A stretch of DNA of 64,000 nucleotides, taken from the NCBI GenBank assembly GCA_963664705.1, contig OY761556.1, positions 1,056,001-1,120,000 on the forward strand, given 5' to 3'. A program made the position numbers and the translations under genes. The notes below the pieces were generated by a model, which saw only the letters and a list, made by a program, of their open reading frames with translations, did no database searches and was not told the DNA's origin. This document shows positions 1 through 64,000 of the stretch, piece after piece. Origin of the DNA: Acidobacteriota bacterium. Lineage in GTDB: Bacteria > Acidobacteriota > UBA6911. Positions within the stretch are counted from its first letter, which is position 1; every line of letters begins with the position of its first letter.

Positions 1-99
1 TCCCTCAGCTTATCGATCATTTTGTTCGCCTTCACGGTGTCAGGGGGGAGATGGGTAAGCATCTCGGGAATTCGCCGTGCGAAGTGTAAAAAATGCCGT

Positions 100-753
100 T
101 TATGGTTTCAGCGACTTTACCTTCTCCCAATCCTTCAAAAACCTCTCGAGCCCGATGTCCGTCAGGGGGTGATTCAGAAGTTGTTCGAGAACCTTGAACG
201 GCATCGTCGCGACATCTGCGCCCAGCAGCGCCGCTTCCCGGATGTGCAACGGGTTCCGGCAACTGGCCACCAGGATCTCGGTTGCAAAAGCATAGTTTTC
301 GAAAATCTGCACAAGATCGGCAACCAGGCTCATCCCGACTTCGCTGATGTCGTCAAACCGGCCCACGAACGGGGACACATAGGTTGCGCCGAGTTTGGCT
401 GCAATCAAAGCCTGGTTGCAGTTGAAAATCAGGGTGACGTTGGTTTTGATCCCGTCTTTGGAAAGTTGCTTGAGCGCCTTCATCCCTTCTTTGATCATCG
501 GGATTTTGATGACGATGTTGTCGTGAAGCTTGGCCAGTTCGTAGGCTTCCTTCAACATGCCGGCGGCGTCGGTGCTTACAACCTCTGCGCTGATCGGTCC
601 GTCAACGATCTTGGTGATTTCGAGGATAATATCCTTGAATGCGCGTCCCTCTTTGCTTACCAGGGATGGGTTTGTGGTGACTCCATCGATGAGACCATAA
701 TCAGCGGCATGACGGATTTCGTCGATATTTGCGGTATCCAAGAAAAATTTCAT
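100..753 (-). CDS. fsa: Transaldolase / fructose-6-phosphate aldolase family (TalC-type)
   Basis: [17 protein letters not shown], Schiff-base [19 protein letters not shown] motifs; 217 aa. Confidence 0.93.
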
Positions 754-872
754 AGGTGCTCTCTCCCTTACAAAGTTGAATATTATAAGAAATTTCGTGT
801 CGTGTCAGGTAAAACGGCGAGAGCCTGTGAATTGGCCGGAGTTCTCAATTCGACAAAGGTTCGCCTGCAGTC

Positions 873-2009
873 CTAGCGCTGCTCCGAATCTGCCTTTAAC
901 GGCGGGCTCGCATTGCCATAGGCGTCGACCGCCTGGATCTCATACTCGTATTGTTTATCCGGCTCCATGCCCGTGTCCCTGAAGCTCAAACCTCGAACCA
1001 GTTCGGGTTGAATCGCCCGGCGTTCGGATGTCCCTTTTTCTCTCCGATACAGGCGATATCCTGCAACGTCTGCTGATGGTGACGGCTCCCAAAGCAGGAC
1101 AATCGCATTTCCCTGGATCAGGGCGCTGAAATCGGCGGGAGGCTCCGGCGGGAAAACATCCTTCGTGCTAATGGATACGGGCGGCGAGGGAAGGCTTTCC
1201 GGATACGGTTGGTGTAGGCTTCCCACGGTGGTAATGGCGTAGTAATACGTTGTTTCAAACCTGAAATTCGTATCTTCGAATGCCGTTGAAGTCACTGGGT
1301 TTGCGTTCAGGGGGGACACCGGAAATTTTTTTGGGTCTTCCGTTCGGTAGATATTATAGCCGGCATTTCGCGGTGGCACCGATCCGTCCATGTTTTCAGC
1401 GGGAACGGCCCATTGAATCTGGATCGAGCCCTGTGTGCCTCTAAGGGCAATCCCGCCGGGAGGGGGCGGAATCGGCACAGGGGTAATGGCTGCCTGGTTG
1501 CTCAAGCCGGCGCTCTGGTTTTTTTTGTTCACGAATAGAACCGCATAGCGGTAGGCGTGAGAAAACATTTCCGATGGAGGGGGAGGGAACCGGTCCTGAA
1601 ATATGTACCGGTTATCCACTAGAATCTCCGCCAATTTCGGAGCATCGAGAGACAGAATCCGATTGGCCGGCTGCAGAAACTGCAGCTCAGCGGATCCGGT
1701 TTGCGAGACTGTCGGGTTCTCGGTCAAACGGTACACCTCGATGCGCCCAAGGATCACAGGCGTCGATCCGTTCGTGTTGGCTTCCGGCTTTGAGACGGAC
1801 AGGACGATGTGATCGGATACCTGCCGCACGGCCAGATCTGTTGCGGCTTTCGGAATGCGGATTTCTGGAGCGCGAGGCTCCGCAATCTTGGCGCATCCGG
1901 CATTCGCGATCAGAATCCCGAGTATCAGAAAAAGGAAAAAGCACGCCCCTGTTTCGGAGGGACCTTTTCCACGGGTTCGAAAACGGCGATGAGGCATGAG
2001 ACCTTGCAT
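873..2009 (-). CDS. Putative lipoprotein with fibronectin type III-like domains
   Basis: Hydrophobic stretch ending in lipobox-like NAG-C; two FN3-like repeats (W...GYNIYR...FED...TYYYAITTV and W...GYRLYR...FRD...YEYEIQAVD). Confidence 0.7.
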   Translation of the reverse strand: MQGLMPHRRFRTRGKGPSETGACFFLFLILGILIANAGCAKIAEPRAPEIRIPKAATDLAVRQVSDHIVLSVSKPEANTNGSTPVILGRIEVYRLTENPTVSQTGSAELQFLQPANRILSLDAPKLAEILVDNRYIFQDRFPPPPSEMFSHAYRYAVLFVNKKNQSAGLSNQAAITPVPIPPPPGGIALRGTQGSIQIQWAVPAENMDGSVPPRNAGYNIYRTEDPKKFPVSPLNANPVTSTAFEDTNFRFETTYYYAITTVGSLHQPYPESLPSPPVSISTKDVFPPEPPADFSALIQGNAIVLLWEPSPSADVAGYRLYRREKGTSERRAIQPELVRGLSFRDTGMEPDKQYEYEIQAVDAYGNASPPLKADSEQR

Positions 2010-3406
2010 TAGAGAATATACCGGCTCAAGTCCCTGTCCCGCGCGATGCCGTCAAGTTTCCGGCGGACATACTCTGCATTGATGCGGATTTCGCGGGGAT
2101 TGCGTTGTTTTCCTTCGAATGAGACATCTTCCAGGAGCGCTTCCATGATGGTGTGCAGTCGGCGCGCGCCGATGTTTTCTGCACTTTCGTTCACCATGCA
2201 GGCCAGCCGGGATATTTCGCGGATGGCATCGGCGGTGAAACGAAGCTTCAGCCCTTCAGTTCCCAGCAATGCCGTGTATTGTTTGATCAGAGCATTCTTC
2301 GGCTCCTGGAGGATGCGCGAAAAATCCTCTTCACTCAGAGGATTCAGTTCTACTCGAATGGGGAATCTTCCCTGCAATTCCGGGATGAGGTCCGTCGGCT
2401 TGGAAACATGAAACGCGCCGGCCGCGATGAATAAAATGTGGTCGGTTCGCACCATGCCGTAGCGTGTGTTTACGGTCGTGCCTTCTATTATCGGGAGAAT
2501 ATCCCGTTGTACGCCCTCTCGACTGACATCCGGTCCATGGCCGGCTTCACGCCCGGCAATCTTGTCGATTTCGTCGAGAAATATGATCCCTCGTTGTTCT
2601 ACTCGATCCAGTGCAAGCCGGGCGACCTGCTCCATGTCGACCAGCTTTTGTTCCTCCTCCTGCATCACATACTCAGCGGCCTCATCCACCGGCACCCGGC
2701 GTTTTTTCGATTTGCCTTCAATCATGCCGGAGAGGAGATCCCGCATGTTGAATTGGAGCTCTTCGATGCTGGATCCTTCGAAGAACTGGAGCGATATCGG
2801 GTTCATGGGATGCTCCCGTATTTCCAGTTCGATAATTCGTTTGTCGAGTTTGCCGGAACGAAGCTGTTTGCGCAGCTTCTCCCGCATTGCTTCAATGCGG
2901 GCGAGATCCCGGCTTTCCAGCTTGGTCCCGTCGCCAGGGACATTCTGCAGAGCTGCCAGGAGCATATCGAGCAGGCGTTCTTCCGCGTTTTGCTCGGCTT
3001 TTTCCTCGATTTCGTTGATTTTCTCCAGCCGGACCATGTCGACGGCGATCTCCACCAGGTCTCGAACCATGGATTCAACATCCCGGCCGACATAGCCGAT
3101 TTCCGTGAATTTCGTTGCTTCCACCTTTAGAAATGGCGAGTTTGCCAGCCGGGCGAGTCTGCGGGCGATTTCTGTTTTGCCCACGCCGGTCGGCCCCATC
3201 ATGATGATGTTCTTGGGGGCGATTTCCTCCGCCATTTCTTCATCAAGCTTCTGCCGACGCATCCGGTTGCGCAGCGCGATGGCCACCGCCTTTTTTGCCG
3301 CCTGCTGGCCTACAACATACCGGTCAAGTTCCTCGACGATTTCCTTGGGGGCCATGTCGTCCAAGCCGTGGCCGGGTCTTTTTTTGCGTTTCCCGAATTC
3401 TTGCAT
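2009..3406 (-). CDS. hslU: ATP-dependent protease ATPase subunit HslU
   Basis: PKNIIMMGPTGVGKTEIARRLA Walker A, FLDEIDKI, GVQRDILP, ENIGARRLHT. Confidence 0.97.
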   Translation of the reverse strand: MQEFGKRKKRPGHGLDDMAPKEIVEELDRYVVGQQAAKKAVAIALRNRMRRQKLDEEMAEEIAPKNIIMMGPTGVGKTEIARRLARLANSPFLKVEATKFTEIGYVGRDVESMVRDLVEIAVDMVRLEKINEIEEKAEQNAEERLLDMLLAALQNVPGDGTKLESRDLARIEAMREKLRKQLRSGKLDKRIIELEIREHPMNPISLQFFEGSSIEELQFNMRDLLSGMIEGKSKKRRVPVDEAAEYVMQEEEQKLVDMEQVARLALDRVEQRGIIFLDEIDKIAGREAGHGPDVSREGVQRDILPIIEGTTVNTRYGMVRTDHILFIAAGAFHVSKPTDLIPELQGRFPIRVELNPLSEEDFSRILQEPKNALIKQYTALLGTEGLKLRFTADAIREISRLACMVNESAENIGARRLHTIMEALLEDVSFEGKQRNPREIRINAEYVRRKLDGIARDRDLSRYIL

Positions 3407-3522
3407 CAAATCTCGCTATGGAGGAGTTTCTTGCCGCCGCTGGGGTGAATCCTCAAGGCCGGCAGGAATTCCATCCGGAATAGGGTAATTGATCAGGCGT
3501 GCCGTCGGTTACAAGGGACGAC

Positions 3523-4068
3523 CTATATTTCTTCCACAATAATTTCGTTATTGGTGAAGATACAAATCTCGCTGGCGATCTTCAGGGACTCCACGGCAAT
3601 CTGTTTGGCTGAAAGCTTGGTGTGGCGTGTCAATGCGCGCGCTGCCGATAACGCGTAGACGCCGCCGGATCCGGCCGCCAGAATTCCATCGTCGGGCTCG
3701 ATCACGTCTCCCGTTCCGGAAAGCAGGTAGGTGGACTTGCCGTCCGTTGCCAGCAGGAGCGCTTCCAGATGACGAAGGGCGCGGTCTGTACGCCATTCTT
3801 GGGCGAGTTCTACGGCTGCGCGGCTCAGATTGCCCTGGAATTGCTCCAGTTTGACTTCGAGCCTCGAAAATAGCGCAAATGCGTCCGCCGTCGAGCCGGC
3901 AAATCCTACGAGAACCCGATCGTTATAAACCCGCCGTATCTTTCGAGCGCTCTGTTTGATGATCGTGTCACCGAGAGACACCTGCCCGTCTCCGGCAATC
4001 ACCACATGATTACCTTTTTTGACCAATAGAATTGTCGTGCCGTGAAAAGCATTATTTTCAGGATTCAT
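3523..4068 (-). CDS. hslV: ATP-dependent protease peptidase subunit HslV
   Basis: HG-TTI N-terminal nucleophile Thr, [19 protein letters not shown]; start moved to ATG 4068. Confidence 0.96.
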
Positions 4069-4076
4069 AACGGGGC

Positions 4077-4085
4077 AGTATATCA
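4077..4085 (-). promoter_or_regulatory. Extended -10 element (TG-A-TATACT) 8 nt upstream of hslV ATG
   Basis: Minus strand reads tga TATACT gccccgtt ATG; no SD sequence. Confidence 0.5.
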
Positions 4086-4105
4086 AAAAAAAGCGGAGGC
4101 TCCGC
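4085..4105 (-). terminator. Intrinsic terminator after the GDT1 gene
   Basis: gcgga-gcc-tccgc hairpin followed by T8 on the minus strand. Confidence 0.5.
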
Positions 4106-4138
4106 CATTTTCGCGGAGCACGAGCAATCCAGGGGGCC

Positions 4139-4408
4139 CTAATCTTTGAACCATGTCCATATGCCAATGGCAATGAAAAGCAACGAGGCGATCTTGGATA
4201 AGACCGACTGGGGAATATAACGTGTAACTGCCTCTCCGGCTAAAACCGCAATCGCTGTCAACAGGACAAGGGCTGTGGCTCCTCCCAGGAAAATAGACAA
4301 CGGGCTTTTGGAGGATGCTGACATCGTGATCATGGCGATCTGCGTTTTATCCCCGAGTTCCGCAATAAAGAGTGCTACAAATGCAGTGAAAAACTGTTTC
4401 CATACCAT
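4139..4408 (-). CDS. TMEM165/GDT1 (UPF0016) family protein, single-domain form
   Basis: AELGDKTQ signature, three hydrophobic helices; ATG 4408 preceded by AAGGA. Confidence 0.88.
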
Positions 4409-4541
4409 GGGAAAATCCTTTAAAAAACAAAATGGGCTTATACCCAATCCAACCAAAGCCAGGGAGAGATAATATACGAAAATCACATGGATGGCTTCTT
4501 GCTTCTGGCTCTCAGCTGCTTTAGATTTCGTGTGGGAGCTT

Positions 4542-5735
4542 ATGATGACCAAGAGACTGTATTACAGCGATTCGTATTTGAGGGAATTTCCCGCCACCGT
4601 GATCGATCGGCGGCAGGTGGAAAAGAATATTGCCGCAATTCTGGATGAGACTGCCTTTTATCCGGAATCGGGGGGACAGCCTTACGATACCGGTTTCCTT
4701 GGCGATGTACGGGTGCTCCGCGTCATCGAAAGCGATGCGGGCGAGATTTTGCACGTATTGGAGCGGGAGATTCCCGCCGGCCCTGTCATGGGCCGAATCG
4801 ACTGGGGGCGGCGCTTTGATCACATGCAGCAGCATACCGGGCAGCATATTCTCTCCCAGGCCTTCGTGAATGTGGCCAAGGCACCGACCCTCTCTTTTCA
4901 CATGGGCCAGGATTCATCCACTATTGATGTGGCCATCGCTCAGCCATCTGCCGGCCAAATGGAAGAGGTTCAGGCGCTCGCTTCCGACCTGGTTTTTCAG
5001 AACCGGCCCGTTCATGTGATCTTCACCGATCGCGAAGGACTCAATTCCCTGGGTGTGCGCAAAGAGACCGATCGCGAAGGCGAGATCCGTGTGATCGACG
5101 TGGAAAATTTTGATCGATCTGCCTGTGGGGGAACTCATGTCCGCGACACAGGCGAAATCGGGCTGATTTGCATCCTGGGATTTGAAAAGTATAAAGGCGG
5201 CACTCGGGTGGAGTTTGTTGCCGGCAGCCGCGCATTGCGATCCTATCAACGGGATCATGAAATCCTAAAAAGGCTGAGCCGGTTGCATTCCGCTGCTCCG
5301 GAATCCATCCCGGAAATTACCGAGAAGCTGATACAGGAAAAGACATCTCTGTCGCGCGAAATTGAGAATCTGCGCGGGGAATTGCTGGATGTCGAGGCAA
5401 AGGAGTTGATGGCTGCGGCGCCCAAAGGCCAGACTCCAACAATGATAAGAAAGGTGTACGCGGAGCGGAGCCTGGACAGTGTAAAGGTGCTTGCCCAGAA
5501 GGTTGTGGCTCAACCCAATACTCTCGCGATTTTTGCCATTTCCGATGCCATCCAGGTTGTCGTGGCGCGAAGCAAGGATATGACTGGAAGCTGCAATGAA
5601 GCTGTCAAGCGCGCCATTTCCGAACTGGGCGGAAAAGGAGGCGGGCGACCCGAGTTGGCTCAGGCCGGTGGCTTTTCTGCCGATGCTCTCGATTCCTGGA
5701 TGCTTTCCTTGGAAAGCTATTTTCTGAATCGCTGA
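4542..5735 (+). CDS. Alanyl-tRNA editing protein (AlaX-L type, DHHA1 C-terminus)
   Basis: FYPESGGQPYD, HMQQHTGQH (HxxxH), CGGTHV (CxxxH), GGKGGG. Confidence 0.92.
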   Translation: MMTKRLYYSDSYLREFPATVIDRRQVEKNIAAILDETAFYPESGGQPYDTGFLGDVRVLRVIESDAGEILHVLEREIPAGPVMGRIDWGRRFDHMQQHTGQHILSQAFVNVAKAPTLSFHMGQDSSTIDVAIAQPSAGQMEEVQALASDLVFQNRPVHVIFTDREGLNSLGVRKETDREGEIRVIDVENFDRSACGGTHVRDTGEIGLICILGFEKYKGGTRVEFVAGSRALRSYQRDHEILKRLSRLHSAAPESIPEITEKLIQEKTSLSREIENLRGELLDVEAKELMAAAPKGQTPTMIRKVYAERSLDSVKVLAQKVVAQPNTLAIFAISDAIQVVVARSKDMTGSCNEAVKRAISELGGKGGGRPELAQAGGFSADALDSWMLSLESYFLNR

Positions 5736-5810
5736 GCAGTCCCATCCCGGCTAATGCCGCATATTATTTGCGGAATCCCAGATTTCAAATTTCAGGCCAA
5801 GGGTATTCCT

Positions 5811-6371
5811 TTACCGGGATTCGCGGTCTCGTCTTCGCGCAATGGAACGGCTTCCTATCGGCTCAATTCTCAATACGCGCCAATCATCGCTGAAATCGGG
5901 CGAGCCGAGATTCAGCCGATTCACTTTCAAGACCAGAGCTTCGAAGTCGAACCGCGAGAGCGGGGCCAGCTGAAAATCATCATTTCCTATCCGGATGGAC
6001 GCCCCAAACAGTTGCCGGGCATCGCCGAAATCCCCGTCCAGACGCACGCCAAACGCGGATCTCGGATGGACTGCAATCGATGTTACGCTCATCGGTTGCT
6101 GAAACTGACCGGTTTCAACGGAAATCAAGGTAGGGGATGCTTTGCGATTATCGAGCGATAACCGTATGTCCTTTGCCTGAATTCTGGCTTCTGCATCCGT
6201 CATAGAGACGAAATTGAGCAATGGAACGCCCGGTTTAACAATCTCGATAGTGAGGATGTAGTCGTGATCGACAAAGGCATAACAGGCACTCCTATCAGCC
6301 GGCGGCTTTTCCGTCGGCGCGGGAGCCTGGATAAAAAGAGAAAAACCAATAACCAATAGTAACGGAATCAT
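5811..6371 (-). CDS. Hypothetical secreted protein
   Basis: 186-aa ORF with signal-peptide-like N-terminus, same strand as dacB. Confidence 0.6.
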   Translation of the reverse strand: MIPLLLVIGFSLFIQAPAPTEKPPADRSACYAFVDHDYILTIEIVKPGVPLLNFVSMTDAEARIQAKDIRLSLDNRKASPTLISVETGQFQQPMSVTSIAVHPRSAFGVRLDGDFGDARQLFGASIRIGNDDFQLAPLSRFDFEALVLKVNRLNLGSPDFSDDWRVLRIEPIGSRSIARRRDRESR

Positions 6372-6454
6372 ATTGGGTCCCTGATATATGTTGCATTATC
6401 CTGGCCGGGACCTGCAACCTCAAAGGAGTGGCTTGGGGCGAGGCGGAGTTTTGG

Positions 6455-7957
6455 CTAATTGGGGCTCCGGGCAAATTCGGCCAGCTTCTCAATGGCTTTG
6501 TCCTGAAGCGTCTCTACGATATCTTTTGCGGCCATGGAATTGTTTACCGAAATGGAGAATGCCAGCATTTCCCCATCCGCTGTCTTTACATAGCCGGAAA
6601 TAGTCGAGACATTGGCCATCGAGCCGGTTTTGGCATGCACATTGTTTTTGGTCCGGCTCTTCTTCATTCTATCGGAAAGCGTTCCATCCGTGCCCGCTAT
6701 GGGCAAGGAATCGTAAAAGATCTCGAAATTCTTCTGCTGTCGCATGGATCGGAGCAGCTGAACCAGCGAATCGGCGCTTTCGAGATTCTGCCGTGAGAGA
6801 CCGGACCCATCCGCATACACATAGCTTCCGGTGGGAATTTCCATTTCGGCAAGAGCCTCCTCCACGACCTCTCTGCCTTTGGCGAAGCTTCCTTCTCCCT
6901 TTTGTGTCAAGCCCAGAGCGCGCACCAATGTTTCCGCGTACAGGTTCTGGCTCTTTTTCAAAAGAGGTTTGAGGATGTCGGGGAGGGGAGGCGAATACGT
7001 GCTCCATAGCAACGAATAGGGTGGCGCACTGTAATTGCCCGGTATCGCCAGGCCGGATTTGTTGGCATGGATCCCTTCCTTTGAAAGGGCGCTCTCCACT
7101 GCTGCAAGAAAAAACCGCGTCGGGTGCTGAACCGCCACGCTTTGCACCATGGGTTCACTTTTGATTGGAATCGAGCCGGTTGCGCGGATGCTCTCATCCG
7201 AATCGAGATACTCGATCTGTGGCTCTGCTCCTCCCGGGCCCGATTCGGTCATAATGCGATTGTTGATTGCGAGGTAATCTTCCAGCGGTAGTGCGCGGAT
7301 TATCGCGGGGCTTGCCCTATCCGGGCCAGGCGCAATACGAAGGGAGATGACATTGTCATTGAATTGCAGAGCACAGGCTCGGGCGGCATAAGATCGGGGC
7401 AAGTCGTTCCACTCCCACCCAAAGCCCAGCCCCGGCGCATTGAAGGCGGAATCGTCGCCCAGAATCATTCCCGAGATAGTCCGGATGCCTTTCTCTTTTA
7501 GTGCAGCTGCCCAGTTCTTAAATACGGCAAAAGCATCCCCGTCGTGAAACCTCGGCGAACAGGATGGATCTCCGGAGCCCACGATAATCAGGTTGCCTTC
7601 CAAAACTCCGTCGTGGATTTGCCCATCGGTGAAGGCGCGTGTTTCAAATTTATAGTCGGGCCCCATCCGTACCAATGCAACTGCGGCGGTAATGAGTTTA
7701 TTGGTGGACGCGGGCGTAAACAGCTGTCGTGCGTTTTTCTCGTACAGGACTTCCTGTCGGTCCAGCGACATTACCTTCACGCATATCTGAGCCTGGGCCA
7801 GGCGTGGATCAGAAAAGTTTGCCTCCAGATCGGATCGCAGCTTGAGAATCGCCGGGGGGATGGAAGTTGTCGGCGTTTGCGCCGGGCATCGATGTATCCG
7901 GAGGTTTTCAGTAAAGAAAAGGATCAGGATCGCCAACAGGCAGTTTCGTAAGCGCAT
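6455..7957 (-). CDS. dacB: D-alanyl-D-alanine carboxypeptidase/endopeptidase PBP4 (peptidase S13)
   Basis: PASTNK (SxxK), SQNLYAE (SxN), DGSGLSR, AKTGS (KTG). Confidence 0.95.
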   Translation of the reverse strand: MRLRNCLLAILILFFTENLRIHRCPAQTPTTSIPPAILKLRSDLEANFSDPRLAQAQICVKVMSLDRQEVLYEKNARQLFTPASTNKLITAAVALVRMGPDYKFETRAFTDGQIHDGVLEGNLIIVGSGDPSCSPRFHDGDAFAVFKNWAAALKEKGIRTISGMILGDDSAFNAPGLGFGWEWNDLPRSYAARACALQFNDNVISLRIAPGPDRASPAIIRALPLEDYLAINNRIMTESGPGGAEPQIEYLDSDESIRATGSIPIKSEPMVQSVAVQHPTRFFLAAVESALSKEGIHANKSGLAIPGNYSAPPYSLLWSTYSPPLPDILKPLLKKSQNLYAETLVRALGLTQKGEGSFAKGREVVEEALAEMEIPTGSYVYADGSGLSRQNLESADSLVQLLRSMRQQKNFEIFYDSLPIAGTDGTLSDRMKKSRTKNNVHAKTGSMANVSTISGYVKTADGEMLAFSISVNNSMAAKDIVETLQDKAIEKLAEFARSPN

Positions 7958-7973
7958 GGAAAAGGATTGTACA

Positions 7974-8008
7974 CAAGATGCAGAACGCAGAATACAGAAT
8001 ACAAAGGA
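7974..8008. repeat. Degenerate heptamer tandem repeat (CAGAATA-like)
   Basis: caagatg cagaacg cagaata cagaata caaagga. Confidence 0.55.
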
Positions 8009-8041
8009 TGAAGGGATACGGCAGGGAGATCGGGCGCGCTG

Positions 8042-8680
8042 TCAGCGTTTCAGTATCTTTAAACGGGCAAGAGCCGATTGAACGGTTTCGCCGGTCAAAG
8101 CCTCATATTCCGACGGGGTGTCAATGTCGTTGATAACGGCTGATTCCTCGGTTGCCAGTTCAGCGATTTCAGGCAGGTGCCGGAGGATGATTTTTTTGGG
8201 GCCTTCGTGCAGCGGCGCATCCAAAAACTCCTGGAAGACCGACTGTTGAAGGATTGCAGGGTGCCCTCTCCTGTCTCCGTGCCTGGGAAAAACCATCCGA
8301 CAGTTTGCCCGGATATAAAGCTGCACCAGATCTCGAACGAGAGTCTCAGATACCGCGGGCTGGTCGACCGGCCAGATCATGGCGGCCTCCGTGCCGGAGG
8401 ACAGGCTGGAAATGCCCACCTGGATGGATGATAGCTGTCCCCGGTCCGGGTCGTGATTGACGCGGATGGATACCGACGAATTATGGACTGTCGGTGCGAT
8501 TATATCTGCGCTGCGTCCCAGAATTATCACAGGATTGCCCAATCCGACTTTATGAACGGTTGTCAGGATATGGGCCAGAAATGTTGTTGTTCCCAAAGGG
8601 AGAAGCGCTTTGGGGTACCCCATGCGGGTGGAATCCCCGGCGGCAAGAATGATCGGTGTGATGGAATCGAAGGAGCGCAT
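8042..8680 (-). CDS. Nucleotidyltransferase, MocA/YgfJ family
   Basis: IILAAGDSTRMGYPKALL, GQLSSI, PVDQP, RRGHP, DIDTP. Confidence 0.88.
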   Translation of the reverse strand: MRSFDSITPIILAAGDSTRMGYPKALLPLGTTTFLAHILTTVHKVGLGNPVIILGRSADIIAPTVHNSSVSIRVNHDPDRGQLSSIQVGISSLSSGTEAAMIWPVDQPAVSETLVRDLVQLYIRANCRMVFPRHGDRRGHPAILQQSVFQEFLDAPLHEGPKKIILRHLPEIAELATEESAVINDIDTPSEYEALTGETVQSALARLKILKR

Positions 8681-8756
8681 GACTGCTGCAGGATACTGGA
8701 TGGGGGAGGCCGGATACAAGGTTCGGTCGTACCGAACTTGTATCCGGCTCACCAGG

Positions 8757-10358
8757 CTAATCTACGTCGGCGGTTCTGGAAAAGGGAAGCACAGCCTGGA
8801 GCCGTTCCACCGAGCTCCACAGCGAAGATCGCTTCAAGCTCTGAGCAAGGCCCCACAGACCGGTATAGAGGTATCCCCAAACGAACAGCAGCAGGAAAGG
8901 AATTACTCCATAGATCCCGAGGTCGAATGCGTAGAGCGTGACAAAGAGGAAGTAAAGTCCGAATGTGATTTCAAGAATAGTCGTGAAGCTGATATCGCCA
9001 CGGTACTTCTTGCTCATCCACTCTCCTTTGTTTCCCGCCACGGAGAATTTGGGTGTGCGGATAAATGCCGATTTGATACCGAACGCTCCCTCAAGAACCG
9101 CCTTGGATCCCGGGATTGTCATGCCAATCCCTACGGCCATCAGCCCAGGCAGGTAGGCGATGCGTTTCAGCCAATCCTTATGCAGTGCCTTCTGCGACGT
9201 GATGTAGAAAGTGGAAACACTGCTGAATGAAAGAATGAAAAGGGGCAGGTCGATCGTTAAAAGCTGAAACCAACCCTGGTTATATCGCACAACCAGTGCC
9301 GGGAAGAGAATCAGCGACAGGATCACCATCAGGGGATAGCTGATGTTTCCCGTAAGGTGATACCAGGTTTCCATCTTTTCGCCCGCATCAAAATTGCCCT
9401 TGAGGACCTTTACCAGCACCTTTTTGCAGGTCTGCATGGCTCCTTTAGCCCAACGACACTGTTGTGCCTTAAAGGACTGGATTTCAACCGGAAGCTCAGC
9501 GGGGACCGTCAGATCCGGAACAAAGACAAACTTCCAACCCTTCATCTGTGCGCGATAGCTTAAATCGAGATCCTCGGTCAGGGTATCGTGTTCCCAACCG
9601 CCGGCTTCCTCGATTGCCTTGCGCCGAAGGATTCCCGCAGTGCCGTTGAAATTAAAGAAGCGGCCGCTCAGGAACCGCGTAAAGCTTTCAAGAATAAAGT
9701 GACCATCGAGGAAGATGGCCTGGGTTCTGGTAAGAAACGAATATTCGCGGTTCAGGTGTTCCCACCGTCCCTGAACCATCCCAACTTTGGGGTCTGTAAA
9801 ATAATGAACGGATCGATGAAGGAAATCCGGTTCCGGGATAAAATCCACGTCAAAGACGGCAACGAATTCACCTTTGGCCGTCTTCAGTCCGTTTTCCAGC
9901 GCGCCGGCTTTGAAGCCGGTCCGGTCTACTCTATGAATATAATCAATGTCAACGCCCTGTTCGCGCCAGCGCTCGACTGCGTTGCGCGCGATCTTTTGCG
10001 TTTCGTCCGTTGAATCATCCAGCACCTGAATATCCAGCTTGTCTGCCGGGTAATCGAAGGCACATACGGCGTCGATCACCCGTTCGATTACATACATTTC
10101 GTTGTAAGCGGGAACCTGGACGGTGACCCGGGGCATTTCTTCGAATCGGGCTTTTGGTGCGAGGTCTCTCTTATGATATTTGTGGAATAAATACACCATG
10201 ATGTAACGATGGAGACCGTAAAAGCTGAGAATCCCAAGGATAACGAAATAGGCGGTCACGATGAACAAATCAAAATTGTCCATCTGGTATAGATACGAAA
10301 TATTGCCGCTGCGCAGGAATTTCTCGTACGGCGCTGCCGAGGAACCAAAGAAATGCAT
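8757..10358 (-). CDS. Processive GT2 glycosyltransferase (CslA/cellulose-synthase-like)
   Basis: QVLDDSTD, GFKAGAL, FDVDF, TEDLD, QQCRWAKG (QxxRW), C-terminal TM helices; start at ATG 10358 after GGGGAGA. Confidence 0.9.
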   Translation of the reverse strand: MHFFGSSAAPYEKFLRSGNISYLYQMDNFDLFIVTAYFVILGILSFYGLHRYIMVYLFHKYHKRDLAPKARFEEMPRVTVQVPAYNEMYVIERVIDAVCAFDYPADKLDIQVLDDSTDETQKIARNAVERWREQGVDIDYIHRVDRTGFKAGALENGLKTAKGEFVAVFDVDFIPEPDFLHRSVHYFTDPKVGMVQGRWEHLNREYSFLTRTQAIFLDGHFILESFTRFLSGRFFNFNGTAGILRRKAIEEAGGWEHDTLTEDLDLSYRAQMKGWKFVFVPDLTVPAELPVEIQSFKAQQCRWAKGAMQTCKKVLVKVLKGNFDAGEKMETWYHLTGNISYPLMVILSLILFPALVVRYNQGWFQLLTIDLPLFILSFSSVSTFYITSQKALHKDWLKRIAYLPGLMAVGIGMTIPGSKAVLEGAFGIKSAFIRTPKFSVAGNKGEWMSKKYRGDISFTTILEITFGLYFLFVTLYAFDLGIYGVIPFLLLFVWGYLYTGLWGLAQSLKRSSLWSSVERLQAVLPFSRTADVD

Positions 10359-10527
10359 AATCTCCCCCAAAGTGTCGGGCAGAGTGTAGACGACGGGAGG
10401 TCGGGTGTTGTCACCAGAATGTCCTAAATTGTAATCAAATGTAATGATCGGAACATCCTGTGCATATTTGGATTTAGGGTACTTCTTGCAGCGCGGTACC
10501 CTGTATAATGGCAGGCGGAGATAGGAA

Positions 10528-11148
10528 ATGAAAATCCTGGAAATAAAGACGCTGGAAATCCCTGCTGTCAAGGTCATCCGGTTCGCACGTTTTGCCGATC
10601 ACCGCGGTTACTTTGCAGAGCATTTCAGAAAAAGCGATTTGGGGCAGCTCGGGTTTCTAAAGGGAGTGGAGTTCCAGCAGTCGAACGAAAGCTACTCGAG
10701 GCCGCGCACCGTTCGCGGACTGCATTTCCAGTGGAATCCGCTTATGGGCAAGCTGGTCCGGACGCTGGCAGGGCGAATGGTCGATATGGTGCTGGACATT
10801 CGGAAGGGATCCCCGACAGTGGGGAAAATCATTGCCTATGAAATGCCGGCAGATCTCCATGTGGCGTATGACGAGTGGATCTGGGTTCCGCCAGGATTTG
10901 CTCATGGCAATTATTTTGACAGGGAATCGAGAATCGAATATTTCTGCTCAGGCGAATATAACCCCGCGTGTGAAGCCGGCATTTCGCCTTTGGCCAAAGA
11001 TATCGACTGGTCTCTCTGTGATCGCGATCTGAAGCGTGGATTTGACGCGATTGTGTCGGAAGGGCCTCTCCTCTCGGAAAAGGATCAGCAGGGCCACACG
11101 CTGGCGTCATGGATGGCCAATCCTGCTTCCGGACAGTTTACCGCATAG
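10528..11148 (+). CDS. rfbC: dTDP-4-dehydrorhamnose 3,5-epimerase family
   Basis: DHRGYFAE, RGLHFQ, DIRKGSPT, WVPPGFAHG. Confidence 0.88.
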   Translation: MKILEIKTLEIPAVKVIRFARFADHRGYFAEHFRKSDLGQLGFLKGVEFQQSNESYSRPRTVRGLHFQWNPLMGKLVRTLAGRMVDMVLDIRKGSPTVGKIIAYEMPADLHVAYDEWIWVPPGFAHGNYFDRESRIEYFCSGEYNPACEAGISPLAKDIDWSLCDRDLKRGFDAIVSEGPLLSEKDQQGHTLASWMANPASGQFTA

Positions 11149-11160
11149 GTACAAGGATGA

Positions 11161-11454
11161 TTACCACCGCGGAGCACATTCATCTCTGCTGATAAAAGCC
11201 ATCGGGATTCCGGTATGCGCGGCGGAAATCATCCCTGTTTTACGCAATCCATAACCGCAGGAACTTCGATCCGAATCCGAGTAGGGCGCGACCACCATCC
11301 AGCCTTCTCTGCGAAGCTCCTCCAGCGCCCGCAGGCTGTCAGGCCAACTCCGTGTCGATGCCTTGGGATCGGCAAAAAGATCCGTCAGGAAATGCCATTT
11401 TCCTTCTTCTTGTTCCAACCATGCATATCGAAGCATCTGCGTGTCAGGAGCCAT
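11161..11454 (-). CDS. Small hypothetical protein
   Basis: GGAGGG SD upstream of ATG 11454 plus a sigma54-like promoter; protein-like composition (ALEELRREGW). Confidence 0.55.
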   Translation of the reverse strand: MAPDTQMLRYAWLEQEEGKWHFLTDLFADPKASTRSWPDSLRALEELRREGWMVVAPYSDSDRSSCGYGLRKTGMISAAHTGIPMAFISRDECAPRW

Positions 11455-11508
11455 CTGATTAACAATCCCTCCAATTATTTTTTTTGGGGACTTCTGGGCA
11501 TTTGCTAA

Positions 11509-11525
11509 TGCAATCAAAAGGCCAA
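11509..11525 (-). promoter_or_regulatory. Sigma54 (-24/-12) promoter
   Basis: Minus strand TTGGC-cttttga-TTGCA matches TGGC-N7-TTGC. Confidence 0.6.
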
Positions 11526-11786
11526 ATCAAATCTGCTTTTAGCGCAATATTCGACGCGTCAGCTTAAAAACTTATTCGCCAATAACTTACAGGTGACGAT
11601 GTAATCCGGTTCGCGGACGGCCCAACGCTTGTCCCCTGTTTTTTTAGCCAGAAAGTGCGGCTTTTCGGCAGAGGTGTGCTCAAAATCAGCACTTCACGAA
11701 GTGGCACTACGGTGATTCCGGTCACTGCGCGCGCATGGATTATGGCTAGAATCAGCCATGGGACTTCAAATCAGGAGGCAATCAGG

Positions 11787-12635
11787 GTGGATAACAATCA
11801 GAGTGAAACCAATCGCCGGCTGTGGATCAGTTACCCTTGGATCCGCAATGAAGAAAGAGATTTTACCTATCTTCTGCCTCAACTGAAAGCCGCGAATTTT
11901 GAGGCGGTCTACGATTCCTTTCAACTGCAGCCAAACTCTCAATTAGGCGAAAGAGTCGTTCAGCGACTGCGCAGCATCGGCTTCGATGGCTGGCTGTATA
12001 TCCTCACCCACCAGTGTTTCACCCGGCGCAACTATACTGACGAATTGACCGGCGCCATTGATCAGACGCTTGTTCAAATGGGATCGGACTTTCCAATAGC
12101 CGGACTGATGTACGGCATTGCCTCGCAACAGGTGCCTCCGGTTCTCAGGGTCCTGCCGTGCATATCGCTTGGTGATCCGGATTGGAAACGGCAATTGTCC
12201 CGCGTCCTGGGGAGCGACACCATGCAAGCCAAGAAGGATCATGCAAAGAACGAACCCCGTTTTGTCTGGAAGGTCCATTCCTGTTATGACGGCGATCCCT
12301 CGATGACGGCTATAGAAGTTCATACGAGAGGGGACCGCCTGCAGTATTGGCGGTTTGCAGCTCCAAAAAATGCGAAGATTGTTCGATGGGGGCAGGGGCG
12401 GTCCGGCGGCGGAGAGATATCGCGCGTGGTGTTTGCCGAGGCGAAAGGCTCCGGCCGATACGATAACCGCGACGTATTGTGGTTCGGCGCCGCGAACACC
12501 GTATCCGAAACCGAGAGTGCCTATGCGGTATTCTCCGGACCGCTTCCTGATTTCATCTGTTTTGGCCCTTCGCAAAGTCCCTTCGGTTCCCCGGGAACCA
12601 TGGAAGCATTCTGGCCCGGCCTGCAAAAGAACTAG
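11787..12635 (+). CDS. TIR-domain protein with uncharacterised C-terminal domain
   Basis: LWISYPW box-1-like strand, YD..QLQP, WLYILT, YTDEL (conserved Glu), FPIAGL; GTG 11787 preceded by AGGAGG. Confidence 0.7.
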   Translation: MDNNQSETNRRLWISYPWIRNEERDFTYLLPQLKAANFEAVYDSFQLQPNSQLGERVVQRLRSIGFDGWLYILTHQCFTRRNYTDELTGAIDQTLVQMGSDFPIAGLMYGIASQQVPPVLRVLPCISLGDPDWKRQLSRVLGSDTMQAKKDHAKNEPRFVWKVHSCYDGDPSMTAIEVHTRGDRLQYWRFAAPKNAKIVRWGQGRSGGGEISRVVFAEAKGSGRYDNRDVLWFGAANTVSETESAYAVFSGPLPDFICFGPSQSPFGSPGTMEAFWPGLQKN

Positions 12636-12638
12636 GAT

Positions 12639-12676
12639 AAAGGAGACGGGAGTCACTGTCTCCTATCTCCTTTCTT
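12639..12676 (+). terminator. Hairpin terminator after the TIR gene
   Basis: aaggagacgggag / ctcctatctcctt stem followed by a pyrimidine run. Confidence 0.55.
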
Positions 12677-12709
12677 CCATCTCACATCATTCCATGATAA
12701 ACATGACGC

Positions 12710-14056
12710 GTGGACCTGTTTGCGCAGCGCAAAATATATTCAGTTTACGATGTCACCTCCGAAATAAAGCGATCGCTGGATAAGCTTGGCATTATTTGGG
12801 TTCAGGGGGAGATCTCCAATTTCAAGCATCATTCCTCCGGCCACATGTATTTCTCGCTGAAAGACCAGCGCGCGCAGATGAAGGGCGCCTGTTTCCGCAA
12901 CAACAATATGTATCTGAAATTCCGTCCTGAAGACGGGATGGAAGTTGTGGTGCGCGGACGTTTAAGCGTTTATGAGCCCAGGGGCGACTATCAGATCATT
13001 GTGGAGTACATGGAGCCTGTAGGCTTGGGTTCGTTGCAGCTTGCCTTTGATCAGCTGAAGGAGAAGCTGCGCAAAGAAGGTTTGTTTGATGAGACCCACA
13101 AGATTCCATTGCCGCTCCTGCCGAAAAAAGTCGGCATCGTGACCTCTCCCACGGGGGCAGCCGTCCGGGACATGCTGCGGATTCTCAAGCGACGCAATGC
13201 CTCGTTGGATGTCCTGATCTATCCCGCCAGAGTGCAGGGTGCGGGGGCGGCGGAGGAGATTGCCGCGGGTATTCGGTATCTCAATAACCGGAAGGATATT
13301 GATGTCATCATTGCCGGACGCGGTGGCGGGTCGATTGAAGATCTGTGGGCCTTCAATGAGGAGATTGTGGCCCGGGCTATTTATGGTTCCGAGCTTCCTC
13401 TGGTATCAGCCGTCGGCCATGAAGTGGATTATACGATCGCCGATTTTGTCGCGGATCTTCGTGCCCCGACTCCGTCTGCCGCTGCCGAAATGGTATCCGG
13501 CGCCAGGGAAGATCTGCGCGCTACTGTCCTGTCGTTCAGAGGCCGCCTGAATCAGGCGATGCACCGCGGATTGGAACGACGCCGTCTGAATCTCGAACGG
13601 TTGGCGCATAACAAGGCCTTCATGGTGGCTCCGAATAAAATCCGGGATCTGCAGCAGCGATTCGATGAAAGTACCATGCGGATGGCGGCGTCGATGCAGC
13701 GCTTTGCTTCAAGGGTGCGACACCGGGAACAGATGCTGGCGACACGCCTGATCAAAATAGATTTGCGCCGCCTGATCCGGCACAAGGGAGACATCCTGGT
13801 TCATTCCCGCAACCGACTGATTGCAGGAATGAAGACACGGTTGCACATCGGGCATACTCGTTTCGAGATAGCCGTCGGGAAAATGGATGCCTTGAGCCCT
13901 CTGGCAATTCTCAAGCGCGGGTATTCTATCTGCCGCGATGAACACGGCGCGCTCGTCAAGAATGCAGCGGAGATGTCGCAGGGCGACAGCATCACGGTCA
14001 CTCTTTCCGCAGGCCAGCTGGACTGTGAAGTGCGTAAAATTACGGCTTCCGAGTGA
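12710..14056 (+). CDS. xseA: Exodeoxyribonuclease VII large subunit
   Basis: WVQGEISNFK..SGHMYFSLKD, GRGGGSIEDLWAFNEE, AVGHEVD, APTPSAAAE. Confidence 0.97.
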   Translation: MDLFAQRKIYSVYDVTSEIKRSLDKLGIIWVQGEISNFKHHSSGHMYFSLKDQRAQMKGACFRNNNMYLKFRPEDGMEVVVRGRLSVYEPRGDYQIIVEYMEPVGLGSLQLAFDQLKEKLRKEGLFDETHKIPLPLLPKKVGIVTSPTGAAVRDMLRILKRRNASLDVLIYPARVQGAGAAEEIAAGIRYLNNRKDIDVIIAGRGGGSIEDLWAFNEEIVARAIYGSELPLVSAVGHEVDYTIADFVADLRAPTPSAAAEMVSGAREDLRATVLSFRGRLNQAMHRGLERRRLNLERLAHNKAFMVAPNKIRDLQQRFDESTMRMAASMQRFASRVRHREQMLATRLIKIDLRRLIRHKGDILVHSRNRLIAGMKTRLHIGHTRFEIAVGKMDALSPLAILKRGYSICRDEHGALVKNAAEMSQGDSITVTLSAGQLDCEVRKITASE

Positions 14057-14075
14057 TGGTTCGTCTCCTGGTCAT

Positions 14076-14124
14076 CATTCGCAATTCGTCATTCGTAATT
14101 CGTAATTCGTAATTCGTCATTCGT
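14076..14124. repeat. Heptamer tandem repeat (A/C)ATTCGT x7
   Basis: cattcgc aattcgt cattcgt aattcgt aattcgt aattcgt cattcgt, abutting the xseB RBS. Confidence 0.92.
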
Positions 14125-14134
14125 AGAGGTGCAT

Positions 14135-14386
14135 ATGGAGGAACTGAAGGTAAAGGACTTTGAGTCGGCTTTGAAGTCGCTCGAAGATATTGTGGGACAG
14201 CTCGAGGCCGGCGATTTGACGCTGGATCGGGCACTGGAACTGTTCGAAGAGGGAATCCGGGTCAGTCGATTCTGCGGTTCAAAACTGGATGAGGCCGAGC
14301 GCAAGGTAGAGGTTCTTATCAAGTCGGCCGACGGCACGCTGAAGGAAACTCCTTTTTCGGAAGATATTGAATCGACTGAGTCCTGA
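14135..14386 (+). CDS. xseB: Exodeoxyribonuclease VII small subunit
   Basis: FESALKSLEDIV..LE.GDLTL..ALELFEEG. Confidence 0.95.
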   Translation: MEELKVKDFESALKSLEDIVGQLEAGDLTLDRALELFEEGIRVSRFCGSKLDEAERKVEVLIKSADGTLKETPFSEDIESTES

Positions 14387-14396
14387 TACGGGTACC

Positions 14397-15281
14397 ATGG
14401 AAATAACAGCATATATTGCAGAGTCCAAGAAACTGGTCGACGCATTTCTGGAACGATTGCTCCCTCCGGAAAACCAGGCGCCGGTGACGATCCATAAAGC
14501 GATGCGGCATTCGGTCTTTGCCGGCGGCAAGCGTGTACGACCTATCCTCGTGCTCGCCTCCGGGGAAAGCCTGTCTGGAAACCGGGATACGCTGCTTCAC
14601 GTAGGCGCCGCAATCGAAATGATGCACACCTATTCATTAATCCATGACGATCTGCCGGCGCTTGACAACGACGATTTGCGGCGAGGGATTCCAACCTGCC
14701 ATAAGGTCTTCGGAGAAGCCATGGCCATTCTGGCCGGCGATGCGCTGATGACGCGCTGTTATCAACTGCTGACCGAAATTCCCGGCGTGCCCGATTCCAC
14801 AAGTGTGAGCATTACGCGCGAAATTTCCTATGCGACAGGCACGGTCGAAGGGATGGTTGGCGGGCAGGTGGTCGACCTTGAATCCGAGGGCAAGCCGATC
14901 ACGCCGACGGAACTGGAATATATCCATCGATCGAAAACCGGCGCGCTGCTCAAAGCCAGCGTCCGCTGCGGTGCGCTGGCAGCGGGAGCCAATGAGGCAC
15001 AGTTGACTGCGCTCAGCGGATTCGGCGCCAAGCTCGGACTGGTTTTTCAAATTGTCGACGATATCCTGGATGTCACCTCCAGCAGCGAGGTGCTGGGGAA
15101 GACCGCGGGGAAGGATGAGAAGGTCAAAAAGGCAACTTATCCCGCGTTGTACGGCATCGAGGCCTCAACGCGGAAAGCCCGGGACCTTGTCGCTGCAGCT
15201 TTGGAAGATATCCGTGGATTCGGAAAGGAAGCGGAGGCCCTCCGGAACCTGGCGCAATTTGTCATCAGCCGGACTGCTTGA
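14397..15281 (+). CDS. ispA: Farnesyl/geranylgeranyl diphosphate synthase
   Basis: GGKRVRP, HDDLPALDNDDLRRG (FARM), FQIVDDILD (SARM). Confidence 0.95.
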   Translation: MEITAYIAESKKLVDAFLERLLPPENQAPVTIHKAMRHSVFAGGKRVRPILVLASGESLSGNRDTLLHVGAAIEMMHTYSLIHDDLPALDNDDLRRGIPTCHKVFGEAMAILAGDALMTRCYQLLTEIPGVPDSTSVSITREISYATGTVEGMVGGQVVDLESEGKPITPTELEYIHRSKTGALLKASVRCGALAAGANEAQLTALSGFGAKLGLVFQIVDDILDVTSSSEVLGKTAGKDEKVKKATYPALYGIEASTRKARDLVAAALEDIRGFGKEAEALRNLAQFVISRTA

Positions 15282-15284
15282 TCC

Positions 15285-16070
15285 ATGAAACGACGCATCG
15301 ATCTGGTGCTGGTGGAGCGCGGCTTCGCCGAGAGCCGGCACAAGGCGCAGGCTTTGCTCCTGGCGGGACAGGTTTTGGTTCAGGAGCAGAAGATCGAGAA
15401 GCCGGGCCAGCTGATCGATCCCGAAGCCCCGATACGCATTCTTGGGCAAATCCCATTTGTCAGCAGGGCCGGTGGCAAATTGCAGGCTGCGCTGGATTAC
15501 TTTCATATTCCCGTTGATGGAAAAATATGCGCCGACCTGGGAGCCTCGACCGGCGGCTTCACCGATTGCCTGCTTCAGTATGGCGCAGCCAGAGTGTACG
15601 CATTCGATGTCGGGAAAGGGCAATTGGCTTGGAAGCTGCAATCCGACTCGCGCGTCATCGTTCGGGATGAATTCAACGTTCGCAACCTGAGCCCGGCCGA
15701 CCTTCCCGAAGCCGTTCAGGTTGTCACCATGGATCTCTCCTTCATATCTGTTACCAAAGTGTTGCCCGCACTCCGGTCCGCGCTGATTTCCGGCCGTGCA
15801 GGCTCAAATGAAACGTGTCAGGAACCGCCCGTCGATGTTATTGTTCTAGTCAAACCTCAATTTGAGGTTGGAAAAGGAGAGGTCGGGAAGGGGGGCATCG
15901 TACGCGACCAATCCAAGCGCCTTCAGGCATTGGATGGGATCAAAGCGTTTGCTTCTCACGAAGGATTCCACGTTCAGGGCAGCATTCCGTCGCCGGTGCC
16001 CGGAGCCGAGGGGAACGAGGAATTTTTGTTACATCTTCGGCTTGCAAAAGGTCTATTATCCTTGCCATGA
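15285..16070 (+). CDS. tlyA: TlyA family rRNA methyltransferase
   Basis: S4 domain, FVSRAGGKL, DLGASTGGFTDCLL, VKPQFE. Confidence 0.95.
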   Translation: MKRRIDLVLVERGFAESRHKAQALLLAGQVLVQEQKIEKPGQLIDPEAPIRILGQIPFVSRAGGKLQAALDYFHIPVDGKICADLGASTGGFTDCLLQYGAARVYAFDVGKGQLAWKLQSDSRVIVRDEFNVRNLSPADLPEAVQVVTMDLSFISVTKVLPALRSALISGRAGSNETCQEPPVDVIVLVKPQFEVGKGEVGKGGIVRDQSKRLQALDGIKAFASHEGFHVQGSIPSPVPGAEGNEEFLLHLRLAKGLLSLP

Positions 16071-16927
16071 CGCGTCAGATACACACAATCGGCATCATCC
16101 TGAAAAAGCAGGACTCAAGAGTTCAACACATCCTGAAAGACATACTCCCCTGGCTGCAATCCCGGAATCTCGAGATCCTGGTTGATCGGGAATCCGCTGA
16201 ACAGTGCCCGCCCGGATTATCCCTGGTTCCTTCGGAAGAGCTTGCCCGGCGGTCTGATGTAGTCGCCGTGTTTGGAGGGGACGGGACGATGCTGTACGCC
16301 GCCCGCATGGTTGGAGCCAACCGGACGCCTATTTTCGGTGTCAACCTGGGTTCCCTGGGATTCCTGACCGAGGTGACCCTCGATGCCATGCAGGAGGCTT
16401 TTGAACTTCTCCTTTCCGGTCGCTACGAACTCGAAGAACGCGTAATGTTGAATGTGGATGTGGTGCGGGACGGCCAGGTTGTATCTCAATACCTCGCGTT
16501 GAATGATGCTGTCATCAACAAGGGCGCGCTGGCGCGCATCATTGAGCTGGAGGTGAGTGTCAATTCACAGCCGGTGCTCTTTACGCGTGCCGATGGCTTG
16601 ATCGTATCCACTCCAACCGGATCTACGGCTTATTCACTGGCCGCCGGCGGACCCATTCTCTATCCGACCCTCGATGCCGTGATCATCGCTCCGATTTGTC
16701 CTCATACCTTGAGCAACCGCCCGGTCGTGATACCGGACAAGCTGCCCGTCACAATCTGCCTGCGCCGCGGGACGGAGGTTATGCTTACCGTAGATGGCCA
16801 GGTCGGGACGCCGCTGAAACCGCAGGATTGCCTTATGATTCGACGGGCTGAAGCAACCATGCAGCTGGTATTGCCGTTTGGGAATACCTTCTTCAAGCTG
16901 TTGAGAGAGAAGTTGCGCTGGGGATAA
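16067..16927 (+). CDS. nadK: NAD+ kinase
   Basis: GGDGT, NLGSLGFL, ALND, STPTGSTAYSLAAGGP. Confidence 0.96.
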   Translation: MTRQIHTIGIILKKQDSRVQHILKDILPWLQSRNLEILVDRESAEQCPPGLSLVPSEELARRSDVVAVFGGDGTMLYAARMVGANRTPIFGVNLGSLGFLTEVTLDAMQEAFELLLSGRYELEERVMLNVDVVRDGQVVSQYLALNDAVINKGALARIIELEVSVNSQPVLFTRADGLIVSTPTGSTAYSLAAGGPILYPTLDAVIIAPICPHTLSNRPVVIPDKLPVTICLRRGTEVMLTVDGQVGTPLKPQDCLMIRRAEATMQLVLPFGNTFFKLLREKLRWG

Positions 16928-16958
16928 GGATACAAGATCGTCCGCGCCGCGCGGATGA

Positions 16959-17576
16959 CTAACGACTTTTCAATTCCCGAAGAAGGTCAATGCCGGACTG
17001 CCGGCAAAGCTGCTGAAATACCACAATCGGAAATCCCACGATATTGAAGTAGCAGCCTTCGATGCGGTCAATCAGCAGGGACGCATAGCCTTGGACGCCA
17101 TAGGCTCCTGCCTTGTCGTGGTGTTCTCCGGTTTGGAGATACCACGCGATATCCTCTGGAGACAGCCTGCGGAAGTGTACCCGTGAGATGCCGTAGCTTG
17201 ATCGCGTGCGTTCAAGATCACAATCGATCAGACAAATGCCGGAAATGACCTCATGCCAGCGTCCGCTCAAACGTTGCAGCATGGAGCGCGCTTCCGCCTG
17301 GTTTTCCGGTTTTCCAAGAATCATGCTTCCCAGGACAACAATGGTGTCCACGCCTATGACCAGGCCGGAATCGTGTCTGGATGCAATTTCGGATGCTTTC
17401 AAATGTGCGATGCGGACCGCATAGTCGGAAGCAGTTTCGCGCGATTTGCGCGGCGGTTCCGGTATGTGGCTTGGTTCTACGCGAAACTGCAGCCCGAGGC
17501 GCTTCAGTATCTCGCGTCGCCGCGGGGAAGCGGAAGCCAGAATCCATCCTGATTGGTCTGCCTTCTTAGGTTTCAT
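16959..17576 (-). CDS. maf: Maf family nucleotide pyrophosphatase
   Basis: ILASASPRRREIL, VDTIV, LGKP, DKAGAYGVQG. Confidence 0.95.
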   Translation of the reverse strand: MKPKKADQSGWILASASPRRREILKRLGLQFRVEPSHIPEPPRKSRETASDYAVRIAHLKASEIASRHDSGLVIGVDTIVVLGSMILGKPENQAEARSMLQRLSGRWHEVISGICLIDCDLERTRSSYGISRVHFRRLSPEDIAWYLQTGEHHDKAGAYGVQGYASLLIDRIEGCYFNIVGFPIVVFQQLCRQSGIDLLRELKSR

Positions 17577-17594
17577 CAATCTGCAATTTTACCT

Positions 17595-17630
17595 AAAAAA
17601 AAGGAGAACACGGAAATTTCCGTGTTCTCC
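17595..17630 (-). terminator. Intrinsic terminator of the TBDR gene
   Basis: ggagaacacgg / ccgtgttctcc perfect stem followed by T8 on the minus strand. Confidence 0.85.
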
Positions 17631-17682
17631 GTCGTGTTTTCGCTACTTCTGCGAGTTCCGCCTTCTTCCGTGGATTTCGTGT

Positions 17683-20600
17683 CTAAAAGGCGAATCTCAA
17701 GCCGACCTGGATTCTTCTCGGCGTGCCCTGGGAAGAAACGATGGTCCCGAAATTGACATTGTTCAGATCCGAGACAGGATTTGCATAGTGGACGCTGTTG
17801 AAGATGTTGTTGGCTTCAATCCGGAGCTGGAGGTCCCGGCCCTCATGAAGTCGGAATTTCTTCTGGAGCAGAGCGTCGATGTTCTTGTATTCCGGTCCCA
17901 CGAATGAGTTGCGGCCGGAGTTGGCGTCCTTGCCTGCCGCGGGATTCGTGAAGAGGGCGGCCAGCGTCGGGTCAAACCAATAAACGATGCCGATGTTCTT
18001 ATAAATTCCTCCGACATTACGGCTGCCGTCATAATTGGCAAGGCTGCTGACTCCTGCATATTGATTCTGCAGTCCTGAGTTCACGCTGAAGCGCGAACCG
18101 CTTTGCCGGACATAAATCAGTCCCAGGTTCCAGCCGCCAAGGATGCGATCCATCCACTTGGAATACTCAAGATCGCCGCTTCTGCTTCTTCCATAGGGAA
18201 GCGCCCAGTTAAAGGTCGCGTTGAAAAGATGCGTCCGGTCAAAATCGCTGGGAGCCCTGTCAATCTGCGGATTCCTGTTGTTGGACGAGCTCACAAAGGA
18301 ATCGCCCTCGGAGGAAATTGTGTCCAGCGTCTTGCTCCAGGTGTAGTACGCCCGGAGGTTATACGTCTTTGCGCTTTTGCGAAGTCCGAGCTGGAGTGCA
18401 TCGTACCAGGATTCCGCGGAATTGGTCCCATAGTAGACACGGTTGAATTGAGGGTAATTCCGAAGGTAGAAATCGGAAACTCCTGCCGCGCCATATTTAA
18501 AATAATAATTCCGGTCCACCGCATCGGCCGCGGCACCAACCTGGCCGGAATCCAGCACATAGTTGCCCAGCGACTTCATGGCTTCCATGGGCGAGCCGAA
18601 CAGCCTTACCAGCGTATTCGAGGGCGAGGTTGGGGTTCCAAACATCCGGTATGCCTGCAGCTCTTTAAAGGCATTCAGGAAATCGCCCTGCGTATTGGTC
18701 TGGTTCAGGTTCAGCATCTGGAACAGATTTTTGCCGCGTGTCCCGACATAACTGGCTTCCCAGATAGCGCCCCAGAGCCGTTTTTCCAAGGTGATATTGA
18801 ATTGATAAACGCGGGGTGTCCTCAATTTGGGGTCGAGAATGGCTATCGATGTGGATCTCGTCACAGGCAGTTGCGCCGTAGGAGCGGAAGGCTGTGACGG
18901 AGAGGGCGTCCCGTCGCTGAGACGGAGATCGCCGCCGGTCGAATTGGGGAACAACGAGACGTTTTGAGAAAAACCGTAGCTGTTCTGATCCACAAAATTG
19001 GTGACGGCGCCAATCAGGCGATCATAGTAAATACCGAAACCGCCGCGTAGCACCAGGGTTCCGGATCCCAAGGCATCCCAAGCAAAACCGAATCGGGGAG
19101 CGAAATCGGAATTGTTTCTGCCATACCATCCGTTGCCCTGAACCACCTTGAAATTGGAGATATGGGCGGAATAGCTGATTTGCGAGGACTGGTCCAATAC
19201 CGCCTGGAAGCTGTTATTTTCGTTGGGGACGGTGCTGAGTTCATAGCGCACGCCAAGATTCAGCGTGAGATTCGGCAGGATTCTCCAGTCATCCTGGACA
19301 AACCCCGAAAATTCCCTGAACGTAAAATCCCTGCTCCTGGCAGTTCCCGTGGGCAGCGTAGCGGTCAGGCTTGAATTGAAGGTCTGGCTTACGCTCTCCA
19401 TCCGGCCGAGCAGATCATTATAGAGATTGTCAAAGGTCAGGCGGTCGGAGTTTGAGATTACAGATACGCCGGATGGACCCACATTGCTGGAAGGCGCATT
19501 TCCCATCGTGGTCCCGAAGGTAATGTTGGGATAAACCCCGGTGTAATCCACGCTGCTCTGGGTGGTCTGCCGGAAGGTAGCACCATACTTCAGATTGTGC
19601 GCGGTTTTGCTGTGCGCGAAGTAATCCGAAATTTCGAAAACGGGAGTCTTGTAAGAACGCGGGAAAGAAGGATCCAGTGGATTCGTCCACGTATTGGCGA
19701 TATACATCGAGGTGCTCAGCCGGGCCGGTCTTTTCAGTTCGGCTTCAGGGCGGAAATAGGACACCCGGAACTGATTCAGCTTGTTTGAGCCCAATGCCAG
19801 GTCGGATCCGACCATAAACCCGTAAAGCCTGTTCAACTGCGTGCCGGCTTTTTCTCCAGGGTATGTGGCATCCGCACCGCTGGCAAGATCGGTCGCATCG
19901 AGATGCGACCAGTTGGCGCGGATGAACAGATGATGATTGGCGCTGAGGTTGCGATCAAAACGACCATTTACGGATTGACTGTCGAGGTAGGCGGGATTGT
20001 TGAACTGGTATCCGGCTATGTTCAGTCCGTCTCCCACGACAAATACATTGGGCGAAGGCATCTTGGCGAGAACTGCCGCTACCGCGGGGTCAATCCCCAG
20101 TTTTCTCGGATCATTGGATGTGATGTCGTAAGAATTCAGGATTGCCGTGCCCGGCTTATACCATCGGAAAATTCCCGCTTTTGCCTGGTCGGAGAGAACA
20201 CTCCGGATTCGTGATACCTGCTGGTTTGTATGATTGCCCTCAAAATTCAAAAAGAGAAGGTTGTTCGCTCCGAATACCGGCCCGGACACCGTTGCTCCAA
20301 AAACGTTGCGCGTGAGTTTGGGCTTGGTTATACCGCGCGAATTATTGAAGAAATCATTGGCATCGATATTCTGATTTCGAGCGTAATCGTAGATTTCCTT
20401 CGACCACGACTTGGAGCCCGGTCTCGATACGACTGTGACCTGCGCCCCTCCGGTGCGGCCATACTCCGCTTTGCCGTTTGCGGTGATGATCTGTACATCG
20501 GATACGGCATCCGGATCCGGCGCGATAACCGGAATATCCAAGCGAGGCTGCACCTGGTTCGATGTGGCATTGCCATCAATTCCGGTCGCGGTCATTGCGG

Positions 20601-21162
20601 GACGCGTGCCGTTGAATGAAGAGGCTCCAGGGTCATTCGGGTTGATCGAAACTCCCGGCTGGTAGATGACAAGCGACAGCGAATCTCTATTTAAATCCGG
20701 CAGCGCCTCAATCTGATGTCGAGAGAGCGCGTCTGAACGCGCCGATTCATTAGTATGGGTGGATTCTGCTACCGGAGATTCCTTGTCAATAGCGGAAACC
20801 TCGAAGCTGAATTCCTCCGTTATCGTGCCGGGCTGGAACAGCTGAATTCCCCGGTGGATCACGTCCTTGTAGCCTTTGGCCTTTACCGTTACGGTGTAAG
20901 TGCCCGGATGAAGCGCCAGGAACACATAGCGGCCTTCTTCGTCGCTCACCGTGGTGGATGGCTGGCTGGTTTTTTCCTCAACGGCTGTCAATGCAGCCCC
21001 GGCAAGCGAGTTGCCCGATGGATCCCAGACCGATCCCTCCAGACGGATATACCCAGTCTGGGCCGAAAGTGTAGCTGGAAGTCCTGAAAGAATTAGAACG
21101 GCACTAATCAAACCGCAGATGGAAAGAGTGGCAACTCGGGTCACTCCGCACCTCCTCTTCAT
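17683..21162 (-). CDS. Oar-like TonB-dependent receptor with N-terminal carboxypeptidase-regulatory-like domain
   Basis: G.V.DPSG..LAGA, PGTYTVTV, AEYGRTGG, FVQDDWR..NLTLNLGVRYE, PRRIQVGLRFAF with terminal Phe. Confidence 0.9.
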   Translation of the reverse strand: MKRRCGVTRVATLSICGLISAVLILSGLPATLSAQTGYIRLEGSVWDPSGNSLAGAALTAVEEKTSQPSTTVSDEEGRYVFLALHPGTYTVTVKAKGYKDVIHRGIQLFQPGTITEEFSFEVSAIDKESPVAESTHTNESARSDALSRHQIEALPDLNRDSLSLVIYQPGVSINPNDPGASSFNGTRPAMTATGIDGNATSNQVQPRLDIPVIAPDPDAVSDVQIITANGKAEYGRTGGAQVTVVSRPGSKSWSKEIYDYARNQNIDANDFFNNSRGITKPKLTRNVFGATVSGPVFGANNLLFLNFEGNHTNQQVSRIRSVLSDQAKAGIFRWYKPGTAILNSYDITSNDPRKLGIDPAVAAVLAKMPSPNVFVVGDGLNIAGYQFNNPAYLDSQSVNGRFDRNLSANHHLFIRANWSHLDATDLASGADATYPGEKAGTQLNRLYGFMVGSDLALGSNKLNQFRVSYFRPEAELKRPARLSTSMYIANTWTNPLDPSFPRSYKTPVFEISDYFAHSKTAHNLKYGATFRQTTQSSVDYTGVYPNITFGTTMGNAPSSNVGPSGVSVISNSDRLTFDNLYNDLLGRMESVSQTFNSSLTATLPTGTARSRDFTFREFSGFVQDDWRILPNLTLNLGVRYELSTVPNENNSFQAVLDQSSQISYSAHISNFKVVQGNGWYGRNNSDFAPRFGFAWDALGSGTLVLRGGFGIYYDRLIGAVTNFVDQNSYGFSQNVSLFPNSTGGDLRLSDGTPSPSQPSAPTAQLPVTRSTSIAILDPKLRTPRVYQFNITLEKRLWGAIWEASYVGTRGKNLFQMLNLNQTNTQGDFLNAFKELQAYRMFGTPTSPSNTLVRLFGSPMEAMKSLGNYVLDSGQVGAAADAVDRNYYFKYGAAGVSDFYLRNYPQFNRVYYGTNSAESWYDALQLGLRKSAKTYNLRAYYTWSKTLDTISSEGDSFVSSSNNRNPQIDRAPSDFDRTHLFNATFNWALPYGRSRSGDLEYSKWMDRILGGWNLGLIYVRQSGSRFSVNSGLQNQYAGVSSLANYDGSRNVGGIYKNIGIVYWFDPTLAALFTNPAAGKDANSGRNSFVGPEYKNIDALLQKKFRLHEGRDLQLRIEANNIFNSVHYANPVSDLNNVNFGTIVSSQGTPRRIQVGLRFAF

Positions 21163-21453
21163 TAAAAACTCGAATTGCGAACGAGCCTGCCCGGTCCCTC
21201 AAGGCTGTGTTGCGCCAATGCGCCGCCCATTCTTACATTAATAGGGATCTTTTGTCGATACCTGCTAATGGCATGGACAAAAGATAGATGAAATTTGCCG
21301 CAAACATTCTCATCCCGCAAGTGCAGATGTATCCTTTTCTCTGGCTTTGTCTTCGTTTTGGGCAAGATACCGCCGGATGGGGAATCAGGGTACCCCCCTC
21401 CTCCTATTTACTTCCCTCTATAAACTCTTGTCCCGAACATGGATCGTGTCGTA

Positions 21454-21459
21454 TATAAT
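21454..21459 (+). promoter_or_regulatory. Consensus -10 (TATAAT) upstream of the structured leader and Kelch gene
   Basis: gta TATAAT g, about 7 nt before the start of the paired region. Confidence 0.5.
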
Positions 21460-21465
21460 GTGCGC

Positions 21466-21597
21466 CTATTTTGGAATAGTTGGGTTTCGGACCGGTGGTC
21501 CTGAAACCTCTTTCATGAACCCTGATGGACCGGAACTCATCAGAGAGTCTTGAAGGCATGGGGTGCGCGGTGTGCTTTCCTGCCATATTCCAAGAGG
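21466..21597 (+). ncRNA. Candidate structured 5' leader or small RNA (multibranch)
   Basis: Closing stem ttttggaata / tattccaaga enclosing three hairpins; family not recognised. Confidence 0.4.
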
Positions 21598-21654
21598 ACA
21601 ATTAGTGTCTACCATTAATTAATGCCGCAGAAGCGGCACCCGTTTGGAGAGCGT

Positions 21655-24600
21655 ATGCGTTTCCGTTCCGTAATAATCTATCTGCTGCCGTTGCTGCTTT
21701 TGCCGATCCAGACCGCATCCGCACAAAAGCGTGTCTATACATCGGTGAATCCCAATTCAACCGCTCTAAACGGCACGGCAGATATGTATGATCCGCTAAC
21801 CGGCAAAATGACAGCCGTTTCGGGGCAGATGAATTATCCGCGCGAACGTCATATTGCTGCCCGGCTGACAAACGGCAAAGTGCTGATTGCCGGCGGATAC
21901 AACAATCGCTATCTGAACCTGGCGGAACTATTTGATCCTTCCACAGGGACCTTTGCATCGACAAAAACCAGCAGCAAAGACACTTCCCATAATCTGATTA
22001 CGGCACGCGCCGATGCTGCCTCCGTCGTTCTGACCGGCGGGACCGTCCTGATTCTTGGGGGATATAATGCGACTGACACGTTCCTGCAATCTGCGGAAAT
22101 CTTCGACTCAGGGACCAATAAGTTTTCGGCTACGGCGACGAATATGTCGGCAGCGCGAACGCGTCCGGTCGCTACTTTGCTCAGCGATGGCAATGTTCTG
22201 GTTACCGGGGGCTATAACGGGTCCTTTTTGAGCTCGGCGGATTTTTATTTCGCAAAAAACCGTTCGTTCCTCAATTCCAGTTCGACCATGTCTGATTCGC
22301 GTCAGGATCACACGGGAACGCTGCTTACAAGCGGCAAGGTGTTGATCGCCGGTGGCTGTACGGCTGCTGAAACCGGGCAGGTCTACTGCACCAAGTATTT
22401 GAGTTCCGCCGATATCTACGATCCGGAAAAAGATACTTTCACGGCAACCAATGCGATGAATACCGCGCGCGCCAACCACACCGCGACTTTGCTGCTGAAC
22501 GGTAAAGTGCTGATTGTCGGAGGATTGGCGGCGGATGGCTCCTTCGTGAAGACGGCCGAAATCTACGACCCCGTAACCGGAAAATTTGCCGCGACGGGCG
22601 ATCTGAATACTCCAAGGTTTCGCCATACCGCCACGTTGCTGCAGAACGGAAAAGTGCTGATTGCCGGAGGCTATGCGGGCCAAGCCTTGGCAGGATCTGA
22701 AATATATGATCCGCAATCCGGTACTTTTACGGTTGTCTCGTCTCCGATGACATCGGCTCGGTCCCAGCATTCGGCAACCCTCCTGGGCGATGGAAGGGTA
22801 ATGCTTGCCGGGGGCGAGAATTCCGATCTTATGATGTTTGATGTAAACCTGACCTCCACGGATAATGTGGCGCCCAATATCCTCTTTTCTGCGGATTCCA
22901 AGACCGGCTTTGTGTCCTATACGGGTTCCGGGACGGTTGTTTCCTTTTCGACCGCCACGGGCACGGTGCTCCGCCGGCTCAAAACCGGCGGTCGTCCGGT
23001 ATGGATGTCGCTGCTTCCCGACAAGTCGACACTTCTTGTCGTTTCCGCTTTGGATAACAAGATCTTTGTCATCGATGCCGCGAGCCTTACGCTGACGAAA
23101 ACGTATTCCTTTACCGGCACCTTTGGCTATGGGAGTCAGTTGACCTTTTCTCCGGATTCGGCCACCGGCTACATTTCCTCCACCGATACCGGAGAAGTCA
23201 TCAAATTTGAAATTGCTACCGGTAAGGAATTGGGGCGTCTGTCCGGCATGGGGGCTCCGGGACAGGTAACGATCACCAAAGACGGGAAAACCCTGATTGT
23301 TGTCGACGTCAGCCTGAATGAGCTTGTTTTCGCGGATGCCTCGACCATGAAGGCGAAGTTTAAAACCCAGCCGATTGACAATAAGGATGATGCGTCGGCC
23401 AGCTTCAGTGTTTTCAACAAAGCGGTCCTGAGCGCCGACGAAGAGCATGGCGTCATTGCCAGCCAGGACAGCGTCCTGCTGGTATTCAATGTTTCGACGG
23501 GAGAGATAACCAACCTTATCGCGGTTGGCGCCAGCCCCGGCTATACGACTCTGACAGCCAGCGGCCTGTTCTGGCTTGTGCTCTGTGATGGGACGTTCTC
23601 GGTGGTGCCCACATGGAGTCATGATTCCGCATTCAATTACTCCGTGCAGGCGGGGGCTTTGCGGTCCGGAAATATTGTGATTTCTCCGGATGTCCGGTAC
23701 GCCTACTGGGCTTCAGGCAGTGCGGACAGGGTTTATCAACAGGATTTTGGACTCGGTCCGGCTGTCGGCGCATTTAAGGTAGGGGATGAGGATCTTGGCG
23801 TAGATCAGCCCTCCAGCCTGGCATTCACACCGGATTACAGCAAACTGGCCGTCGTGAATTTTGAGAGCAATGAGCTCGATCTGCTCAGCGATGTCACGGT
23901 AATGAGAAATACCAAGTATGTCAGCGAAGCCGAAAAGTTCACCGGCCTTTCGGTTGTGAACCTTTCGAATACACCGGCCAATGTAACTTTCACGGCCATG
24001 ACCGATGCCGGTGCCGAATACCAGACGGATGACGGTGATTCCGACCTGACGGATGAAGTTCAGAACCCTGTGACGCTTCAGATTCCTGCGAATTCGCAAA
24101 AATCGGTGGATGTGGCGCAGCTCTTCAACATCAACACCAACACAACGAATTCGGGCTATCTATCCCTTATTTCCGACCAGCCTTCCATCGCAGCTTTCAG
24201 CGAAGTCGGCCAAATTCATTCGGACTTTCTGGATGCCTACTTGAGCAACGTCCAGGGGATCCCACTGAATGCAAATTATCGGGATACCATGTCCGACTGG
24301 ATTATCCCTGAGCTTCCTCAGGCTACCGGAACATCGGCAGAGTACAATTTTCTCAATCCGAACTATAACGCGGCGAGTTTCGACGTAACCCATTATGCGT
24401 CCGATGGGACACTGCTGCAGAAAAAGGCGTCCAATGCCATCAGCAGCAGCACCCGGCAGGCCAAAGCAGTCTCCGATCTCATCAGCACTATCGGCGTTGG
24501 GCAGATATTGATTGTCGGCGGATATGACTCGACCTCTACCAAAACCAGTGCCGAGCTTTTCAATTCCAGCAACTTTGCCAGCACCGGGAATCCCCCAACC

Positions 24601-26304
24601 GCCATGCAGGGTCATACCGCTACGATGCTCCGCAACGACAAGGTCCTCGTTGCCGGTGGTCGGAACGGCTCCATCACTCTGAGCAGTGCAGCGTTGTATG
24701 ACGCCGTGGCTACAAGCTTCAGCGTTACCCAGGGCGGCATGAATGCGGAACGTTACCGGCATACCGCAACGCTGCTGGCGAACGGCAAGGTGCTGATTGC
24801 CGGCGGACAAAATAGCGCCTCGATCAACAAGACCGCGGAATTGTACGATCCGAGCGAAAATTCTTTCGTCCTCACCGGCGCCATGACATCTCCAAGGGAT
24901 GCGCATACCGCCACGCTGCTGCAGGACGGAAGAGTCTTCATCGCCGGAGGTCTTGACGGCAACGGTACTTCCATAACTTCGGAAATTTATAATCCCGCAA
25001 CCGGCACTTTCAGCGCTGCGGCAAACATGAATGCGCGCCGCGCTTTCCATACAGCGGTACTGCTGGCAAATGGAAAGGTTCTGATTGTGGGAGGCTATAA
25101 CGGTACCTACCTCAATTCGGCGGAATTGTACGATCCCGCCTCAGGCGTGTTCACGCCGACCGGCAGTATGGCCATGGGCAGAGGCTGGCACACGGCAACT
25201 CTGCTGGCCGACGGTACAGTGCTGATCGCCGGTGGTTTGAATTCGACCGGATCGCTGGCCAGCGCAGAGATCTATTATCCGGACACGGGATTATTCCTCC
25301 CCACTTCATCGGATATGTCTTCGCCCAGAGCCTTCCATTCAGCGGCCCTGTATCTGACATTGAATGCAGTCGCCGATAACACGAATACAAAGGTGTTGAT
25401 CGCGGGTGGAGCCAACGGCAGCACAACATTGAGCAGTGCTGACATTTACGATCCGCTCAAGAGAACCTTTGTGCCGGCGAGTGACATGTCCACGACGCGC
25501 CAGGGGCATACCGCCACGATGCTGGTTGGAGGGGCCGAGGGTTATCTCCGGGTCACATCCAATTATGGGATGCTCTTTACCGAGATCTACAACAATGGCG
25601 GTGCGGATACGGGCATTAATGGGATTAACGTGGATCGCTATGAGGGGGTGAAGTCGATCTATTCTCCTCAGTTTGCAATCCTTCCGGATTACCAGACGCA
25701 TATTAATGTCATTAATGCCAATGAGGATGACGCGACGGTCAGTATCATTTTGCACGGGCCGGATGGTACTGTCCTGGGCAGCCCGCTGACCCGCGTGCTT
25801 GCCGCCAATGCGCAGATCAAAGGGAACCTCCTGGATCTCTTCAATAGCAATGCCCAGTTGGCAGGTAAAACCGGTTGGATCGAAGTGACAAGCAGCCTGG
25901 ATAAGATCGTCGGCATCGTTTCCTATACGAATCCCGGCAACAATTTCCTGACGGCTTATGAGCTATCCCGGGCGCCTTTGAAGAATTTCGTGCTTCCGCT
26001 GGTTTCGGAGGATTATCAGTACGCCACGGGAGTTGCCCTGCTCAACAGCGGCAGTGTGGCTGCCAACGTTCAGGTCGAGCTGTGGGGTCCCTCCGGCACA
26101 CTGGATTCCGTGCGCTCGATTACCCTGGCGCCGCATGCGCAAACGGCTCAGACCTTGAGCACTCTGTTTCCCGGCATGCATGATCACCGATCCGGCAACG
26201 TTCGGATCCATTCTGACCAGCCGCTGCATAGCTTCGCAGCTTTGTACAGTCAGGATCTTCGTTTCATAACGACCATTACTGCAGTTCCTTATCCGGGACA
26301 GTAG
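21655..26304 (+). CDS. Large secreted protein: Kelch propeller, YncE/YVTN-like propeller, second Kelch propeller, repeated beta-sandwich modules
   Basis: Many R..HTATLL.NGKVLIAGG repeats; signal peptide MRFRS...ASA; ATG 21655 after GGAGAG. Confidence 0.85.
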   Translation: MRFRSVIIYLLPLLLLPIQTASAQKRVYTSVNPNSTALNGTADMYDPLTGKMTAVSGQMNYPRERHIAARLTNGKVLIAGGYNNRYLNLAELFDPSTGTFASTKTSSKDTSHNLITARADAASVVLTGGTVLILGGYNATDTFLQSAEIFDSGTNKFSATATNMSAARTRPVATLLSDGNVLVTGGYNGSFLSSADFYFAKNRSFLNSSSTMSDSRQDHTGTLLTSGKVLIAGGCTAAETGQVYCTKYLSSADIYDPEKDTFTATNAMNTARANHTATLLLNGKVLIVGGLAADGSFVKTAEIYDPVTGKFAATGDLNTPRFRHTATLLQNGKVLIAGGYAGQALAGSEIYDPQSGTFTVVSSPMTSARSQHSATLLGDGRVMLAGGENSDLMMFDVNLTSTDNVAPNILFSADSKTGFVSYTGSGTVVSFSTATGTVLRRLKTGGRPVWMSLLPDKSTLLVVSALDNKIFVIDAASLTLTKTYSFTGTFGYGSQLTFSPDSATGYISSTDTGEVIKFEIATGKELGRLSGMGAPGQVTITKDGKTLIVVDVSLNELVFADASTMKAKFKTQPIDNKDDASASFSVFNKAVLSADEEHGVIASQDSVLLVFNVSTGEITNLIAVGASPGYTTLTASGLFWLVLCDGTFSVVPTWSHDSAFNYSVQAGALRSGNIVISPDVRYAYWASGSADRVYQQDFGLGPAVGAFKVGDEDLGVDQPSSLAFTPDYSKLAVVNFESNELDLLSDVTVMRNTKYVSEAEKFTGLSVVNLSNTPANVTFTAMTDAGAEYQTDDGDSDLTDEVQNPVTLQIPANSQKSVDVAQLFNINTNTTNSGYLSLISDQPSIAAFSEVGQIHSDFLDAYLSNVQGIPLNANYRDTMSDWIIPELPQATGTSAEYNFLNPNYNAASFDVTHYASDGTLLQKKASNAISSSTRQAKAVSDLISTIGVGQILIVGGYDSTSTKTSAELFNSSNFASTGNPPTAMQGHTATMLRNDKVLVAGGRNGSITLSSAALYDAVATSFSVTQGGMNAERYRHTATLLANGKVLIAGGQNSASINKTAELYDPSENSFVLTGAMTSPRDAHTATLLQDGRVFIAGGLDGNGTSITSEIYNPATGTFSAAANMNARRAFHTAVLLANGKVLIVGGYNGTYLNSAELYDPASGVFTPTGSMAMGRGWHTATLLADGTVLIAGGLNSTGSLASAEIYYPDTGLFLPTSSDMSSPRAFHSAALYLTLNAVADNTNTKVLIAGGANGSTTLSSADIYDPLKRTFVPASDMSTTRQGHTATMLVGGAEGYLRVTSNYGMLFTEIYNNGGADTGINGINVDRYEGVKSIYSPQFAILPDYQTHINVINANEDDATVSIILHGPDGTVLGSPLTRVLAANAQIKGNLLDLFNSNAQLAGKTGWIEVTSSLDKIVGIVSYTNPGNNFLTAYELSRAPLKNFVLPLVSEDYQYATGVALLNSGSVAANVQVELWGPSGTLDSVRSITLAPHAQTAQTLSTLFPGMHDHRSGNVRIHSDQPLHSFAALYSQDLRFITTITAVPYPGQ

Positions 26305-26305
26305 A

Positions 26306-26623
26306 TTGGAGAATCTGTTCGGCGTACTCTTTTCGGTTTGTCGCGGAACGCCCGAACAAGGCGAATGGGTTGTTGCCTGTCTTCAGGGAGCCTGGCCAAA
26401 GCTCATAGGAGACAGGCTGGCCGGTGTGTGTACTCCGGTCTTATTTGATGGATCGACTCTTGTGATAGAAACAAGGGATCGTCAATGGAAAGAAGCAGTT
26501 AGCAGCATTAAATCCGCTTTGCTGGAAAAACTTCAATGTGCCACGGCCGGCGAAGTTAAAAAAATCAGGATTGTTCATTGCCCGATGGCCACAGCCGAAC
26601 ATCCTGAATCCTCTGATGACTGA
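26306..26623 (+). CDS. DUF721/DciA family protein
   Basis: AWPKLIG..LA...P..F.G.TLVI...W pattern; 105 aa. Confidence 0.65.
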   Translation: MENLFGVLFSVCRGTPEQGEWVVACLQGAWPKLIGDRLAGVCTPVLFDGSTLVIETRDRQWKEAVSSIKSALLEKLQCATAGEVKKIRIVHCPMATAEHPESSDD

Positions 26624-26627
26624 ATCA

Positions 26628-26656
26628 TTGCAGAGCGGAGATCTGTGTGGTAACCT
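26628..26656 (+). promoter_or_regulatory. Sigma70 promoter of rpsO
   Basis: TTGCAG-17 nt-TAACCT with TG extension. Confidence 0.55.
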
Positions 26657-26698
26657 TTAACGCTTTCTATATTTAAGGCTTGTGATGCGGAGGATGAA

Positions 26699-26968
26699 TT
26701 GTCACTTACAGCAGAAAGAAAGACCGAAATCGTAGATGCCTATCGAACTCACAATACCGATACGGGGTCTCCGGAAGTCCAGATCGCGATTTTGAGCGAA
26801 AAGATCTCTTATTTGACCGATCATTTTAAGGTGCATGCAAAAGACCATCATTCGCGCCGCGGATTGCTGCGGATGGTCGGAAAGCGTCGTCGCCTGCTGG
26901 ACTATCTCAAGGATAAGGATGTTGCGAGATATCGGACCGTCATTGAAAGGCTCGGTATTCGTAAGTAA
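26699..26968 (+). CDS. rpsO: 30S ribosomal protein S15
   Basis: [31 protein letters not shown]. Confidence 0.98.
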
Positions 26969-27100
26969 AAGGTATGCCCGGTTCCATTCTGTGACCGCAT
27001 TCCATGGACCGGGCTGCTGGTGTCTCGGCATTGGTGCTTTAAGATATGAGTTCTAAGAGTCCGAGAATTCGCACTCTGTCCTTAATCAACATACACCGGG

Positions 27101-27167
27101 GGAATGGGTGTGAGTTATGAGCCAAGGGTTATTGCAGAATAATCCTTAGCTCAGAACTCATATTTCC
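27101..27167 (+). promoter_or_regulatory. Long stem-loop in the pnp leader
   Basis: tgagttatgagccaagggttatt / aataatccttagctcagaactca. Confidence 0.6.
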
Positions 27168-27226
27168 TTGTTCATAATTCCCGCCCTCCAGAACCCCCGA
27201 GTCATTCACTCTACATGGAGGAATAA

Positions 27227-29437
27227 ATGGTTCATCGAGTATCTGCCGAAATCGGCGGGCTTGAGTTTTCCATAGAGATGGGAAGAATCGCGAAGCAGGC
27301 CGATGGGGCTGCTTTCGTTAGCTATGGAGATACAGTTGTTTTTGTGGCCGCCTGTGCCGCCAAAGTGGCAAAGGAAGGCCAAGATTTTTTCCCGCTGACA
27401 GTCGATTATAGGGAAAATACCTACGCAGCAGGGAAGATTCCCGGCGGCTTTTTCAAGCGAGAGGGACGTCCGACCGAAAAAGAAGTCCTGACGTCGCGCC
27501 TGATCGACCGCCCCATGCGCCCGTTGTTCGCGGAAGGCTTCAGCAACGAAACCCAGATCATCGCTATGGTATTGTCGGCGGATAAGGAAAACGACCCCGA
27601 CATCATGGGGATTACGGGAGCTTCCGCCGCAGCTTACTGCTCGCCTATCCCGTTTAACAATCCGATCGGTGCGGTTCGCGTGGGATACATGAACGATCAG
27701 TTCGTTGTAAATCCCCCGATCAGCAAGCTGAAAGACAGCAGCCTGAATCTTACGGTCGCCGGAACGGAAGACGCGCTCGTAATGGTGGAAGCGGGTGCAA
27801 ACGAGATTTCCGAAGACATGATGGTGGAGGCGCTTGATTTCGCCCACGGCATCATCCGTAAACTGATTGCGCTGCAGAAAGAGCTGTACGAGAAGGTCCA
27901 GCCTGTCAAACGACAGGTTACAAAGCCTGAACTGGATGCTGCGGAAGTGGCGCGGATCGAGAAAGACTTTTCCGCAAAAATTTCGGAAGCTATGCACGTC
28001 AAGGGCAAACTCGAGAGCTACGCACAACTCGATAAGGTCAAAGACGAGATTATCGCTTCCGTGCCTGAAGAGGAAACGGAAAAGCGGAAGCAGGCTGCCA
28101 AGATTTATCATCATGTGATGGAGAGGATTTTCCGCACCGAGATGCTGGAACAGCGGCGCAGACCGGACGGCCGCCAGTTCAATGAGATCCGGCCCATAAG
28201 CGGCGAGGTGTCTCTGCTGCCTCGGACTCACGGTTCAGCCCTGTTTACCCGTGGTGAGACGCAGGCGCTGGTGACCGCCACTCTGGGAACTGCGGATGAT
28301 GAACAACGCATGGATACTCTCGAAGGCGAATCCTTCAAGAGATTTATGCTGCACTATAATTTCCCTCCCTTCAGCGTGGGAGAGACCAAGCCTTTGCGCG
28401 GCCCCGGCCGGCGCGAAATAGGACACGGCGCTCTGGCGGAAAGAAGTATCGCCCCGATCATGCCGACGGAAGAGGCCTTCCCTTATACGGTGCGTGTTGT
28501 CTCCGACATCATGGAAAGCAACGGTTCCTCTTCGATGGCAACAGTTTGCGGTGGTGTCCTGGCCCTGATGGATGCTGGTGTTCCCATCAAGGCGCCCGTT
28601 GCCGGCGTGGCGATGGGGCTGGTGAAGGAAGGCGATAGCTACGCGATCCTGACCGATATTGCCGGAGCTGAAGATCATTACGGCGATATGGACTTCAAGG
28701 TGGCCGGAACCGAAAAGGGAATTACCGGTCTCCAGATGGACATCAAGATGTGCGGGATCGACAAGAAGATCATGGCGGAGGCACTGGCGCAGGCCAAGGA
28801 AGGACGACTCTTCATCCTTCGACGGATGACGGAGTGCCTGGAGAATGCGCGGCAGGAAATTTCTCCGTATGCGCCGCGGATTATCACGATTCAGATCCCG
28901 AAGGATAAGATCGGCGGAGTCATCGGCACCGGCGGAAAGGTCATCCGTGGCATCATTGAGCAGACCGGCGTCAAAATCGATATTGAAGATGACGGCAAGG
29001 TCAACATTGCTTCCACCGATACCGATTCAGCCCAGCGCGCCATCCGAATGATTGAAGATCTCGTGATGGAAGCGGAGGTAGGGAAGACTTATCTTGGAAC
29101 CGTAACGAGGCTTGTGGATTTCGGAGCCTTTGTGGAGATCTTCCCCGGAACCGAGGGATTGCTGCACATTTCGGAAGTTGCGGATTTCCGGGTCCAGGAT
29201 ATCAACTCGGAACTCAAAGTCGGCGATCAGATTCCGGTGAAGGTCATCAGCATCGAGCCGCCTAATAAGATTCGGTTGAGCAGAAAAGCGGTTCTGAGAG
29301 AGCAGGCAGGACTCCCACCGCTTGATCCTGCACCGCGTCCACCGCGACGCGATCATCCGGATCGCCGTCCAGGCGGACACAGAGATGATCGACGGCCTCG
29401 TGGCGGAGATCGCGGCGGTCATCGTCGGAATTACTGA
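27227..29437 (+). CDS. pnp: Polyribonucleotide nucleotidyltransferase
   Basis: FFPLTVDY, SRLIDRP.RP, HGSALFTRGETQ, ESNGSSSMA, KH and S1 domains. Confidence 0.98.
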   Translation: MVHRVSAEIGGLEFSIEMGRIAKQADGAAFVSYGDTVVFVAACAAKVAKEGQDFFPLTVDYRENTYAAGKIPGGFFKREGRPTEKEVLTSRLIDRPMRPLFAEGFSNETQIIAMVLSADKENDPDIMGITGASAAAYCSPIPFNNPIGAVRVGYMNDQFVVNPPISKLKDSSLNLTVAGTEDALVMVEAGANEISEDMMVEALDFAHGIIRKLIALQKELYEKVQPVKRQVTKPELDAAEVARIEKDFSAKISEAMHVKGKLESYAQLDKVKDEIIASVPEEETEKRKQAAKIYHHVMERIFRTEMLEQRRRPDGRQFNEIRPISGEVSLLPRTHGSALFTRGETQALVTATLGTADDEQRMDTLEGESFKRFMLHYNFPPFSVGETKPLRGPGRREIGHGALAERSIAPIMPTEEAFPYTVRVVSDIMESNGSSSMATVCGGVLALMDAGVPIKAPVAGVAMGLVKEGDSYAILTDIAGAEDHYGDMDFKVAGTEKGITGLQMDIKMCGIDKKIMAEALAQAKEGRLFILRRMTECLENARQEISPYAPRIITIQIPKDKIGGVIGTGGKVIRGIIEQTGVKIDIEDDGKVNIASTDTDSAQRAIRMIEDLVMEAEVGKTYLGTVTRLVDFGAFVEIFPGTEGLLHISEVADFRVQDINSELKVGDQIPVKVISIEPPNKIRLSRKAVLREQAGLPPLDPAPRPPRRDHPDRRPGGHRDDRRPRGGDRGGHRRNY

Positions 29438-29580
29438 TTGTAGATTGCGGATTTCGGATTGCGGACTGTAAGGTGAAGTCCGGAATCCGAAATCCGCGGA
29501 ATGATTAACCGTAGGTGTTCTTCTGCGGATGCGAATGCGGAATTATCCAGATCCGCAATCTGCAGTCCGCAATCCGCAAT
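29436..29580. repeat. Heptamer (GATTGCG / CGCAATC) tandem arrays arranged as inverted repeats
   Basis: gattgta gattgcg gatttcg gattgcg gactgta ... agtccgg aatccga aatccgc; second set ending atccgcaatctgcagtccgcaatccgcaat. Confidence 0.85.
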
Positions 29581-29583
29581 GCT

Positions 29584-30348
29584 ATGAATCCTAAACAGGT
29601 ACTGGACCTTCTGGAAAAGGTTCGAAGCGGGACCGTATCCCCCGAGCAGGGAGTGGAGCGATTAAAGCACCTGCCGTTTGAAGATCTGGGCTTTGCCCGC
29701 GTCGATCATCACCGCACCTTGCGCCAGGGATTTCCCGAGGTGATCTTCGGACCCGGCAAAAAGCCGGAGCAAGTTGTCGCCATCGTCAAAAGTCTCCTTA
29801 AACAGAAATCGAATATTCTCGTCACCCGATCTACCCAGGAAACCTACAAAAAGGTCCGCCGTGTTGTGGCGAAAGCGCAGTTCCATCCCAATGCCAAGGC
29901 GATTACGGTCGTCAACGACACGCAAGTCTATGGGGAAGGGAAGGTTTATGTGGTCTGCGCCGGTACCTCCGATATCCCGGTTGCGGAAGAGGCCGCGCTC
30001 ACCGCGCGACTCATGGGCAATGCGGTGGAAACAACCTATGATGTGGGCGTGGCCGGTATTCATCGCCTGTTGAATGTCCGCGAAGCTTTGATGCAGGCCA
30101 GTGTCGTTGTCGTTGTTGCCGGGATGGAAGGGGCGCTGGCAAGCGTTGTGGGCGGGTTGCTGAGCGTTCCTGTCATTGCGGTTCCCACCAGCATCGGCTA
30201 TGGCAGTTCGTTTGGCGGGCTTTCCTCCCTGCTGGCAATGCTGAACAGTTGCGCATCCAATGTTGTGTGCGTAAACATTGATAATGGTTTTGGGGCCGGT
30301 TACGTTGCCAGCCTTATCAATCGCAAGCGGAAGGCAGCCGCTGAATAG
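29584..30348 (+). CDS. larB: Nickel pincer cofactor biosynthesis protein LarB (PurE-like)
   Basis: [48 protein letters not shown]. Confidence 0.93.
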
Positions 30349-30392
30349 CGACTGCAGACCGGGAGCGACGGACCTTCCGGTCGATGAAACTT

Positions 30393-30421
30393 TTGTAATA
30401 ACCCGCCGGGTTTGATAGTCT
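30393..30421 (+). promoter_or_regulatory. Sigma70 promoter of dnaG-rpoD
   Basis: TTGTAA-17 nt-TAGTCT with TG extension. Confidence 0.5.
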
Positions 30422-30451
30422 TAACAATTCATATACCCAGCGGCTTTTTGT

Positions 30452-32239
30452 ATGCCCTTATATCCTGACAGCGTCCTGGATGACGTGCGAAGTGCGGTGA
30501 ATATTGTCACCCTCGTGTCGGAGTACGTCGCCCTCAAGAAGCGCGGCCGGAATCATGTCGCCCGCTGTCCCTTCCATAACGAAAAAACTCCCTCCTTCAA
30601 TGTCAGCGAAGAAAAACAGATTTTTATGTGTTTCGGCTGCGGGTTGGGGGGGGATGTGTTTCGTTTCATCATGCAGATCGAGCATCTTTCCTTCGTGGAA
30701 GCGGTTCAGCATCTTGCCGGACGCTATGGCGTTGCCCTGCCGGCTGCAGCCGCGACGATGCCCGGCCAGGCGGCCGTAACAACCTCCAGCACCGATTCCT
30801 TGCGCAAGGCCATGGCCGACGCGGTTGGCATGTATCACCGGTGGCTGCTCGAATCCCCTGAGGCGAAACCTGCCCTGAAATACCTGCACGAGCGTGGAGT
30901 GTCGGACGTGACCATCACGCGCTTTCACCTGGGCTATTCGCCTGCCGGTGGCGACGTGCTGATCCAGGCGCTAAAGAGCAAGGGCTACTCGCTCCAGGTT
31001 CTCGAGGATTGCGGCCTGGCCAGAAGATCGGAAGACGGGAACCGTCTGTATGACGGTTTTCGCGGCCGGATTATGTTTCCCATCACCGATCTTCAGGGAC
31101 GGCCGGTGGCTTTCGGGGCTCGAGCCATGGGGGACAAGCCTCCGAAATATTTGAACTCCCCCGAGACCAAGCTCTATAATAAGAGTCGTAATTTATATGG
31201 ACTAAGTTTCTCAAAGGAGGCGATCAAAGCTCGTGACCACGCCATCCTGGTAGAGGGGTACATGGATTTCATCATCCCCTTCCAGTACGGAGTGGAAAAT
31301 GTGGTCGCTTCACTCGGAACAAGTCTGACGCCGCAACAGGTGGAACTGCTGGGACGTTTCACTCACGAAGTTGTTGTCAGCTATGATCCGGATTCCGCTG
31401 GCATTGCCGCTGCCCAACGGTCCCTGGATCTTTTTCTGGAGGGGGATTTCCGAGTTAAGGTCCTGCGGCTTCCCGCAGGCCAGGACCCGGATGTATTTGT
31501 AAGGAGCGCAGGATCAGAAGAATATCAAAACCGGGCGCGAGCATCGGTTCCCTATCTGGACTTTGTGCTGGATGCAGCCATCCAAACTCAGGGCGCGCTG
31601 GATGACCCCAAGAAAAAGGTGCAGGCCATGAATGCTGTCCTGCCCTACCTGGCAAAGCTGCCCAGTGCCGTGGAACGCTCGGATTACGTATTCCAGTTTG
31701 CTCGCAAGCTTGGTATTGAAGATCAGCAGCTTCTGGCAGAAACCAGACGCGCGGCGCAGCAAAAGAAGACAAAATTATCGGACGAGTCCGTCACGTCCAT
31801 GGTGGCAATGAGATTTGCCGAAAAGAGGCTGCTGCAACTGCTGCTGAGCAACACTGACATGCAGCGGGAAATTTTACCCTTCTGTGTAAAACAGGATTTC
31901 GAGGGGTTGACGACAGAAAAGATTTTTTTGAAATTGCTGGACGGTTTTCAAACAAATCAGCTGGGCAGTTACGAAGGGTTTCATCGAGAGTTCGCGGGAG
32001 AAGCAGAACAGGCGCTGCTTGCTCAATTGGAAATTGAAGAGGTACCTGAAAGCCCTTCGAGAGATACCGCTGAGAGTTTCTTGAATGCTTTGCGAACAAT
32101 GAGGCTGGCGGCACATAAACAGAGGATCCTTGCCGAAATCGCTGATGCGGCTCAACGGAATGACGATGAGTTGCTCAACCAACTTTTTGAGCAGCGGGTG
32201 CAAGTGGATCGAGAACTGGTCAGCCTATCCAGGAAATAG
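30452..32239 (+). CDS. dnaG: DNA primase
   Basis: CPFH..KTPSF...CFGC zinc finger, KYLNSPET, VEGYMD, YDPD, DPD. Confidence 0.97.
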   Translation: MPLYPDSVLDDVRSAVNIVTLVSEYVALKKRGRNHVARCPFHNEKTPSFNVSEEKQIFMCFGCGLGGDVFRFIMQIEHLSFVEAVQHLAGRYGVALPAAAATMPGQAAVTTSSTDSLRKAMADAVGMYHRWLLESPEAKPALKYLHERGVSDVTITRFHLGYSPAGGDVLIQALKSKGYSLQVLEDCGLARRSEDGNRLYDGFRGRIMFPITDLQGRPVAFGARAMGDKPPKYLNSPETKLYNKSRNLYGLSFSKEAIKARDHAILVEGYMDFIIPFQYGVENVVASLGTSLTPQQVELLGRFTHEVVVSYDPDSAGIAAAQRSLDLFLEGDFRVKVLRLPAGQDPDVFVRSAGSEEYQNRARASVPYLDFVLDAAIQTQGALDDPKKKVQAMNAVLPYLAKLPSAVERSDYVFQFARKLGIEDQQLLAETRRAAQQKKTKLSDESVTSMVAMRFAEKRLLQLLLSNTDMQREILPFCVKQDFEGLTTEKIFLKLLDGFQTNQLGSYEGFHREFAGEAEQALLAQLEIEEVPESPSRDTAESFLNALRTMRLAAHKQRILAEIADAAQRNDDELLNQLFEQRVQVDRELVSLSRK

Positions 32240-32254
32240 CAGGGAAAGGAGACA

Positions 32255-33955
<1,701 letters not shown>

Positions 33956-33971
33956 AAGCAAGGAAACAATC

Positions 33972-34036
33972 GGCCACGAATTTTGCGAATTGCACGAGCT
34001 CCTTCGTGTAATTGGTGAAATTCGTGGCCTTTTTTG
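33972..34036 (+). terminator. Long hairpin plus T-run after rpoD, built from CACGAATT-type repeats
   Basis: ggccacgaattt...aattgcacga-gctcct-tcgtgtaatt...aaattcgtggcc tttttt. Confidence 0.75.
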
Positions 34037-34076
34037 ATAGGACTATAGCATTACTCCAACTCGCGAAGGAGGCTAT

Positions 34077-34877
34077 GTGCCTAAAAACAAACCGGTCAGA
34101 CAAAAGCTGGACACGAAGACCTACGAAAAGGAACTCGAAAAACTGCAGATTGAGCTGGTGCGACTGCAGGAATGGGTCAAAAACAAGGGCTTGAAAATAG
34201 TCGTGATCTTCGAAGGTCGGGACGCGGCGGGGAAGGGAGGCGTCATCAAACGCATCACGGAAAGCCTGAATCCCCGTCTCTGCCGAGTCGAAGCGCTGGG
34301 CACTCCCACCGAGCGGGAGAAGACGCAATGGTACTTTCAGCGCTACGTCGCCCGGCTTCCCGCCGCGGGGGAGATGGTGCTGTTCGACCGCAGTTGGTAC
34401 AACCGTGCCGGCGTCGAGCGTGTGATGGGCTTTTGCACGGAAGAACAGTACCTAGAGTTTATGCGATCCTGCCCGGAATTCGAGCGCATGCTGGTGCGTT
34501 CGGGGATTATTCTCATCAAGTACTGGTTTTCTGTCAGCGATGAAGAGCAGGAAGAGCGGTTCCAGGACCGGATGAAAGATCCGACGAAGCGCTGGAAAAT
34601 AAGTCCGATGGATATTCAGGCCCGGGCGCATTGGGTGGATTACTCGCGGGCAAAGGACGAGATGTTCGTCCATACCGATATCAAGCAGGCGCCCTGGTAT
34701 GTCGTGAACGCCGACAACAAAAAGCGGGCAAGGCTGAACTGCATTCACCATCTGCTGAGTCTTATCTCCTACAAGGATTTGACTCCTGAATCGATCAAGC
34801 TTCCGCCCCGGCAAAAGGACGACAGCTATGTTCGTCCGCCCATTACGGACCAGAATTTTATTCCCGAAATCTATTGA
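34077..34877 (+). CDS. ppk2: Polyphosphate kinase 2
   Basis: FEGRDAAGKGG Walker A, LFDRSWYNR, KRWKISPMD. Confidence 0.96.
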   Translation: MPKNKPVRQKLDTKTYEKELEKLQIELVRLQEWVKNKGLKIVVIFEGRDAAGKGGVIKRITESLNPRLCRVEALGTPTEREKTQWYFQRYVARLPAAGEMVLFDRSWYNRAGVERVMGFCTEEQYLEFMRSCPEFERMLVRSGIILIKYWFSVSDEEQEERFQDRMKDPTKRWKISPMDIQARAHWVDYSRAKDEMFVHTDIKQAPWYVVNADNKKRARLNCIHHLLSLISYKDLTPESIKLPPRQKDDSYVRPPITDQNFIPEIY

Positions 34878-34880
34878 AAT

Positions 34881-34947
34881 TGCAGGTTCCCGGTTTCAGA
34901 TTCCATGTTGCGGCCGGGAACATGGGACCTGAAACCGGGAACCTGCA
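34881..34947. repeat. 29-bp inverted repeat with 7-nt periodicity
   Basis: tgcaggttcccggtttcagattccatgtt / aacatgggacctgaaaccgggaacctgca (2 differences). Confidence 0.85.
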
Positions 34948-34966
34948 GTGCAGCGCAGAATGCATA

Positions 34967-34995
34967 TTGAAATCCGCTCGGAATCCCAATATCCT
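34967..34995 (+). promoter_or_regulatory. Sigma70 promoter of purL
   Basis: TTGAAA-17 nt-TATCCT. Confidence 0.55.
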
Positions 34996-35027
34996 GCCTA
35001 GTTCTATTAACTGAATCGGGTGCAATC

Positions 35028-38018
35028 GTGGCATATCGCATAGAGATCGGGCTGAAGCGTGGGATCCGGGATCCCCGCGGGCGCGCCGCCGTGGCAAAGA
35101 CCCGGCGCTTTCTTCGTATCCCCGTCGAATCCTGCCAGACACGGGATGTCTACAAGGCGGATCTGTCGCTCTCTCCCAAAGAACTGCGCATGATCCAGAA
35201 GGCCTTTACCGATCCGGTGATTTCACGCTCCGCGTTGGATCGACTGGCTCCTCCAGCTTTTGACTGGCTTGTGGATGTCGGATTCAAACCTGGAGTGACC
35301 GACAACGTCGGAACCACTGCCCGGGCTCTTGCCCAAGATCTGCTGGAACGATCCCTGGACCACTCGGAATGGGTATACACCGCGATCCAGTATTTTATCC
35401 GCGGGAGCAAGCTGACACGCGCCGATGTGGAGCGCGTCGCGCAAGACCTCCTGGCCAATACCCTGATCCAGACAATTCAGGTGTTCTCCAGCGAGGAATG
35501 GGCGGCAACGCCGGTCGATTGCAGCGTGCCGGCCATCCGCGAGCAGAGCGACATTCGCGTGGGCTCCTATGATTTGAGCGGTTCGGATGCGGACCTTATG
35601 CGCATCAGTCGCGAAGGCATCCTGTCGCTGAGCCTCGAGGAAATGCACACAATTCGCGATTACTTTGCATCCGGGAGAGTGAAGGAAGCCAGAGTCGCCC
35701 TTGGGCTCCCGGAACAGCCAACGGATGTCGAATTGGAATGCATCGCGCAGACATGGTCCGAGCACTGTAAGCACAAAATATTTGCCGGCCGCGTCCACTA
35801 TGTAGATGAACAGGGGCGTGAAGAGTGGATCGATTCGCTCTTCAAAACCTATATTCGTAATGCCACCGAGAAGATCGGCAGGGAAATCGACTGGCTGGTT
35901 TCGGTCTTCAGCGACAATGCCGGAATCATCCGTTTCAACGATCGTTTCAACATTGCCTATAAAGTCGAAACGCATAATTCTCCCTCGGCGCTTGATCCGT
36001 ACGGTGGTGCAATTACGGGCATCGTCGGTGTAAATCGCGACCCGATGGGGACGGGTGTGGGATGCGAGATGGTTGCCAACGTCTGGGGATATTGCCTCGG
36101 GTCTCCGTTCTACGAAGGGGATCTTCCCGAGGGCTTGATGCATCCTAACCGGATTCGCGATGGCGTCCACCAGGGAGTGATTGATGGTGGCAACCAGAGC
36201 GGCATCCCCTGGGCCCGGGGATTTGAGCGCTTTGATGAACGGTATATCGGCAAGCCGCTTGTGTACTGCGGCACCATTGGTCGCATCCCGCGACTGCTGC
36301 AGGATCGTCCTTCTGAACGTAAGGAAATCTTTCCCGGGGATGTGATTGTGATGTGCGGCGGGCGCATCGGGAAGGACGGCATCCATGGCGCAACGTTTTC
36401 GTCTGAGGAATTGAGGAAGGAATCCCCCGCGCAAGCCGTGCAGATCGGCGATCCGATTACGCAGCGCAACCTGTATGAATTCCTGGTGGAAGCCCGGAAT
36501 CTGGGCTTGTACCGGGCCATCACCGACAATGGCGCCGGTGGTTTGAGCTCATCCATCGGCGAGATGAGCCGCCTGAGCGGTGGAGCCGACCTGGATCTGG
36601 CAAAAGCTCCGCTGAAATATGAGGGGCTGCAGCCCTGGGAAATTTTTCTTTCAGAAGCGCAGGAGCGAATGTCGCTTGCGGTGCAGCCGGAAAAACTGGA
36701 AGAACTGCTTGCGCTTGCCTCGCGCCGCGAAGTCGAGGCAACGGCTCTGGGCACCTTCACGGACAGCGGTGCTTTGATGGTGCGGTTTGGCGATCGCGTT
36801 GTCGCGCGGCTCGAACTGGAATTTCTCCACGAGGGCGACCCCCGCATGCTGCTGGAGGCTCGCTGGCAACCCCCGCAGATCCCGTTGCCAAAGCTCCCAC
36901 GCAAGGGAATGCGCAACCGGAAACTGGTCGAAATCCTGCGGGCTCTGAATGTCTGCTCCAAGGAATTTAAATCGCGCCAATACGACGGTGAAGTCAAAGG
37001 CCTCAGCGTGGTCAAGCCGTTTGTCGGCGTCCAAAGCGATATCCCGAGCGATGCTACGATCATGCGCGTAGAACACGGCTGTGGTGAAGGAATCGTGCTG
37101 GCCGAAGGCATCAATCCGTTCTATTCCGATCTCGATACCTATCATATGATGGCCAGCGTGATTGACGAAGCTGTGCGTCGGATTGTCAGCGTTGGCGGCC
37201 ATCCGGATCGGATCGCAGGCTTGGATAATTTCTGCTGGCCGGATCCGGTCTTCTCTGAAAAGACGCCCGATGGCCATTACAAAATGGCGCAGCTGGTGCG
37301 CGCGAATAAGGCGCTGTACGACATCACAACCGGCTTTGGGGTTCCTGCCATCTCCGGCAAGGACAGCATGAAAAATGATTCGGTGCGGGGCGGACGCAAG
37401 ATTTCCATCCCTCCAACCGTGCTCTTCTCCACCATCGGACGCATGGATGACATCGGCTGTGCCGTCACCTTGTTCTTCAAAAATCCGGGCGATATCATTT
37501 TTGTCGTCGGATCTACAGCCAACGAACTTGGCGGCTCGGAGTATTTCCGGCTGCTTGCACGGGAACAGGGGAATCCGTCATCCTACGGGGGCGAAGTACC
37601 GAAACTGAATGTGGATCGCGCCCGTGCAACCTACGCGGCCATGCATCTGGCTATTTGCGGGGGGCTGCTTCAATCCTCGCATACGCCGACGCTGGGAGGA
37701 TTGGCCTCCGCTTTCGCGCTTCCTGCCATTGGCGGAGACCTTGGTGCGGATATCGATCTCTCCGGACTTGTCTGTGACGGCATGCTCGAGGATGATGCAA
37801 AGCTTTTTTCCGAATCCAACAGCCGGTTTGTCGTCAGCTGTGCGCCGGACTGCGAAGATGCATTGACCGCGCTTTTTCAGGATTTGCCTATCGCGCGGGT
37901 GGGGAAGGTTACAGCGGAGAAGCAGGTCCGGATTTCGGGGCAGGATGGACGAAAGCTCGTGGATATAGATGTTGATGCGCTTCGGCGTGCATTCAAGGAA
38001 ACATTGTATGGCGTCTGA
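35028..38018 (+). CDS. purL: Phosphoribosylformylglycinamidine synthase PurL with fused PurS-like N-terminus
   Basis: QTWSEHCKHK, KVETHNSPS, DNGAGGLSS, SEAQERM, LDNFCWPDP, ISGKDS, FSESNSRF. Confidence 0.95.
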   Translation: MAYRIEIGLKRGIRDPRGRAAVAKTRRFLRIPVESCQTRDVYKADLSLSPKELRMIQKAFTDPVISRSALDRLAPPAFDWLVDVGFKPGVTDNVGTTARALAQDLLERSLDHSEWVYTAIQYFIRGSKLTRADVERVAQDLLANTLIQTIQVFSSEEWAATPVDCSVPAIREQSDIRVGSYDLSGSDADLMRISREGILSLSLEEMHTIRDYFASGRVKEARVALGLPEQPTDVELECIAQTWSEHCKHKIFAGRVHYVDEQGREEWIDSLFKTYIRNATEKIGREIDWLVSVFSDNAGIIRFNDRFNIAYKVETHNSPSALDPYGGAITGIVGVNRDPMGTGVGCEMVANVWGYCLGSPFYEGDLPEGLMHPNRIRDGVHQGVIDGGNQSGIPWARGFERFDERYIGKPLVYCGTIGRIPRLLQDRPSERKEIFPGDVIVMCGGRIGKDGIHGATFSSEELRKESPAQAVQIGDPITQRNLYEFLVEARNLGLYRAITDNGAGGLSSSIGEMSRLSGGADLDLAKAPLKYEGLQPWEIFLSEAQERMSLAVQPEKLEELLALASRREVEATALGTFTDSGALMVRFGDRVVARLELEFLHEGDPRMLLEARWQPPQIPLPKLPRKGMRNRKLVEILRALNVCSKEFKSRQYDGEVKGLSVVKPFVGVQSDIPSDATIMRVEHGCGEGIVLAEGINPFYSDLDTYHMMASVIDEAVRRIVSVGGHPDRIAGLDNFCWPDPVFSEKTPDGHYKMAQLVRANKALYDITTGFGVPAISGKDSMKNDSVRGGRKISIPPTVLFSTIGRMDDIGCAVTLFFKNPGDIIFVVGSTANELGGSEYFRLLAREQGNPSSYGGEVPKLNVDRARATYAAMHLAICGGLLQSSHTPTLGGLASAFALPAIGGDLGADIDLSGLVCDGMLEDDAKLFSESNSRFVVSCAPDCEDALTALFQDLPIARVGKVTAEKQVRISGQDGRKLVDIDVDALRRAFKETLYGV

Positions 38019-38814
38019 AATTCCCATTTTGGTTATCACCGGCTACGGCCTCAATTGCGAAGCAGAATCCAAATACGCGTGGGAGCTTGCGGGAGCAAAT
38101 CCCGAACTGGTCCATTTCAGCGAGCTGCTTGCCAACCCGTCCCTGCTCCGAAATTATGCCGGGCTGATGTTTGGCGGCGGGTTTGCCTACGGGGATCACA
38201 TGACGTCCGGCCACGTTTTTGCCGCGCGCTTCCGTCATCGTCTCAGCGGAGAGTTGAAGGACTTTATTGATCAGGGAAAACTGATCATCGGCGTATGCAA
38301 TGGGTTTCAGATCATCGTGAAACTCGGACTGCTGCCCGGCCTGGATAATGATTATTTTACCCAGACCGTTTCGGTTATTCAGAACGACTGCGGAACGTTT
38401 CAGAATTACTGGGTACGACTTCGCTTCGAATCGGAATCTCCCTGTGTTTTCACCCGGGGCCTGGAGCACATGCTGCTGCCGGTACGGCATGGAGAAGGGA
38501 AGGTATTTACCCTGGACAAGGGATTGCTGCAAAGACTGGAGGACGCGGGCTGTGTGCCGTGCCGTTATTCCGATCCGTTGACGGGCGCAGCGACCCAGGA
38601 GTTTCCACACAATCCAAACGGTTCGCTCCATTCAATTGCCGGCCTGTGTGATCCGACGGGCCGTATCTTTGGGTTGATGCCGCATCCGGAGGCCTATATT
38701 TATCCGGAGAACCATCCTCAATGGGAACTGCAGAGGCAAAGCGGTACGCTTCCGGAGCATGGGCTTGGGCTGGCATTCTTCCGCAACGCCGTCAACCATC
38801 TGAAAAGCATCTGA
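38008..38814 (+). CDS. purQ: FGAM synthase glutaminase subunit
   Basis: GLNCE, GGGFAYGD, GVCNGFQ, HGEG, NPNGS, MPHPE. Confidence 0.95.
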   Translation: MASEIPILVITGYGLNCEAESKYAWELAGANPELVHFSELLANPSLLRNYAGLMFGGGFAYGDHMTSGHVFAARFRHRLSGELKDFIDQGKLIIGVCNGFQIIVKLGLLPGLDNDYFTQTVSVIQNDCGTFQNYWVRLRFESESPCVFTRGLEHMLLPVRHGEGKVFTLDKGLLQRLEDAGCVPCRYSDPLTGAATQEFPHNPNGSLHSIAGLCDPTGRIFGLMPHPEAYIYPENHPQWELQRQSGTLPEHGLGLAFFRNAVNHLKSI

Positions 38815-38935
38815 CTGGGAGCGCTGCCGTCTCGGCGAATGCCCGCGTATTATTTGCTCTAAGCCCTGCGACGCGATTGAATCCACAGGCCCGGAGAAGG
38901 GGCGTGGGGCTCAGAGCAATATAAGCTCGGCTCAT

Positions 38936-39691
38936 TTACTGAGAGGCAGAACCCGGGACAACCGGCATCACCGTATATAAGCCTTGGTTTTGAGCCAATG
39001 TCGTCAGGATGAAACTGGCGCCGGAGTTCGAGGAAAAGACGATCGTTCCCCGGAAACTATCGAGCGACGGGAAATCCTGGTATACATACCGGGATATTTT
39101 GTTTTTCGGTAGCAGCGGAACAAGCTTGGGCGTGTCGAGGGGGATTCCATCTTCGGAAAAGGCTTCCATCGTCACGATCATGGCTTCGGTCCCAGGGTTT
39201 GCGATCGCGTATGCCGTGTCGAGTTCCAGGTCCGGCTCATAGTCTACCGCTATCGTCGCTGATGTTGTGGGAGGATAGGCCAACACACCAGCGATACTTT
39301 TTATGATTACCCCCGATTCGGCATATTCAAAAGTGGCGATGCCTGTGATCGTGCCGCCCTCCCCCTCATATTTTGCCCATCCAGTTCGGAGGGCAGATCC
39401 CTGCATCCGGTACGAGCTCACGCCTTTCGAGCTGACCTCAATTTCGATCGGAGTTCTTGGATTCCCGGCGGGATCCCAGAACCAAAGCGCCCCAATGGCT
39501 GGAGTACTTCCGGTGTTGATAAAGGTGAAGGTAGTGGCGAATCCTCCTCCGGCGGCATAGTGGGGAAAGTAGATATTGAAAGGTACGCTCTGATCGGTTT
39601 GTCCGCTGGAAGCGGCGGGCCAGATCATCATTGCTAGAATAGCCAGACAGAACAGCCGATTCCAAAGACAAATCCCTCGGTGCAATTTCAT
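38936..39691 (-). CDS. Secreted protein made of two 'YFPH/Q' beta-sandwich modules
   Basis: Signal peptide, then IYFPHYAAGGGFATTF...DTAYAIANP...FRGTI; start estimated at MKLH. Confidence 0.7.
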   Translation of the reverse strand: MKLHRGICLWNRLFCLAILAMMIWPAASSGQTDQSVPFNIYFPHYAAGGGFATTFTFINTGSTPAIGALWFWDPAGNPRTPIEIEVSSKGVSSYRMQGSALRTGWAKYEGEGGTITGIATFEYAESGVIIKSIAGVLAYPPTTSATIAVDYEPDLELDTAYAIANPGTEAMIVTMEAFSEDGIPLDTPKLVPLLPKNKISRYVYQDFPSLDSFRGTIVFSSNSGASFILTTLAQNQGLYTVMPVVPGSASQ

Positions 39692-39800
39692 AGCTCGTTT
39701 CTCCGGTTTCTGTTTCCAGCCGAGGGGGGAAGGTGGCAAACCAAGCCAGCTGAAATTATGGTAGCACAGGAGGGATAATGCGGAAGAGGCGGGTTTTTCC

Positions 39801-39834
39801 CAAGAAGGCTCAAAGCCATCTTTGAGCCTTCTTG
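39801..39834 (-). terminator. Perfect 15-bp hairpin downstream of the 231-aa gene
   Basis: caagaaggctcaaag-ccat-ctttgagccttcttg. Confidence 0.7.
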
Positions 39835-39843
39835 ACTTTCTGG

Positions 39844-40539
39844 CTATGCGGGACGCTTCTTGCCTATTCGCGTGTAGAACTCTTCCGGGATGTCCGCTGG
39901 ATTCTTGTAGAACGTGAATTTGCAGGATCCGTTATTGATCGGTTCCTTTACGATATGAGTCGCGCCGAAATCACCGGCGTTTTCGATCTGAAGCATTTCC
40001 ATAACAGGGCAGTGCACGCAGTAAATTGGAAAATCCTTCATGCCCCAAGTAATCCGATGCGGCTCAGTAATGGTAGCCAACCCGACTTCCGGCGTGTATC
40101 CGCCTTTCTGTATAATCCGTTCGCCTGATCCGCATGGCTGCATTGTCAGACAAATTTTTGCATCATCTTCCTCGATTGTTATTGGCTGAAAATGCCCGCG
40201 CAACCCCGCGGCCAAACCCTGGACGAGTGAGCGGATGTCCGTTCTTTTCGGTGGTTTGAATACCGCTCTCGCTTCAACCGTGTGGGCAAATCTTTCCGCT
40301 TCCTCCACGGCGTCGACGCCGTGTTTCTCGTAAATGTATGTCAGCAGCCCGGAAACCCAGAACATGTATCCATCGTGAAGATAGTTGAATTCTTTTTGCA
40401 TCCGCTGTGCCAGCGTTTTGGCTTTGTCCTTGTCTCCGGCTTCGATGGCCTCGAGAACGAGATCCATCGTCCGTGTACCCATTTGCTTGAGTTCTTCATC
40501 TGTGAATAATCTGCTGCCGCTCATGTAGATAGTCTCCAT
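39844..40539 (-). CDS. Conserved hypothetical protein with Cys/His metal-binding motifs
   Basis: LHD, LRGH, PCGSG, YCVHC and a terminal C; normal globular composition. Confidence 0.75.
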   Translation of the reverse strand: METIYMSGSRLFTDEELKQMGTRTMDLVLEAIEAGDKDKAKTLAQRMQKEFNYLHDGYMFWVSGLLTYIYEKHGVDAVEEAERFAHTVEARAVFKPPKRTDIRSLVQGLAAGLRGHFQPITIEEDDAKICLTMQPCGSGERIIQKGGYTPEVGLATITEPHRITWGMKDFPIYCVHCPVMEMLQIENAGDFGATHIVKEPINNGSCKFTFYKNPADIPEEFYTRIGKKRPA

Positions 40540-40675
40540 AGAAGTTTTGGTTCCGGCCTGTCAACTGAGATTTAAGTGCCACCCGCATTGTTTCGGTCAT
40601 CTCGGCTCAATACGGACAGGTGAATCCGGATATTCAAAGCGAGTCCGTCTATGAATTTGTTGTGATCGTAACAGC

Positions 40676-41152
40676 GTGCCGAGATGCACACAACAAATAA
40701 GTATCAAAAAGTGGGCCAATATCGACCTGCGCCGGATCGACACACTGCCAATCAACCGCAGGCTGGTGGAAGTTCTAGCCCAGATTGAGAATTCGGCCAG
40801 GAGTGAGTGGGTTTTTGCAAATCGTGACTGGAAACCGCCCAAATCGATTAGAACTGCCTTTGAAACTGCCTGCCGAAATGCTAAATTATCCGACGTCACT
40901 CCGCATACTCCGCGGCAAACGTTTGCGAGCCGGTTGGGAATGCAGGGGGCAGGGGATCGAACCCTCCCGGTACTAGGACGCTGGAAGGAACCGAAGATGA
41001 TCCGCCGTTATGTCCAGCTCAGTGAACAGCATCTGAGGGAAACGGTGGAACGGCTCGTGGAAAACTCCCCAACAAATTTTACTACACTTGCCAATGAAGC
41101 CCCGGTTGGTGTAGCCTCTAAAATCAGTCCTATCAGTTATATGGGCCCATAG
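40676..41152 (+). pseudogene. Tyrosine recombinase/integrase C-terminal remnant
   Basis: WANIDL, FETAC..A.L.DVTPHTPRQTFASRL (degenerate HxLRH), LGRW...MIRRY; N-terminus absent. Confidence 0.8.
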
Positions 41153-41216
41153 CTCAGTTGGTTAGAGCAGCTGACTCATAATCAGCGGGTCGGGGGTTCA
41201 AGTCCCTCTGGGCCCA
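41143..41216 (+). tRNA. tRNA with CAT anticodon, probably tRNA-Ile2 (lysidine)
   Basis: Cloverleaf GGGCCCA/TGGGCCC, GCTC/GAGC, GCTGA-CTCATAA-TCAGC, GGGGG-TTCAAGT-CCCTC; paired 1-72 and no GGG/CCC anticodon stem, so not fMet; CCA not encoded. Confidence 0.93.
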
Positions 41217-41445
41217 CTCAAAATCCTCAGGACCTTACAGCTTTTCCTCAAGTTCCAAAAGCCTCCGGGGCAGCGCCTGAGTAGCAAAGCCTTGTGCTGG
41301 CGTCGCCATCAAAAATCTCGAGGTGTTGGTTATGCTAAAGCCTCTACATACATCGGTTAACTGAACTATGGAGAGGCCAGCCAGCAATGAGCATCCAGGT
41401 TTTCAGGCGCTCTGATGCCACGAAGACTCCATTTTTATTTTCGGG

Positions 41446-41658
41446 TTGCTTTGCATGTTTGAAGAAGGCCCTGGCGGATTCAAGGGCGGCATGAGCGCAG
41501 AGAAGTATATTCGTATCACATCGACTTCGCGTGCCACGGCCACGCGTGATTTGCAGGACCTTGTCGAAAAGGGCGCTCTCATTCGCCGCGGCGAGCTGAA
41601 ATACACTCGATATTTTTTGGGAGTCGATCCGGGCATCACTAATGCCGGCCTTCAATGA
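41446..41658 (+). pseudogene. C-terminal HTH remnant of a Fic-family protein
   Basis: GFKGGMSAEKY..IT.TSRATATRDLQDLVEKG; no Fic catalytic motif upstream. Confidence 0.7.
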
Positions 41659-41760
41659 ATCGATCTCCGGAGCAACGAAAGAACGCCATTATTTCTGAAG
41701 CTGCATTTTTCTGCAGTGCGCATGGGCGCGACTTCGAAACATAATCGCGCCACCACGCGA

Positions 41761-42807
41761 TCAAGAAAGAAAGATCTTGCGCGACTGCGCATAGACCTCA
41801 TCGGCGAATGCCGGAGTCAGCATAGGCGCGGCGTAATGGCCCAACTGCGCACTTCTTCCCGGGATGCTGAAGCGTTCAGCGTATTCGCGGCCGCGACGGC
41901 GCTGTTCTTCCTCGCTTGTTGTCTCAGGGTCAAATGATTCCGGCACCACGGAAATGCAGATCTTGTCGCCGACATCCTCCCAGAGCCGTGCGGTATCGTT
42001 CATTATCTGCGGATCCCAGGCGTCGAAGCCGGCATCGATGAAACACTGGACCCGGGCTTCGCCGTGGCCGCAGGAGTGCAGCGTAACATAGCGGCCCTTT
42101 GAATGGATGTGGTCGTTCAGTTCTTTCATATAGGGGACGATCATCCTGGCAACATCCATCGAGAAAAACGGCGCGCGCTGGGCCGCCCAATCGTCATGGA
42201 TATTGAAACCATCCAATCCCGGCCAGTAAGTGCAAAACTTATCCACCAGCTTGCATCCAAGATCCGTCAACTCGGCAAACAGCGCCTTGATCGCATCGAT
42301 CTGGTCGTCGTCAATGATCGCCATTGCGGCAGGCGCGAATTCCATTAGGGACACCAGCCGTTCAAAGCAAAAACCGTTGATAAACGTCATCATGGTGGAC
42401 ACGCGGCTGTCGAGTTTTGTCTTTTCGACCTCCCCCGCCCAGTCCCACGTGTCAATATCCGGCATCTTGATTTTATCTTTCCATTCATTGGCGTTTTGCA
42501 GAAAGGGCTTGCCCGGGCGCACCATCGAACCGCCGGCCGATTCCACCCATTCCCACTGTATGCCGAAAGCGTCCGTAATCCCCCCGGGGCCGCCGCGCCC
42601 CAGCTGATTGTTGTAAAGTGCGGGCAGAATCATGGCGGAATCTCCGGGCAGCGGCATCCAATAAGGATGTTTTTCGAAGAAAAGCGCCGAGATATTCTCT
42701 CGCGGCGTGACTGGGGTATCCCGAAGCGGATTTCCGGGACCGAAAAATGCGGGCAGAGTATCGATTACGCGCAGCTCATTCGGAACATACGGAATACGTC
42801 TTTTCAT
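41761..42807 (-). CDS. URO-D / methylcobamide methyltransferase (MtaA/CmuA-like) family protein
   Basis: DAFGIQW, FERL..LM, HDDW, LHSCG (HxC), WDPQIMND; ATG 42807 after GAGGAG. Confidence 0.8.
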   Translation of the reverse strand: MKRRIPYVPNELRVIDTLPAFFGPGNPLRDTPVTPRENISALFFEKHPYWMPLPGDSAMILPALYNNQLGRGGPGGITDAFGIQWEWVESAGGSMVRPGKPFLQNANEWKDKIKMPDIDTWDWAGEVEKTKLDSRVSTMMTFINGFCFERLVSLMEFAPAAMAIIDDDQIDAIKALFAELTDLGCKLVDKFCTYWPGLDGFNIHDDWAAQRAPFFSMDVARMIVPYMKELNDHIHSKGRYVTLHSCGHGEARVQCFIDAGFDAWDPQIMNDTARLWEDVGDKICISVVPESFDPETTSEEEQRRRGREYAERFSIPGRSAQLGHYAAPMLTPAFADEVYAQSRKIFLS

Positions 42808-42923
42808 CGCGGACTCCTCTAGTAAAGTGAGGAAACAGGGAATGCCAGGTCCGAGGTCCAATGAAGAGCCTGGAATCCAAACCGGCAGCCGATGCTTCCC
42901 ATCCATGTCGCATGCCCGAAAAG

Positions 42924-42976
42924 CGGGGCGGAAGTGCCGCGCCGACCATTTCGGCGCTCGTTTTACTTCCGCCCCG
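42924..42976 (-). terminator. Long hairpin downstream of the 43026 gene
   Basis: cggggcggaagt...gcgccga / tcggcgc...acttccgccccg. Confidence 0.55.
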
Positions 42977-43025
42977 TTCTATGCTGCACGGCAGGTGATT
43001 CCAGCTGAGAACTCGTCCTGCAGGG

Positions 43026-43964
43026 TTACCGTTTCGGTGCCGGAGTGTCGGCGTTGGTGCCGGTGGGGCCACGGAAGTCGCTCATCTTGAGATGCGTCAA
43101 CGTGTGCACGTAGCGAATCTTGCCGTTTTCCAGCCGGAACAGGTGCGTGTCCGGTGCACCGGAAGTGCCGGGGCCGCCGGCGCCGAATGTACACCAGACC
43201 ACTACCGAGCCGATCACCTCATCCACCACGAAGCGGCGGTTGGCGATGTTTACGCCTGCCGGCAGGCCGGCTTCGCAGGTATCCGCGTCCGTTCCCTTTG
43301 AAGTGGTCATGCCGCCCTCGACTCGCACGCACGGATAGCCCCAGGGAACCAGGTCGGCCCTCGCCTCCAGGAAGGCGTCAAGGTATGCACCAGCCCCGCG
43401 CTCCAGCTCGGTGCGGGTGTTGCGGCGGTCGGTGGGGATGGGCCCCCAATTTTCCTTCGACGTATACTCCAGGTAGTTGTCGGCGTTAAACAGCCACTCG
43501 CCCGTCGTAGTCGTAATCAGTTCGACCTCGGCGATCTTGTCATGGTTAATGCGCATGCGCACGCCGATCACATAGGGGTTGGCCTTATCGGTCACGATGA
43601 CCTCGGTGAAGGTCTGGCACGTTGCGTCGTCATACAGGCTCATGCTCTTGTCGATGTTGAGCGGCTTGGTGATGAGGCCGGTCTTGATGTCGGCGGGCTT
43701 CATGTTCTCCTGGTAGCCGAGGCCGTTGGCAAGCGGCAGAATGGAGAGGTCACCCTTGGCTTGTGCGGCCAGGTAGAGCCTGACGGCGTGTTGCAGGCCG
43801 CCGCGCTGGCAGGACACCATTGGGACTTGTGTGGCCTGCACTCCCGCCGGAGGATCCCCTGGTTTCGGCGCTTTAGCCTTCGGCATCTGTGCATGGCCCA
43901 ACGCGGGGATCAGGATAGCAGCGCAGAGAGCGACCCACATCGTGACTAATTTCGTATGTTTCAC
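43026..43964 (-). CDS. Secreted hypothetical protein (two similar Cys-containing halves)
   Basis: GTG after AGGAAAGGA; signal peptide ending GHA; C.R..L...V..YL.AQ and PC.R.EGG patterns. Confidence 0.75.
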   Translation of the reverse strand: MKHTKLVTMWVALCAAILIPALGHAQMPKAKAPKPGDPPAGVQATQVPMVSCQRGGLQHAVRLYLAAQAKGDLSILPLANGLGYQENMKPADIKTGLITKPLNIDKSMSLYDDATCQTFTEVIVTDKANPYVIGVRMRINHDKIAEVELITTTTGEWLFNADNYLEYTSKENWGPIPTDRRNTRTELERGAGAYLDAFLEARADLVPWGYPCVRVEGGMTTSKGTDADTCEAGLPAGVNIANRRFVVDEVIGSVVVWCTFGAGGPGTSGAPDTHLFRLENGKIRYVHTLTHLKMSDFRGPTGTNADTPAPKR

Positions 43965-44189
43965 TGGTTTTCCTTTCCTATAGATGATTGTATGACAAGA
44001 TGGACCGGCCGAGTTTCTGTTCTCGCGCCGTCGCATCATGACCTTCCGATAGGCGGCCTTGGGTTGCGCGCACATGCCTGCCGCCGCTTTCCAATGCCTG
44101 CTGAATCGGGATTTTACTGCAAAATCGGAATTATATTGCGAATATTCCGCAGCGGTTAGTACCGTTTACCAGGATTTGGGAGCATTTTT

Positions 44190-45422
44190 ATGTTGGAAGG
44201 CAAAAACCAGGGCATGATCCGCAAATACCTCCGAGTGCTTTTCCCGATTTTGTTTTCCGTGATCGTCTCCTCCATGGGCGCTGCCTTGACATACATCTTT
44301 CTATCCCTGATCCTCCCATCGCCAGTGATCGACTACACGGTGCCCGTACTGGTCTTTGTGGCCCTCTGCAATGCCTGTTTGCGGCTCTTGCTGAGGATCC
44401 GCCCGGCAAATGATTTCGCCCACTTGGCCTTGCCGCTTAGCCTTGCAGCCACGCTGCTGGCATTTGGCATTGTGGCTTTCCCAACGGTTCAGGAAGCCGT
44501 TCGGTTTCACCCTGCCCACGGCAGCGCCGAGGTTCTTCAAGCATTGCGACGGAATGCCTTCCCGCTGAAATCCGTGAGTGCGGGCCAAGGTTTCGATGAT
44601 CTGCGGCCCCTAAAAAGCATACTGGCAGGAAAGCGTATTGTGGCTCTGGGCGAGGCCACGCATGGGACCAGTCAGTTTTTCCGCATGAAACACCGCCTGG
44701 CGGAATTTCTGGTGGCAGAGATGGGCTTCCGGCATTTCGGGATGGAACTCAGCACCAGGGATGGCCACCTGCTGAACAACTACATCCAAGGAGAACCGGC
44801 AGATCCTCTCCAAGTGCTCTATTGGCCCTGGAGAACTCGAGAGGTGCTGGATATGCTTGCCTGGATGCGTGCCTACAATGCCAGCGCCAGTCCGCAAGAA
44901 CGTCTCACTTTTCATGGGATTGATCCCATTTACGGTAAGCGCGATCCCGTAATGGCGCAGAACGTGGCTCTCCTGCTGGAGGAAGCAGGTCCGGAAAGCA
45001 AGATGGTTCTGTGGGCACACAACGCTCATATCTCGAACAGAAACGGGTGGATGGGCCGTTACCTGAAAGCGAAGTGGGGCGATATGGCCTACTTGCTGGG
45101 TTTTGAGTTTGATCGCGGCGTGTTTACATCACGCATGGCGACTATCCATTCCTATGCGATCGGCGCAGCCTCTCCCGAATATTATGCGCATGCCCTGGCG
45201 CGGCTGGGCATTCCGGTGTTATACCTTGATTTCCAGGTTCTGTCCCGGTCGCCAGTTCTGCGCACCTGGCTTGAAACGCCTCAAAGCTCGCACGAGTTTC
45301 AGGAGCTGCATGCCATCTATCGGCTAAACCCGGAGTGGCACACTCTACATGACAGTTGGGCACAGCTTTATGATGGGATGATCTTCATTGAAGAAAGCAC
45401 GCCAGCCATATCTGTGCCGTAA
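44190..45422 (+). CDS. Erythromycin esterase (Ere/TIKI-fold) family protein with N-terminal TM segments
   Basis: IVALGEATHGT..FF, FGME, F.GID, RD..MAQN, VLWAHNAHI, YDGMIFI. Confidence 0.85.
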   Translation: MLEGKNQGMIRKYLRVLFPILFSVIVSSMGAALTYIFLSLILPSPVIDYTVPVLVFVALCNACLRLLLRIRPANDFAHLALPLSLAATLLAFGIVAFPTVQEAVRFHPAHGSAEVLQALRRNAFPLKSVSAGQGFDDLRPLKSILAGKRIVALGEATHGTSQFFRMKHRLAEFLVAEMGFRHFGMELSTRDGHLLNNYIQGEPADPLQVLYWPWRTREVLDMLAWMRAYNASASPQERLTFHGIDPIYGKRDPVMAQNVALLLEEAGPESKMVLWAHNAHISNRNGWMGRYLKAKWGDMAYLLGFEFDRGVFTSRMATIHSYAIGAASPEYYAHALARLGIPVLYLDFQVLSRSPVLRTWLETPQSSHEFQELHAIYRLNPEWHTLHDSWAQLYDGMIFIEESTPAISVP

Positions 45423-45433
45423 GGGAACATTGT

Positions 45434-48400
45434 TTATGGGATTGTATAGCTGAACGCAACCGCGCCGTTTTCCCTGCCGGGCGCCTCGTCCTTAGCCGGG
45501 TATGTCCTTACATAATCTACTTTCACGCCGATCGTTGAAACGGTCACTCGGGTATACCCGCTATTGGGGAACTTATCTCCGCTCAGGTAGGCATCTGCGT
45601 TGAACCAGGAATAGTTCGGGTCTGCCGGCTCTGAGAGTGTCTGGTAGGTAACCCCATCCAGCTGCTGCCGTACCCAGATGTGATCGTGTCCCTGAAAGAA
45701 GATTGTGACGTGATTGGCCACCATCAACTGATGAAGCGGAAGGCTCCATGTCGGACGGTTCTTTGAGAACCCCCACGTCCCGTTGGCATTCCCTCCGCCC
45801 CACTCATACAACCCCGCTATCTCCACTCCGCCCCTCTGGGTGCCCATCACGTGATGGGCGAAGACGAATTTGTATTTGGCCGTACTCTGCTCAAGAGTAG
45901 TTTTTAACCACTGGTATTCAGCGTCTCCATGGGTGATGTCCCACATGTTGGATCGTTTCGATCCGCCGCCAAACGGTGCATCCACGCACACTGGGGAAGA
46001 CCAGTAAGGATCAAGGACCACGAAAAGTGCATCGCCCCATTGCCAGGCGTAGTAGTTCCTCAGAAGCCCGATATACGGCACAACCTCCGCATTCCCGCTG
46101 TAAAACGAATCCGGTGCAGGTTGGGAATAGAGCGAATTTCGGGCATTCTGGGCCCAGACCGCCACATTATCAGGCGTTCCATCCAGCAGATACCTTGCCG
46201 CCTGCTCGTGATTTCCGTTTACAAGAAACAGTGGCGCTGTATTGCCGATCAGCCCGAGATAGGGTCGCTGCAGAGTATATCGTTCGTTCACCAATGACGG
46301 GTTGACGGTTGTGGGATCCAGATTGTCCACGCTGAAATCATCCCCCATCAGGATGTAAAAATCGGGATGATCTGCTGCCGCCGTTGCTAGGGTTCTTCTG
46401 TATAATTCCGCATCAAACTGCGATTTCTCACGCTCCGGGTGAGAATCGCCCTGAATCGCGAAGGTGAATGTCTCTCCGGCACTGCGTGCCGTATGAAAGC
46501 TCATCTCCGTACTGTTGCCGAAATTGCCTGTCCCTGCGGGTTTGAAGTATAGCCGGTAATAGTATCGCGTATTCTCCAGAAGCCCGGTCAGAGTGAATTC
46601 AACCGGGATGGACGGCTGAATGTTTGCGATAGAAGTCGTTTGTTCGTAGGTGCCGCTTGATTTTCCATAGGCGATAAATGCGGTCCCGCTCTGATCGGAA
46701 GTGAGCACATTCGCTTTGACAGAGTTTGCCGCTGGCGAACCAAGAACGATGCTGCCATCGAAAAGGCTCGTGCGGTCGGCTGCTCCGACGGCAATCAGCC
46801 GAGATGTAGAATTCGAACCCGCTGAATTCGTTACCGAAAGAGTAACGGAATATGAGCCGGCGCTCGCATATGTGTGCACTGGATTCCGGGTGGAACTTGA
46901 AACACCATCGCCGAAATTCCATGCCCAGGAAACGGGGCCTCCTGAACTTGAATCCGTGAACTGTATGCTCTGACCTGCAAGCGCCGCCGCCGGGCTCAAT
47001 GAAAATGATGCAACTGGCACTGTCGATTGCAGGGTCACCGACCAGGAATCATCGATTTCCCCATTCTTTTGCGTGGCCGTTTCGCTTGCCGGCAACCATG
47101 CCCGCACGTATTGGGCTTGAGCGCTGTTTGGCGAGACCGTAACTCGCAGATGACCGCTGCTGCTCAATATTGTTCCGGAAGAATAGTGATACTGCGTTGC
47201 AAGCGCCGCGCCGCTGGAGGTGTTTTTGGCGCTGGGCTGGGGAACCTCCAGGTAAACGATTCCATCGAGAGTTTGTCTTGCGTACAAATGATCATGGCCG
47301 TGAAACACTGCCGTGACGCCATACTGCTTGAGCATCTGATGGATAGGAACGCCCCAGCCCGGACGGTTTTTGCTGAACCCATCCGTGCCGTCCGGATTTT
47401 TCCCGCCCCATTCAAAATAGGGCGCAGCTTCAATGCCTCCTCGGTATTGCCCGTCAAGTCCGCCCACCAGGCTGTGAATGAAAATGAACTTGTAGGTTGC
47501 GGAACTTGCTGCAAGTGTATCTCGCAGCCATTGGTACTGCTTCGGCCCAAGAGTCAGATTCCAGCCGTCCGTACCACCTTTTGCTCTTGTATTCCAATAA
47601 GGGTCCAGAACGACAAACAGGGCATCGCCCCACTGCCACGAATACCATGACGCACGCTCTCCGACAAATGCCTCTGACGTTGTATCCCCTCCGTAAAAGG
47701 GATCGGGTGTTGGATTCAAATAGAATTGCTGACGTGCTTCCGTCGTCCACACTGCAAGGTTATTTGCAGTGCCATCAACGAACCAGCCGGTCTCGCCTTC
47801 GTGGTTTCCGTTGACGAGGAACAATGGCACCGACGGACTGATGATTCCGAAATTGCCCCGTTCATATTCGTAACGGGCATTAACCGTTGCCGGATCCCGG
47901 GCCGTTTGTACTGTTGATGTCAAGGGAGCGGAATACTTCTCGCACATGAACGTATCACCCAAGTCGATGTGGAAATCGGGCGCATCCGCTTGAACATTGC
48001 TTAGGGTTTTGCGATAGAGATTCAGATCCGAGTTCTCATCGAGGTGGGAGTCGGCTTGGATCGTAAATGTAAACGAGGTGCCGGCCGGCCGGGCGGTTCG
48101 AAAGGTATACCAATCTGTTGGCCCGCTGCTGCTACCGGCTGAAGCCTCATAAAAAAGGCGATAGTAGTACACTGTGTTTTCATACAATCCAGTAAGCGCA
48201 ATCTGCATCGGAATACCGGCAGAGAGGGTGGCCGAGGATGTCTGATTATCGAGCTTTCCGGGACTCGTTCCATACTGAACCGAGATCTTTCCGCTCTGAC
48301 CGGCAGAATATATATTCAGCTTTATGGAATTCGAAGTTGGTGCTCCAAGAAGGATGCTGCCCGAAAAACTCCCCTTCCCATAGGTAACGACTGGCAACGT

Positions 48401-49828
48401 TGTCAGCGCGAGAGGAGAACCGCTAATGCGCAACGCTAGAGCCGCTACTTCCGTACTTGAACTTACCCAAAGGGATCCTTTGAAATCATGGATTCCAGGG
48501 AATAGTTCTGAAACCATTTTTGCCATGTGACCGCCGGCGGAAAGGCTCATCGTGAAACCCATGCCGACTGCGTTCCCTTCAGTATCCAGCAACTGGATTT
48601 TCAGAGAATCATCTGAGCTGGTGGTTCCGGTGAGGGCTATTCCAGTGTCGTAATCTCCGGTCACCACCACCGGCACTGCAAATGAATTCAGCGCAGTTGA
48701 GCCGTTTACGGCCGCCTCAGTCTGAAAAGCTCCGGTTGAGTTCAAAACGGTGAAGATGCCGGACACGCTAACTGGAATATCAGAGGTAATCATCGCTGCG
48801 GCAGTATTCAGGCCGCCGACTCCATCGGTCTGCAGGAACAACGATGCCCCCGAGGCAAGATTCGAAAAAGTGAAAATATTCCGCCTTCCTTGCCCAATGA
48901 TGGTCATGCTGACTGGTTTTCCATCATCGCCGGTCAAGCTTAAAGTCACATTGGCCGGTGCTGCAGAAATGTTGGTAATTAGAAAGGACGTTTTATAGAT
49001 GCCGCTGCCAAACGATCCGTTCGCAATTTGTGGGAGGTACAGTTTCTGTTCCGTCGAGCTTGTCGAAACGCTGGATACCGAGGTATAGGACAGCGGGGAA
49101 GCATTCTCCCTCAGTGCAATTGACGCCAAGGGTTCTGAAGACTGGACCAGTATGGATCCCTGGAAATTAGCCACTGTCGGAAAGAGCTGTCCAGGCCCGT
49201 ATACATAATGGGCAATGTGCTTGTTTGCCCCTAAAGTGAAAATTACCGGTATCCCGGATTGTTGGCCACTGCTATCCCGCAACGTGAGGGTCACCGTCGC
49301 ATCTCTGCCTGTGGTATTGAGAACCGCAAGAGCTGTATTGAAGGAGGCTGTAGTATCGACGGGAAGCACAAAACTGGATAGTGGTTTCGCGTCACTGATG
49401 CCGGTTTCGGTATAGTGAGTTCCATCCATGTCATAAACTCTGAAGATTTCCGATACTCCAATCTCTGCGGGGGAGGAGATCTTCGCGACACCGGCAACCA
49501 GGCTTCCTTGTCCATCCGTTTCAAGCAGTTGCGTGCCTCCGGCTGGCAGGTGAATGGTAAATCTGCTGCCTGAATTCCCATCCACCGCCATTATCAGAGG
49601 GTTTCCCTCGTCATCGAATAATTCCAAAGTGGCAGCAAAAGCGGAACCGCTGTTGTTGCAAAGCACAAAGGTAGTTGTGAATCTCCCTCCATTGCCTCCG
49701 TTGGCAATCTGCGGCAAATAATAAACGCTCTGCGCATATAGGCTGTTTGCGAAAAAGCATGCTGTGCAGAGAACAATAAGCAGATATTTGCAAATTGAAA
49801 TTGTTTTCCTCGTCATCAGGACTCGCAT
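45434..49828 (-). CDS. Secreted protein: 449-aa repeat module, two FN3-metallophosphoesterase domains and a PKD domain
   Basis: Two full sets of DSH / GD / GNHE / H / GHDH; PKD SWAWNFGDG between them. Confidence 0.88.
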   Translation of the reverse strand: MRVLMTRKTISICKYLLIVLCTACFFANSLYAQSVYYLPQIANGGNGGRFTTTFVLCNNSGSAFAATLELFDDEGNPLIMAVDGNSGSRFTIHLPAGGTQLLETDGQGSLVAGVAKISSPAEIGVSEIFRVYDMDGTHYTETGISDAKPLSSFVLPVDTTASFNTALAVLNTTGRDATVTLTLRDSSGQQSGIPVIFTLGANKHIAHYVYGPGQLFPTVANFQGSILVQSSEPLASIALRENASPLSYTSVSSVSTSSTEQKLYLPQIANGSFGSGIYKTSFLITNISAAPANVTLSLTGDDGKPVSMTIIGQGRRNIFTFSNLASGASLFLQTDGVGGLNTAAAMITSDIPVSVSGIFTVLNSTGAFQTEAAVNGSTALNSFAVPVVVTGDYDTGIALTGTTSSDDSLKIQLLDTEGNAVGMGFTMSLSAGGHMAKMVSELFPGIHDFKGSLWVSSSTEVAALALRISGSPLALTTLPVVTYGKGSFSGSILLGAPTSNSIKLNIYSAGQSGKISVQYGTSPGKLDNQTSSATLSAGIPMQIALTGLYENTVYYYRLFYEASAGSSSGPTDWYTFRTARPAGTSFTFTIQADSHLDENSDLNLYRKTLSNVQADAPDFHIDLGDTFMCEKYSAPLTSTVQTARDPATVNARYEYERGNFGIISPSVPLFLVNGNHEGETGWFVDGTANNLAVWTTEARQQFYLNPTPDPFYGGDTTSEAFVGERASWYSWQWGDALFVVLDPYWNTRAKGGTDGWNLTLGPKQYQWLRDTLAASSATYKFIFIHSLVGGLDGQYRGGIEAAPYFEWGGKNPDGTDGFSKNRPGWGVPIHQMLKQYGVTAVFHGHDHLYARQTLDGIVYLEVPQPSAKNTSSGAALATQYHYSSGTILSSSGHLRVTVSPNSAQAQYVRAWLPASETATQKNGEIDDSWSVTLQSTVPVASFSLSPAAALAGQSIQFTDSSSGGPVSWAWNFGDGVSSSTRNPVHTYASAGSYSVTLSVTNSAGSNSTSRLIAVGAADRTSLFDGSIVLGSPAANSVKANVLTSDQSGTAFIAYGKSSGTYEQTTSIANIQPSIPVEFTLTGLLENTRYYYRLYFKPAGTGNFGNSTEMSFHTARSAGETFTFAIQGDSHPEREKSQFDAELYRRTLATAAADHPDFYILMGDDFSVDNLDPTTVNPSLVNERYTLQRPYLGLIGNTAPLFLVNGNHEQAARYLLDGTPDNVAVWAQNARNSLYSQPAPDSFYSGNAEVVPYIGLLRNYYAWQWGDALFVVLDPYWSSPVCVDAPFGGGSKRSNMWDITHGDAEYQWLKTTLEQSTAKYKFVFAHHVMGTQRGGVEIAGLYEWGGGNANGTWGFSKNRPTWSLPLHQLMVANHVTIFFQGHDHIWVRQQLDGVTYQTLSEPADPNYSWFNADAYLSGDKFPNSGYTRVTVSTIGVKVDYVRTYPAKDEAPGRENGAVAFSYTIP
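48386..49732 (-). repeat. Copy 2 of the duplicated 1347-bp N-terminal module
   Basis: QSVYYLPQIANG ... LALTTLPVV, colinear with 51108-52454. Confidence 0.9.
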
Positions 49829-49853
49829 CAGGTCTCTCTGGAGTTCTTGCCTT

Positions 49854-52550
49854 TTAGGGCTCGAAGAACAGGTAATCCGTATTGCTGATATAGGGCGCTA
49901 GCAGGCCTGCATCATTGATGACGCTCGAATAGAGAAAGGGCGTTGTGCAAATCGAGAAATCAAAGGCCGTTCCGTCTGAATAGGTGCCCGACATTATGGA
50001 TTTGCGTAGTGCCGCAAACTTGGTTTTCTGTTCGGCACTAAGAGTATTGAACACTTGGGATATCACTGTTGCATAGTGATAGTTATTCTCGCCATCCAGA
50101 TCCCCATAGGTTTCAGACAATGCGAGCACTTGATTTTTGATCTCATCCGTTGCAACCGTGGTTGTCATCAGACTTCGCAGCAGTGTAGAGATCTGAGTCC
50201 GAAGGTTTACGATGTTGGAAATGGGGGATGAGTACAGGTTATTCCTCTGGATGTCCACCAGGTTATTGAAAGCTGCAGCCTGGTTTGCTGTGACATAGCC
50301 TCTGGAGCTGTCACTGAGCGCCGACCCAGCGGTAGCCGTCAGCTGTTCATTGATGCTGTAGCCTTCATGCCCTACGGCCGGAGCATCCTTGATATAGAAT
50401 CCTCCATAGTAAGTCCCATGACGCTCGGGACAGAAGTAGACATCGGCCGTCACTGATCCGGCATACCAGCTGAAGATGTCGCTTGCATAGGTCATCACTG
50501 CCACCGAGGTGTCTCGTGGAAGTTTTTGCATCTTGGCTTTAATTAGATCGTTGCTGATGTCCGGCCAGGAAGCCCATCCCTTGCCTTTCATGGCATTCAG
50601 GTAGGTCTTCTGCGTTGAGTCCATGGAGTTGAGGATATTGGCATAGAGGAGAGCGCGATCGAAGCTCATCTGGCCGTCGATGAGGTAGAGTGCCCGTGAA
50701 GCCTGCCTTACCGCATTGAGGTTCAGCCCATTGGAGCCGGCGGGAGTGCTGCCATCGAGTTGGCGGCGAAATGCCTGCATCAAAGGAAATCGTTTGTAGC
50801 CGTATAGATCAATCCGGCTTTGCTCGGTTGTAGCAAGGGAACCCAATTGGGCTAACTGTGCATCAGTTAGGATGTAGATGATATTGTTTGCAATTCGGGT
50901 CAGAAAACTGGTGTTGTGCCCCATGTCGTCCGGATCATTGTCTCGCAGGTACTGAAACCCAAAATAATCCGAAACCTTTCCCGGAGGGAAGAAGGACTGT
51001 GCGTCCAGATTCCCCGTCATCATAGCAAGTCCAGAGAAAGCTATGGTTGTGCTCTGGGCCTGATCGGAAATCGTGTCGGACATGCTGAATCTTGCATTAA
51101 AGTTTGAAATGACAGGCAATGTTGTCAACGAAAGGGGTGAATTATTAATGCGCAGGATCAAAGCCGCCAAATCCGCTGTTGAACTGACTAAAAGCGATCC
51201 TTGAAAATTACTGATTTGTGGAAAGAGTTCTGAAACCATCTTGGCCATATGGCCCTTTGCCGGCAGGTCAAGCTTCAGACTGGTTCCGACCGCTGTCCCG
51301 CTTTCATCCATCAGTTGAAGATTCAAAGAAGCAGCAGAACTGGTGATTCCCTGGAAAGCGATCCCGGTATCAAATGCCCCGGTGACCGCCACCGGTATTG
51401 TGATGGATGATAGCCCCGCAGATCCGCTTACCGCAGCCTCGGTTTGAAAGGCTCCTGCCGAATCAAAAATCGTGAATATGCCGGATACACCGATTGGAAC
51501 ATCCGATGCTATCGTTGCCGCACCAGTAGTCAGGCTGCCAGTTCCATCGGTCTGAAGAGATAATGAAGCTCCCGAAGCAAGGGGCGAAAAGGCGAAATTG
51601 CTATGCTTCCCCTGTCCGATTATGGTCATGTTCACGGGGTTCCCATTATCGTCAGTCAAACTCAAAGTCACATTGGCCGGTTTTGCAGAGATATTTGTAA
51701 TCAGAAAGGACGTTTTATATGCGCCATTGCCAAACGATCCGTTAGCAACCTGAGGGAAATACTGCGTTTGATCGAGCGAATTCGTCGGTATGCTGGACAA
51801 CGCGGTATAGGACAGCGGGTATGAGTTTTCTCTCAAGGCTACCGAGGCCAATGGTTGCGAAGACTGAACCAATAGAGATCCCTGGAAATTGGACGCCGAT
51901 GGAAAGAGCTGTCCTGAACCGGAAATATATCGGGCAATGTGCTTGTTTGCCCCAATTGTCAAGGTAACCGGGGCCCAGGACTGTTTGCCGCTATTGTCAC
52001 GTAATGTGAGCGTGGCGGTGGCATTCGAATTTGCTGTGTTGAGGAATGCCAGCGCTGTATTGAAGTTCCCTGTTGTATCCACGGGAAGCACAAAGCTGGA
52101 CAGAGGTGTCGCACTGTTGATGCCGGTCTCAGTAAAGTGAATCCCATCAACTTCGTAAACCCTGAATATTTCCGATACTCCTATCTTTGCCGAAGAGGAG
52201 AGCCTTGCTACTCCGCTCACCAGACTTCCTTGGCTGTTGGTCTCCAGCAGGCGGGAACTTCCAGCGGGCAACTGAATGACAAAATGGCTGTTGGAACTTC
52301 CACCTACATTCATTATCAGTGGATTTCCATTGTTATCGAATAGGTCCAGGTTGGCGGTAACAGCGGCACTGCTGTTGTTGCAGAGCACGAAGGTTGTTTT
52401 GAACCTGCCCTCATCCCCACCGTTGGCAATTTGGGGTAAATAATAGATATTTTGGGCAAAAGCATTGCCGGCCCAAAAACATGCCAGCCAAAACAGACCC
52501 CATCCGATGACTGTCTTTCTTGATTTGTTGATTTGAATTGCCCGCCGCAT
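49854..52550 (-). CDS. Secreted protein: 449-aa repeat module plus uncharacterised C-terminal domain
   Basis: Signal peptide ending AFA; strong SD GAGGAGG; C-domain FFPPGKVSDYFGFQYLRDND...YFCPERHGTYYGGFY. Confidence 0.85.
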   Translation of the reverse strand: MRRAIQINKSRKTVIGWGLFWLACFWAGNAFAQNIYYLPQIANGGDEGRFKTTFVLCNNSSAAVTANLDLFDNNGNPLIMNVGGSSNSHFVIQLPAGSSRLLETNSQGSLVSGVARLSSSAKIGVSEIFRVYEVDGIHFTETGINSATPLSSFVLPVDTTGNFNTALAFLNTANSNATATLTLRDNSGKQSWAPVTLTIGANKHIARYISGSGQLFPSASNFQGSLLVQSSQPLASVALRENSYPLSYTALSSIPTNSLDQTQYFPQVANGSFGNGAYKTSFLITNISAKPANVTLSLTDDNGNPVNMTIIGQGKHSNFAFSPLASGASLSLQTDGTGSLTTGAATIASDVPIGVSGIFTIFDSAGAFQTEAAVSGSAGLSSITIPVAVTGAFDTGIAFQGITSSAASLNLQLMDESGTAVGTSLKLDLPAKGHMAKMVSELFPQISNFQGSLLVSSTADLAALILRINNSPLSLTTLPVISNFNARFSMSDTISDQAQSTTIAFSGLAMMTGNLDAQSFFPPGKVSDYFGFQYLRDNDPDDMGHNTSFLTRIANNIIYILTDAQLAQLGSLATTEQSRIDLYGYKRFPLMQAFRRQLDGSTPAGSNGLNLNAVRQASRALYLIDGQMSFDRALLYANILNSMDSTQKTYLNAMKGKGWASWPDISNDLIKAKMQKLPRDTSVAVMTYASDIFSWYAGSVTADVYFCPERHGTYYGGFYIKDAPAVGHEGYSINEQLTATAGSALSDSSRGYVTANQAAAFNNLVDIQRNNLYSSPISNIVNLRTQISTLLRSLMTTTVATDEIKNQVLALSETYGDLDGENNYHYATVISQVFNTLSAEQKTKFAALRKSIMSGTYSDGTAFDFSICTTPFLYSSVINDAGLLAPYISNTDYLFFEP
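51108..52454 (-). repeat. Copy 1 of the duplicated 1347-bp N-terminal module
   Basis: QNIYYLPQIANG ... LSLTTLPVI. Confidence 0.9.
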
Positions 52551-52718
52551 ACTTGTCCCTCCTCTTATTCACTGAACGAACAATAAACGCATCTTAGGCT
52601 ATTCGAGCGACACTGGCGGTTATGCCAAAGAGTGGGGAATCGAAGCCTGACACCGGGCGCTCACGCAAGAAGCAAATCCCCAATTATCGGATCAGCCTGT
52701 TTCCCTTCTCAAACGATA

Positions 52719-52747
52719 TGTCGTGGGTTTGGCGGCAATGGTTTACG
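52719..52747 (-). promoter_or_regulatory. ECF-type promoter, copy 2 (cGTAA-N16-CCACGACA)
   Basis: Minus strand cgtaa accattgccgccaaac ccacgaca; same boxes and spacing as 54304-54332. Confidence 0.7.
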
Positions 52748-52765
52748 CGGATGCTGAATAATTAT

Positions 52766-52806
52766 AAAAAAAACGCCATGGAAGTCGCTGTCGAATCCAT
52801 GGCGTT
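52766..52806 (-). terminator. Intrinsic terminator ending the sigma / anti-sigma / Spy operon
   Basis: aacgccatgga / tccatggcgtt stem running into T8 on the minus strand. Confidence 0.85.
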
Positions 52807-52834
52807 GCCAAATCTTATCTGCTGGGAATGCTTG

Positions 52835-53305
52835 CTATCGCCTTCTTTGCGGTTCTCCTGGCAGCGGTGGCGGCGGCTGTGATTCCTTTTTCTGTAGAAT
52901 CTGCCATTGAGCCGACGTCAAAACCATTCGTAGCTTTAAACTCATCTGGGCAACCGCACGCATCATATCTGCGCGGGTGGTCACGACCTGATCAATCGCT
53001 TCCTGCCCGCGCCTGGGATCCACTTTTTCATCATTCATAATTTGCTGCAAAACCGCCTCGGCTTTGTCGGCGGCACCACGCAGTTGGATCAACTGGTCGC
53101 GGGATTCGGCTACAGTTGCACGGATTTTCTTGTTTTGTTCTTCGCTTAGTCCCAGATCCCTGACAATAGGTTGATCCCACCAAGCTGTGGTTTCGGGTTT
53201 CGGGCGCGGTCCCCGGCCGCCCTGCGGGTTCCGGTCTTGGGCGGATCCGATATTTGTGAACGCCGCAATGATGCACATTAACACGCTGATTCTCAGAGTA
53301 TTCAT
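52835..53305 (-). CDS. Spy/CpxP/ZraP-like periplasmic protein
   Basis: Signal peptide, LGLSEEQ and VLTSAQW (LTxxQ) motifs, helical composition. Confidence 0.82.
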   Translation of the reverse strand: MNTLRISVLMCIIAAFTNIGSAQDRNPQGGRGPRPKPETTAWWDQPIVRDLGLSEEQNKKIRATVAESRDQLIQLRGAADKAEAVLQQIMNDEKVDPRRGQEAIDQVVTTRADMMRAVAQMSLKLRMVLTSAQWQILQKKESQPPPPLPGEPQRRR

Positions 53306-53724
53306 TTTCCTACCTCGAATAGAGACCGGATCGGTTCCGCTGAACTCGGGAGAGGATCCGAGATTCTGGAAAAGATATCATCGAAAAGCTCAGAGTCCGA
53401 AATATGCTGCTTGGGTGGAGGCTGTATTGAAGAGGGTCTTCGAACCATCACAACGGCAAAAATCATAAGTGTAACGAGTACCGGAACCAGAATTATGGGA
53501 AAGGGTCGGCGTTTTGCATGGATCCGGGCATGAATGGCTCGCCTCTGTCCGGCAAGAAAGTCTGGGGATACTTCAATCCCAACAGGCTGAAAGTTTTCAA
53601 GTCCACTGCGAATCGCTTTAAGCCTCTTGGCGCATGAGACACATTTGGCAAGGTGATCATCCCCGGGACGCACATCATAGACCAGGGCAAAAAGCTCCTC
53701 ATCCGTCCAATGTTTATCGTACAT
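53302..53724 (-). CDS. Zinc-binding transmembrane anti-sigma factor
   Basis: H...HLAKCVSC (HxxxCxxC), one TM helix; overlaps both neighbours. Confidence 0.85.
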   Translation of the reverse strand: MYDKHWTDEELFALVYDVRPGDDHLAKCVSCAKRLKAIRSGLENFQPVGIEVSPDFLAGQRRAIHARIHAKRRPFPIILVPVLVTLMIFAVVMVRRPSSIQPPPKQHISDSELFDDIFSRISDPLPSSAEPIRSLFEVGK

Positions 53725-54295
53725 ACAAGTCTCTCAATTCTGCGCGCAGTTTCTTTATTGCGCGAGCCATGTGGGCTTTTACCGTACCGGTGTTCAGGTT
53801 CATTATTCCGGCAATCTCTTCGAAGCTCAGCTGTTCTTCGTGACGAAAAATGAAAATCGCCTTCTGGCGGGCGGATAATCGCTCAAGGGACCTTTCCAAA
53901 CGATGTCGAATTTCCTGACCCTTGGCTTCGTCTTCTTGTGTCGGGCCGGATGCAGGTGTCGCCCGGAGCATGTCATCGCTGAAGGCATCCCTTGAGTGTT
54001 TCTGCCAGAAACGCCATCTTTTCGACCGGATGCGATTGTAGCAAGTGTTGAAGGCAACGCGGGTGAGCCACTTTGGCGGTTCCTGAATACTGCTCCGGCC
54101 ATTTTTCTCAAGGGTCTTATAGGCCTCAACGAAGACATCCTGTGTGGCAGAATCAGCCTCATCGCGGTTTCGGAGCAGGCGCATGCATAGCACAAAAATT
54201 CTTTCCTGCTCCTCGGCCATCCATGCCTCGAAGTCGATCTCATGCATGACTAATTCCACGTCTCCCACCGTCAGAACACTCTCCTGAGCTTCCAT
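53714..54295 (-). CDS. ECF RNA polymerase sigma factor
   Basis: EADSATQDVF, WLTRVAFNTC, LS.RQK.IF, EEIA..M....GTVKAH..RA; start at ATG 54295. Confidence 0.93.
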   Translation of the reverse strand: MEAQESVLTVGDVELVMHEIDFEAWMAEEQERIFVLCMRLLRNRDEADSATQDVFVEAYKTLEKNGRSSIQEPPKWLTRVAFNTCYNRIRSKRWRFWQKHSRDAFSDDMLRATPASGPTQEDEAKGQEIRHRLERSLERLSARQKAIFIFRHEEQLSFEEIAGIMNLNTGTVKAHMARAIKKLRAELRDLYVR

Positions 54296-54303
54296 ATTCT
54301 TAT

Positions 54304-54332
54304 TGTCGTGGATGTTTTGCAAATCGATTACA
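54304..54332 (-). promoter_or_regulatory. ECF-type autoregulatory promoter, copy 1 (tGTAA-N16-CCACGACA)
   Basis: Minus strand tgtaa tcgatttgcaaaacat ccacgaca, 8 nt before the sigma ATG. Confidence 0.7.
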
Positions 54333-54411
54333 TAAAGAGAGCAGGAAAATCCAGCGATTCCAATTTGACTAACGCCGCTCAGTGCCGAAGGAAGCCATAC
54401 CACCAGATAGC

Positions 54412-55218
54412 CTAATATGCAGGGTCTCCATTGATTTTCATATCGCTCAATTTAAACTCGAACAGCATCCTTTCAGGGTTTTGATTTAGCCTGTTGCTGC
54501 CAATACTCCATGCCGGAGGCCCTGTGAATTCCAGCCTTAGGAACTTATCCTCCTGACTTAGAACAGGGCGGCCCTGTGAATGCCGAGGAAAAATGAATTG
54601 GAATTCACACACATTGGGTTGTGAGATTACAAAGCGTTCAAGCGGGATCCGTCTCCCTTTCGAAGGGATCAAGGAAACAGTATCTTTGAGGGTTTCTGTT
54701 GTCTGATTCTGCCAATAGGGACAAGGGAGCGAATCGGGTCTGCCTAATACACTTCTGCCAAGGTGATGCCCACTTATAATATGAACCACAATCGCATTAG
54801 GAAATCGCGTTGAGAGAAATTCCTCGGCCTCCTTATCCAATTCCTGCCGTTTCTCCTGGGAGAGCTTTTCATAATTTGAGGCTATTTGCTTCTGACGAGC
54901 AAGTGCCCGCCGGATGGGCAATGCTGAGAAGAGTTGCACAACGTATCCGTTGGAATTGTAAAGCACGTTCTTAGCCCATGGAGAATCCACAAGCATCGTT
55001 TCGCATTCTTTCTCTGTCCAATAGCGATAATCTTTTGTTTTCCAGAATTCATTTGTCTCCTGCGCTGAACTGAAAAAATTCAGTAAAAACGCAAAAAACA
55101 AAAACAGCATTGCAGGATTTGGAATAGGCCATCTGTATTCCAGTATCCGGAAGATTCTGTTGCATTCTGAAGCTGGGAAATCTTTCATATCATTCTTCTT
55201 TTGTTTGTTAGCCTGCAA
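54412..55218 (-). CDS. Hypothetical secreted protein (start uncertain)
   Basis: Hydrophobic signal-like segment, then W..KDY..WTEKE...ML.DSPWA. Confidence 0.65.
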   Translation of the reverse strand: MQANKQKKNDMKDFPASECNRIFRILEYRWPIPNPAMLFLFFAFLLNFFSSAQETNEFWKTKDYRYWTEKECETMLVDSPWAKNVLYNSNGYVVQLFSALPIRRALARQKQIASNYEKLSQEKRQELDKEAEEFLSTRFPNAIVVHIISGHHLGRSVLGRPDSLPCPYWQNQTTETLKDTVSLIPSKGRRIPLERFVISQPNVCEFQFIFPRHSQGRPVLSQEDKFLRLEFTGPPAWSIGSNRLNQNPERMLFEFKLSDMKINGDPAY

Positions 55219-55523
55219 GCGTCAAAGGCGGGTGAAGCGTCTATATATAGTTAGAGTATTTCGGGTTTCATTTGGATCATAGATTTAAAAAACCTACATT
55301 AAAGGCGATCTGCTTTGGTGAGATTTGGAGCTTTGCTTTGCGTAAATCAGGCGAGCGGCCGGACCGCTAATCAGAGAACCCAAGGTCGGCCGAAGAGAAT
55401 TGCATGATGGCTTTACTGCAAAAGGCGCCTTAAAGAGAATTGGATTATTACCTAGCAATTTGTTGAAGGGGATAAGAGAGCGGTCTATGTGTAATAAAAC
55501 CGCTCTCTGTGCATGCAATGCGG

Positions 55524-57068
55524 CTACCTTTGCGCCTTGGATTGTTCCCGCATCTTGGCGAAATAGGCATCAAAGGCCTTGATCTGTTCGATGTTCGGAT
55601 GAGGCCTGGCGTCGGGAGTCTTGTCGAAGATCATGGTCTTCTGTTCCTTCTCATCAAACGCCGGCCAAACCGGCAAGCCCGGTCCATTGGGATCACCCTT
55701 TTTAGCGAAATTCACCCAATAAGAGCTTATCAATTCGGATAAGGCCTTATCTTCCGGTCCGTTCCCTCCTCCCATTCCACCCAGGTTGCCGAAAACATAA
55801 GAAATTTCAGCCGCGTGGTTGGCGCCATCGGGCGAGGCTGGTGTGCGATGATCAAAGTAGTAAACGAAAGCTTTATTTTTACCTTTCGCGGATTGCATTT
55901 TTGCCCACGCCCAAGTGGGCCAGGCGAAGGTGGATTCACGCATTAGGTCCTTAGCGGACCTGGTCGCGTCGGCCTCCATATCGTGAGGATAGACTTTCAA
56001 GATATCCTCGGCGTTCGCCGCATAGCTGCTGCGGACCATTTTTTCGAACCCTGTCCCCGTGGTTAACTGGGTGACAAACAACCCGCCTTCATTTGAGTTC
56101 GTTCCTACTAGGATAGGCGTATCGTTGAATTTTCCGGCTTCAAATATCTCATATGGGGATTCGACAATTGTCTCGCCATCGGAAACCGGCCGAAAACTGC
56201 CCATGCCCTTGGTGTCTTTCTGAATTGCCTCTGCGCTAAGTGCGCGCGCAGCCTTGATGTCGTTGGCTCCCAGCTTGCTCAAATAGGCTTTCCCCTGCTC
56301 CTCCGCTGCTTTGAGCGTCATGCCAAGAGTTCGCATCGCCCCGCCACTCTCAGAAATTGCGCGTTGAAAGAAGCCTCGGGCCATCGGAGATGTCACAAGC
56401 ATTCCGACCGACATGCCCCCGGCGGATTCACCGAAGATGGTGACGTTCGATGGGTCGCCGCCGAATCGCTTAATGTTCTCCTTTACCCACTTAAGGCCGG
56501 CGATCTGATCCTGAATTCCATAGGCGCCGGAGCCTTTACCGCTTTCTTTGCTGAGGTCCGGGTGGGCCAGGAATCCCATTGGCCCCAGGCGGTAGGCCAC
56601 GCTGACCAGTACCACTCCTTTCTTTGCCAGAGTGGCGCCGTCATAGGTCGGCGTGCTGGTCATCCCGATGCCGAATCCTCCGCCATAAATCCAGACCATC
56701 ACCGGACGCTTTTCTCCGGTCTTCTTTGCGCCCGTCCAGACATTCAAATACAGACAGTCTTCGCTGATTTTTTGGGGGCCTCCCAGCATAGCGCCAAAAG
56801 CGGTGTCCTGCATCGGACCGGGCGCAAATTCGTCCGCCTTTCTTACGCCCTGCCACGGTTTCACTGGCTGGGGGGATCTCCAGCGCAGATCGCCAACCGG
56901 CGGAGCGGCAAACGGAATGCCTTTAAACGAGGCGATGCCATCCTTCACGACACCTTCAACAACACCCCCGGTGACCTTTGTCTTTGATATCTGTGCCCAC
57001 GCCGGAACTACGGCGACAATGATCAAAGACAGCGCGCAACCTATAACCTTCAGATTTCTTCTAATCAT
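55524..57068 (-). CDS. Type-B carboxylesterase (PnbA-like)
   Basis: FKGIPFAAPPVGDLRW, SEDCLYLNVW, GGG oxyanion hole, GESAG, HAAEI. Confidence 0.95.
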   Translation of the reverse strand: MIRRNLKVIGCALSLIIVAVVPAWAQISKTKVTGGVVEGVVKDGIASFKGIPFAAPPVGDLRWRSPQPVKPWQGVRKADEFAPGPMQDTAFGAMLGGPQKISEDCLYLNVWTGAKKTGEKRPVMVWIYGGGFGIGMTSTPTYDGATLAKKGVVLVSVAYRLGPMGFLAHPDLSKESGKGSGAYGIQDQIAGLKWVKENIKRFGGDPSNVTIFGESAGGMSVGMLVTSPMARGFFQRAISESGGAMRTLGMTLKAAEEQGKAYLSKLGANDIKAARALSAEAIQKDTKGMGSFRPVSDGETIVESPYEIFEAGKFNDTPILVGTNSNEGGLFVTQLTTGTGFEKMVRSSYAANAEDILKVYPHDMEADATRSAKDLMRESTFAWPTWAWAKMQSAKGKNKAFVYYFDHRTPASPDGANHAAEISYVFGNLGGMGGGNGPEDKALSELISSYWVNFAKKGDPNGPGLPVWPAFDEKEQKTMIFDKTPDARPHPNIEQIKAFDAYFAKMREQSKAQR

Positions 57069-57461
57069 TGTGACTCCTTTGAACAGAGACCCAGTATTGC
57101 ACCAAGAACCCCGAGAGGCCCTATAATAGCGCAGCGTTTTGATAAACCCATCATAATCGTATGGATCTATTTCAGCGACAAATTTACTTCGAGCTGGCTG
57201 ATTATTTCGACGCTCGGGAACCAGGCTTGACCCGGCTGCAAAACCCATAACCGCTTACGGAACTCCGTATGGATGGACTGAATTGCCCACGATTTGAATA
57301 GAGCGCAGCCCTGCGGTCTTTTGGATCTGTTGGGGTTACATTCTTCACTTTGGCGACTTTTCATAATTGGCAGCTTTTCAGCTGCGCTTGGGACGACTTT
57401 CGTATATAAGTGTCTGCTTTCATCTGCCAATTTTAGGATAGATTTTGACTGGGACAGTCTC

Positions 57462-59837
57462 ATGTATTCGGACAAAGACGGTATATTCGATCATCAAAAT
57501 GCGAATGATAATCCGGTCAGATCATCCTCTGCATCGGCCATGTACGCAAAGGCCTTCGCCATTAATCCCGCGGCGATCGGCATTGTCTGCCTGGACAATG
57601 GCCTGATCGTAGATGTCAACGAGACCTGGCAGGAGACCTTCCAATGCAGCCGTGCCGGCGCCATCGGTCGTTCGGCGCTGGAGCTGCAGCTGTGGCCCTC
57701 AAGCGAAATCCGGGGCCAATACCTGGAAGAGCTGCATAGGATTGGCTCCTTCCGCAATCGTGAGTATACCGTTCTCAGAAAATCAGGAGAGAGCTTCACG
57801 GCTTTGTGCTCGGCAGAGCTGATGGAGTTGCAGGGCGAGAAGTTCATAGTCTCAACCTGGCTCGATATCAGTGACCGTAAACGGACAGAGGAATATTTAA
57901 AAAGAAACGAGAGCCTACTGTCCGAATCCCAGCGGATCGGGCATATCGGCAGCTGGAGCCGGGAGATCGGGGCAAAGGATATTCAGTGGAGCGATGAGAC
58001 CTATCGCATCTATGGACAGGATCCCGCCACGTTCCATCCAACCCTTGCTCTCTTTGTCGCCTTGATCGTTCCTGAAGACCGGGCATTAATGAAGGATTTT
58101 ATTCGCGCTTGCGAGAAAGGCGAAAATCCTGGCGAAATAGAGTTTCGTATTATGAGGCCGGACGGAACGGTTCGGATCTTGTATGGTCGCGGTGGCCTGG
58201 AGGTCGCTTGCGATGGCAAACCCCTGCGGATTCTCGGCATGGTGCAGGACATTTCCGAGCGCAAACAGGCCGAACGTGCTGCGCGTGAGAGCGAATCCCG
58301 ATATCGGTTGATAGCAGAGAATGCGGCAGATGTAATCTGGGTTCTGGATCTTGAGACTCAGCGCTTCAAATATGTCAGCCCTTCAGTGGCAAAACTGCGC
58401 GGCTATTCGCCGGAAGAAGTGATGGCTCAGCCCGTGGATATGGCGCTGACGCCTGAGTCTTTGAAACGGGTTCAGGAGCTTTTGGCTCTGTGGATTCCGC
58501 AATTCATAGCCGATCCTTCAATACCCGGCTTTGCCACGACCGAGGTCGATCAGCCGTGCAAAGATGGTTCCATCGTTTGCACGGAAGTAACCACCAACGC
58601 TGTCATGAGCGAGCGAGGCCAGGTCGAAATTATCGGAGTTTCGCGGGATATCACGGAAAGAAAGCGGGCCAATGAAGAGAGGGCCAGACTTTCCGCACAA
58701 CTGCAGCAGGCTCAGAAAATGGAATCGGTCGGACGGCTGGCGGGAGGCGTTGCCCACGATTTCAACAACATGCTGAGCGTGATTTTAGGCAATGTGGAAA
58801 TAGCGCTGGCGCAGACAAATACGGAGCCATCGCTTTCTATCTGCCTGGAAGAAATCCAGAAGGCGGGACGGCGGTCCGCAAATCTGACCCGGCAGCTGCT
58901 TGCTTTTGCCCGGAAACAGGCGATCACCCCGAGTATTGTCGACCTCAACGAGGCTGTGTCTGGCTTTACGAAGATGCTCCGAAGGCTCATTGGCGAGAAT
59001 ATTGTCATGGAATGGAAACCTAGTCAGGATCTTTGGTTGGTAGAGATAGACCCGTCCCAGATAGATCAGATTTTGGCCAACCTGGCTGTCAACGCTCGTG
59101 ATGCAATCGCGGGGATCGGCACTTTGACCATTGAGACCGCAAATATAGAACTGGATGATAAACATCAGGCATTGGGCAGTGGTTTTGTGCCGGGCGATTA
59201 TGTGCAGCTCTCCATCAGCGATACCGGCAGCGGAATGGATAACGAGACTCTGAAGCACATTTTCGAGCCGTTCTTTACGACGAAGGAGATTGGCAAGGGC
59301 ACCGGCTTGGGGTTGGCCACCGTGTATGGCATTGTAAAGCAAAACAACGGGTACATTGATGTTTGCAGCCAGCCGGGGAATGGAACGCAGTTTGAGATTT
59401 ACTTGCCGCGATTTGTGGGGATGATTCATCCTGTTTCAGAAGAAAATATACTGGAACCACCATTGGACAATCCGGCAAAGGTTCTGGTCGTGGAGGACGA
59501 GCCGACAGTTTTGACTTTAGCCACGACAATGCTGGAAAAACTGGGCTATACAGCATTGTCGGCAACAAGTGCTCAAGATGCCATCAGCCTTTTAGCCCAT
59601 TACCCCGGGAACATTGATATTCTGCTGACGGACGTGATCATGCCCGGAATGAATGGAAGGGAACTGGCGAGGCGGCTGCTCTCGGATCACCCGAATCTTA
59701 AATGCGTTTTTATGTCGGGCTGGACTGCAGACATCCTGGAGTCAGAGGGAGTGATAGGTCCCGGGATCCATTTCCTGCAGAAGCCCTTTACTTCAGATCA
59801 GCTGTCATCGGTCTTGCAAAACGCCAGACGAGACTGA
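57462..59837 (+). CDS. Cytoplasmic hybrid histidine kinase (3 PAS, HisKA, HATPase, receiver)
   Basis: GGVAHDFNN, NARDA, DTGSGM, FFTTK..GKGTGLGL, VVEDE, LLTDVIMP, KPF. Confidence 0.95.
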   Translation: MYSDKDGIFDHQNANDNPVRSSSASAMYAKAFAINPAAIGIVCLDNGLIVDVNETWQETFQCSRAGAIGRSALELQLWPSSEIRGQYLEELHRIGSFRNREYTVLRKSGESFTALCSAELMELQGEKFIVSTWLDISDRKRTEEYLKRNESLLSESQRIGHIGSWSREIGAKDIQWSDETYRIYGQDPATFHPTLALFVALIVPEDRALMKDFIRACEKGENPGEIEFRIMRPDGTVRILYGRGGLEVACDGKPLRILGMVQDISERKQAERAARESESRYRLIAENAADVIWVLDLETQRFKYVSPSVAKLRGYSPEEVMAQPVDMALTPESLKRVQELLALWIPQFIADPSIPGFATTEVDQPCKDGSIVCTEVTTNAVMSERGQVEIIGVSRDITERKRANEERARLSAQLQQAQKMESVGRLAGGVAHDFNNMLSVILGNVEIALAQTNTEPSLSICLEEIQKAGRRSANLTRQLLAFARKQAITPSIVDLNEAVSGFTKMLRRLIGENIVMEWKPSQDLWLVEIDPSQIDQILANLAVNARDAIAGIGTLTIETANIELDDKHQALGSGFVPGDYVQLSISDTGSGMDNETLKHIFEPFFTTKEIGKGTGLGLATVYGIVKQNNGYIDVCSQPGNGTQFEIYLPRFVGMIHPVSEENILEPPLDNPAKVLVVEDEPTVLTLATTMLEKLGYTALSATSAQDAISLLAHYPGNIDILLTDVIMPGMNGRELARRLLSDHPNLKCVFMSGWTADILESEGVIGPGIHFLQKPFTSDQLSSVLQNARRD

Positions 59838-59950
59838 TTTTCGGGCACGCTCCCGGAGCTTGTACGACGGTAAGCACTTTCTGAGAGTGACAGCGTGCAA
59901 GTCGACCCAGGACTGGGGCTGGCAGGCGGTTCCCATTTCCGTCTTTATTG

Positions 59951-59966
59951 CGGCACAAGTTTCGCA
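59951..59966 (+). promoter_or_regulatory. Possible sigma54 promoter for the repeat protein
   Basis: cGGcacaagtttcGCa (GG-N10-GC), imperfect flanks. Confidence 0.35.
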
Positions 59967-60060
59967 AAAACTGGTCGATAAGTAATTAGATTTCGACCGA
60001 TCCACGATCGGTCCTAAATGCGATTGCCGGGAATATGGATTTGGCATCCGGGAGGAAGGC

Positions 60061-61197
60061 ATGGCTTCTTTTCGTATTTTGCTTATTTCGATCGTCATGG
60101 TTGCGGGTTGGCAGAGCACATTAGTGGCTGCGGCCGGAACTGTCCCTCAGGATTTTACTGTTTGGAGTGTGGGAGGATCCTGGACGTGTGGTGGAAGACC
60201 GACCTCCATTACTCAGGATGGCCACAATCACCTGCTTTTCACTAACGAAAATGGACTGCGCTCAAAGGGCAGTTTCCTGAATACGGACACAGTGGTTGCA
60301 ACCGAATGGGAAAATGGGTTGCGTGGATCGGTTCAGGATGGGGGCAACACAATCCAATGGGCCAACGGGACCGTCTGGTATCGAAATCAAACAGGCTATG
60401 GACAGAGTGGTTCCCTGCCATCCCTATCGGACGCCTGGATCTGTGACGGCAAACCAACATCCATCACGCAGGACGCGGGCGGAAACCTCGTCTTTACAAA
60501 CCAGATGGGATGGAAATCCAAAGGTAGATTTGCCGATGCGGCAACGGTAATTGCGACGGAATGGGAGAACGGCCTGCGCGGCTCTCTGCAAGACGGAGGC
60601 AACACCATTCGATGGGCCAACGGAACCGCATGGTTCCGGAGCGGACCCACGGGCGTTCGGCTTAACCCGACAGAATCCTTGCTGGGAGGAGTGCCTTCGC
60701 AGGGCCGATTGCCTTCGCTGGGAGGTGCCTGGATCTGCGACGGTAAGCCGACCTCCATTACGCAGGATGGGAGCGGAAATCTAGTTTTTACAAACCAAAT
60801 GGGTATGAAATCCAAAGGCAGGTTTGCAGACGCGGGAGCGGTAATTGCGACGGAATGGGAGAACGGCCTGCGCGGATCCCTGCAAGACGGAGGCAATACC
60901 ATCCGATGGGCCAATGGAACGGCATGGTTCCGCAGTTCACCGGCAGCGGGAGCGGCTGTCACGCCCTCCTTGGCCGGTGTCTGGACGTGCGATGGACGTC
61001 CAACCTCCATTACGCAGGATGGGAGCGGAAATCTAGTTTTTACAAACCAAATGGGTATGAAATCCAAAGGCAGGTTTGCGGACGCGTCTACCGTCATCGC
61101 CACCGAATGGGAAAACGGACTCCGGGGTTCCTTGCAGGATAACGGGAATACCATTCGCTGGGCCAATGGCACGGCGTGGTACCGCGGCAATCGCTAA
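60061..61197 (+). CDS. Secreted protein with four ~72-aa Trp-rich beta repeats
   Basis: SD GGAGG; signal peptide; W.CDG.PTSITQDG.GNLVFTN..G.KSKG.F...V.ATEWENGLRGSLQD.GNTI.WANGT.W.R x4. Confidence 0.88.
   Translation: MASFRILLISIVMVAGWQSTLVAAAGTVPQDFTVWSVGGSWTCGGRPTSITQDGHNHLLFTNENGLRSKGSFLNTDTVVATEWENGLRGSVQDGGNTIQWANGTVWYRNQTGYGQSGSLPSLSDAWICDGKPTSITQDAGGNLVFTNQMGWKSKGRFADAATVIATEWENGLRGSLQDGGNTIRWANGTAWFRSGPTGVRLNPTESLLGGVPSQGRLPSLGGAWICDGKPTSITQDGSGNLVFTNQMGMKSKGRFADAGAVIATEWENGLRGSLQDGGNTIRWANGTAWFRSSPAAGAAVTPSLAGVWTCDGRPTSITQDGSGNLVFTNQMGMKSKGRFADASTVIATEWENGLRGSLQDNGNTIRWANGTAWYRGNR
60169..61185 (+). repeat. Four intragenic repeats; copies 2-4 nearly identical at DNA level
   Basis: e.g. 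acgcaggatgggagcggaaatctagtttttacaaaccaaatgggtatgaaatccaaaggcaggtttgc occurs twice. Confidence 0.9.
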
Positions 61198-61271
61198 GAG
61201 TGCAGTGCTGAAGCGGGCATGAGCCAGCCAAGATGCAATTGCCGCAGAGTGGCTGGCGGAAGATATGGAAT

Positions 61272-63215
61272 TTACCTGTTCTTCGAATTTTCCTGTTTCT
61301 CGATCTCCTTTTTCAGCCGGTTCACCAGAACTCCGCCGGTACCGCTGATTCGCCTCTCACACGAGATGGTCGCGATATTTCGCTGAGCCCTGTCGTATAC
61401 CTGGACCACGATTTCATTGCTGAACATGTTCAACCGGCCCTGAGACACGTGCAATAGAATATCCGCCTGGTCTGGCGTGTCCACAATCGTCCAGCGACCC
61501 CATTCCCGTAGCTTCTTGGGAAAATCCGAAATGACGCGGTCATAGTTTTCCTGGTAGGAAACATACGCTGTTCGTGCGCTAACCAGGTTTTTCGGCGGCG
61601 GCAGGGAAACAGCAAGCGATCCCAGCAGGTTTGCGATCTGTTCTGCGCTTGGCGTAGAGGGCTGAACCCCAGGCGTGGTAGTCGGATTGGACGGCGATGT
61701 TGGCTGCGGAACATAAGGAGTATTGGGGGCAGCGCTATTGAACGGTTGTTGCGGTGAGGGCTGCGGGGACGGAATCTGCGAATTCTGGTAATTCTGCTGC
61801 TGGATGGGTGCTTGCGTCTGACCCGGACTGTTTGGGAATTTCTGTATATTGTTCATCAGGCTTAGAAATGCCTGGAGGAATTGTGCGCTCTGATCCTGTC
61901 CCGGAACAGCCTGCGGCACAGTTTGGTTCAACTGATTCTGGACTCCTTTCTGATAATTGCCGAGGAGGCTCATCAGTTGTTGCGCCACAGGGTTCGCTTG
62001 GCCCTGCATTCCTTGGCTCTGTACTCCCTGCGATGTCCGGTTGGCAGCATTGTTTTGCAGATTCTGATACATGCTCATCAGGCCTGTGAGCTGTTGCGCG
62101 ATCTGTCCGGTCTGGATGCCCTGCGGATTAGAGGTTCCCGGAATTTGGTTAGCACTGCGTTGCTGATTTAAAAAATAATTGAACATATTCGTGTATGCAT
62201 TGACGCCCGGATTCTGGCTGCTTTGAGCTTGAGCCGGCAGCGCCCCGGAGAATGACTGGATTCCCCCTCTTTGCTGTGCAGTAGAACCCAGGACTCCCAG
62301 GAGGGCCTGCAACGCCTGCATCCTTTGTTCCTGATTCTGCTGCTTGTTTGCCTGCTCATTGCCTGTAATTTCACGGACAAATTCCTCCGGAAGGCGACGT
62401 GTCGCAGCAGGCGAAGGTAAGGTTACGGTTTCAATTGGCGGCCATCGCAGGAGTGTTTGTTGTTCGGGCCGGGGCTGATCTGCTATGGAAGCGGTTTCCG
62501 GCCTTGGTTTCGGGCTATTTGGAGTAAGAGGATCAGGCATGAGTGGGGACGGAGGCTTTGACATCGATGCTTCCGGAGGAGTCATCGTGGATCCGGTTTG
62601 GGCCTGTCGACTTATGACCTCGATGGTAACGAAATCGCTGAGCTCACCCGCCGATGCAAGAATGACCGCCTTGCCCGGCTTCAATCCCCTGGCTGTACCG
62701 GAAGCGTCAACAGACACAACGGCAGGATCTGCACTAATCCACGAGGTGCTTCCGGCCGGGTTCCCATTGACTGTTGCTGATAAAAGAGCCTGTTCTTCCA
62801 CGCCAAGGATTCGCTTCCCCTCAATAACCAGGACCTGAACCACGGGCGGCTGGGCTGGTACCAGCGATGGCGCGACCGGATCCGCCGAGGCTACAACAGC
62901 GAGATTCATTGTGGATGTGGACTTTCCAACGGAAGCCATGATTGTAGCGAATCCCGGCTTCAGTCCTCGCACATTGCCGTCTTGATCTATTGCGGCGATA
63001 TCCTCATTCAGACTGCGCCAGACGGCCAGGCCCGCGGCGTAGGGAGCTCCGTTGAGTTTATGGGCCGAATACCGCACCTGCTCCCCCACCGCGACAGAGG
63101 ATTTGCCTCCTCGAATGGTCACAATCTCCGACGTGTCCTGCGCCACGATTCCATTTGATATCAAAAACGCCAGGAGAAGCATTCCCGCGATATGCACGAT
63201 CTTGCTTCTGATCAT
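61272..63215 (-). CDS. Secreted protein: two Big_2 Ig-like domains, Gln/Pro-rich region, small C-terminal domain
   Basis: W.S....IA.ID.DG.V.GLKPG.ATI.AS pattern x2; Q-rich tract; WGRWTIVDTPDQADILL. Confidence 0.8.
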   Translation of the reverse strand: MIRSKIVHIAGMLLLAFLISNGIVAQDTSEIVTIRGGKSSVAVGEQVRYSAHKLNGAPYAAGLAVWRSLNEDIAAIDQDGNVRGLKPGFATIMASVGKSTSTMNLAVVASADPVAPSLVPAQPPVVQVLVIEGKRILGVEEQALLSATVNGNPAGSTSWISADPAVVSVDASGTARGLKPGKAVILASAGELSDFVTIEVISRQAQTGSTMTPPEASMSKPPSPLMPDPLTPNSPKPRPETASIADQPRPEQQTLLRWPPIETVTLPSPAATRRLPEEFVREITGNEQANKQQNQEQRMQALQALLGVLGSTAQQRGGIQSFSGALPAQAQSSQNPGVNAYTNMFNYFLNQQRSANQIPGTSNPQGIQTGQIAQQLTGLMSMYQNLQNNAANRTSQGVQSQGMQGQANPVAQQLMSLLGNYQKGVQNQLNQTVPQAVPGQDQSAQFLQAFLSLMNNIQKFPNSPGQTQAPIQQQNYQNSQIPSPQPSPQQPFNSAAPNTPYVPQPTSPSNPTTTPGVQPSTPSAEQIANLLGSLAVSLPPPKNLVSARTAYVSYQENYDRVISDFPKKLREWGRWTIVDTPDQADILLHVSQGRLNMFSNEIVVQVYDRAQRNIATISCERRISGTGGVLVNRLKKEIEKQENSKNR

Positions 63216-63231
63216 TGCCCCCCCAATCCCT

Positions 63232-64000
63232 CTATGGGTTCGCCGATACGCTGACCGGAATCTGTTTTTCGATTACTACTCCATTTCGCATCAGACGGAT
63301 ATTGGCACTGCTGCCCAATGCTGTCTTTTGATCGATGATCTCGCTAATTCTGGCCATCGCTCCTGACAGATGAACACCGTTTAACTCCAGGAGCACATCG
63401 CCGCGCTGCAGTCCCCCAAGATCGGCGGGACCATTTTTGTATATGCGATTCACTTTCAATCCTTCCTCTACTTCTCCGAGGAGGACTCCCAGGAATTTTG
63501 TCTGTTGGAAGGCTTCGACCGCATTTTTTTTGCTACCCAAAGCCAGGTGGCAAAAGCCGACATTCCTTGTCCACTGCAATCTGGCGGCCGGGCTGGAAGC
63601 ACGATTGAGTCCTTGGAAAGCCAGTTGCAGGGCATCATCATAGTTGCCCGCGAAATAGGCCGCTTCCCATATCCGGGCGGCAATGGACTCGAGATCATCC
63701 AGCGCAGCCAAATCAGAAGCTCGCTGAAACGCCTTTCGCGCCGGATCGTATTGCTCTATTTCCATGTAGCTGTCACCCAATTCAACATAGTTTTCGAACC
63801 GTTCGGCCAGCGCATTGGCTCTCAGGAACGATTGAACCGCATCCGGATAGAAGCCAAACATCTTCAATGACATTCCCAGGTCGCTGAAGGTTTGATAATC
63901 GCGCGGGTTTAAATCGATCACTTGCTGGTATTGCCCCAGGGCTTCATCCTTGCGCCGCAGTTTCATGAGCATGTTGGCCCGGTTGATCTGGTATGTGGCC
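63232..64000 (-). CDS. TPR repeat plus PDZ domain protein (5' end beyond the window)
   Basis: TPR helices (EAL..YQ.VI.LNP, LG..Y..A...FQRA); PDZ FLGV...GPA..GGLQRGDVLLELNG. Confidence 0.8.
   Translation of the reverse strand, partial: ATYQINRANMLMKLRRKDEALGQYQQVIDLNPRDYQTFSDLGMSLKMFGFYPDAVQSFLRANALAERFENYVELGDSYMEIEQYDPARKAFQRASDLAALDDLESIAARIWEAAYFAGNYDDALQLAFQGLNRASSPAARLQWTRNVGFCHLALGSKKNAVEAFQQTKFLGVLLGEVEEGLKVNRIYKNGPADLGGLQRGDVLLELNGVHLSGAMARISEIIDQKTALGSSANIRLMRNGVVIEKQIPVSVSANP

What the first reader, a model, noticed from the sequence alone, without database searches (positions are those of the whole stretch)
38936..52454. A swappable 'YxPQIANG' carrier module used on different payloads, possibly a lineage-specific display or sorting domain
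52454-51108 and 49732-48386 are both exactly 1347 bp (449 aa), begin at residue 33 right after the signal peptide, and are colinear and highly similar. Similarity stops abruptly at TTLPV(I/V), where unrelated payloads begin. The module is itself two ~225-aa units (Y.PQ.ANG...TTF/TSF...DT..A..). A stand-alone version is the gene at 38936 (IYFPHYAAGGGFATTF...DTAYAIANP), and related units lie in the Kelch protein (IYSPQFA...ATGVALLN). Inference: a portable scaffold, anchor or S-layer-association module, functionally analogous to SLH, PEP-CTERM or T9SS C-terminal tags.
Basis: partly seen in the sequence, partly recalled or inferred. Interest (0 to 1): 0.7.

Follow-up and report, generated by a model that had tools for sequence, protein, structure and literature searches.

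The report
Four-repeat ring tagging acidobacterial secreted proteins
A small beta-sandwich domain, always in two or four copies, is fused to 26 unrelated signal-peptide-bearing proteins of this bacterium and likely works as a ring-shaped clip that holds enzymes and adhesins on the cell surface, probably borrowed from an undescribed surface-coat protein.

Summary
In detail: the two 449-aa modules are 304/449 identical without gaps, and similarity stops at residue 481. The true repeat is ~110 aa, so the module has four repeats. Its predicted fold matches Thermotoga TM1070 and the Anabaena sensory rhodopsin transducer (Z 14.1 and 11.3; next 7.0), the ASRAH fold, whose solo members are homotetramers. 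The genome has 26 carriers: 14 four-repeat and 12 two-repeat. Six are circularly permuted, which points to a closed ring. All have signal peptides and no other anchor. The same payloads elsewhere carry lipoboxes, CFI-box-CTERM, dockerin, Soli_cterm or DUF4214. A low-copy, one-repeat relative with S-layer-like architecture lies beside a type II secretion cluster here and in 8 of 10 related genomes examined. Best reading: a non-covalent surface-attachment tag, a fused copy of that protein's predicted tetramer. Against strict lattice dependence, several module-rich genomes lack a detectable one-repeat gene. Binding, location, oligomer and lattice are untested. New variant of a known fold.

The parts
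49854..52550 (-). Gene A, 898 aa: signal peptide, four-repeat module, then a ~413-aa payload of no known family
51108..52454 (-). Module of gene A (residues 33-481): four ASRT/TM1070-like repeats at about 52454-52110, 52109-51780, 51773-51420 and 51413-51108
49857..51095 (-). Payload A: no Pfam or NCBIfam family; 3765 homologs, the best 120 at 69-82% identity, nearly all of those without the module
45434..49828 (-). Gene B, 1464 aa: signal peptide, four-repeat module, purple-acid-phosphatase-like unit, PKD, second phosphatase-like unit
48386..49732 (-). Module of gene B (residues 33-481), 68% identical to that of gene A
38936..39739 (-). Stand-alone two-repeat protein with signal peptide (repeats at about 39580-38951; the real start is probably the ATG near 39691, inferred)
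21622..26304 (+). Kelch/beta-propeller protein, 1560 aa, with a C-terminal four-repeat module
23893..24498 (+). Kelch protein: repeat 1 and first part of repeat 2 (HMM positions 7-68 of 108)
24499..25530 (+). 344-aa Kelch propeller inserted in a loop of repeat 2
25531..26292 (+). Kelch protein: rest of repeat 2 (HMM 76-97), then repeats 3 and 4; DUF5719 hit of 41 bits (cut-off 26.2)
52835..54403 (-). ECF sigma factor, probable anti-sigma and Spy/CpxP-like gene directly upstream of genes A and B, same strand (probable operon, inferred)

Best explanation
The module is four (or two) tandem ~110-aa repeats with the predicted ASRT/TM1070 beta-sandwich fold, which likely close into a ring and likely fasten the fused enzyme or adhesin non-covalently to the cell surface after predicted export. 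Shown: the repeat structure, the even copy number, the circular permutation, the fusions, the signal-peptide-like N-termini, the absence of other anchors, and homology to a one-repeat protein encoded beside a type II secretion cluster. Predicted: the fold. Inferred, step by step: (1) Sec export, then type II secretion across the outer membrane. (2) Four repeats fold into a single-chain copy of the homotetramer that solo ASRAH domains form; two-repeat proteins would pair up to complete it. (3) The ring binds an envelope polymer, most likely a surface glycan, through clefts at the repeat interfaces. (4) It is the portable form of the hub by which four copies of the one-repeat, S-layer-like protein would assemble and hold on to the cell. 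Appending the ring to an incoming gene would replace the lipid, sortase-type or dockerin anchor that the same payload uses in other lineages.
For: Fold: model pLDDT 94.3, pTM 0.90, so the repeats pack rigidly. Best matches are 1nc7 (Z 14.1, rmsd 1.9, 101 aligned) and 2ii7 (Z 11.3); the next is 7.0. TM1070 is a tetramer whose pocket walls are partly formed by the dimer interface, and secreted ASRAH proteins occur as dyads or tetrads (PMC2739507). Ring: 26 of 26 carriers have 2 or 4 repeats. In six, repeat 1 starts at HMM position 43-49 and a C-terminal cap supplies positions 2-46 (five read; the start of the sixth). The linker into the cap is 10 residues against 11 between units (5 of 6 measurable). 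Anchor role: 26 of 26 have a hydrophobic N-terminus; none has an internal or C-terminal membrane helix by a 19-residue hydropathy scan; two lipobox-like matches lie inside signal peptides. Payload A homologs: module in 2 of 121, crude lipobox in 38 of 121, CFI-box-CTERM above cut-off in 5 of the 42 scanned, dockerin in 2. The S8-PA protease ends in the module here, in Soli_cterm in G270 (167.6 bits) and in DUF4214 in G135 (37 bits). One-repeat relative: homologous to the module (hhalign 91.5%, E 8.6e-7); its C-terminal domain matches 1nc7 (Z 11.3, rmsd 2.7, 104 aligned); found in 23 of 28 genomes of the class; within 20 kb of gspD/L/K/G/F/E in 8 of 10 other genomes examined. Two module carriers share its N-terminal domains (E 1.6e-35 and 5e-23).
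Against: No binding, localisation or oligomer was measured or predicted. No ligand is established for any secreted ASRAH protein; the 2009 assignment is a prediction. The ASRT pocket His/Cys and the strand-1 Trp are absent. Three of 5 other S8 homologs have no recognised tag, and by my reading many payload A homologs have none either. The one-repeat gene was not found in module-rich G017, G035, G051, G179 (one weak hit in G018), G112, G273 or G262, G110, G235, and the secretion cluster is conserved without it in G017, G035, G110 and G179. It is not near the cluster in G134, G015 or G270. Its codon bias is unremarkable for an S-layer gene (rank 206 of 2994 by one measure, 1192 by another). The polysaccharide cluster next to it here is not conserved (0-1 of 10). 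The genome also has 11 PEP-CTERM matches, so it has another tagging route.
Confidence: 0.5

Rival explanations
1. Lattice plug-in. The one-repeat protein is a true S-layer subunit that forms four-fold nodes, and the module attaches payloads by protein-protein contacts, occupying a node (four repeats) or half a node (two repeats).
For: One-repeat protein: two Ig/cohesin-like domains plus one repeat, single match in this genome, 460-nt upstream gap and strong terminator, next to type II secretion genes as slr4 is (PMC7821379). Atlas lead to a cluster with 20% Slr4 members at 0.90. The 771-aa paralog keeps both N-terminal domains and replaces one repeat by four. In the same genus, the two genomes without the one-repeat gene have only 2 module matches each.
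Against: Module-rich genomes without a detectable one-repeat gene. No Slr4 Pfam hit in 35 family members or in the genome. Long branch (1.11) between one-repeat and module repeats in a quick tree. Many one-repeat orthologs are ~200-aa single domains. G270 has the one-repeat gene but only 2 module matches.
Confidence: 0.2
2. Periplasmic wall binder. The proteins stop in the periplasm and the ring binds peptidoglycan or another wall glycan, like the amidase-fused ASRAH tetrads of Chloroflexi.
For: ASRAH tetrads fused to N-acetylmuramoyl-L-alanine amidases (PMC2739507). A signal peptide alone delivers only to the periplasm in a diderm. No SLH match in the genome.
Against: Payloads include adhesin-like stalks (nine FN3-like repeats plus cohesin, InlB-B repeats) and large proteases, and no wall hydrolase was recognised among the 26. 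Link to type II secretion genes.
Confidence: 0.12
3. Export carrier. The folded ring is a recognition tag or folding scaffold for the type II secretion system, and payloads are released rather than held.
For: gspD above cut-off in this genome and gspD homologs in 5 of 5 further module-bearing genomes. A module gene lies within about 12 kb of gspD in G110 and G179. A folded tag can work at either end.
Against: Stand-alone two-repeat proteins with no cargo are common. A 450-aa tag is large for a signal. What it replaces on homologous payloads are anchors.
Confidence: 0.1
4. Inert stalk or stabiliser. The repeats only space or stabilise payloads, like generic Ig-like arrays.
For: All-beta, Ser/Thr/Gly-rich, mean column identity 27%. 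Foldseek returns only generic Ig arrays at TM <= 0.16.
Against: Copy number fixed at 2 or 4, circular permutation, rigid packing (pTM 0.90) and stand-alone forms do not fit a variable-length spacer.
Confidence: 0.08

Closest known systems
ASRAH superfamily (ASRT, PF07100; TM1070, PDB 1NC7; Anabaena ASRT, PDB 2II7; De Souza, Iyer and Aravind 2009, PMC2739507)
   Same: Same beta-sandwich fold (Z 14.1 and 11.3), Asn at the end of strand 2 in 65 of 71 repeats, secreted forms as dyads or tetrads.
   Different: 10% identity; no PF07100 hit; no strand-1 Trp and no His/Cys pocket signature. The three described families are solo intracellular, amidase-fused, or actinobacterial lipoproteins. None is fused to many payloads, circularly permuted, or paired with a one-repeat secreted partner, and the main text does not name Acidobacteria.
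DUF5719 (PF18986)
   Same: Above the gathering score in 3 of 26 carriers (41, 29.7 and 29.6 bits against 26.2); nearest named Atlas clusters, one with 39% DUF5719 and 13% ASRT members.
   Different: 23 of 26 do not reach the cut-off, and two of the three best stretches cover about 70 of 319 positions. No lipobox. Function unknown; the term is in 0 papers of the library. Equating DUF5719 with the paper's actinobacterial family is my inference.
Soli_cterm (TIGR03437), the expanded C-terminal domain of Solibacter
   Same: Lineage-specific ~220-aa domain on many secreted proteins of Acidobacteriota; closes the same S8-PA protease in G270.
   Different: No hit in this genome or on the 26 carriers; above cut-off in 39 of 301 genomes, mostly other families than the module-rich ones. 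C-terminal by name, whereas this module sits at either end.
Slr4 (PF19526), p4 S-layer protein of Pseudoalteromonas tunicata (PMC7821379)
   Same: For the one-repeat partner: about 500 aa, Sec signal peptide, type II secretion cluster nearby; Atlas lead at 0.90.
   Different: No PF19526 hit, so a parallel in layout only; lattice not shown here.
SLH (and CWB2) envelope-binding repeats
   Same: Working principle as I recall it (no call): a fixed number of repeats forms one pseudo-symmetric unit that binds an envelope polymer, is shared by S-layer proteins and enzymes, and sits at either end.
   Different: Those units are three-fold and not beta-sandwich rings (recalled). No SLH match in this genome, while 4 control genomes ring.

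Membership tests
ASRAH superfamily | Beta-sandwich congruent with TM1070/ASRT | tested here: met
   1nc7 Z 14.1, rmsd 1.9, 101 of 116 aligned on repeat 4; 2ii7 Z 11.3; next hit 7.0. On a predicted model.
ASRAH superfamily | Near-invariant Asn at the end of strand 2 | tested here: met
   65 of 71 repeats; strand assignment
ASRAH superfamily | Conserved Trp at the start of strand 1 | tested here: not met
   Tyr/Phe in a-type repeats, small or aliphatic residues in b-type; Trp is not among the four commonest residues at these columns. Hence called a remote relative, not filed as a member as defined in 2009.
ASRAH superfamily | Secreted forms occur as dyads or tetrads | tested here: met
   12 dyads and 14 tetrads among 26. 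The search was seeded with a two-repeat profile; the one-repeat relative was found separately.
ASRAH superfamily | Tetrameric assembly | not tested
ASRAH superfamily | Sugar or small-molecule binding in the cleft | not testable with these tools
   Predicted only, also in PMC2739507
ASRT family (PF07100) | Profile match and His/Cys signature on strand 2; solo intracellular domain | tested here: not met
   0 matches at E 0.1, Thermotoga control rings; no His/Cys at those columns; all carriers have signal-peptide-like N-termini
DUF5719 (PF18986) | Gathering score 26.2 bits | tested here: inconclusive
   Reached by 3 of 26, mostly with partial coverage
Actinobacterial ASRAH lipoproteins | Lipobox cysteine after the signal peptide | tested here: not met
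   No credible lipobox in 26 by a crude pattern
Soli_cterm (TIGR03437) | Profile match above 29.05 bits | tested here: not met
   0 in this genome; 39 of 301 phylum genomes above cut-off
PEP-CTERM / T9SS C-terminal sorting signals | Fixed C-terminal position; membrane helix (PEP-CTERM) or T9SS tail profile | tested here: not met
   C-terminal in 12 of 26 only; no C-terminal helix; no such NCBIfam tag on the 26
SLH domain (PF00395) | Profile match | tested here: not met
   0 in the genome, 4 controls ring
Slr4 (one-repeat partner) | PF19526 match | tested here: not met
   0 of 35 members at E 0.1; 0 in the genome at E 1 (no control reached the cut-off)
S-layer protein (one-repeat partner) | Secretion system encoded nearby | tested here: met
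   gsp cluster within about 25-36 kb here and within 20 kb in 8 of 10 others; not in G270
S-layer protein (one-repeat partner) | Among the most abundant proteins of the cell | tested here: inconclusive
   Codon-bias rank 206 or 1192 of 2994 in a genome with weak bias
S-layer protein (one-repeat partner) | Self-assembly into a 2D lattice on the cell | not testable with these tools
   Needs electron microscopy

The most novel reading that the evidence does not exclude
The one-repeat protein beside the type II secretion cluster is the missing S-layer subunit of this class of Acidobacteriota (with relatives in the Solibacter-like lineage), and it tetramerises through its ASRT-like domain into a square lattice. 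The two- and four-repeat modules are genetically fused copies of that four-fold node: a natural S-layer display system in which dozens of enzymes and adhesins plug into the coat, and two-repeat carriers pair combinatorially.
Probability: 0.25. Interest if true: 0.85.

Novelty: new variant of a known kind. Interest (0 to 1): 0.62.

Why it matters
Acidobacteriota are abundant and mostly uncultured, and a 2024 survey says S-layers in the phylum 'remain ambiguous' (bioRxiv 10.1101/2024.05.28.596244, passage). This gives a named candidate subunit with a conserved secretion locus, and a domain with no Pfam or NCBIfam model of its own that marks 26 putative surface proteins here and matches in 27 of 27 other genomes of the class sampled. 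It also ties DUF5719 and the ASRT fold to a testable role in surface attachment. The natural series of one, two, four and circularly permuted repeats is a clean case of an oligomer turned into a single chain. If the ring does clip cargo to a coat, it is a position-independent display tag.

Tried and rejected
Not available: the complex prediction (four copies of the one-repeat domain; queue full) and the 1.84-billion-protein profile search (queue full, ten tries). So the oligomer and the range outside this phylum are open. The search for related loci on named genomes gave one irrelevant 41-residue hit, so the class has no name here. Foldseek on both models gave only generic Ig arrays (TM <= 0.16; <= 0.29). 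Sequence searches of the PDB gave nothing better than E 0.036. No solved S-layer protein was among the 50 VIA rows shown for either model, which excludes nothing. Catalytic role rejected: only Ala/Gly are invariant in 32 units. Recent gene conversion between genes A and B rejected: third positions are 50% identical. Frameshift or assembly artefact rejected: continuous frames, and the same module-payload A fusion occurs in P0001 and P0015. The conserved downstream neighbour of the one-repeat gene (19 of 30 loci) was not found in this genome. The tree is a quick one with 38 of 97 forks open: it separates three four-repeat subfamilies and puts four repeats of the divergent C-terminal type next to the one-repeat group with weak support (80-83); no order of events is claimed. 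Earlier scan findings: none on this feature; two unrelated selenoprotein notes. Paper searches that found no description of this module or of an acidobacterial S-layer protein, judged from listings.
Full report
1. Observation. Genes A (52550-49854) and B (49828-45434) each carry a 449-aa block from residue 33 to 481. The blocks align without gaps at 304/449 aa and 953/1347 nt, with 78, 84 and 50% identity at the three codon positions, and identity collapses after residue 481. The two halves are 35-42% identical, and the 38936 protein matches them at E 3e-11 to 0.02. An HMM iterated on the 21,945 ORFs of the genome converged on 26 proteins with 49 domain hits, and found none in the reversed ORFs.

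2. The real repeat. The two halves of each ~225-aa unit are homologous (hhalign 96.8%, E 3e-10). With a 108-position profile, the same 26 proteins resolve into 12 with two repeats and 14 with four (my reading of the coordinates). The module is N-terminal in 11, C-terminal in 12, internal in 1 and alone in 2. Six C-terminal cases are circularly permuted: the first repeat starts at profile position 43-49 and a ~40-residue cap at the C-terminus supplies positions 2-46 (the start of one of the six was seen only). The linker into the cap is 10 residues, against 11 between units, in the 5 measurable cases. The simplest reading is a closed ring (inference); strand exchange between chains is the alternative. 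In the window's Kelch protein, a 344-aa propeller is inserted between profile positions 68 and 76 of repeat 2. In 29 loci from other genomes, 32 module ORFs also read as two or four repeats once partial segments and cut ends are allowed for. These were picked with a two-repeat profile, so single repeats could not appear, and part of the output was cut.

3. Fold. The AlphaFold2 model from a 31-row alignment has pLDDT 94.3 and pTM 0.90 and is all-beta. Foldseek gave nothing above TM 0.16. The wide VIA search put Thermotoga TM1070 (1nc7, Z 14.1, rmsd 1.9, 101 aligned) and the Anabaena sensory rhodopsin transducer (2ii7, Z 11.3) well above the next row at 7.0. De Souza et al. 2009 (PMC2739507; whole main text read) define this ASRAH superfamily. 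TM1070 is a tetramer with a cleft partly walled by the dimer interface; secreted members come as dyads (actinobacterial lipoproteins) or tetrads (Chloroflexi amidases); sugar binding is predicted. The strand-2 Asn is present in 65 of 71 repeats. The strand-1 Trp and the His/Cys pocket are not, and PF07100 does not match. The main text does not name Acidobacteria. The supplement held was only 2,805 characters and had no hit for three acidobacterial terms, so the full alignment file may hold members I could not see. DUF5719 passes its cut-off in 3 of 26 carriers, and the Atlas gives unnamed Acidobacteriota clusters first and DUF5719 as the nearest named ones (its recognition value of 1884 is below the tool's reliable range). 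No NCBIfam model covers the module.

4. Payloads and anchors. Payloads include phosphatase-like plus PKD, Kelch, S8-PA protease plus beta-helix, M6 protease plus FG-GAP, NHL (2), FN3-like arrays (2, one with cohesin), InlB-B repeats (3), BNR, cupredoxin, PPC and choice-of-anchor Z. All 26 have a hydrophobic N-terminus, and none shows a further membrane helix or a credible lipobox by crude scans. Payload A has 3765 homologs; the best 120 are 69-82% identical and include labels from Syntrophus, Verrucomicrobiota and Magnetominusculus. Of 121 examined, 2 carry the module (one with four repeats, one with two) and 38 match a lipobox pattern. Of the 42 with extra sequence that I scanned, 5 pass CFI-box-CTERM and one falls just short; 2 have a dockerin. 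The S8-PA payload had 5 homologs in 3 of 5 genomes searched: one ends in Soli_cterm, one in DUF4214 (its link to S-layer anchoring is recalled, not tested), and three have no recognised tag. The phosphatase payload occurs in 5 of 300 other genomes, with no module in the ORFs of the loci examined; G099 has payload A next to two phosphatase genes. The cassette therefore looks imported and locally tagged (inference).

5. Distribution. The unit profile matches 69 of 301 genomes of the phylum, 27 of 27 others in the class, and all members of two outside families (8/8 and 4/4). As a rule only ten candidates per genome were scored, so these are not copy numbers. The phylum is Acidobacteriota by homolog labels; the class is not named by any search. 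Soli_cterm is absent here and is concentrated in other families.

6. A one-repeat relative. Two carriers share N-terminal domains with a 498-aa protein at C1 5482612-5484108 that ends in a single repeat. Its family profile aligns with the module (91.5%, E 8.6e-7). Its model (pLDDT 86.4) has two Ig/cohesin-like domains and a C-terminal domain matching 1nc7 (Z 11.3, rmsd 2.7). It matches 24 of 301 genomes, 23 of 28 in the class, with one to three matches each (eight of these genomes, plus this one, supplied seeds). Here it stands alone between a 460-nt gap and a strong terminator, near a four-repeat paralog, a polysaccharide cluster and a full gsp cluster. In 10 of the 22 other class genomes that have it, I read up to 20 kb on each side: the gsp cluster is there in 8, the four-repeat paralog in 4, and the polysaccharide genes in at most 1. 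The p4 S-layer gene slr4 likewise follows a type II secretion cluster (PMC7821379, passages). The Atlas offers Slr4 only as a weak lead and the Pfam model does not match. A 2024 survey calls S-layers in Acidobacteriota ambiguous (bioRxiv 10.1101/2024.05.28.596244, two passages); its supplementary tables were closed and might list a member.

7. Results against. The one-repeat gene was not found in G017, G035, G051 or G179, and only at E 0.007 in G018; nor in G112, G273, G245 or G016 (found in G270), nor in five class members (where no genome rang). Several of these have ten or more module matches. Around gspD in G017, G035, G110 and G179 there is no one-repeat gene, though G110 and G179 have a module gene there. 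G270 and G261 have it without gsp genes in the stretch read (the G261 contig is short). Many orthologs are ~200-aa single domains, and some carry payloads themselves. Codon bias does not single it out. These points argue that the module does not need this lattice everywhere, so I rank envelope binding above lattice plug-in.

8. Mechanism and verdict. Most likely (0.5) the four repeats form a single-chain ring, two-repeat forms pair, and the ring holds type II-exported payloads on the surface by binding an envelope polymer, as the portable form of the hub of an S-layer-like protein. Rivals are lattice plug-in (0.2), periplasmic wall binding (0.12), export carrier (0.1) and inert stalk (0.08). 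It works like SLH-type attachment repeats (principle recalled) but is not one, and it is a remote ASRAH/DUF5719 relative that lacks one defining residue. The searches listed under Tried and rejected found no paper on it. New variant of a known kind; interest 0.62.

Noticed in passing
G000:C1:5482612-5520363 (L053, L031, L071): Candidate S-layer-like gene with one ASRT-like repeat, a four-repeat paralog, a polysaccharide cluster and a complete type II secretion cluster; ECF sigma, anti-sigma and TPR genes follow the candidate. The ECF/anti-sigma/TPR/FG-GAP block stays beside gspD even in genomes without the candidate.
   Followed up: yes
window 49857-51095 (-): Payload A is an unnamed ~410-aa family, 69-82% identical across several phyla among its best 120 homologs, 3765 homologs in all, with many different anchors; often near phosphatase-like and PEBP-like domains. 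Function unexplained.
   Followed up: partly
window 52835-54403 (-): ECF sigma, probable anti-sigma and Spy/CpxP-like gene upstream of genes A and B: a possible envelope-stress or metal-responsive cassette.
   Followed up: no
P0031, P0042 (residues ~35-46): Two payload A homologs have, right after the signal peptide, only a short motif resembling strand 1 of the module and none of the rest. It could be a donor strand for an incomplete repeat elsewhere; untested.
   Followed up: no
L065, L072, L089, L090, L073: In one family the one-repeat domain itself is fused C-terminally to unrelated payloads (PKD-like and leucine-rich, by eye), so single repeats are also used as tags.
   Followed up: partly
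L138 (G110), about 7.5-9.0 kb (-): Stand-alone four-repeat protein inside a polysaccharide/ABC-export cluster about 11 kb from gspD.
   Followed up: no
L088, L136, P0157, P0158: The one-repeat family extends to the Soli_cterm-rich lineage as 530-870-aa Ser/Thr/Gly/Ala-rich secreted proteins. Ten of 11 non-self homologs lie on contigs under 3.5 kb, several barely longer than the gene.
   Followed up: partly
window 60061-61197 (+): Secreted 378-aa protein made of four ~85-aa Trp-rich repeats with no Pfam family above cut-off.
   Followed up: no
window 61272-63215 (+): Secreted protein with two Big_2 domains and a long Gln/Asn/Pro-rich region.
   Followed up: no
window 17683-21162 (-): TonB-dependent-receptor-like beta-barrel gene transcribed divergently from the Kelch/module gene.
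   Followed up: no
window 40676-41152 (+): Short ORF that looks by eye like the C-terminal remnant of a tyrosine recombinase, between the stand-alone module gene and the A/B cassette; not scanned.
   Followed up: no

Follow-up and report, generated by a model that had tools for sequence, protein, structure and literature searches.

Several described systems resemble parts of the locus analysed here. In the group descriptions of Casas-Pastor et al. (2021, PMC7826278), sigma factors of ECF281, ECF290 and ECF111 are accompanied by an anti-sigma factor at +1 and a heavy-metal-resistance/LTXXQ protein at +2, and the anti-sigma factor of ECF281 is a zinc-finger protein with one helix. CnrYXH of Cupriavidus metallidurans (ECF291) is described as having two promoters, which serve the regulators and the cargo respectively (PMC6851896), and UzcRS and UrpRS of Caulobacter as responding to U/Zn/Cu by inducing a phytase as well as exported proteins (PMC8963506). 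The stretch studied here (the window, 64,000 nucleotides of an acidobacterial genome) had been proposed in a first-pass annotation to carry five co-oriented genes in a layout known from no characterised system. Five ORFs were indeed found on the minus strand with the boundaries proposed, in the order sigma factor, anti-sigma factor, Spy-like protein, 898-aa protein and 1464-aa protein, the first three overlapping at their junctions. The claim of novelty holds for the cargo, which is the new part of the locus, but not for the cassette, whose layout is already known (PMC7826278). The features are:

54304..54331, minus strand: P1, promoter of the ECF type, TGTAATC-N17-CGACA, placed 8 nt upstream of the start codon (ATG) of the sigma gene, with the same spacing and position in the relatives G014 and G034
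53714..54295, minus strand: ECF sigma factor, 193 aa from ATG (Pfam Sigma70_r2/r4_2)
53302..53724, minus strand: anti-sigma factor of the zinc-binding type with a single predicted membrane helix and a short, conserved tail in the periplasm
52835..53305, minus strand: exported protein of the Spy/CpxP/CnrX family (Metal_resist, PF13801 above cut-off)
52766..52806, minus strand: hairpin and T-run resembling an intrinsic terminator, fold -20.8 kcal/mol
52719..52746, minus strand: P2, where the ECF promoter occurs a second time, some 170 nt ahead of the 898-aa gene
49854..52550, minus strand: gene (ORF) of the 898-aa protein
51108..52454, minus strand: two units of about 220 aa in the 898-aa protein, an Acidobacteria-type, DUF5719-related module
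49857..51092, minus strand: all-helical 'B domain' of about 410 aa in the 898-aa protein, without a name
45434..49828, minus strand: gene (ORF) of the 1464-aa protein
48386..49732, minus strand: duplicate, in the 1464-aa protein, of the two-unit module (304/449 identical)
47024..48367, minus strand: phosphoesterase unit M1 (Fn3 + calcineurin-like; D-S-H, GDTF, GNHE, HGHDH)
46799..47017, minus strand: PKD domain between M1 and M2 (Pfam PKD_4)
45437..46768, minus strand: phosphoesterase unit M2 (Fn3 + calcineurin-like; D-S-H, GDDF, GNHE, QGHDH)

The sigma factor has regions 2 and 4 only and scores 81 bits against TIGR02937 (cut-off 42.9); orthologues were found in 7 of 60 relatives. A longer ORF starting at GTG 54403 was rejected because it would enclose P1. 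The anti-sigma factor had been recognised by an HxxxCxxC motif, and its four zinc ligands H5, H24, C28 and C31 (H..HxxxCxxC), which precede the membrane helix, are invariant in all six aligned orthologues; no Pfam model matched it, zf-HC2 included. The third gene product, called Spy/CpxP/ZraP-like, matches Pfam Metal_resist with 39 bits (cut-off 29.2). As in CnrYXH, there are an ECF sigma factor, a single-pass anti-sigma factor whose tail is periplasmic, an accessory protein of the Metal_resist family, and separate promoters for regulators and cargo (PMC6851896). However, the anti-sigma factor here is zinc-binding and not of the CnrY type, and the cargo consists of the predicted exported B protein and phosphoesterases, with no adjacent metal-efflux operon. 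Alignment and residue count gave zero His and zero Cys in the mature Spy-like protein, which therefore cannot form the metal site of CnrX (His42/His46/Glu63/His119/Met123; PMC6851896). ECF281 likewise has a zinc-finger anti-sigma factor at +1 and Metal_resist at +2 (PMC7826278 supplement), but its predicted promoter, GGAACTT/GTCTAA, and that of ECF111, TTGAACCT/GTCTAAA, differ from TGTAA(A/C/T)C/CGACA of the window (PMC7826278). The group descriptions in that source, on which the comparison was made, list no Acidobacteria for ECF281 or ECF290 and describe no B/phosphoesterase-type cargo for ECF281, ECF290 or ECF111.

The presence of one bipartite promoter before both the sigma gene and the cargo, and of a terminator after the Spy-like gene, had likewise been called correctly; the hairpin of the latter was absent from the output of a simple terminator scan. 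P1 and P2 agree at 19 of 28 positions, a value that 9 of 300 random pairs equalled or surpassed; taken alone, this two-site match is modest. A motif matrix trained only on five sites of two other genomes was used to rank both strands of the whole 6.9-Mb genome, and the two window sites came first and third; with the rank-2 site left aside, the scan gave no other convincing site. The spacing of TGTAA(A/C/T)C-N17-CGACA is identical at all seven sites in three genomes. In G034 the motif separately precedes the sigma gene, the orthologue of the 898-aa gene and the phosphoesterase gene, and in G014 it is conserved before the sigma gene and the orthologue of the 898-aa gene. Since both loci are rearranged and the promoter has been kept before cargo genes, the earlier proposal that the sigma factor controls the cargo is supported. 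P1 is likely autoregulatory and nearly leaderless; the autoregulatory bipartite promoter that characterises ECF sigma factors is conserved here in three genomes.

The 1464-aa protein had been described as a secreted double metallophosphoesterase, and Pfam confirmed two Fn3+Metallophos units plus the PKD domain. The seven metal ligands of the five calcineurin-like motifs (D108, H110, D143, N186, H305, H361 and H363) and the catalytic H187 are invariant in 37 of 37 phosphoesterase units. Profile searches returned purple acid phosphatases as the best solved relatives (E 2e-9), and the Fn3 + calcineurin-like layout is shared with these enzymes and with PhoD. Hallmarks of purple acid phosphatases are a Tyr ligand in GDxxY and DxG in motif I, and GDNFY was seen in the profile comparison. 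Unlike these enzymes, M1 and M2 have GDTFM and GDDFS, without Tyr in the GDxx motif, and D-S-H (D-x-H) in motif I, and they belong to two paralogous clades that are usually kept as a pair. Assignment to the purple acid phosphatases was therefore rejected, and the PhoD score of 23.4 bits falls below the Pfam cut-off of 27. The pair represents an uncharacterised family of predicted exported phosphatases of mostly uncultured microbes, found in only 3 of 60 relatives.

The 898-aa protein has a signal-peptide-like N-terminus (read by eye) ahead of its module units. Judged by its sequence, B is a Spy/LTXXQ-related domain that has no name, contains an internal duplication and is spread over many phyla; it is large, very conserved and without a Pfam model of its own. 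The internal repeat, an invariant loop plus a Spy/LTXXQ-like unit, was detected with an HH probability of 98% (E 1.8e-13). The two units give weak-to-moderate matches to models of the Spy/CpxP/ZraP/CnrX family (PF07813, PF13801): at E<=0.05, LTXXQ matched 25 of 40 B members (best 2.5e-10) and Metal_resist 11 of 40, the window's own copy reached 15.5 bits against LTXXQ, under the cut-off of 24.3, and the Atlas cluster of B is 54% LTXXQ (score 0.90 at low recognition). Unlike members of that family, B has two units in one chain and an invariant loop of about 45 aa before each. Relatives numbered 3776 among the 7999 candidates scored. Foldseek gave no match of B to solved structures at E<=0.001, neither sequence nor profile searches retrieved a solved structure, and none matched the whole domain, the best Z values with VIA being 4.5 and 5.8 and CpxP standing at rank 39 (Z 3.6, rmsd 4.9, 100 aligned). 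One half of B gave only generic hairpin matches. CnrX was found at E 3.6. These structure searches argue neither for nor against a new fold.

Co-occurrence of the cargo domains across phyla, which the first annotation had suggested checking, was borne out by a gene-neighbourhood search. B occurs with the M1/M2 family in 25 of 57 foreign loci taken from tblastn and in 14 of the 28 that are flanked by 5 kb or more on each side; since the loci are related and redundant, these counts are not independent tests. Fusions of the types B-M-M and B-M were found (P0136, P0186, L021), and B also clusters or fuses with PEBP and FGE/aryl-sulfotransferase proteins; domains of the sulfatase, FGE and aryl-sulfotransferase types are among the cargo of this kit. 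B and the phosphoesterases need not occur together, because only 9 of 80 phosphoesterase-anchored metagenome loci hold B (7 of the 24 that are at least 12 kb long). G014 retains cassette and B, and no phosphoesterase of the M1/M2 family was found there at E<=1e-30. The proposed tie between ECF cassette and cargo is local: of the 57 foreign loci, an ECF factor is present in 9 and a two-component pair in 28. Neither cargo domain is present at six orthologous cassette loci, and in other taxa three regex motif types revealed no common ECF promoter among 15 kit loci that carry an ECF factor. No metal pump recurs in three or more loci among the conserved neighbours, and an Nramp gene adjoins the cassette in L001 only. 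Our literature searches yielded no account of this kit.

A regulator lies within 5 kb in 21 of 28 loci, compared with about 16% of random windows of the host genome. The heavy-metal regulator models TIGR01387/TIGR01386 were the best NCBIfam match of 14 of 17 response regulators and 5 of 7 kinases, and BaeR/BaeS that of two response regulators and two kinases; no kit regulator exceeded a curated NCBIfam cut-off, those of TIGR01387/TIGR01386 included. The palindrome AT(G/T)ACA-N4-TGT(A/C)AT was found in 14 of 15 B loci with a CusR-like regulator versus 6 of 28 without, and in 12 of the 15 it lies upstream of an ORF for B, phosphoesterase or FGE, at a distance of 61-226 nt, seven of these 12 loci not having been used to derive the pattern. 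In the E. coli genome, the same pattern is present with no mismatch between cusR and cusC and between hprR and hiuH, and the kit regulators are 39-46% identical to CusR/HprR. HprR is an oxidant-type sensor. The foreign loci thus resemble CusRS/HprRS of E. coli in regulator sequence and intergenic palindrome but differ from these systems, and from UzcRS/UrpRS, in cargo, and the window uses an ECF factor. By eye, the periplasmic regions of the kit kinases show no obvious His/Met cluster, and the window has no CusR-type palindrome at up to one mismatch. We predict that in other phyla the kit domains are under a copper/oxidant-type two-component regulator instead of an ECF factor. As shared cargo domains lie with differing ECF/CusR-like regulators, this is likely a single mobile stress kit whose switches can be swapped.

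Our main reading, to which we give a probability of about one half, is that the locus combines an ECF cassette with two exported members of a kit shared across phyla, and that the sigma factor induces them when something toxic reaches the cell envelope, a Cu/Zn-type metal or damage from such a metal being the most likely cause. The signalling steps, stimulus and substrates that we infer are as follows. By analogy with CnrYXH, a periplasmic dimer of the Spy-like protein would hold the conserved tail of the zinc-binding anti-sigma factor, and stress would shift this contact and free the sigma factor. The latter would amplify its own expression from P1 and transcribe the two-gene cargo operon from P2. 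Outside the cytoplasm, the binuclear phosphoesterases M1 and M2 would hydrolyse phosphate esters, and in the same process B, a single-chain double-Spy, may act on a small anionic ligand, by binding it or turning it over, through its invariant Lys/Asp/Arg/His/Cys/Glu loops. Metal stress is plausible as the signal; of the metal detoxification suggested at first, the CusR-like regulators and operators speak for it indirectly, whereas the Spy-like protein without His or Cys speaks against it. More tentatively, B could be a new enzyme or ligand-binder derived from a fused Spy-like dimer, which together with the paired non-purple phosphoesterases, PEBP and FGE/sulfotransferase would make up an undescribed exported detoxification pathway. 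Many bacterial phyla would share it with some methanogenic archaea, and its control would have been rewired between switches of the ECF and CusR types. Should B prove to be catalytic or to have a specific ligand, it would be a case of a Spy/CpxP-family scaffold turned into an enzyme or receptor. B is placed in a regulon whose predicted promoters and operators are defined to the base, so that the stimulus is directly testable with reporters.

The same regulon could instead answer general envelope, oxidant or polyphenol stress, B being mainly an enlarged Spy-type holdase for the co-exported enzymes. The Spy-like protein without metal ligands, the BaeR/BaeS-like regulators at some loci and the fit of the operator also to hprR-hiuH agree with this, as does a second small exported protein at the place of B in four of six other orthologous cassettes, two of which match Metal_resist. 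A Pseudomonas BaeS gene and its adjacent LTXXQ gene are also described as induced by tea polyphenol (PMC5435343). However, identity of B across the 120 best matches listed is 69-81%, and its polar loops, with K45, D48, R56, D57, H65, C227, E229, R230 and K241 in domain numbering, are invariant. This is much tighter than the 54% mean column identity within one class of small Spy orthologues; a specific site fits this better than a holdase surface, and we consider the holdase explanation rather unlikely.

Where nutrients are scarce, the kit might instead serve to obtain phosphorus and sulfur from organic esters. This would suit the purple-acid-phosphatase-like layout of the phosphoesterases and the sulfur-related cargo domains, and in G007 a phosphate-transport operon of the same orientation lies downstream of the orthologous cassette. 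That cassette, however, has neither B nor a phosphoesterase nearby, PhoB is the best match of none of the 17 response regulators, the operator is of the CusR/HprR type and there is no transporter among the conserved neighbours of the kit loci, all of which makes this explanation doubtful.

The 449-aa module shared by the cargo proteins is a duplication, as first noted, with 304 residues identical without gaps, but its role as a common scaffold of the system was not upheld. Co-assembly through it into a dedicated display platform precipitating metal phosphates is very improbable: the two copies are mutually closest in the genome (68% versus 44% for the next), G034 has related modules on both B protein and phosphoesterase and phosphatase-driven uranium precipitation is described for other bacteria (PMC8963506), but the module occurs in 26 ORFs of the host genome, of varied size and layout, and in just 1 of 57 foreign loci, and in G014 a single unit and no partner were found. 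In foreign loci the place of the module is taken by PKD, cadherin, Fn3, dockerin or T9SS tails. The DUF5719-like module is likely the generic stalk of this lineage, interchangeable with PKD, cadherin or T9SS tails. At the DNA level, the two copies are 71% identical.

All five co-oriented genes recorded by the first-pass annotation at 45434..54332 are present on the minus strand, and the terminator placed after the Spy-like gene was recovered as a hairpin of -20.8 kcal/mol with a T-run. The sigma gene starts at ATG 54295, 8 nt past the -10 element, the anti-sigma factor has four invariant zinc-type ligands, a single hydrophobic stretch and a conserved tail, and the third gene product scores above the Pfam Metal_resist cut-off, its mature part containing 0 His and 0 Cys. 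This ECF/anti-sigma/Spy switch belongs to a known kind: the accessible sections of PMC7826278 already describe for ECF281, ECF290 and ECF111 the gene order of the window, with the anti-sigma gene at +1 and a Metal_resist/LTXXQ gene at +2. For the C-terminal domain of the 898-aa protein (B) and its regulon, no description was found in the open full-text literature.

Judged by its nearest named relatives, the host is acidobacterial. Close orthologues of the sigma factor occur in 7/60 relatives. At six further cassette loci the anti-sigma and Spy genes are always present (6/6), a second small exported protein is encoded at four and a CGTC variant of the promoter motif precedes sigma at three; neither B nor phosphoesterase was found at any of the six. 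In the related genome G007 (L171:795-10567), the orthologous cassette is followed by co-oriented genes for a small exported protein and an unnamed 401-aa protein, and the run continues with phosphate-binding/transport and regulator genes.

The bipartite promoter motif before the sigma gene and the cargo pair, taken alone, is a 3% event (9/300 random pairs did as well or better). We accept it as real because it is conserved in other genomes. In the same-genus genome G014 it precedes both sigma and B genes. In G034 the gene order is module-B, sigma, anti-sigma, Spy, FGE-sulfotransferase and M1-module, and the motif precedes the B, sigma and phosphoesterase genes. The spacing of TGTAA(A/C/T)C-N17-CGACA is identical in all seven sites of the three genomes, one window site having C for the first T, and when the host genome is scored with a matrix built from the five foreign sites, those of the window come out 1st and 3rd. 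We put the probability of the architecture and regulation described here at about 0.85. By analogy with CnrYXH, as far as the available part of PMC6851896 covers it, envelope stress would likely free sigma via the Spy/anti-sigma pair, and freed sigma would transcribe its own operon and the cargo. The phosphoesterases would hydrolyse extracytoplasmic phosphate esters, and a putative anionic ligand would be bound or converted by B.

The 898-aa protein consists of two ~220-aa module units and the 410-aa B domain, and the 1464-aa protein of module, phosphoesterase M1, PKD and phosphoesterase M2. The duplication of the N-terminal module across both proteins holds (304/449 identical). Its proposed role as common scaffold of the system is not supported, as the module is present in 26 ORFs of the host genome, yet in only 1/57 B loci. 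It resembles unnamed Acidobacteriota clusters and DUF5719, and is most plausibly a stalk common to the whole lineage that both cargo proteins acquired by duplication. Other B proteins (54 long relatives scanned) carry PKD, cadherin, Fn3, TIG, dockerin or T9SS tails. Two further window genes, at 38939-39931 and 21622-26301, contain the module, one being rich in Kelch repeats; the third-closest copy, with two units, lies at G000:C1:1589202-1591808 of the same genome (44% identity).

Of the 7999 candidates scored, 3776 are relatives of B at E<=0.001, the best 120 showing 69-81% identity, and there are 693 representatives at 50% identity. By record title the 57 genome loci fall in Acidobacteria, Planctomycetes, several proteobacterial groups, Verrucomicrobia, Actinobacteria, Armatimonadetes and Elusimicrobia, and one cluster has a Methanomicrobiales member. 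Since B is present in 4/60 relatives, patchy, mobile inheritance is suggested. The predicted model is helical and confident (pLDDT 93). Foldseek found no hit for it at E<=0.001, and in a further structure comparison the best Z for the whole domain was 5.8, with CpxP at Z 3.6. B is internally duplicated (98%, E 1.8e-13), and in both halves an invariant loop (PPGKV..D..G.F..RD..GHN; D.YFCPER...Y.G.F..K..P) precedes a unit that resembles LTXXQ (25/40 members) or Metal_resist (11/40), as found in the Atlas also. Two subtypes exist, often adjoining, and fusions join B to M-M, M, PEBP, Lcl_C or gluconolactonase-type domains. The B genes at L157:7046-8158 and L057:10001-11234 are seemingly frameshifted.

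All 37 aligned phosphoesterase units keep the same seven metal ligands and the catalytic His. Their closest solved relatives are the purple acid phosphatases, from which they differ in lacking the Tyr ligand. The family splits into two clades; at least two copies occur in 66/80 phosphoesterase-anchored metagenome loci (47/50 among those of at least 8 kb), and in the window both are fused in one protein. Among the 57 B loci, many of them short, the phosphoesterase family is found in 25, PEBP in 18, FGE and aryl-sulfotransferase in seven each and sulfatase in three; given the kinship and partial redundancy among these loci, we attach no statistical test to the counts. The B-phosphoesterase pairing is not obligate, because B occurs in only 9/80 phosphoesterase loci and no phosphoesterase of this family was found in G014. 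In 16/57 B loci there is an exported protein of ~100 aa with two Cys and no Pfam match (e.g. L019:5775-6077), which may serve for sensing or tuning where a two-component pair is in control. By eye, the periplasmic region of a kinase (L003:4228-5946) holds an inserted segment resembling this protein.

Of the 28 well-flanked loci, 21 have a regulator no more than 5 kb away, the background being roughly 16%; a two-component pair occurs in 28/57 B loci and an ECF factor in 9/57. Of 17 response regulators scanned, 14 matched the heavy-metal model best, two BaeR, one MtrA and none PhoB, all 17 below cut-off. A palindrome derived by motif search on 12 regions adjoining these regulators was found in 14/15 B loci with the CusR-like regulator, versus 6/28 without regulator and 2/14 with another one. 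In 12/15 loci with the CusR-like regulator it stands just upstream of genes for B, phosphoesterase or FGE, often several times per locus, seven of the 12 being outside the derivation set. In E. coli, the intergenic regions cusR-cusC and hprR-hiuH have one site apiece, with 0 mismatches to the pattern. The palindrome is absent from the window, so the gene set around B is likely co-regulated in two independent ways. A variant, CATTAAA...TTTAATG, lies between divergent regulator and B gene at L014:9817-9990 and L021:7093-7260, one of them a Verrucomicrobia record.

A metal-type stimulus draws support from the CusR-family affinities of both regulators and operators; the available part of PMC8963506 gives a precedent in Caulobacter UzcRS/UrpRS, with metal-induced exported proteins and a phytase. 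It is weakened because the Spy-like protein of the window, unlike that of CnrYXH, cannot form the CnrX metal site and because HprR has the same box, and we rate it at or somewhat short of an even chance. HprR is an oxidant sensor. A general stress signal from the envelope, oxidants or polyphenols (PMC5435343, in the portion available) is a less likely alternative, for which both the CnrX difference and the common box speak. P/S scavenging by the encoded proteins is less likely still.

Three further features of the window accompany the locus:
60061-61197, exported-looking protein without significant Pfam match, with several near-identical ~60-aa repeats
44190-45422, membrane-anchored erythromycin-esterase-family gene, convergent with the 1464-aa gene across an 11-nt gap; Ere models scored far under their cut-offs
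40676-41217, 158-aa ORF directly followed by tRNA-Met (41143-41217)

The 158-aa ORF is, by its look, presumably a tyrosine-integrase C-terminal fragment, and this spot, 4 kb from the locus, is a possible old island edge.
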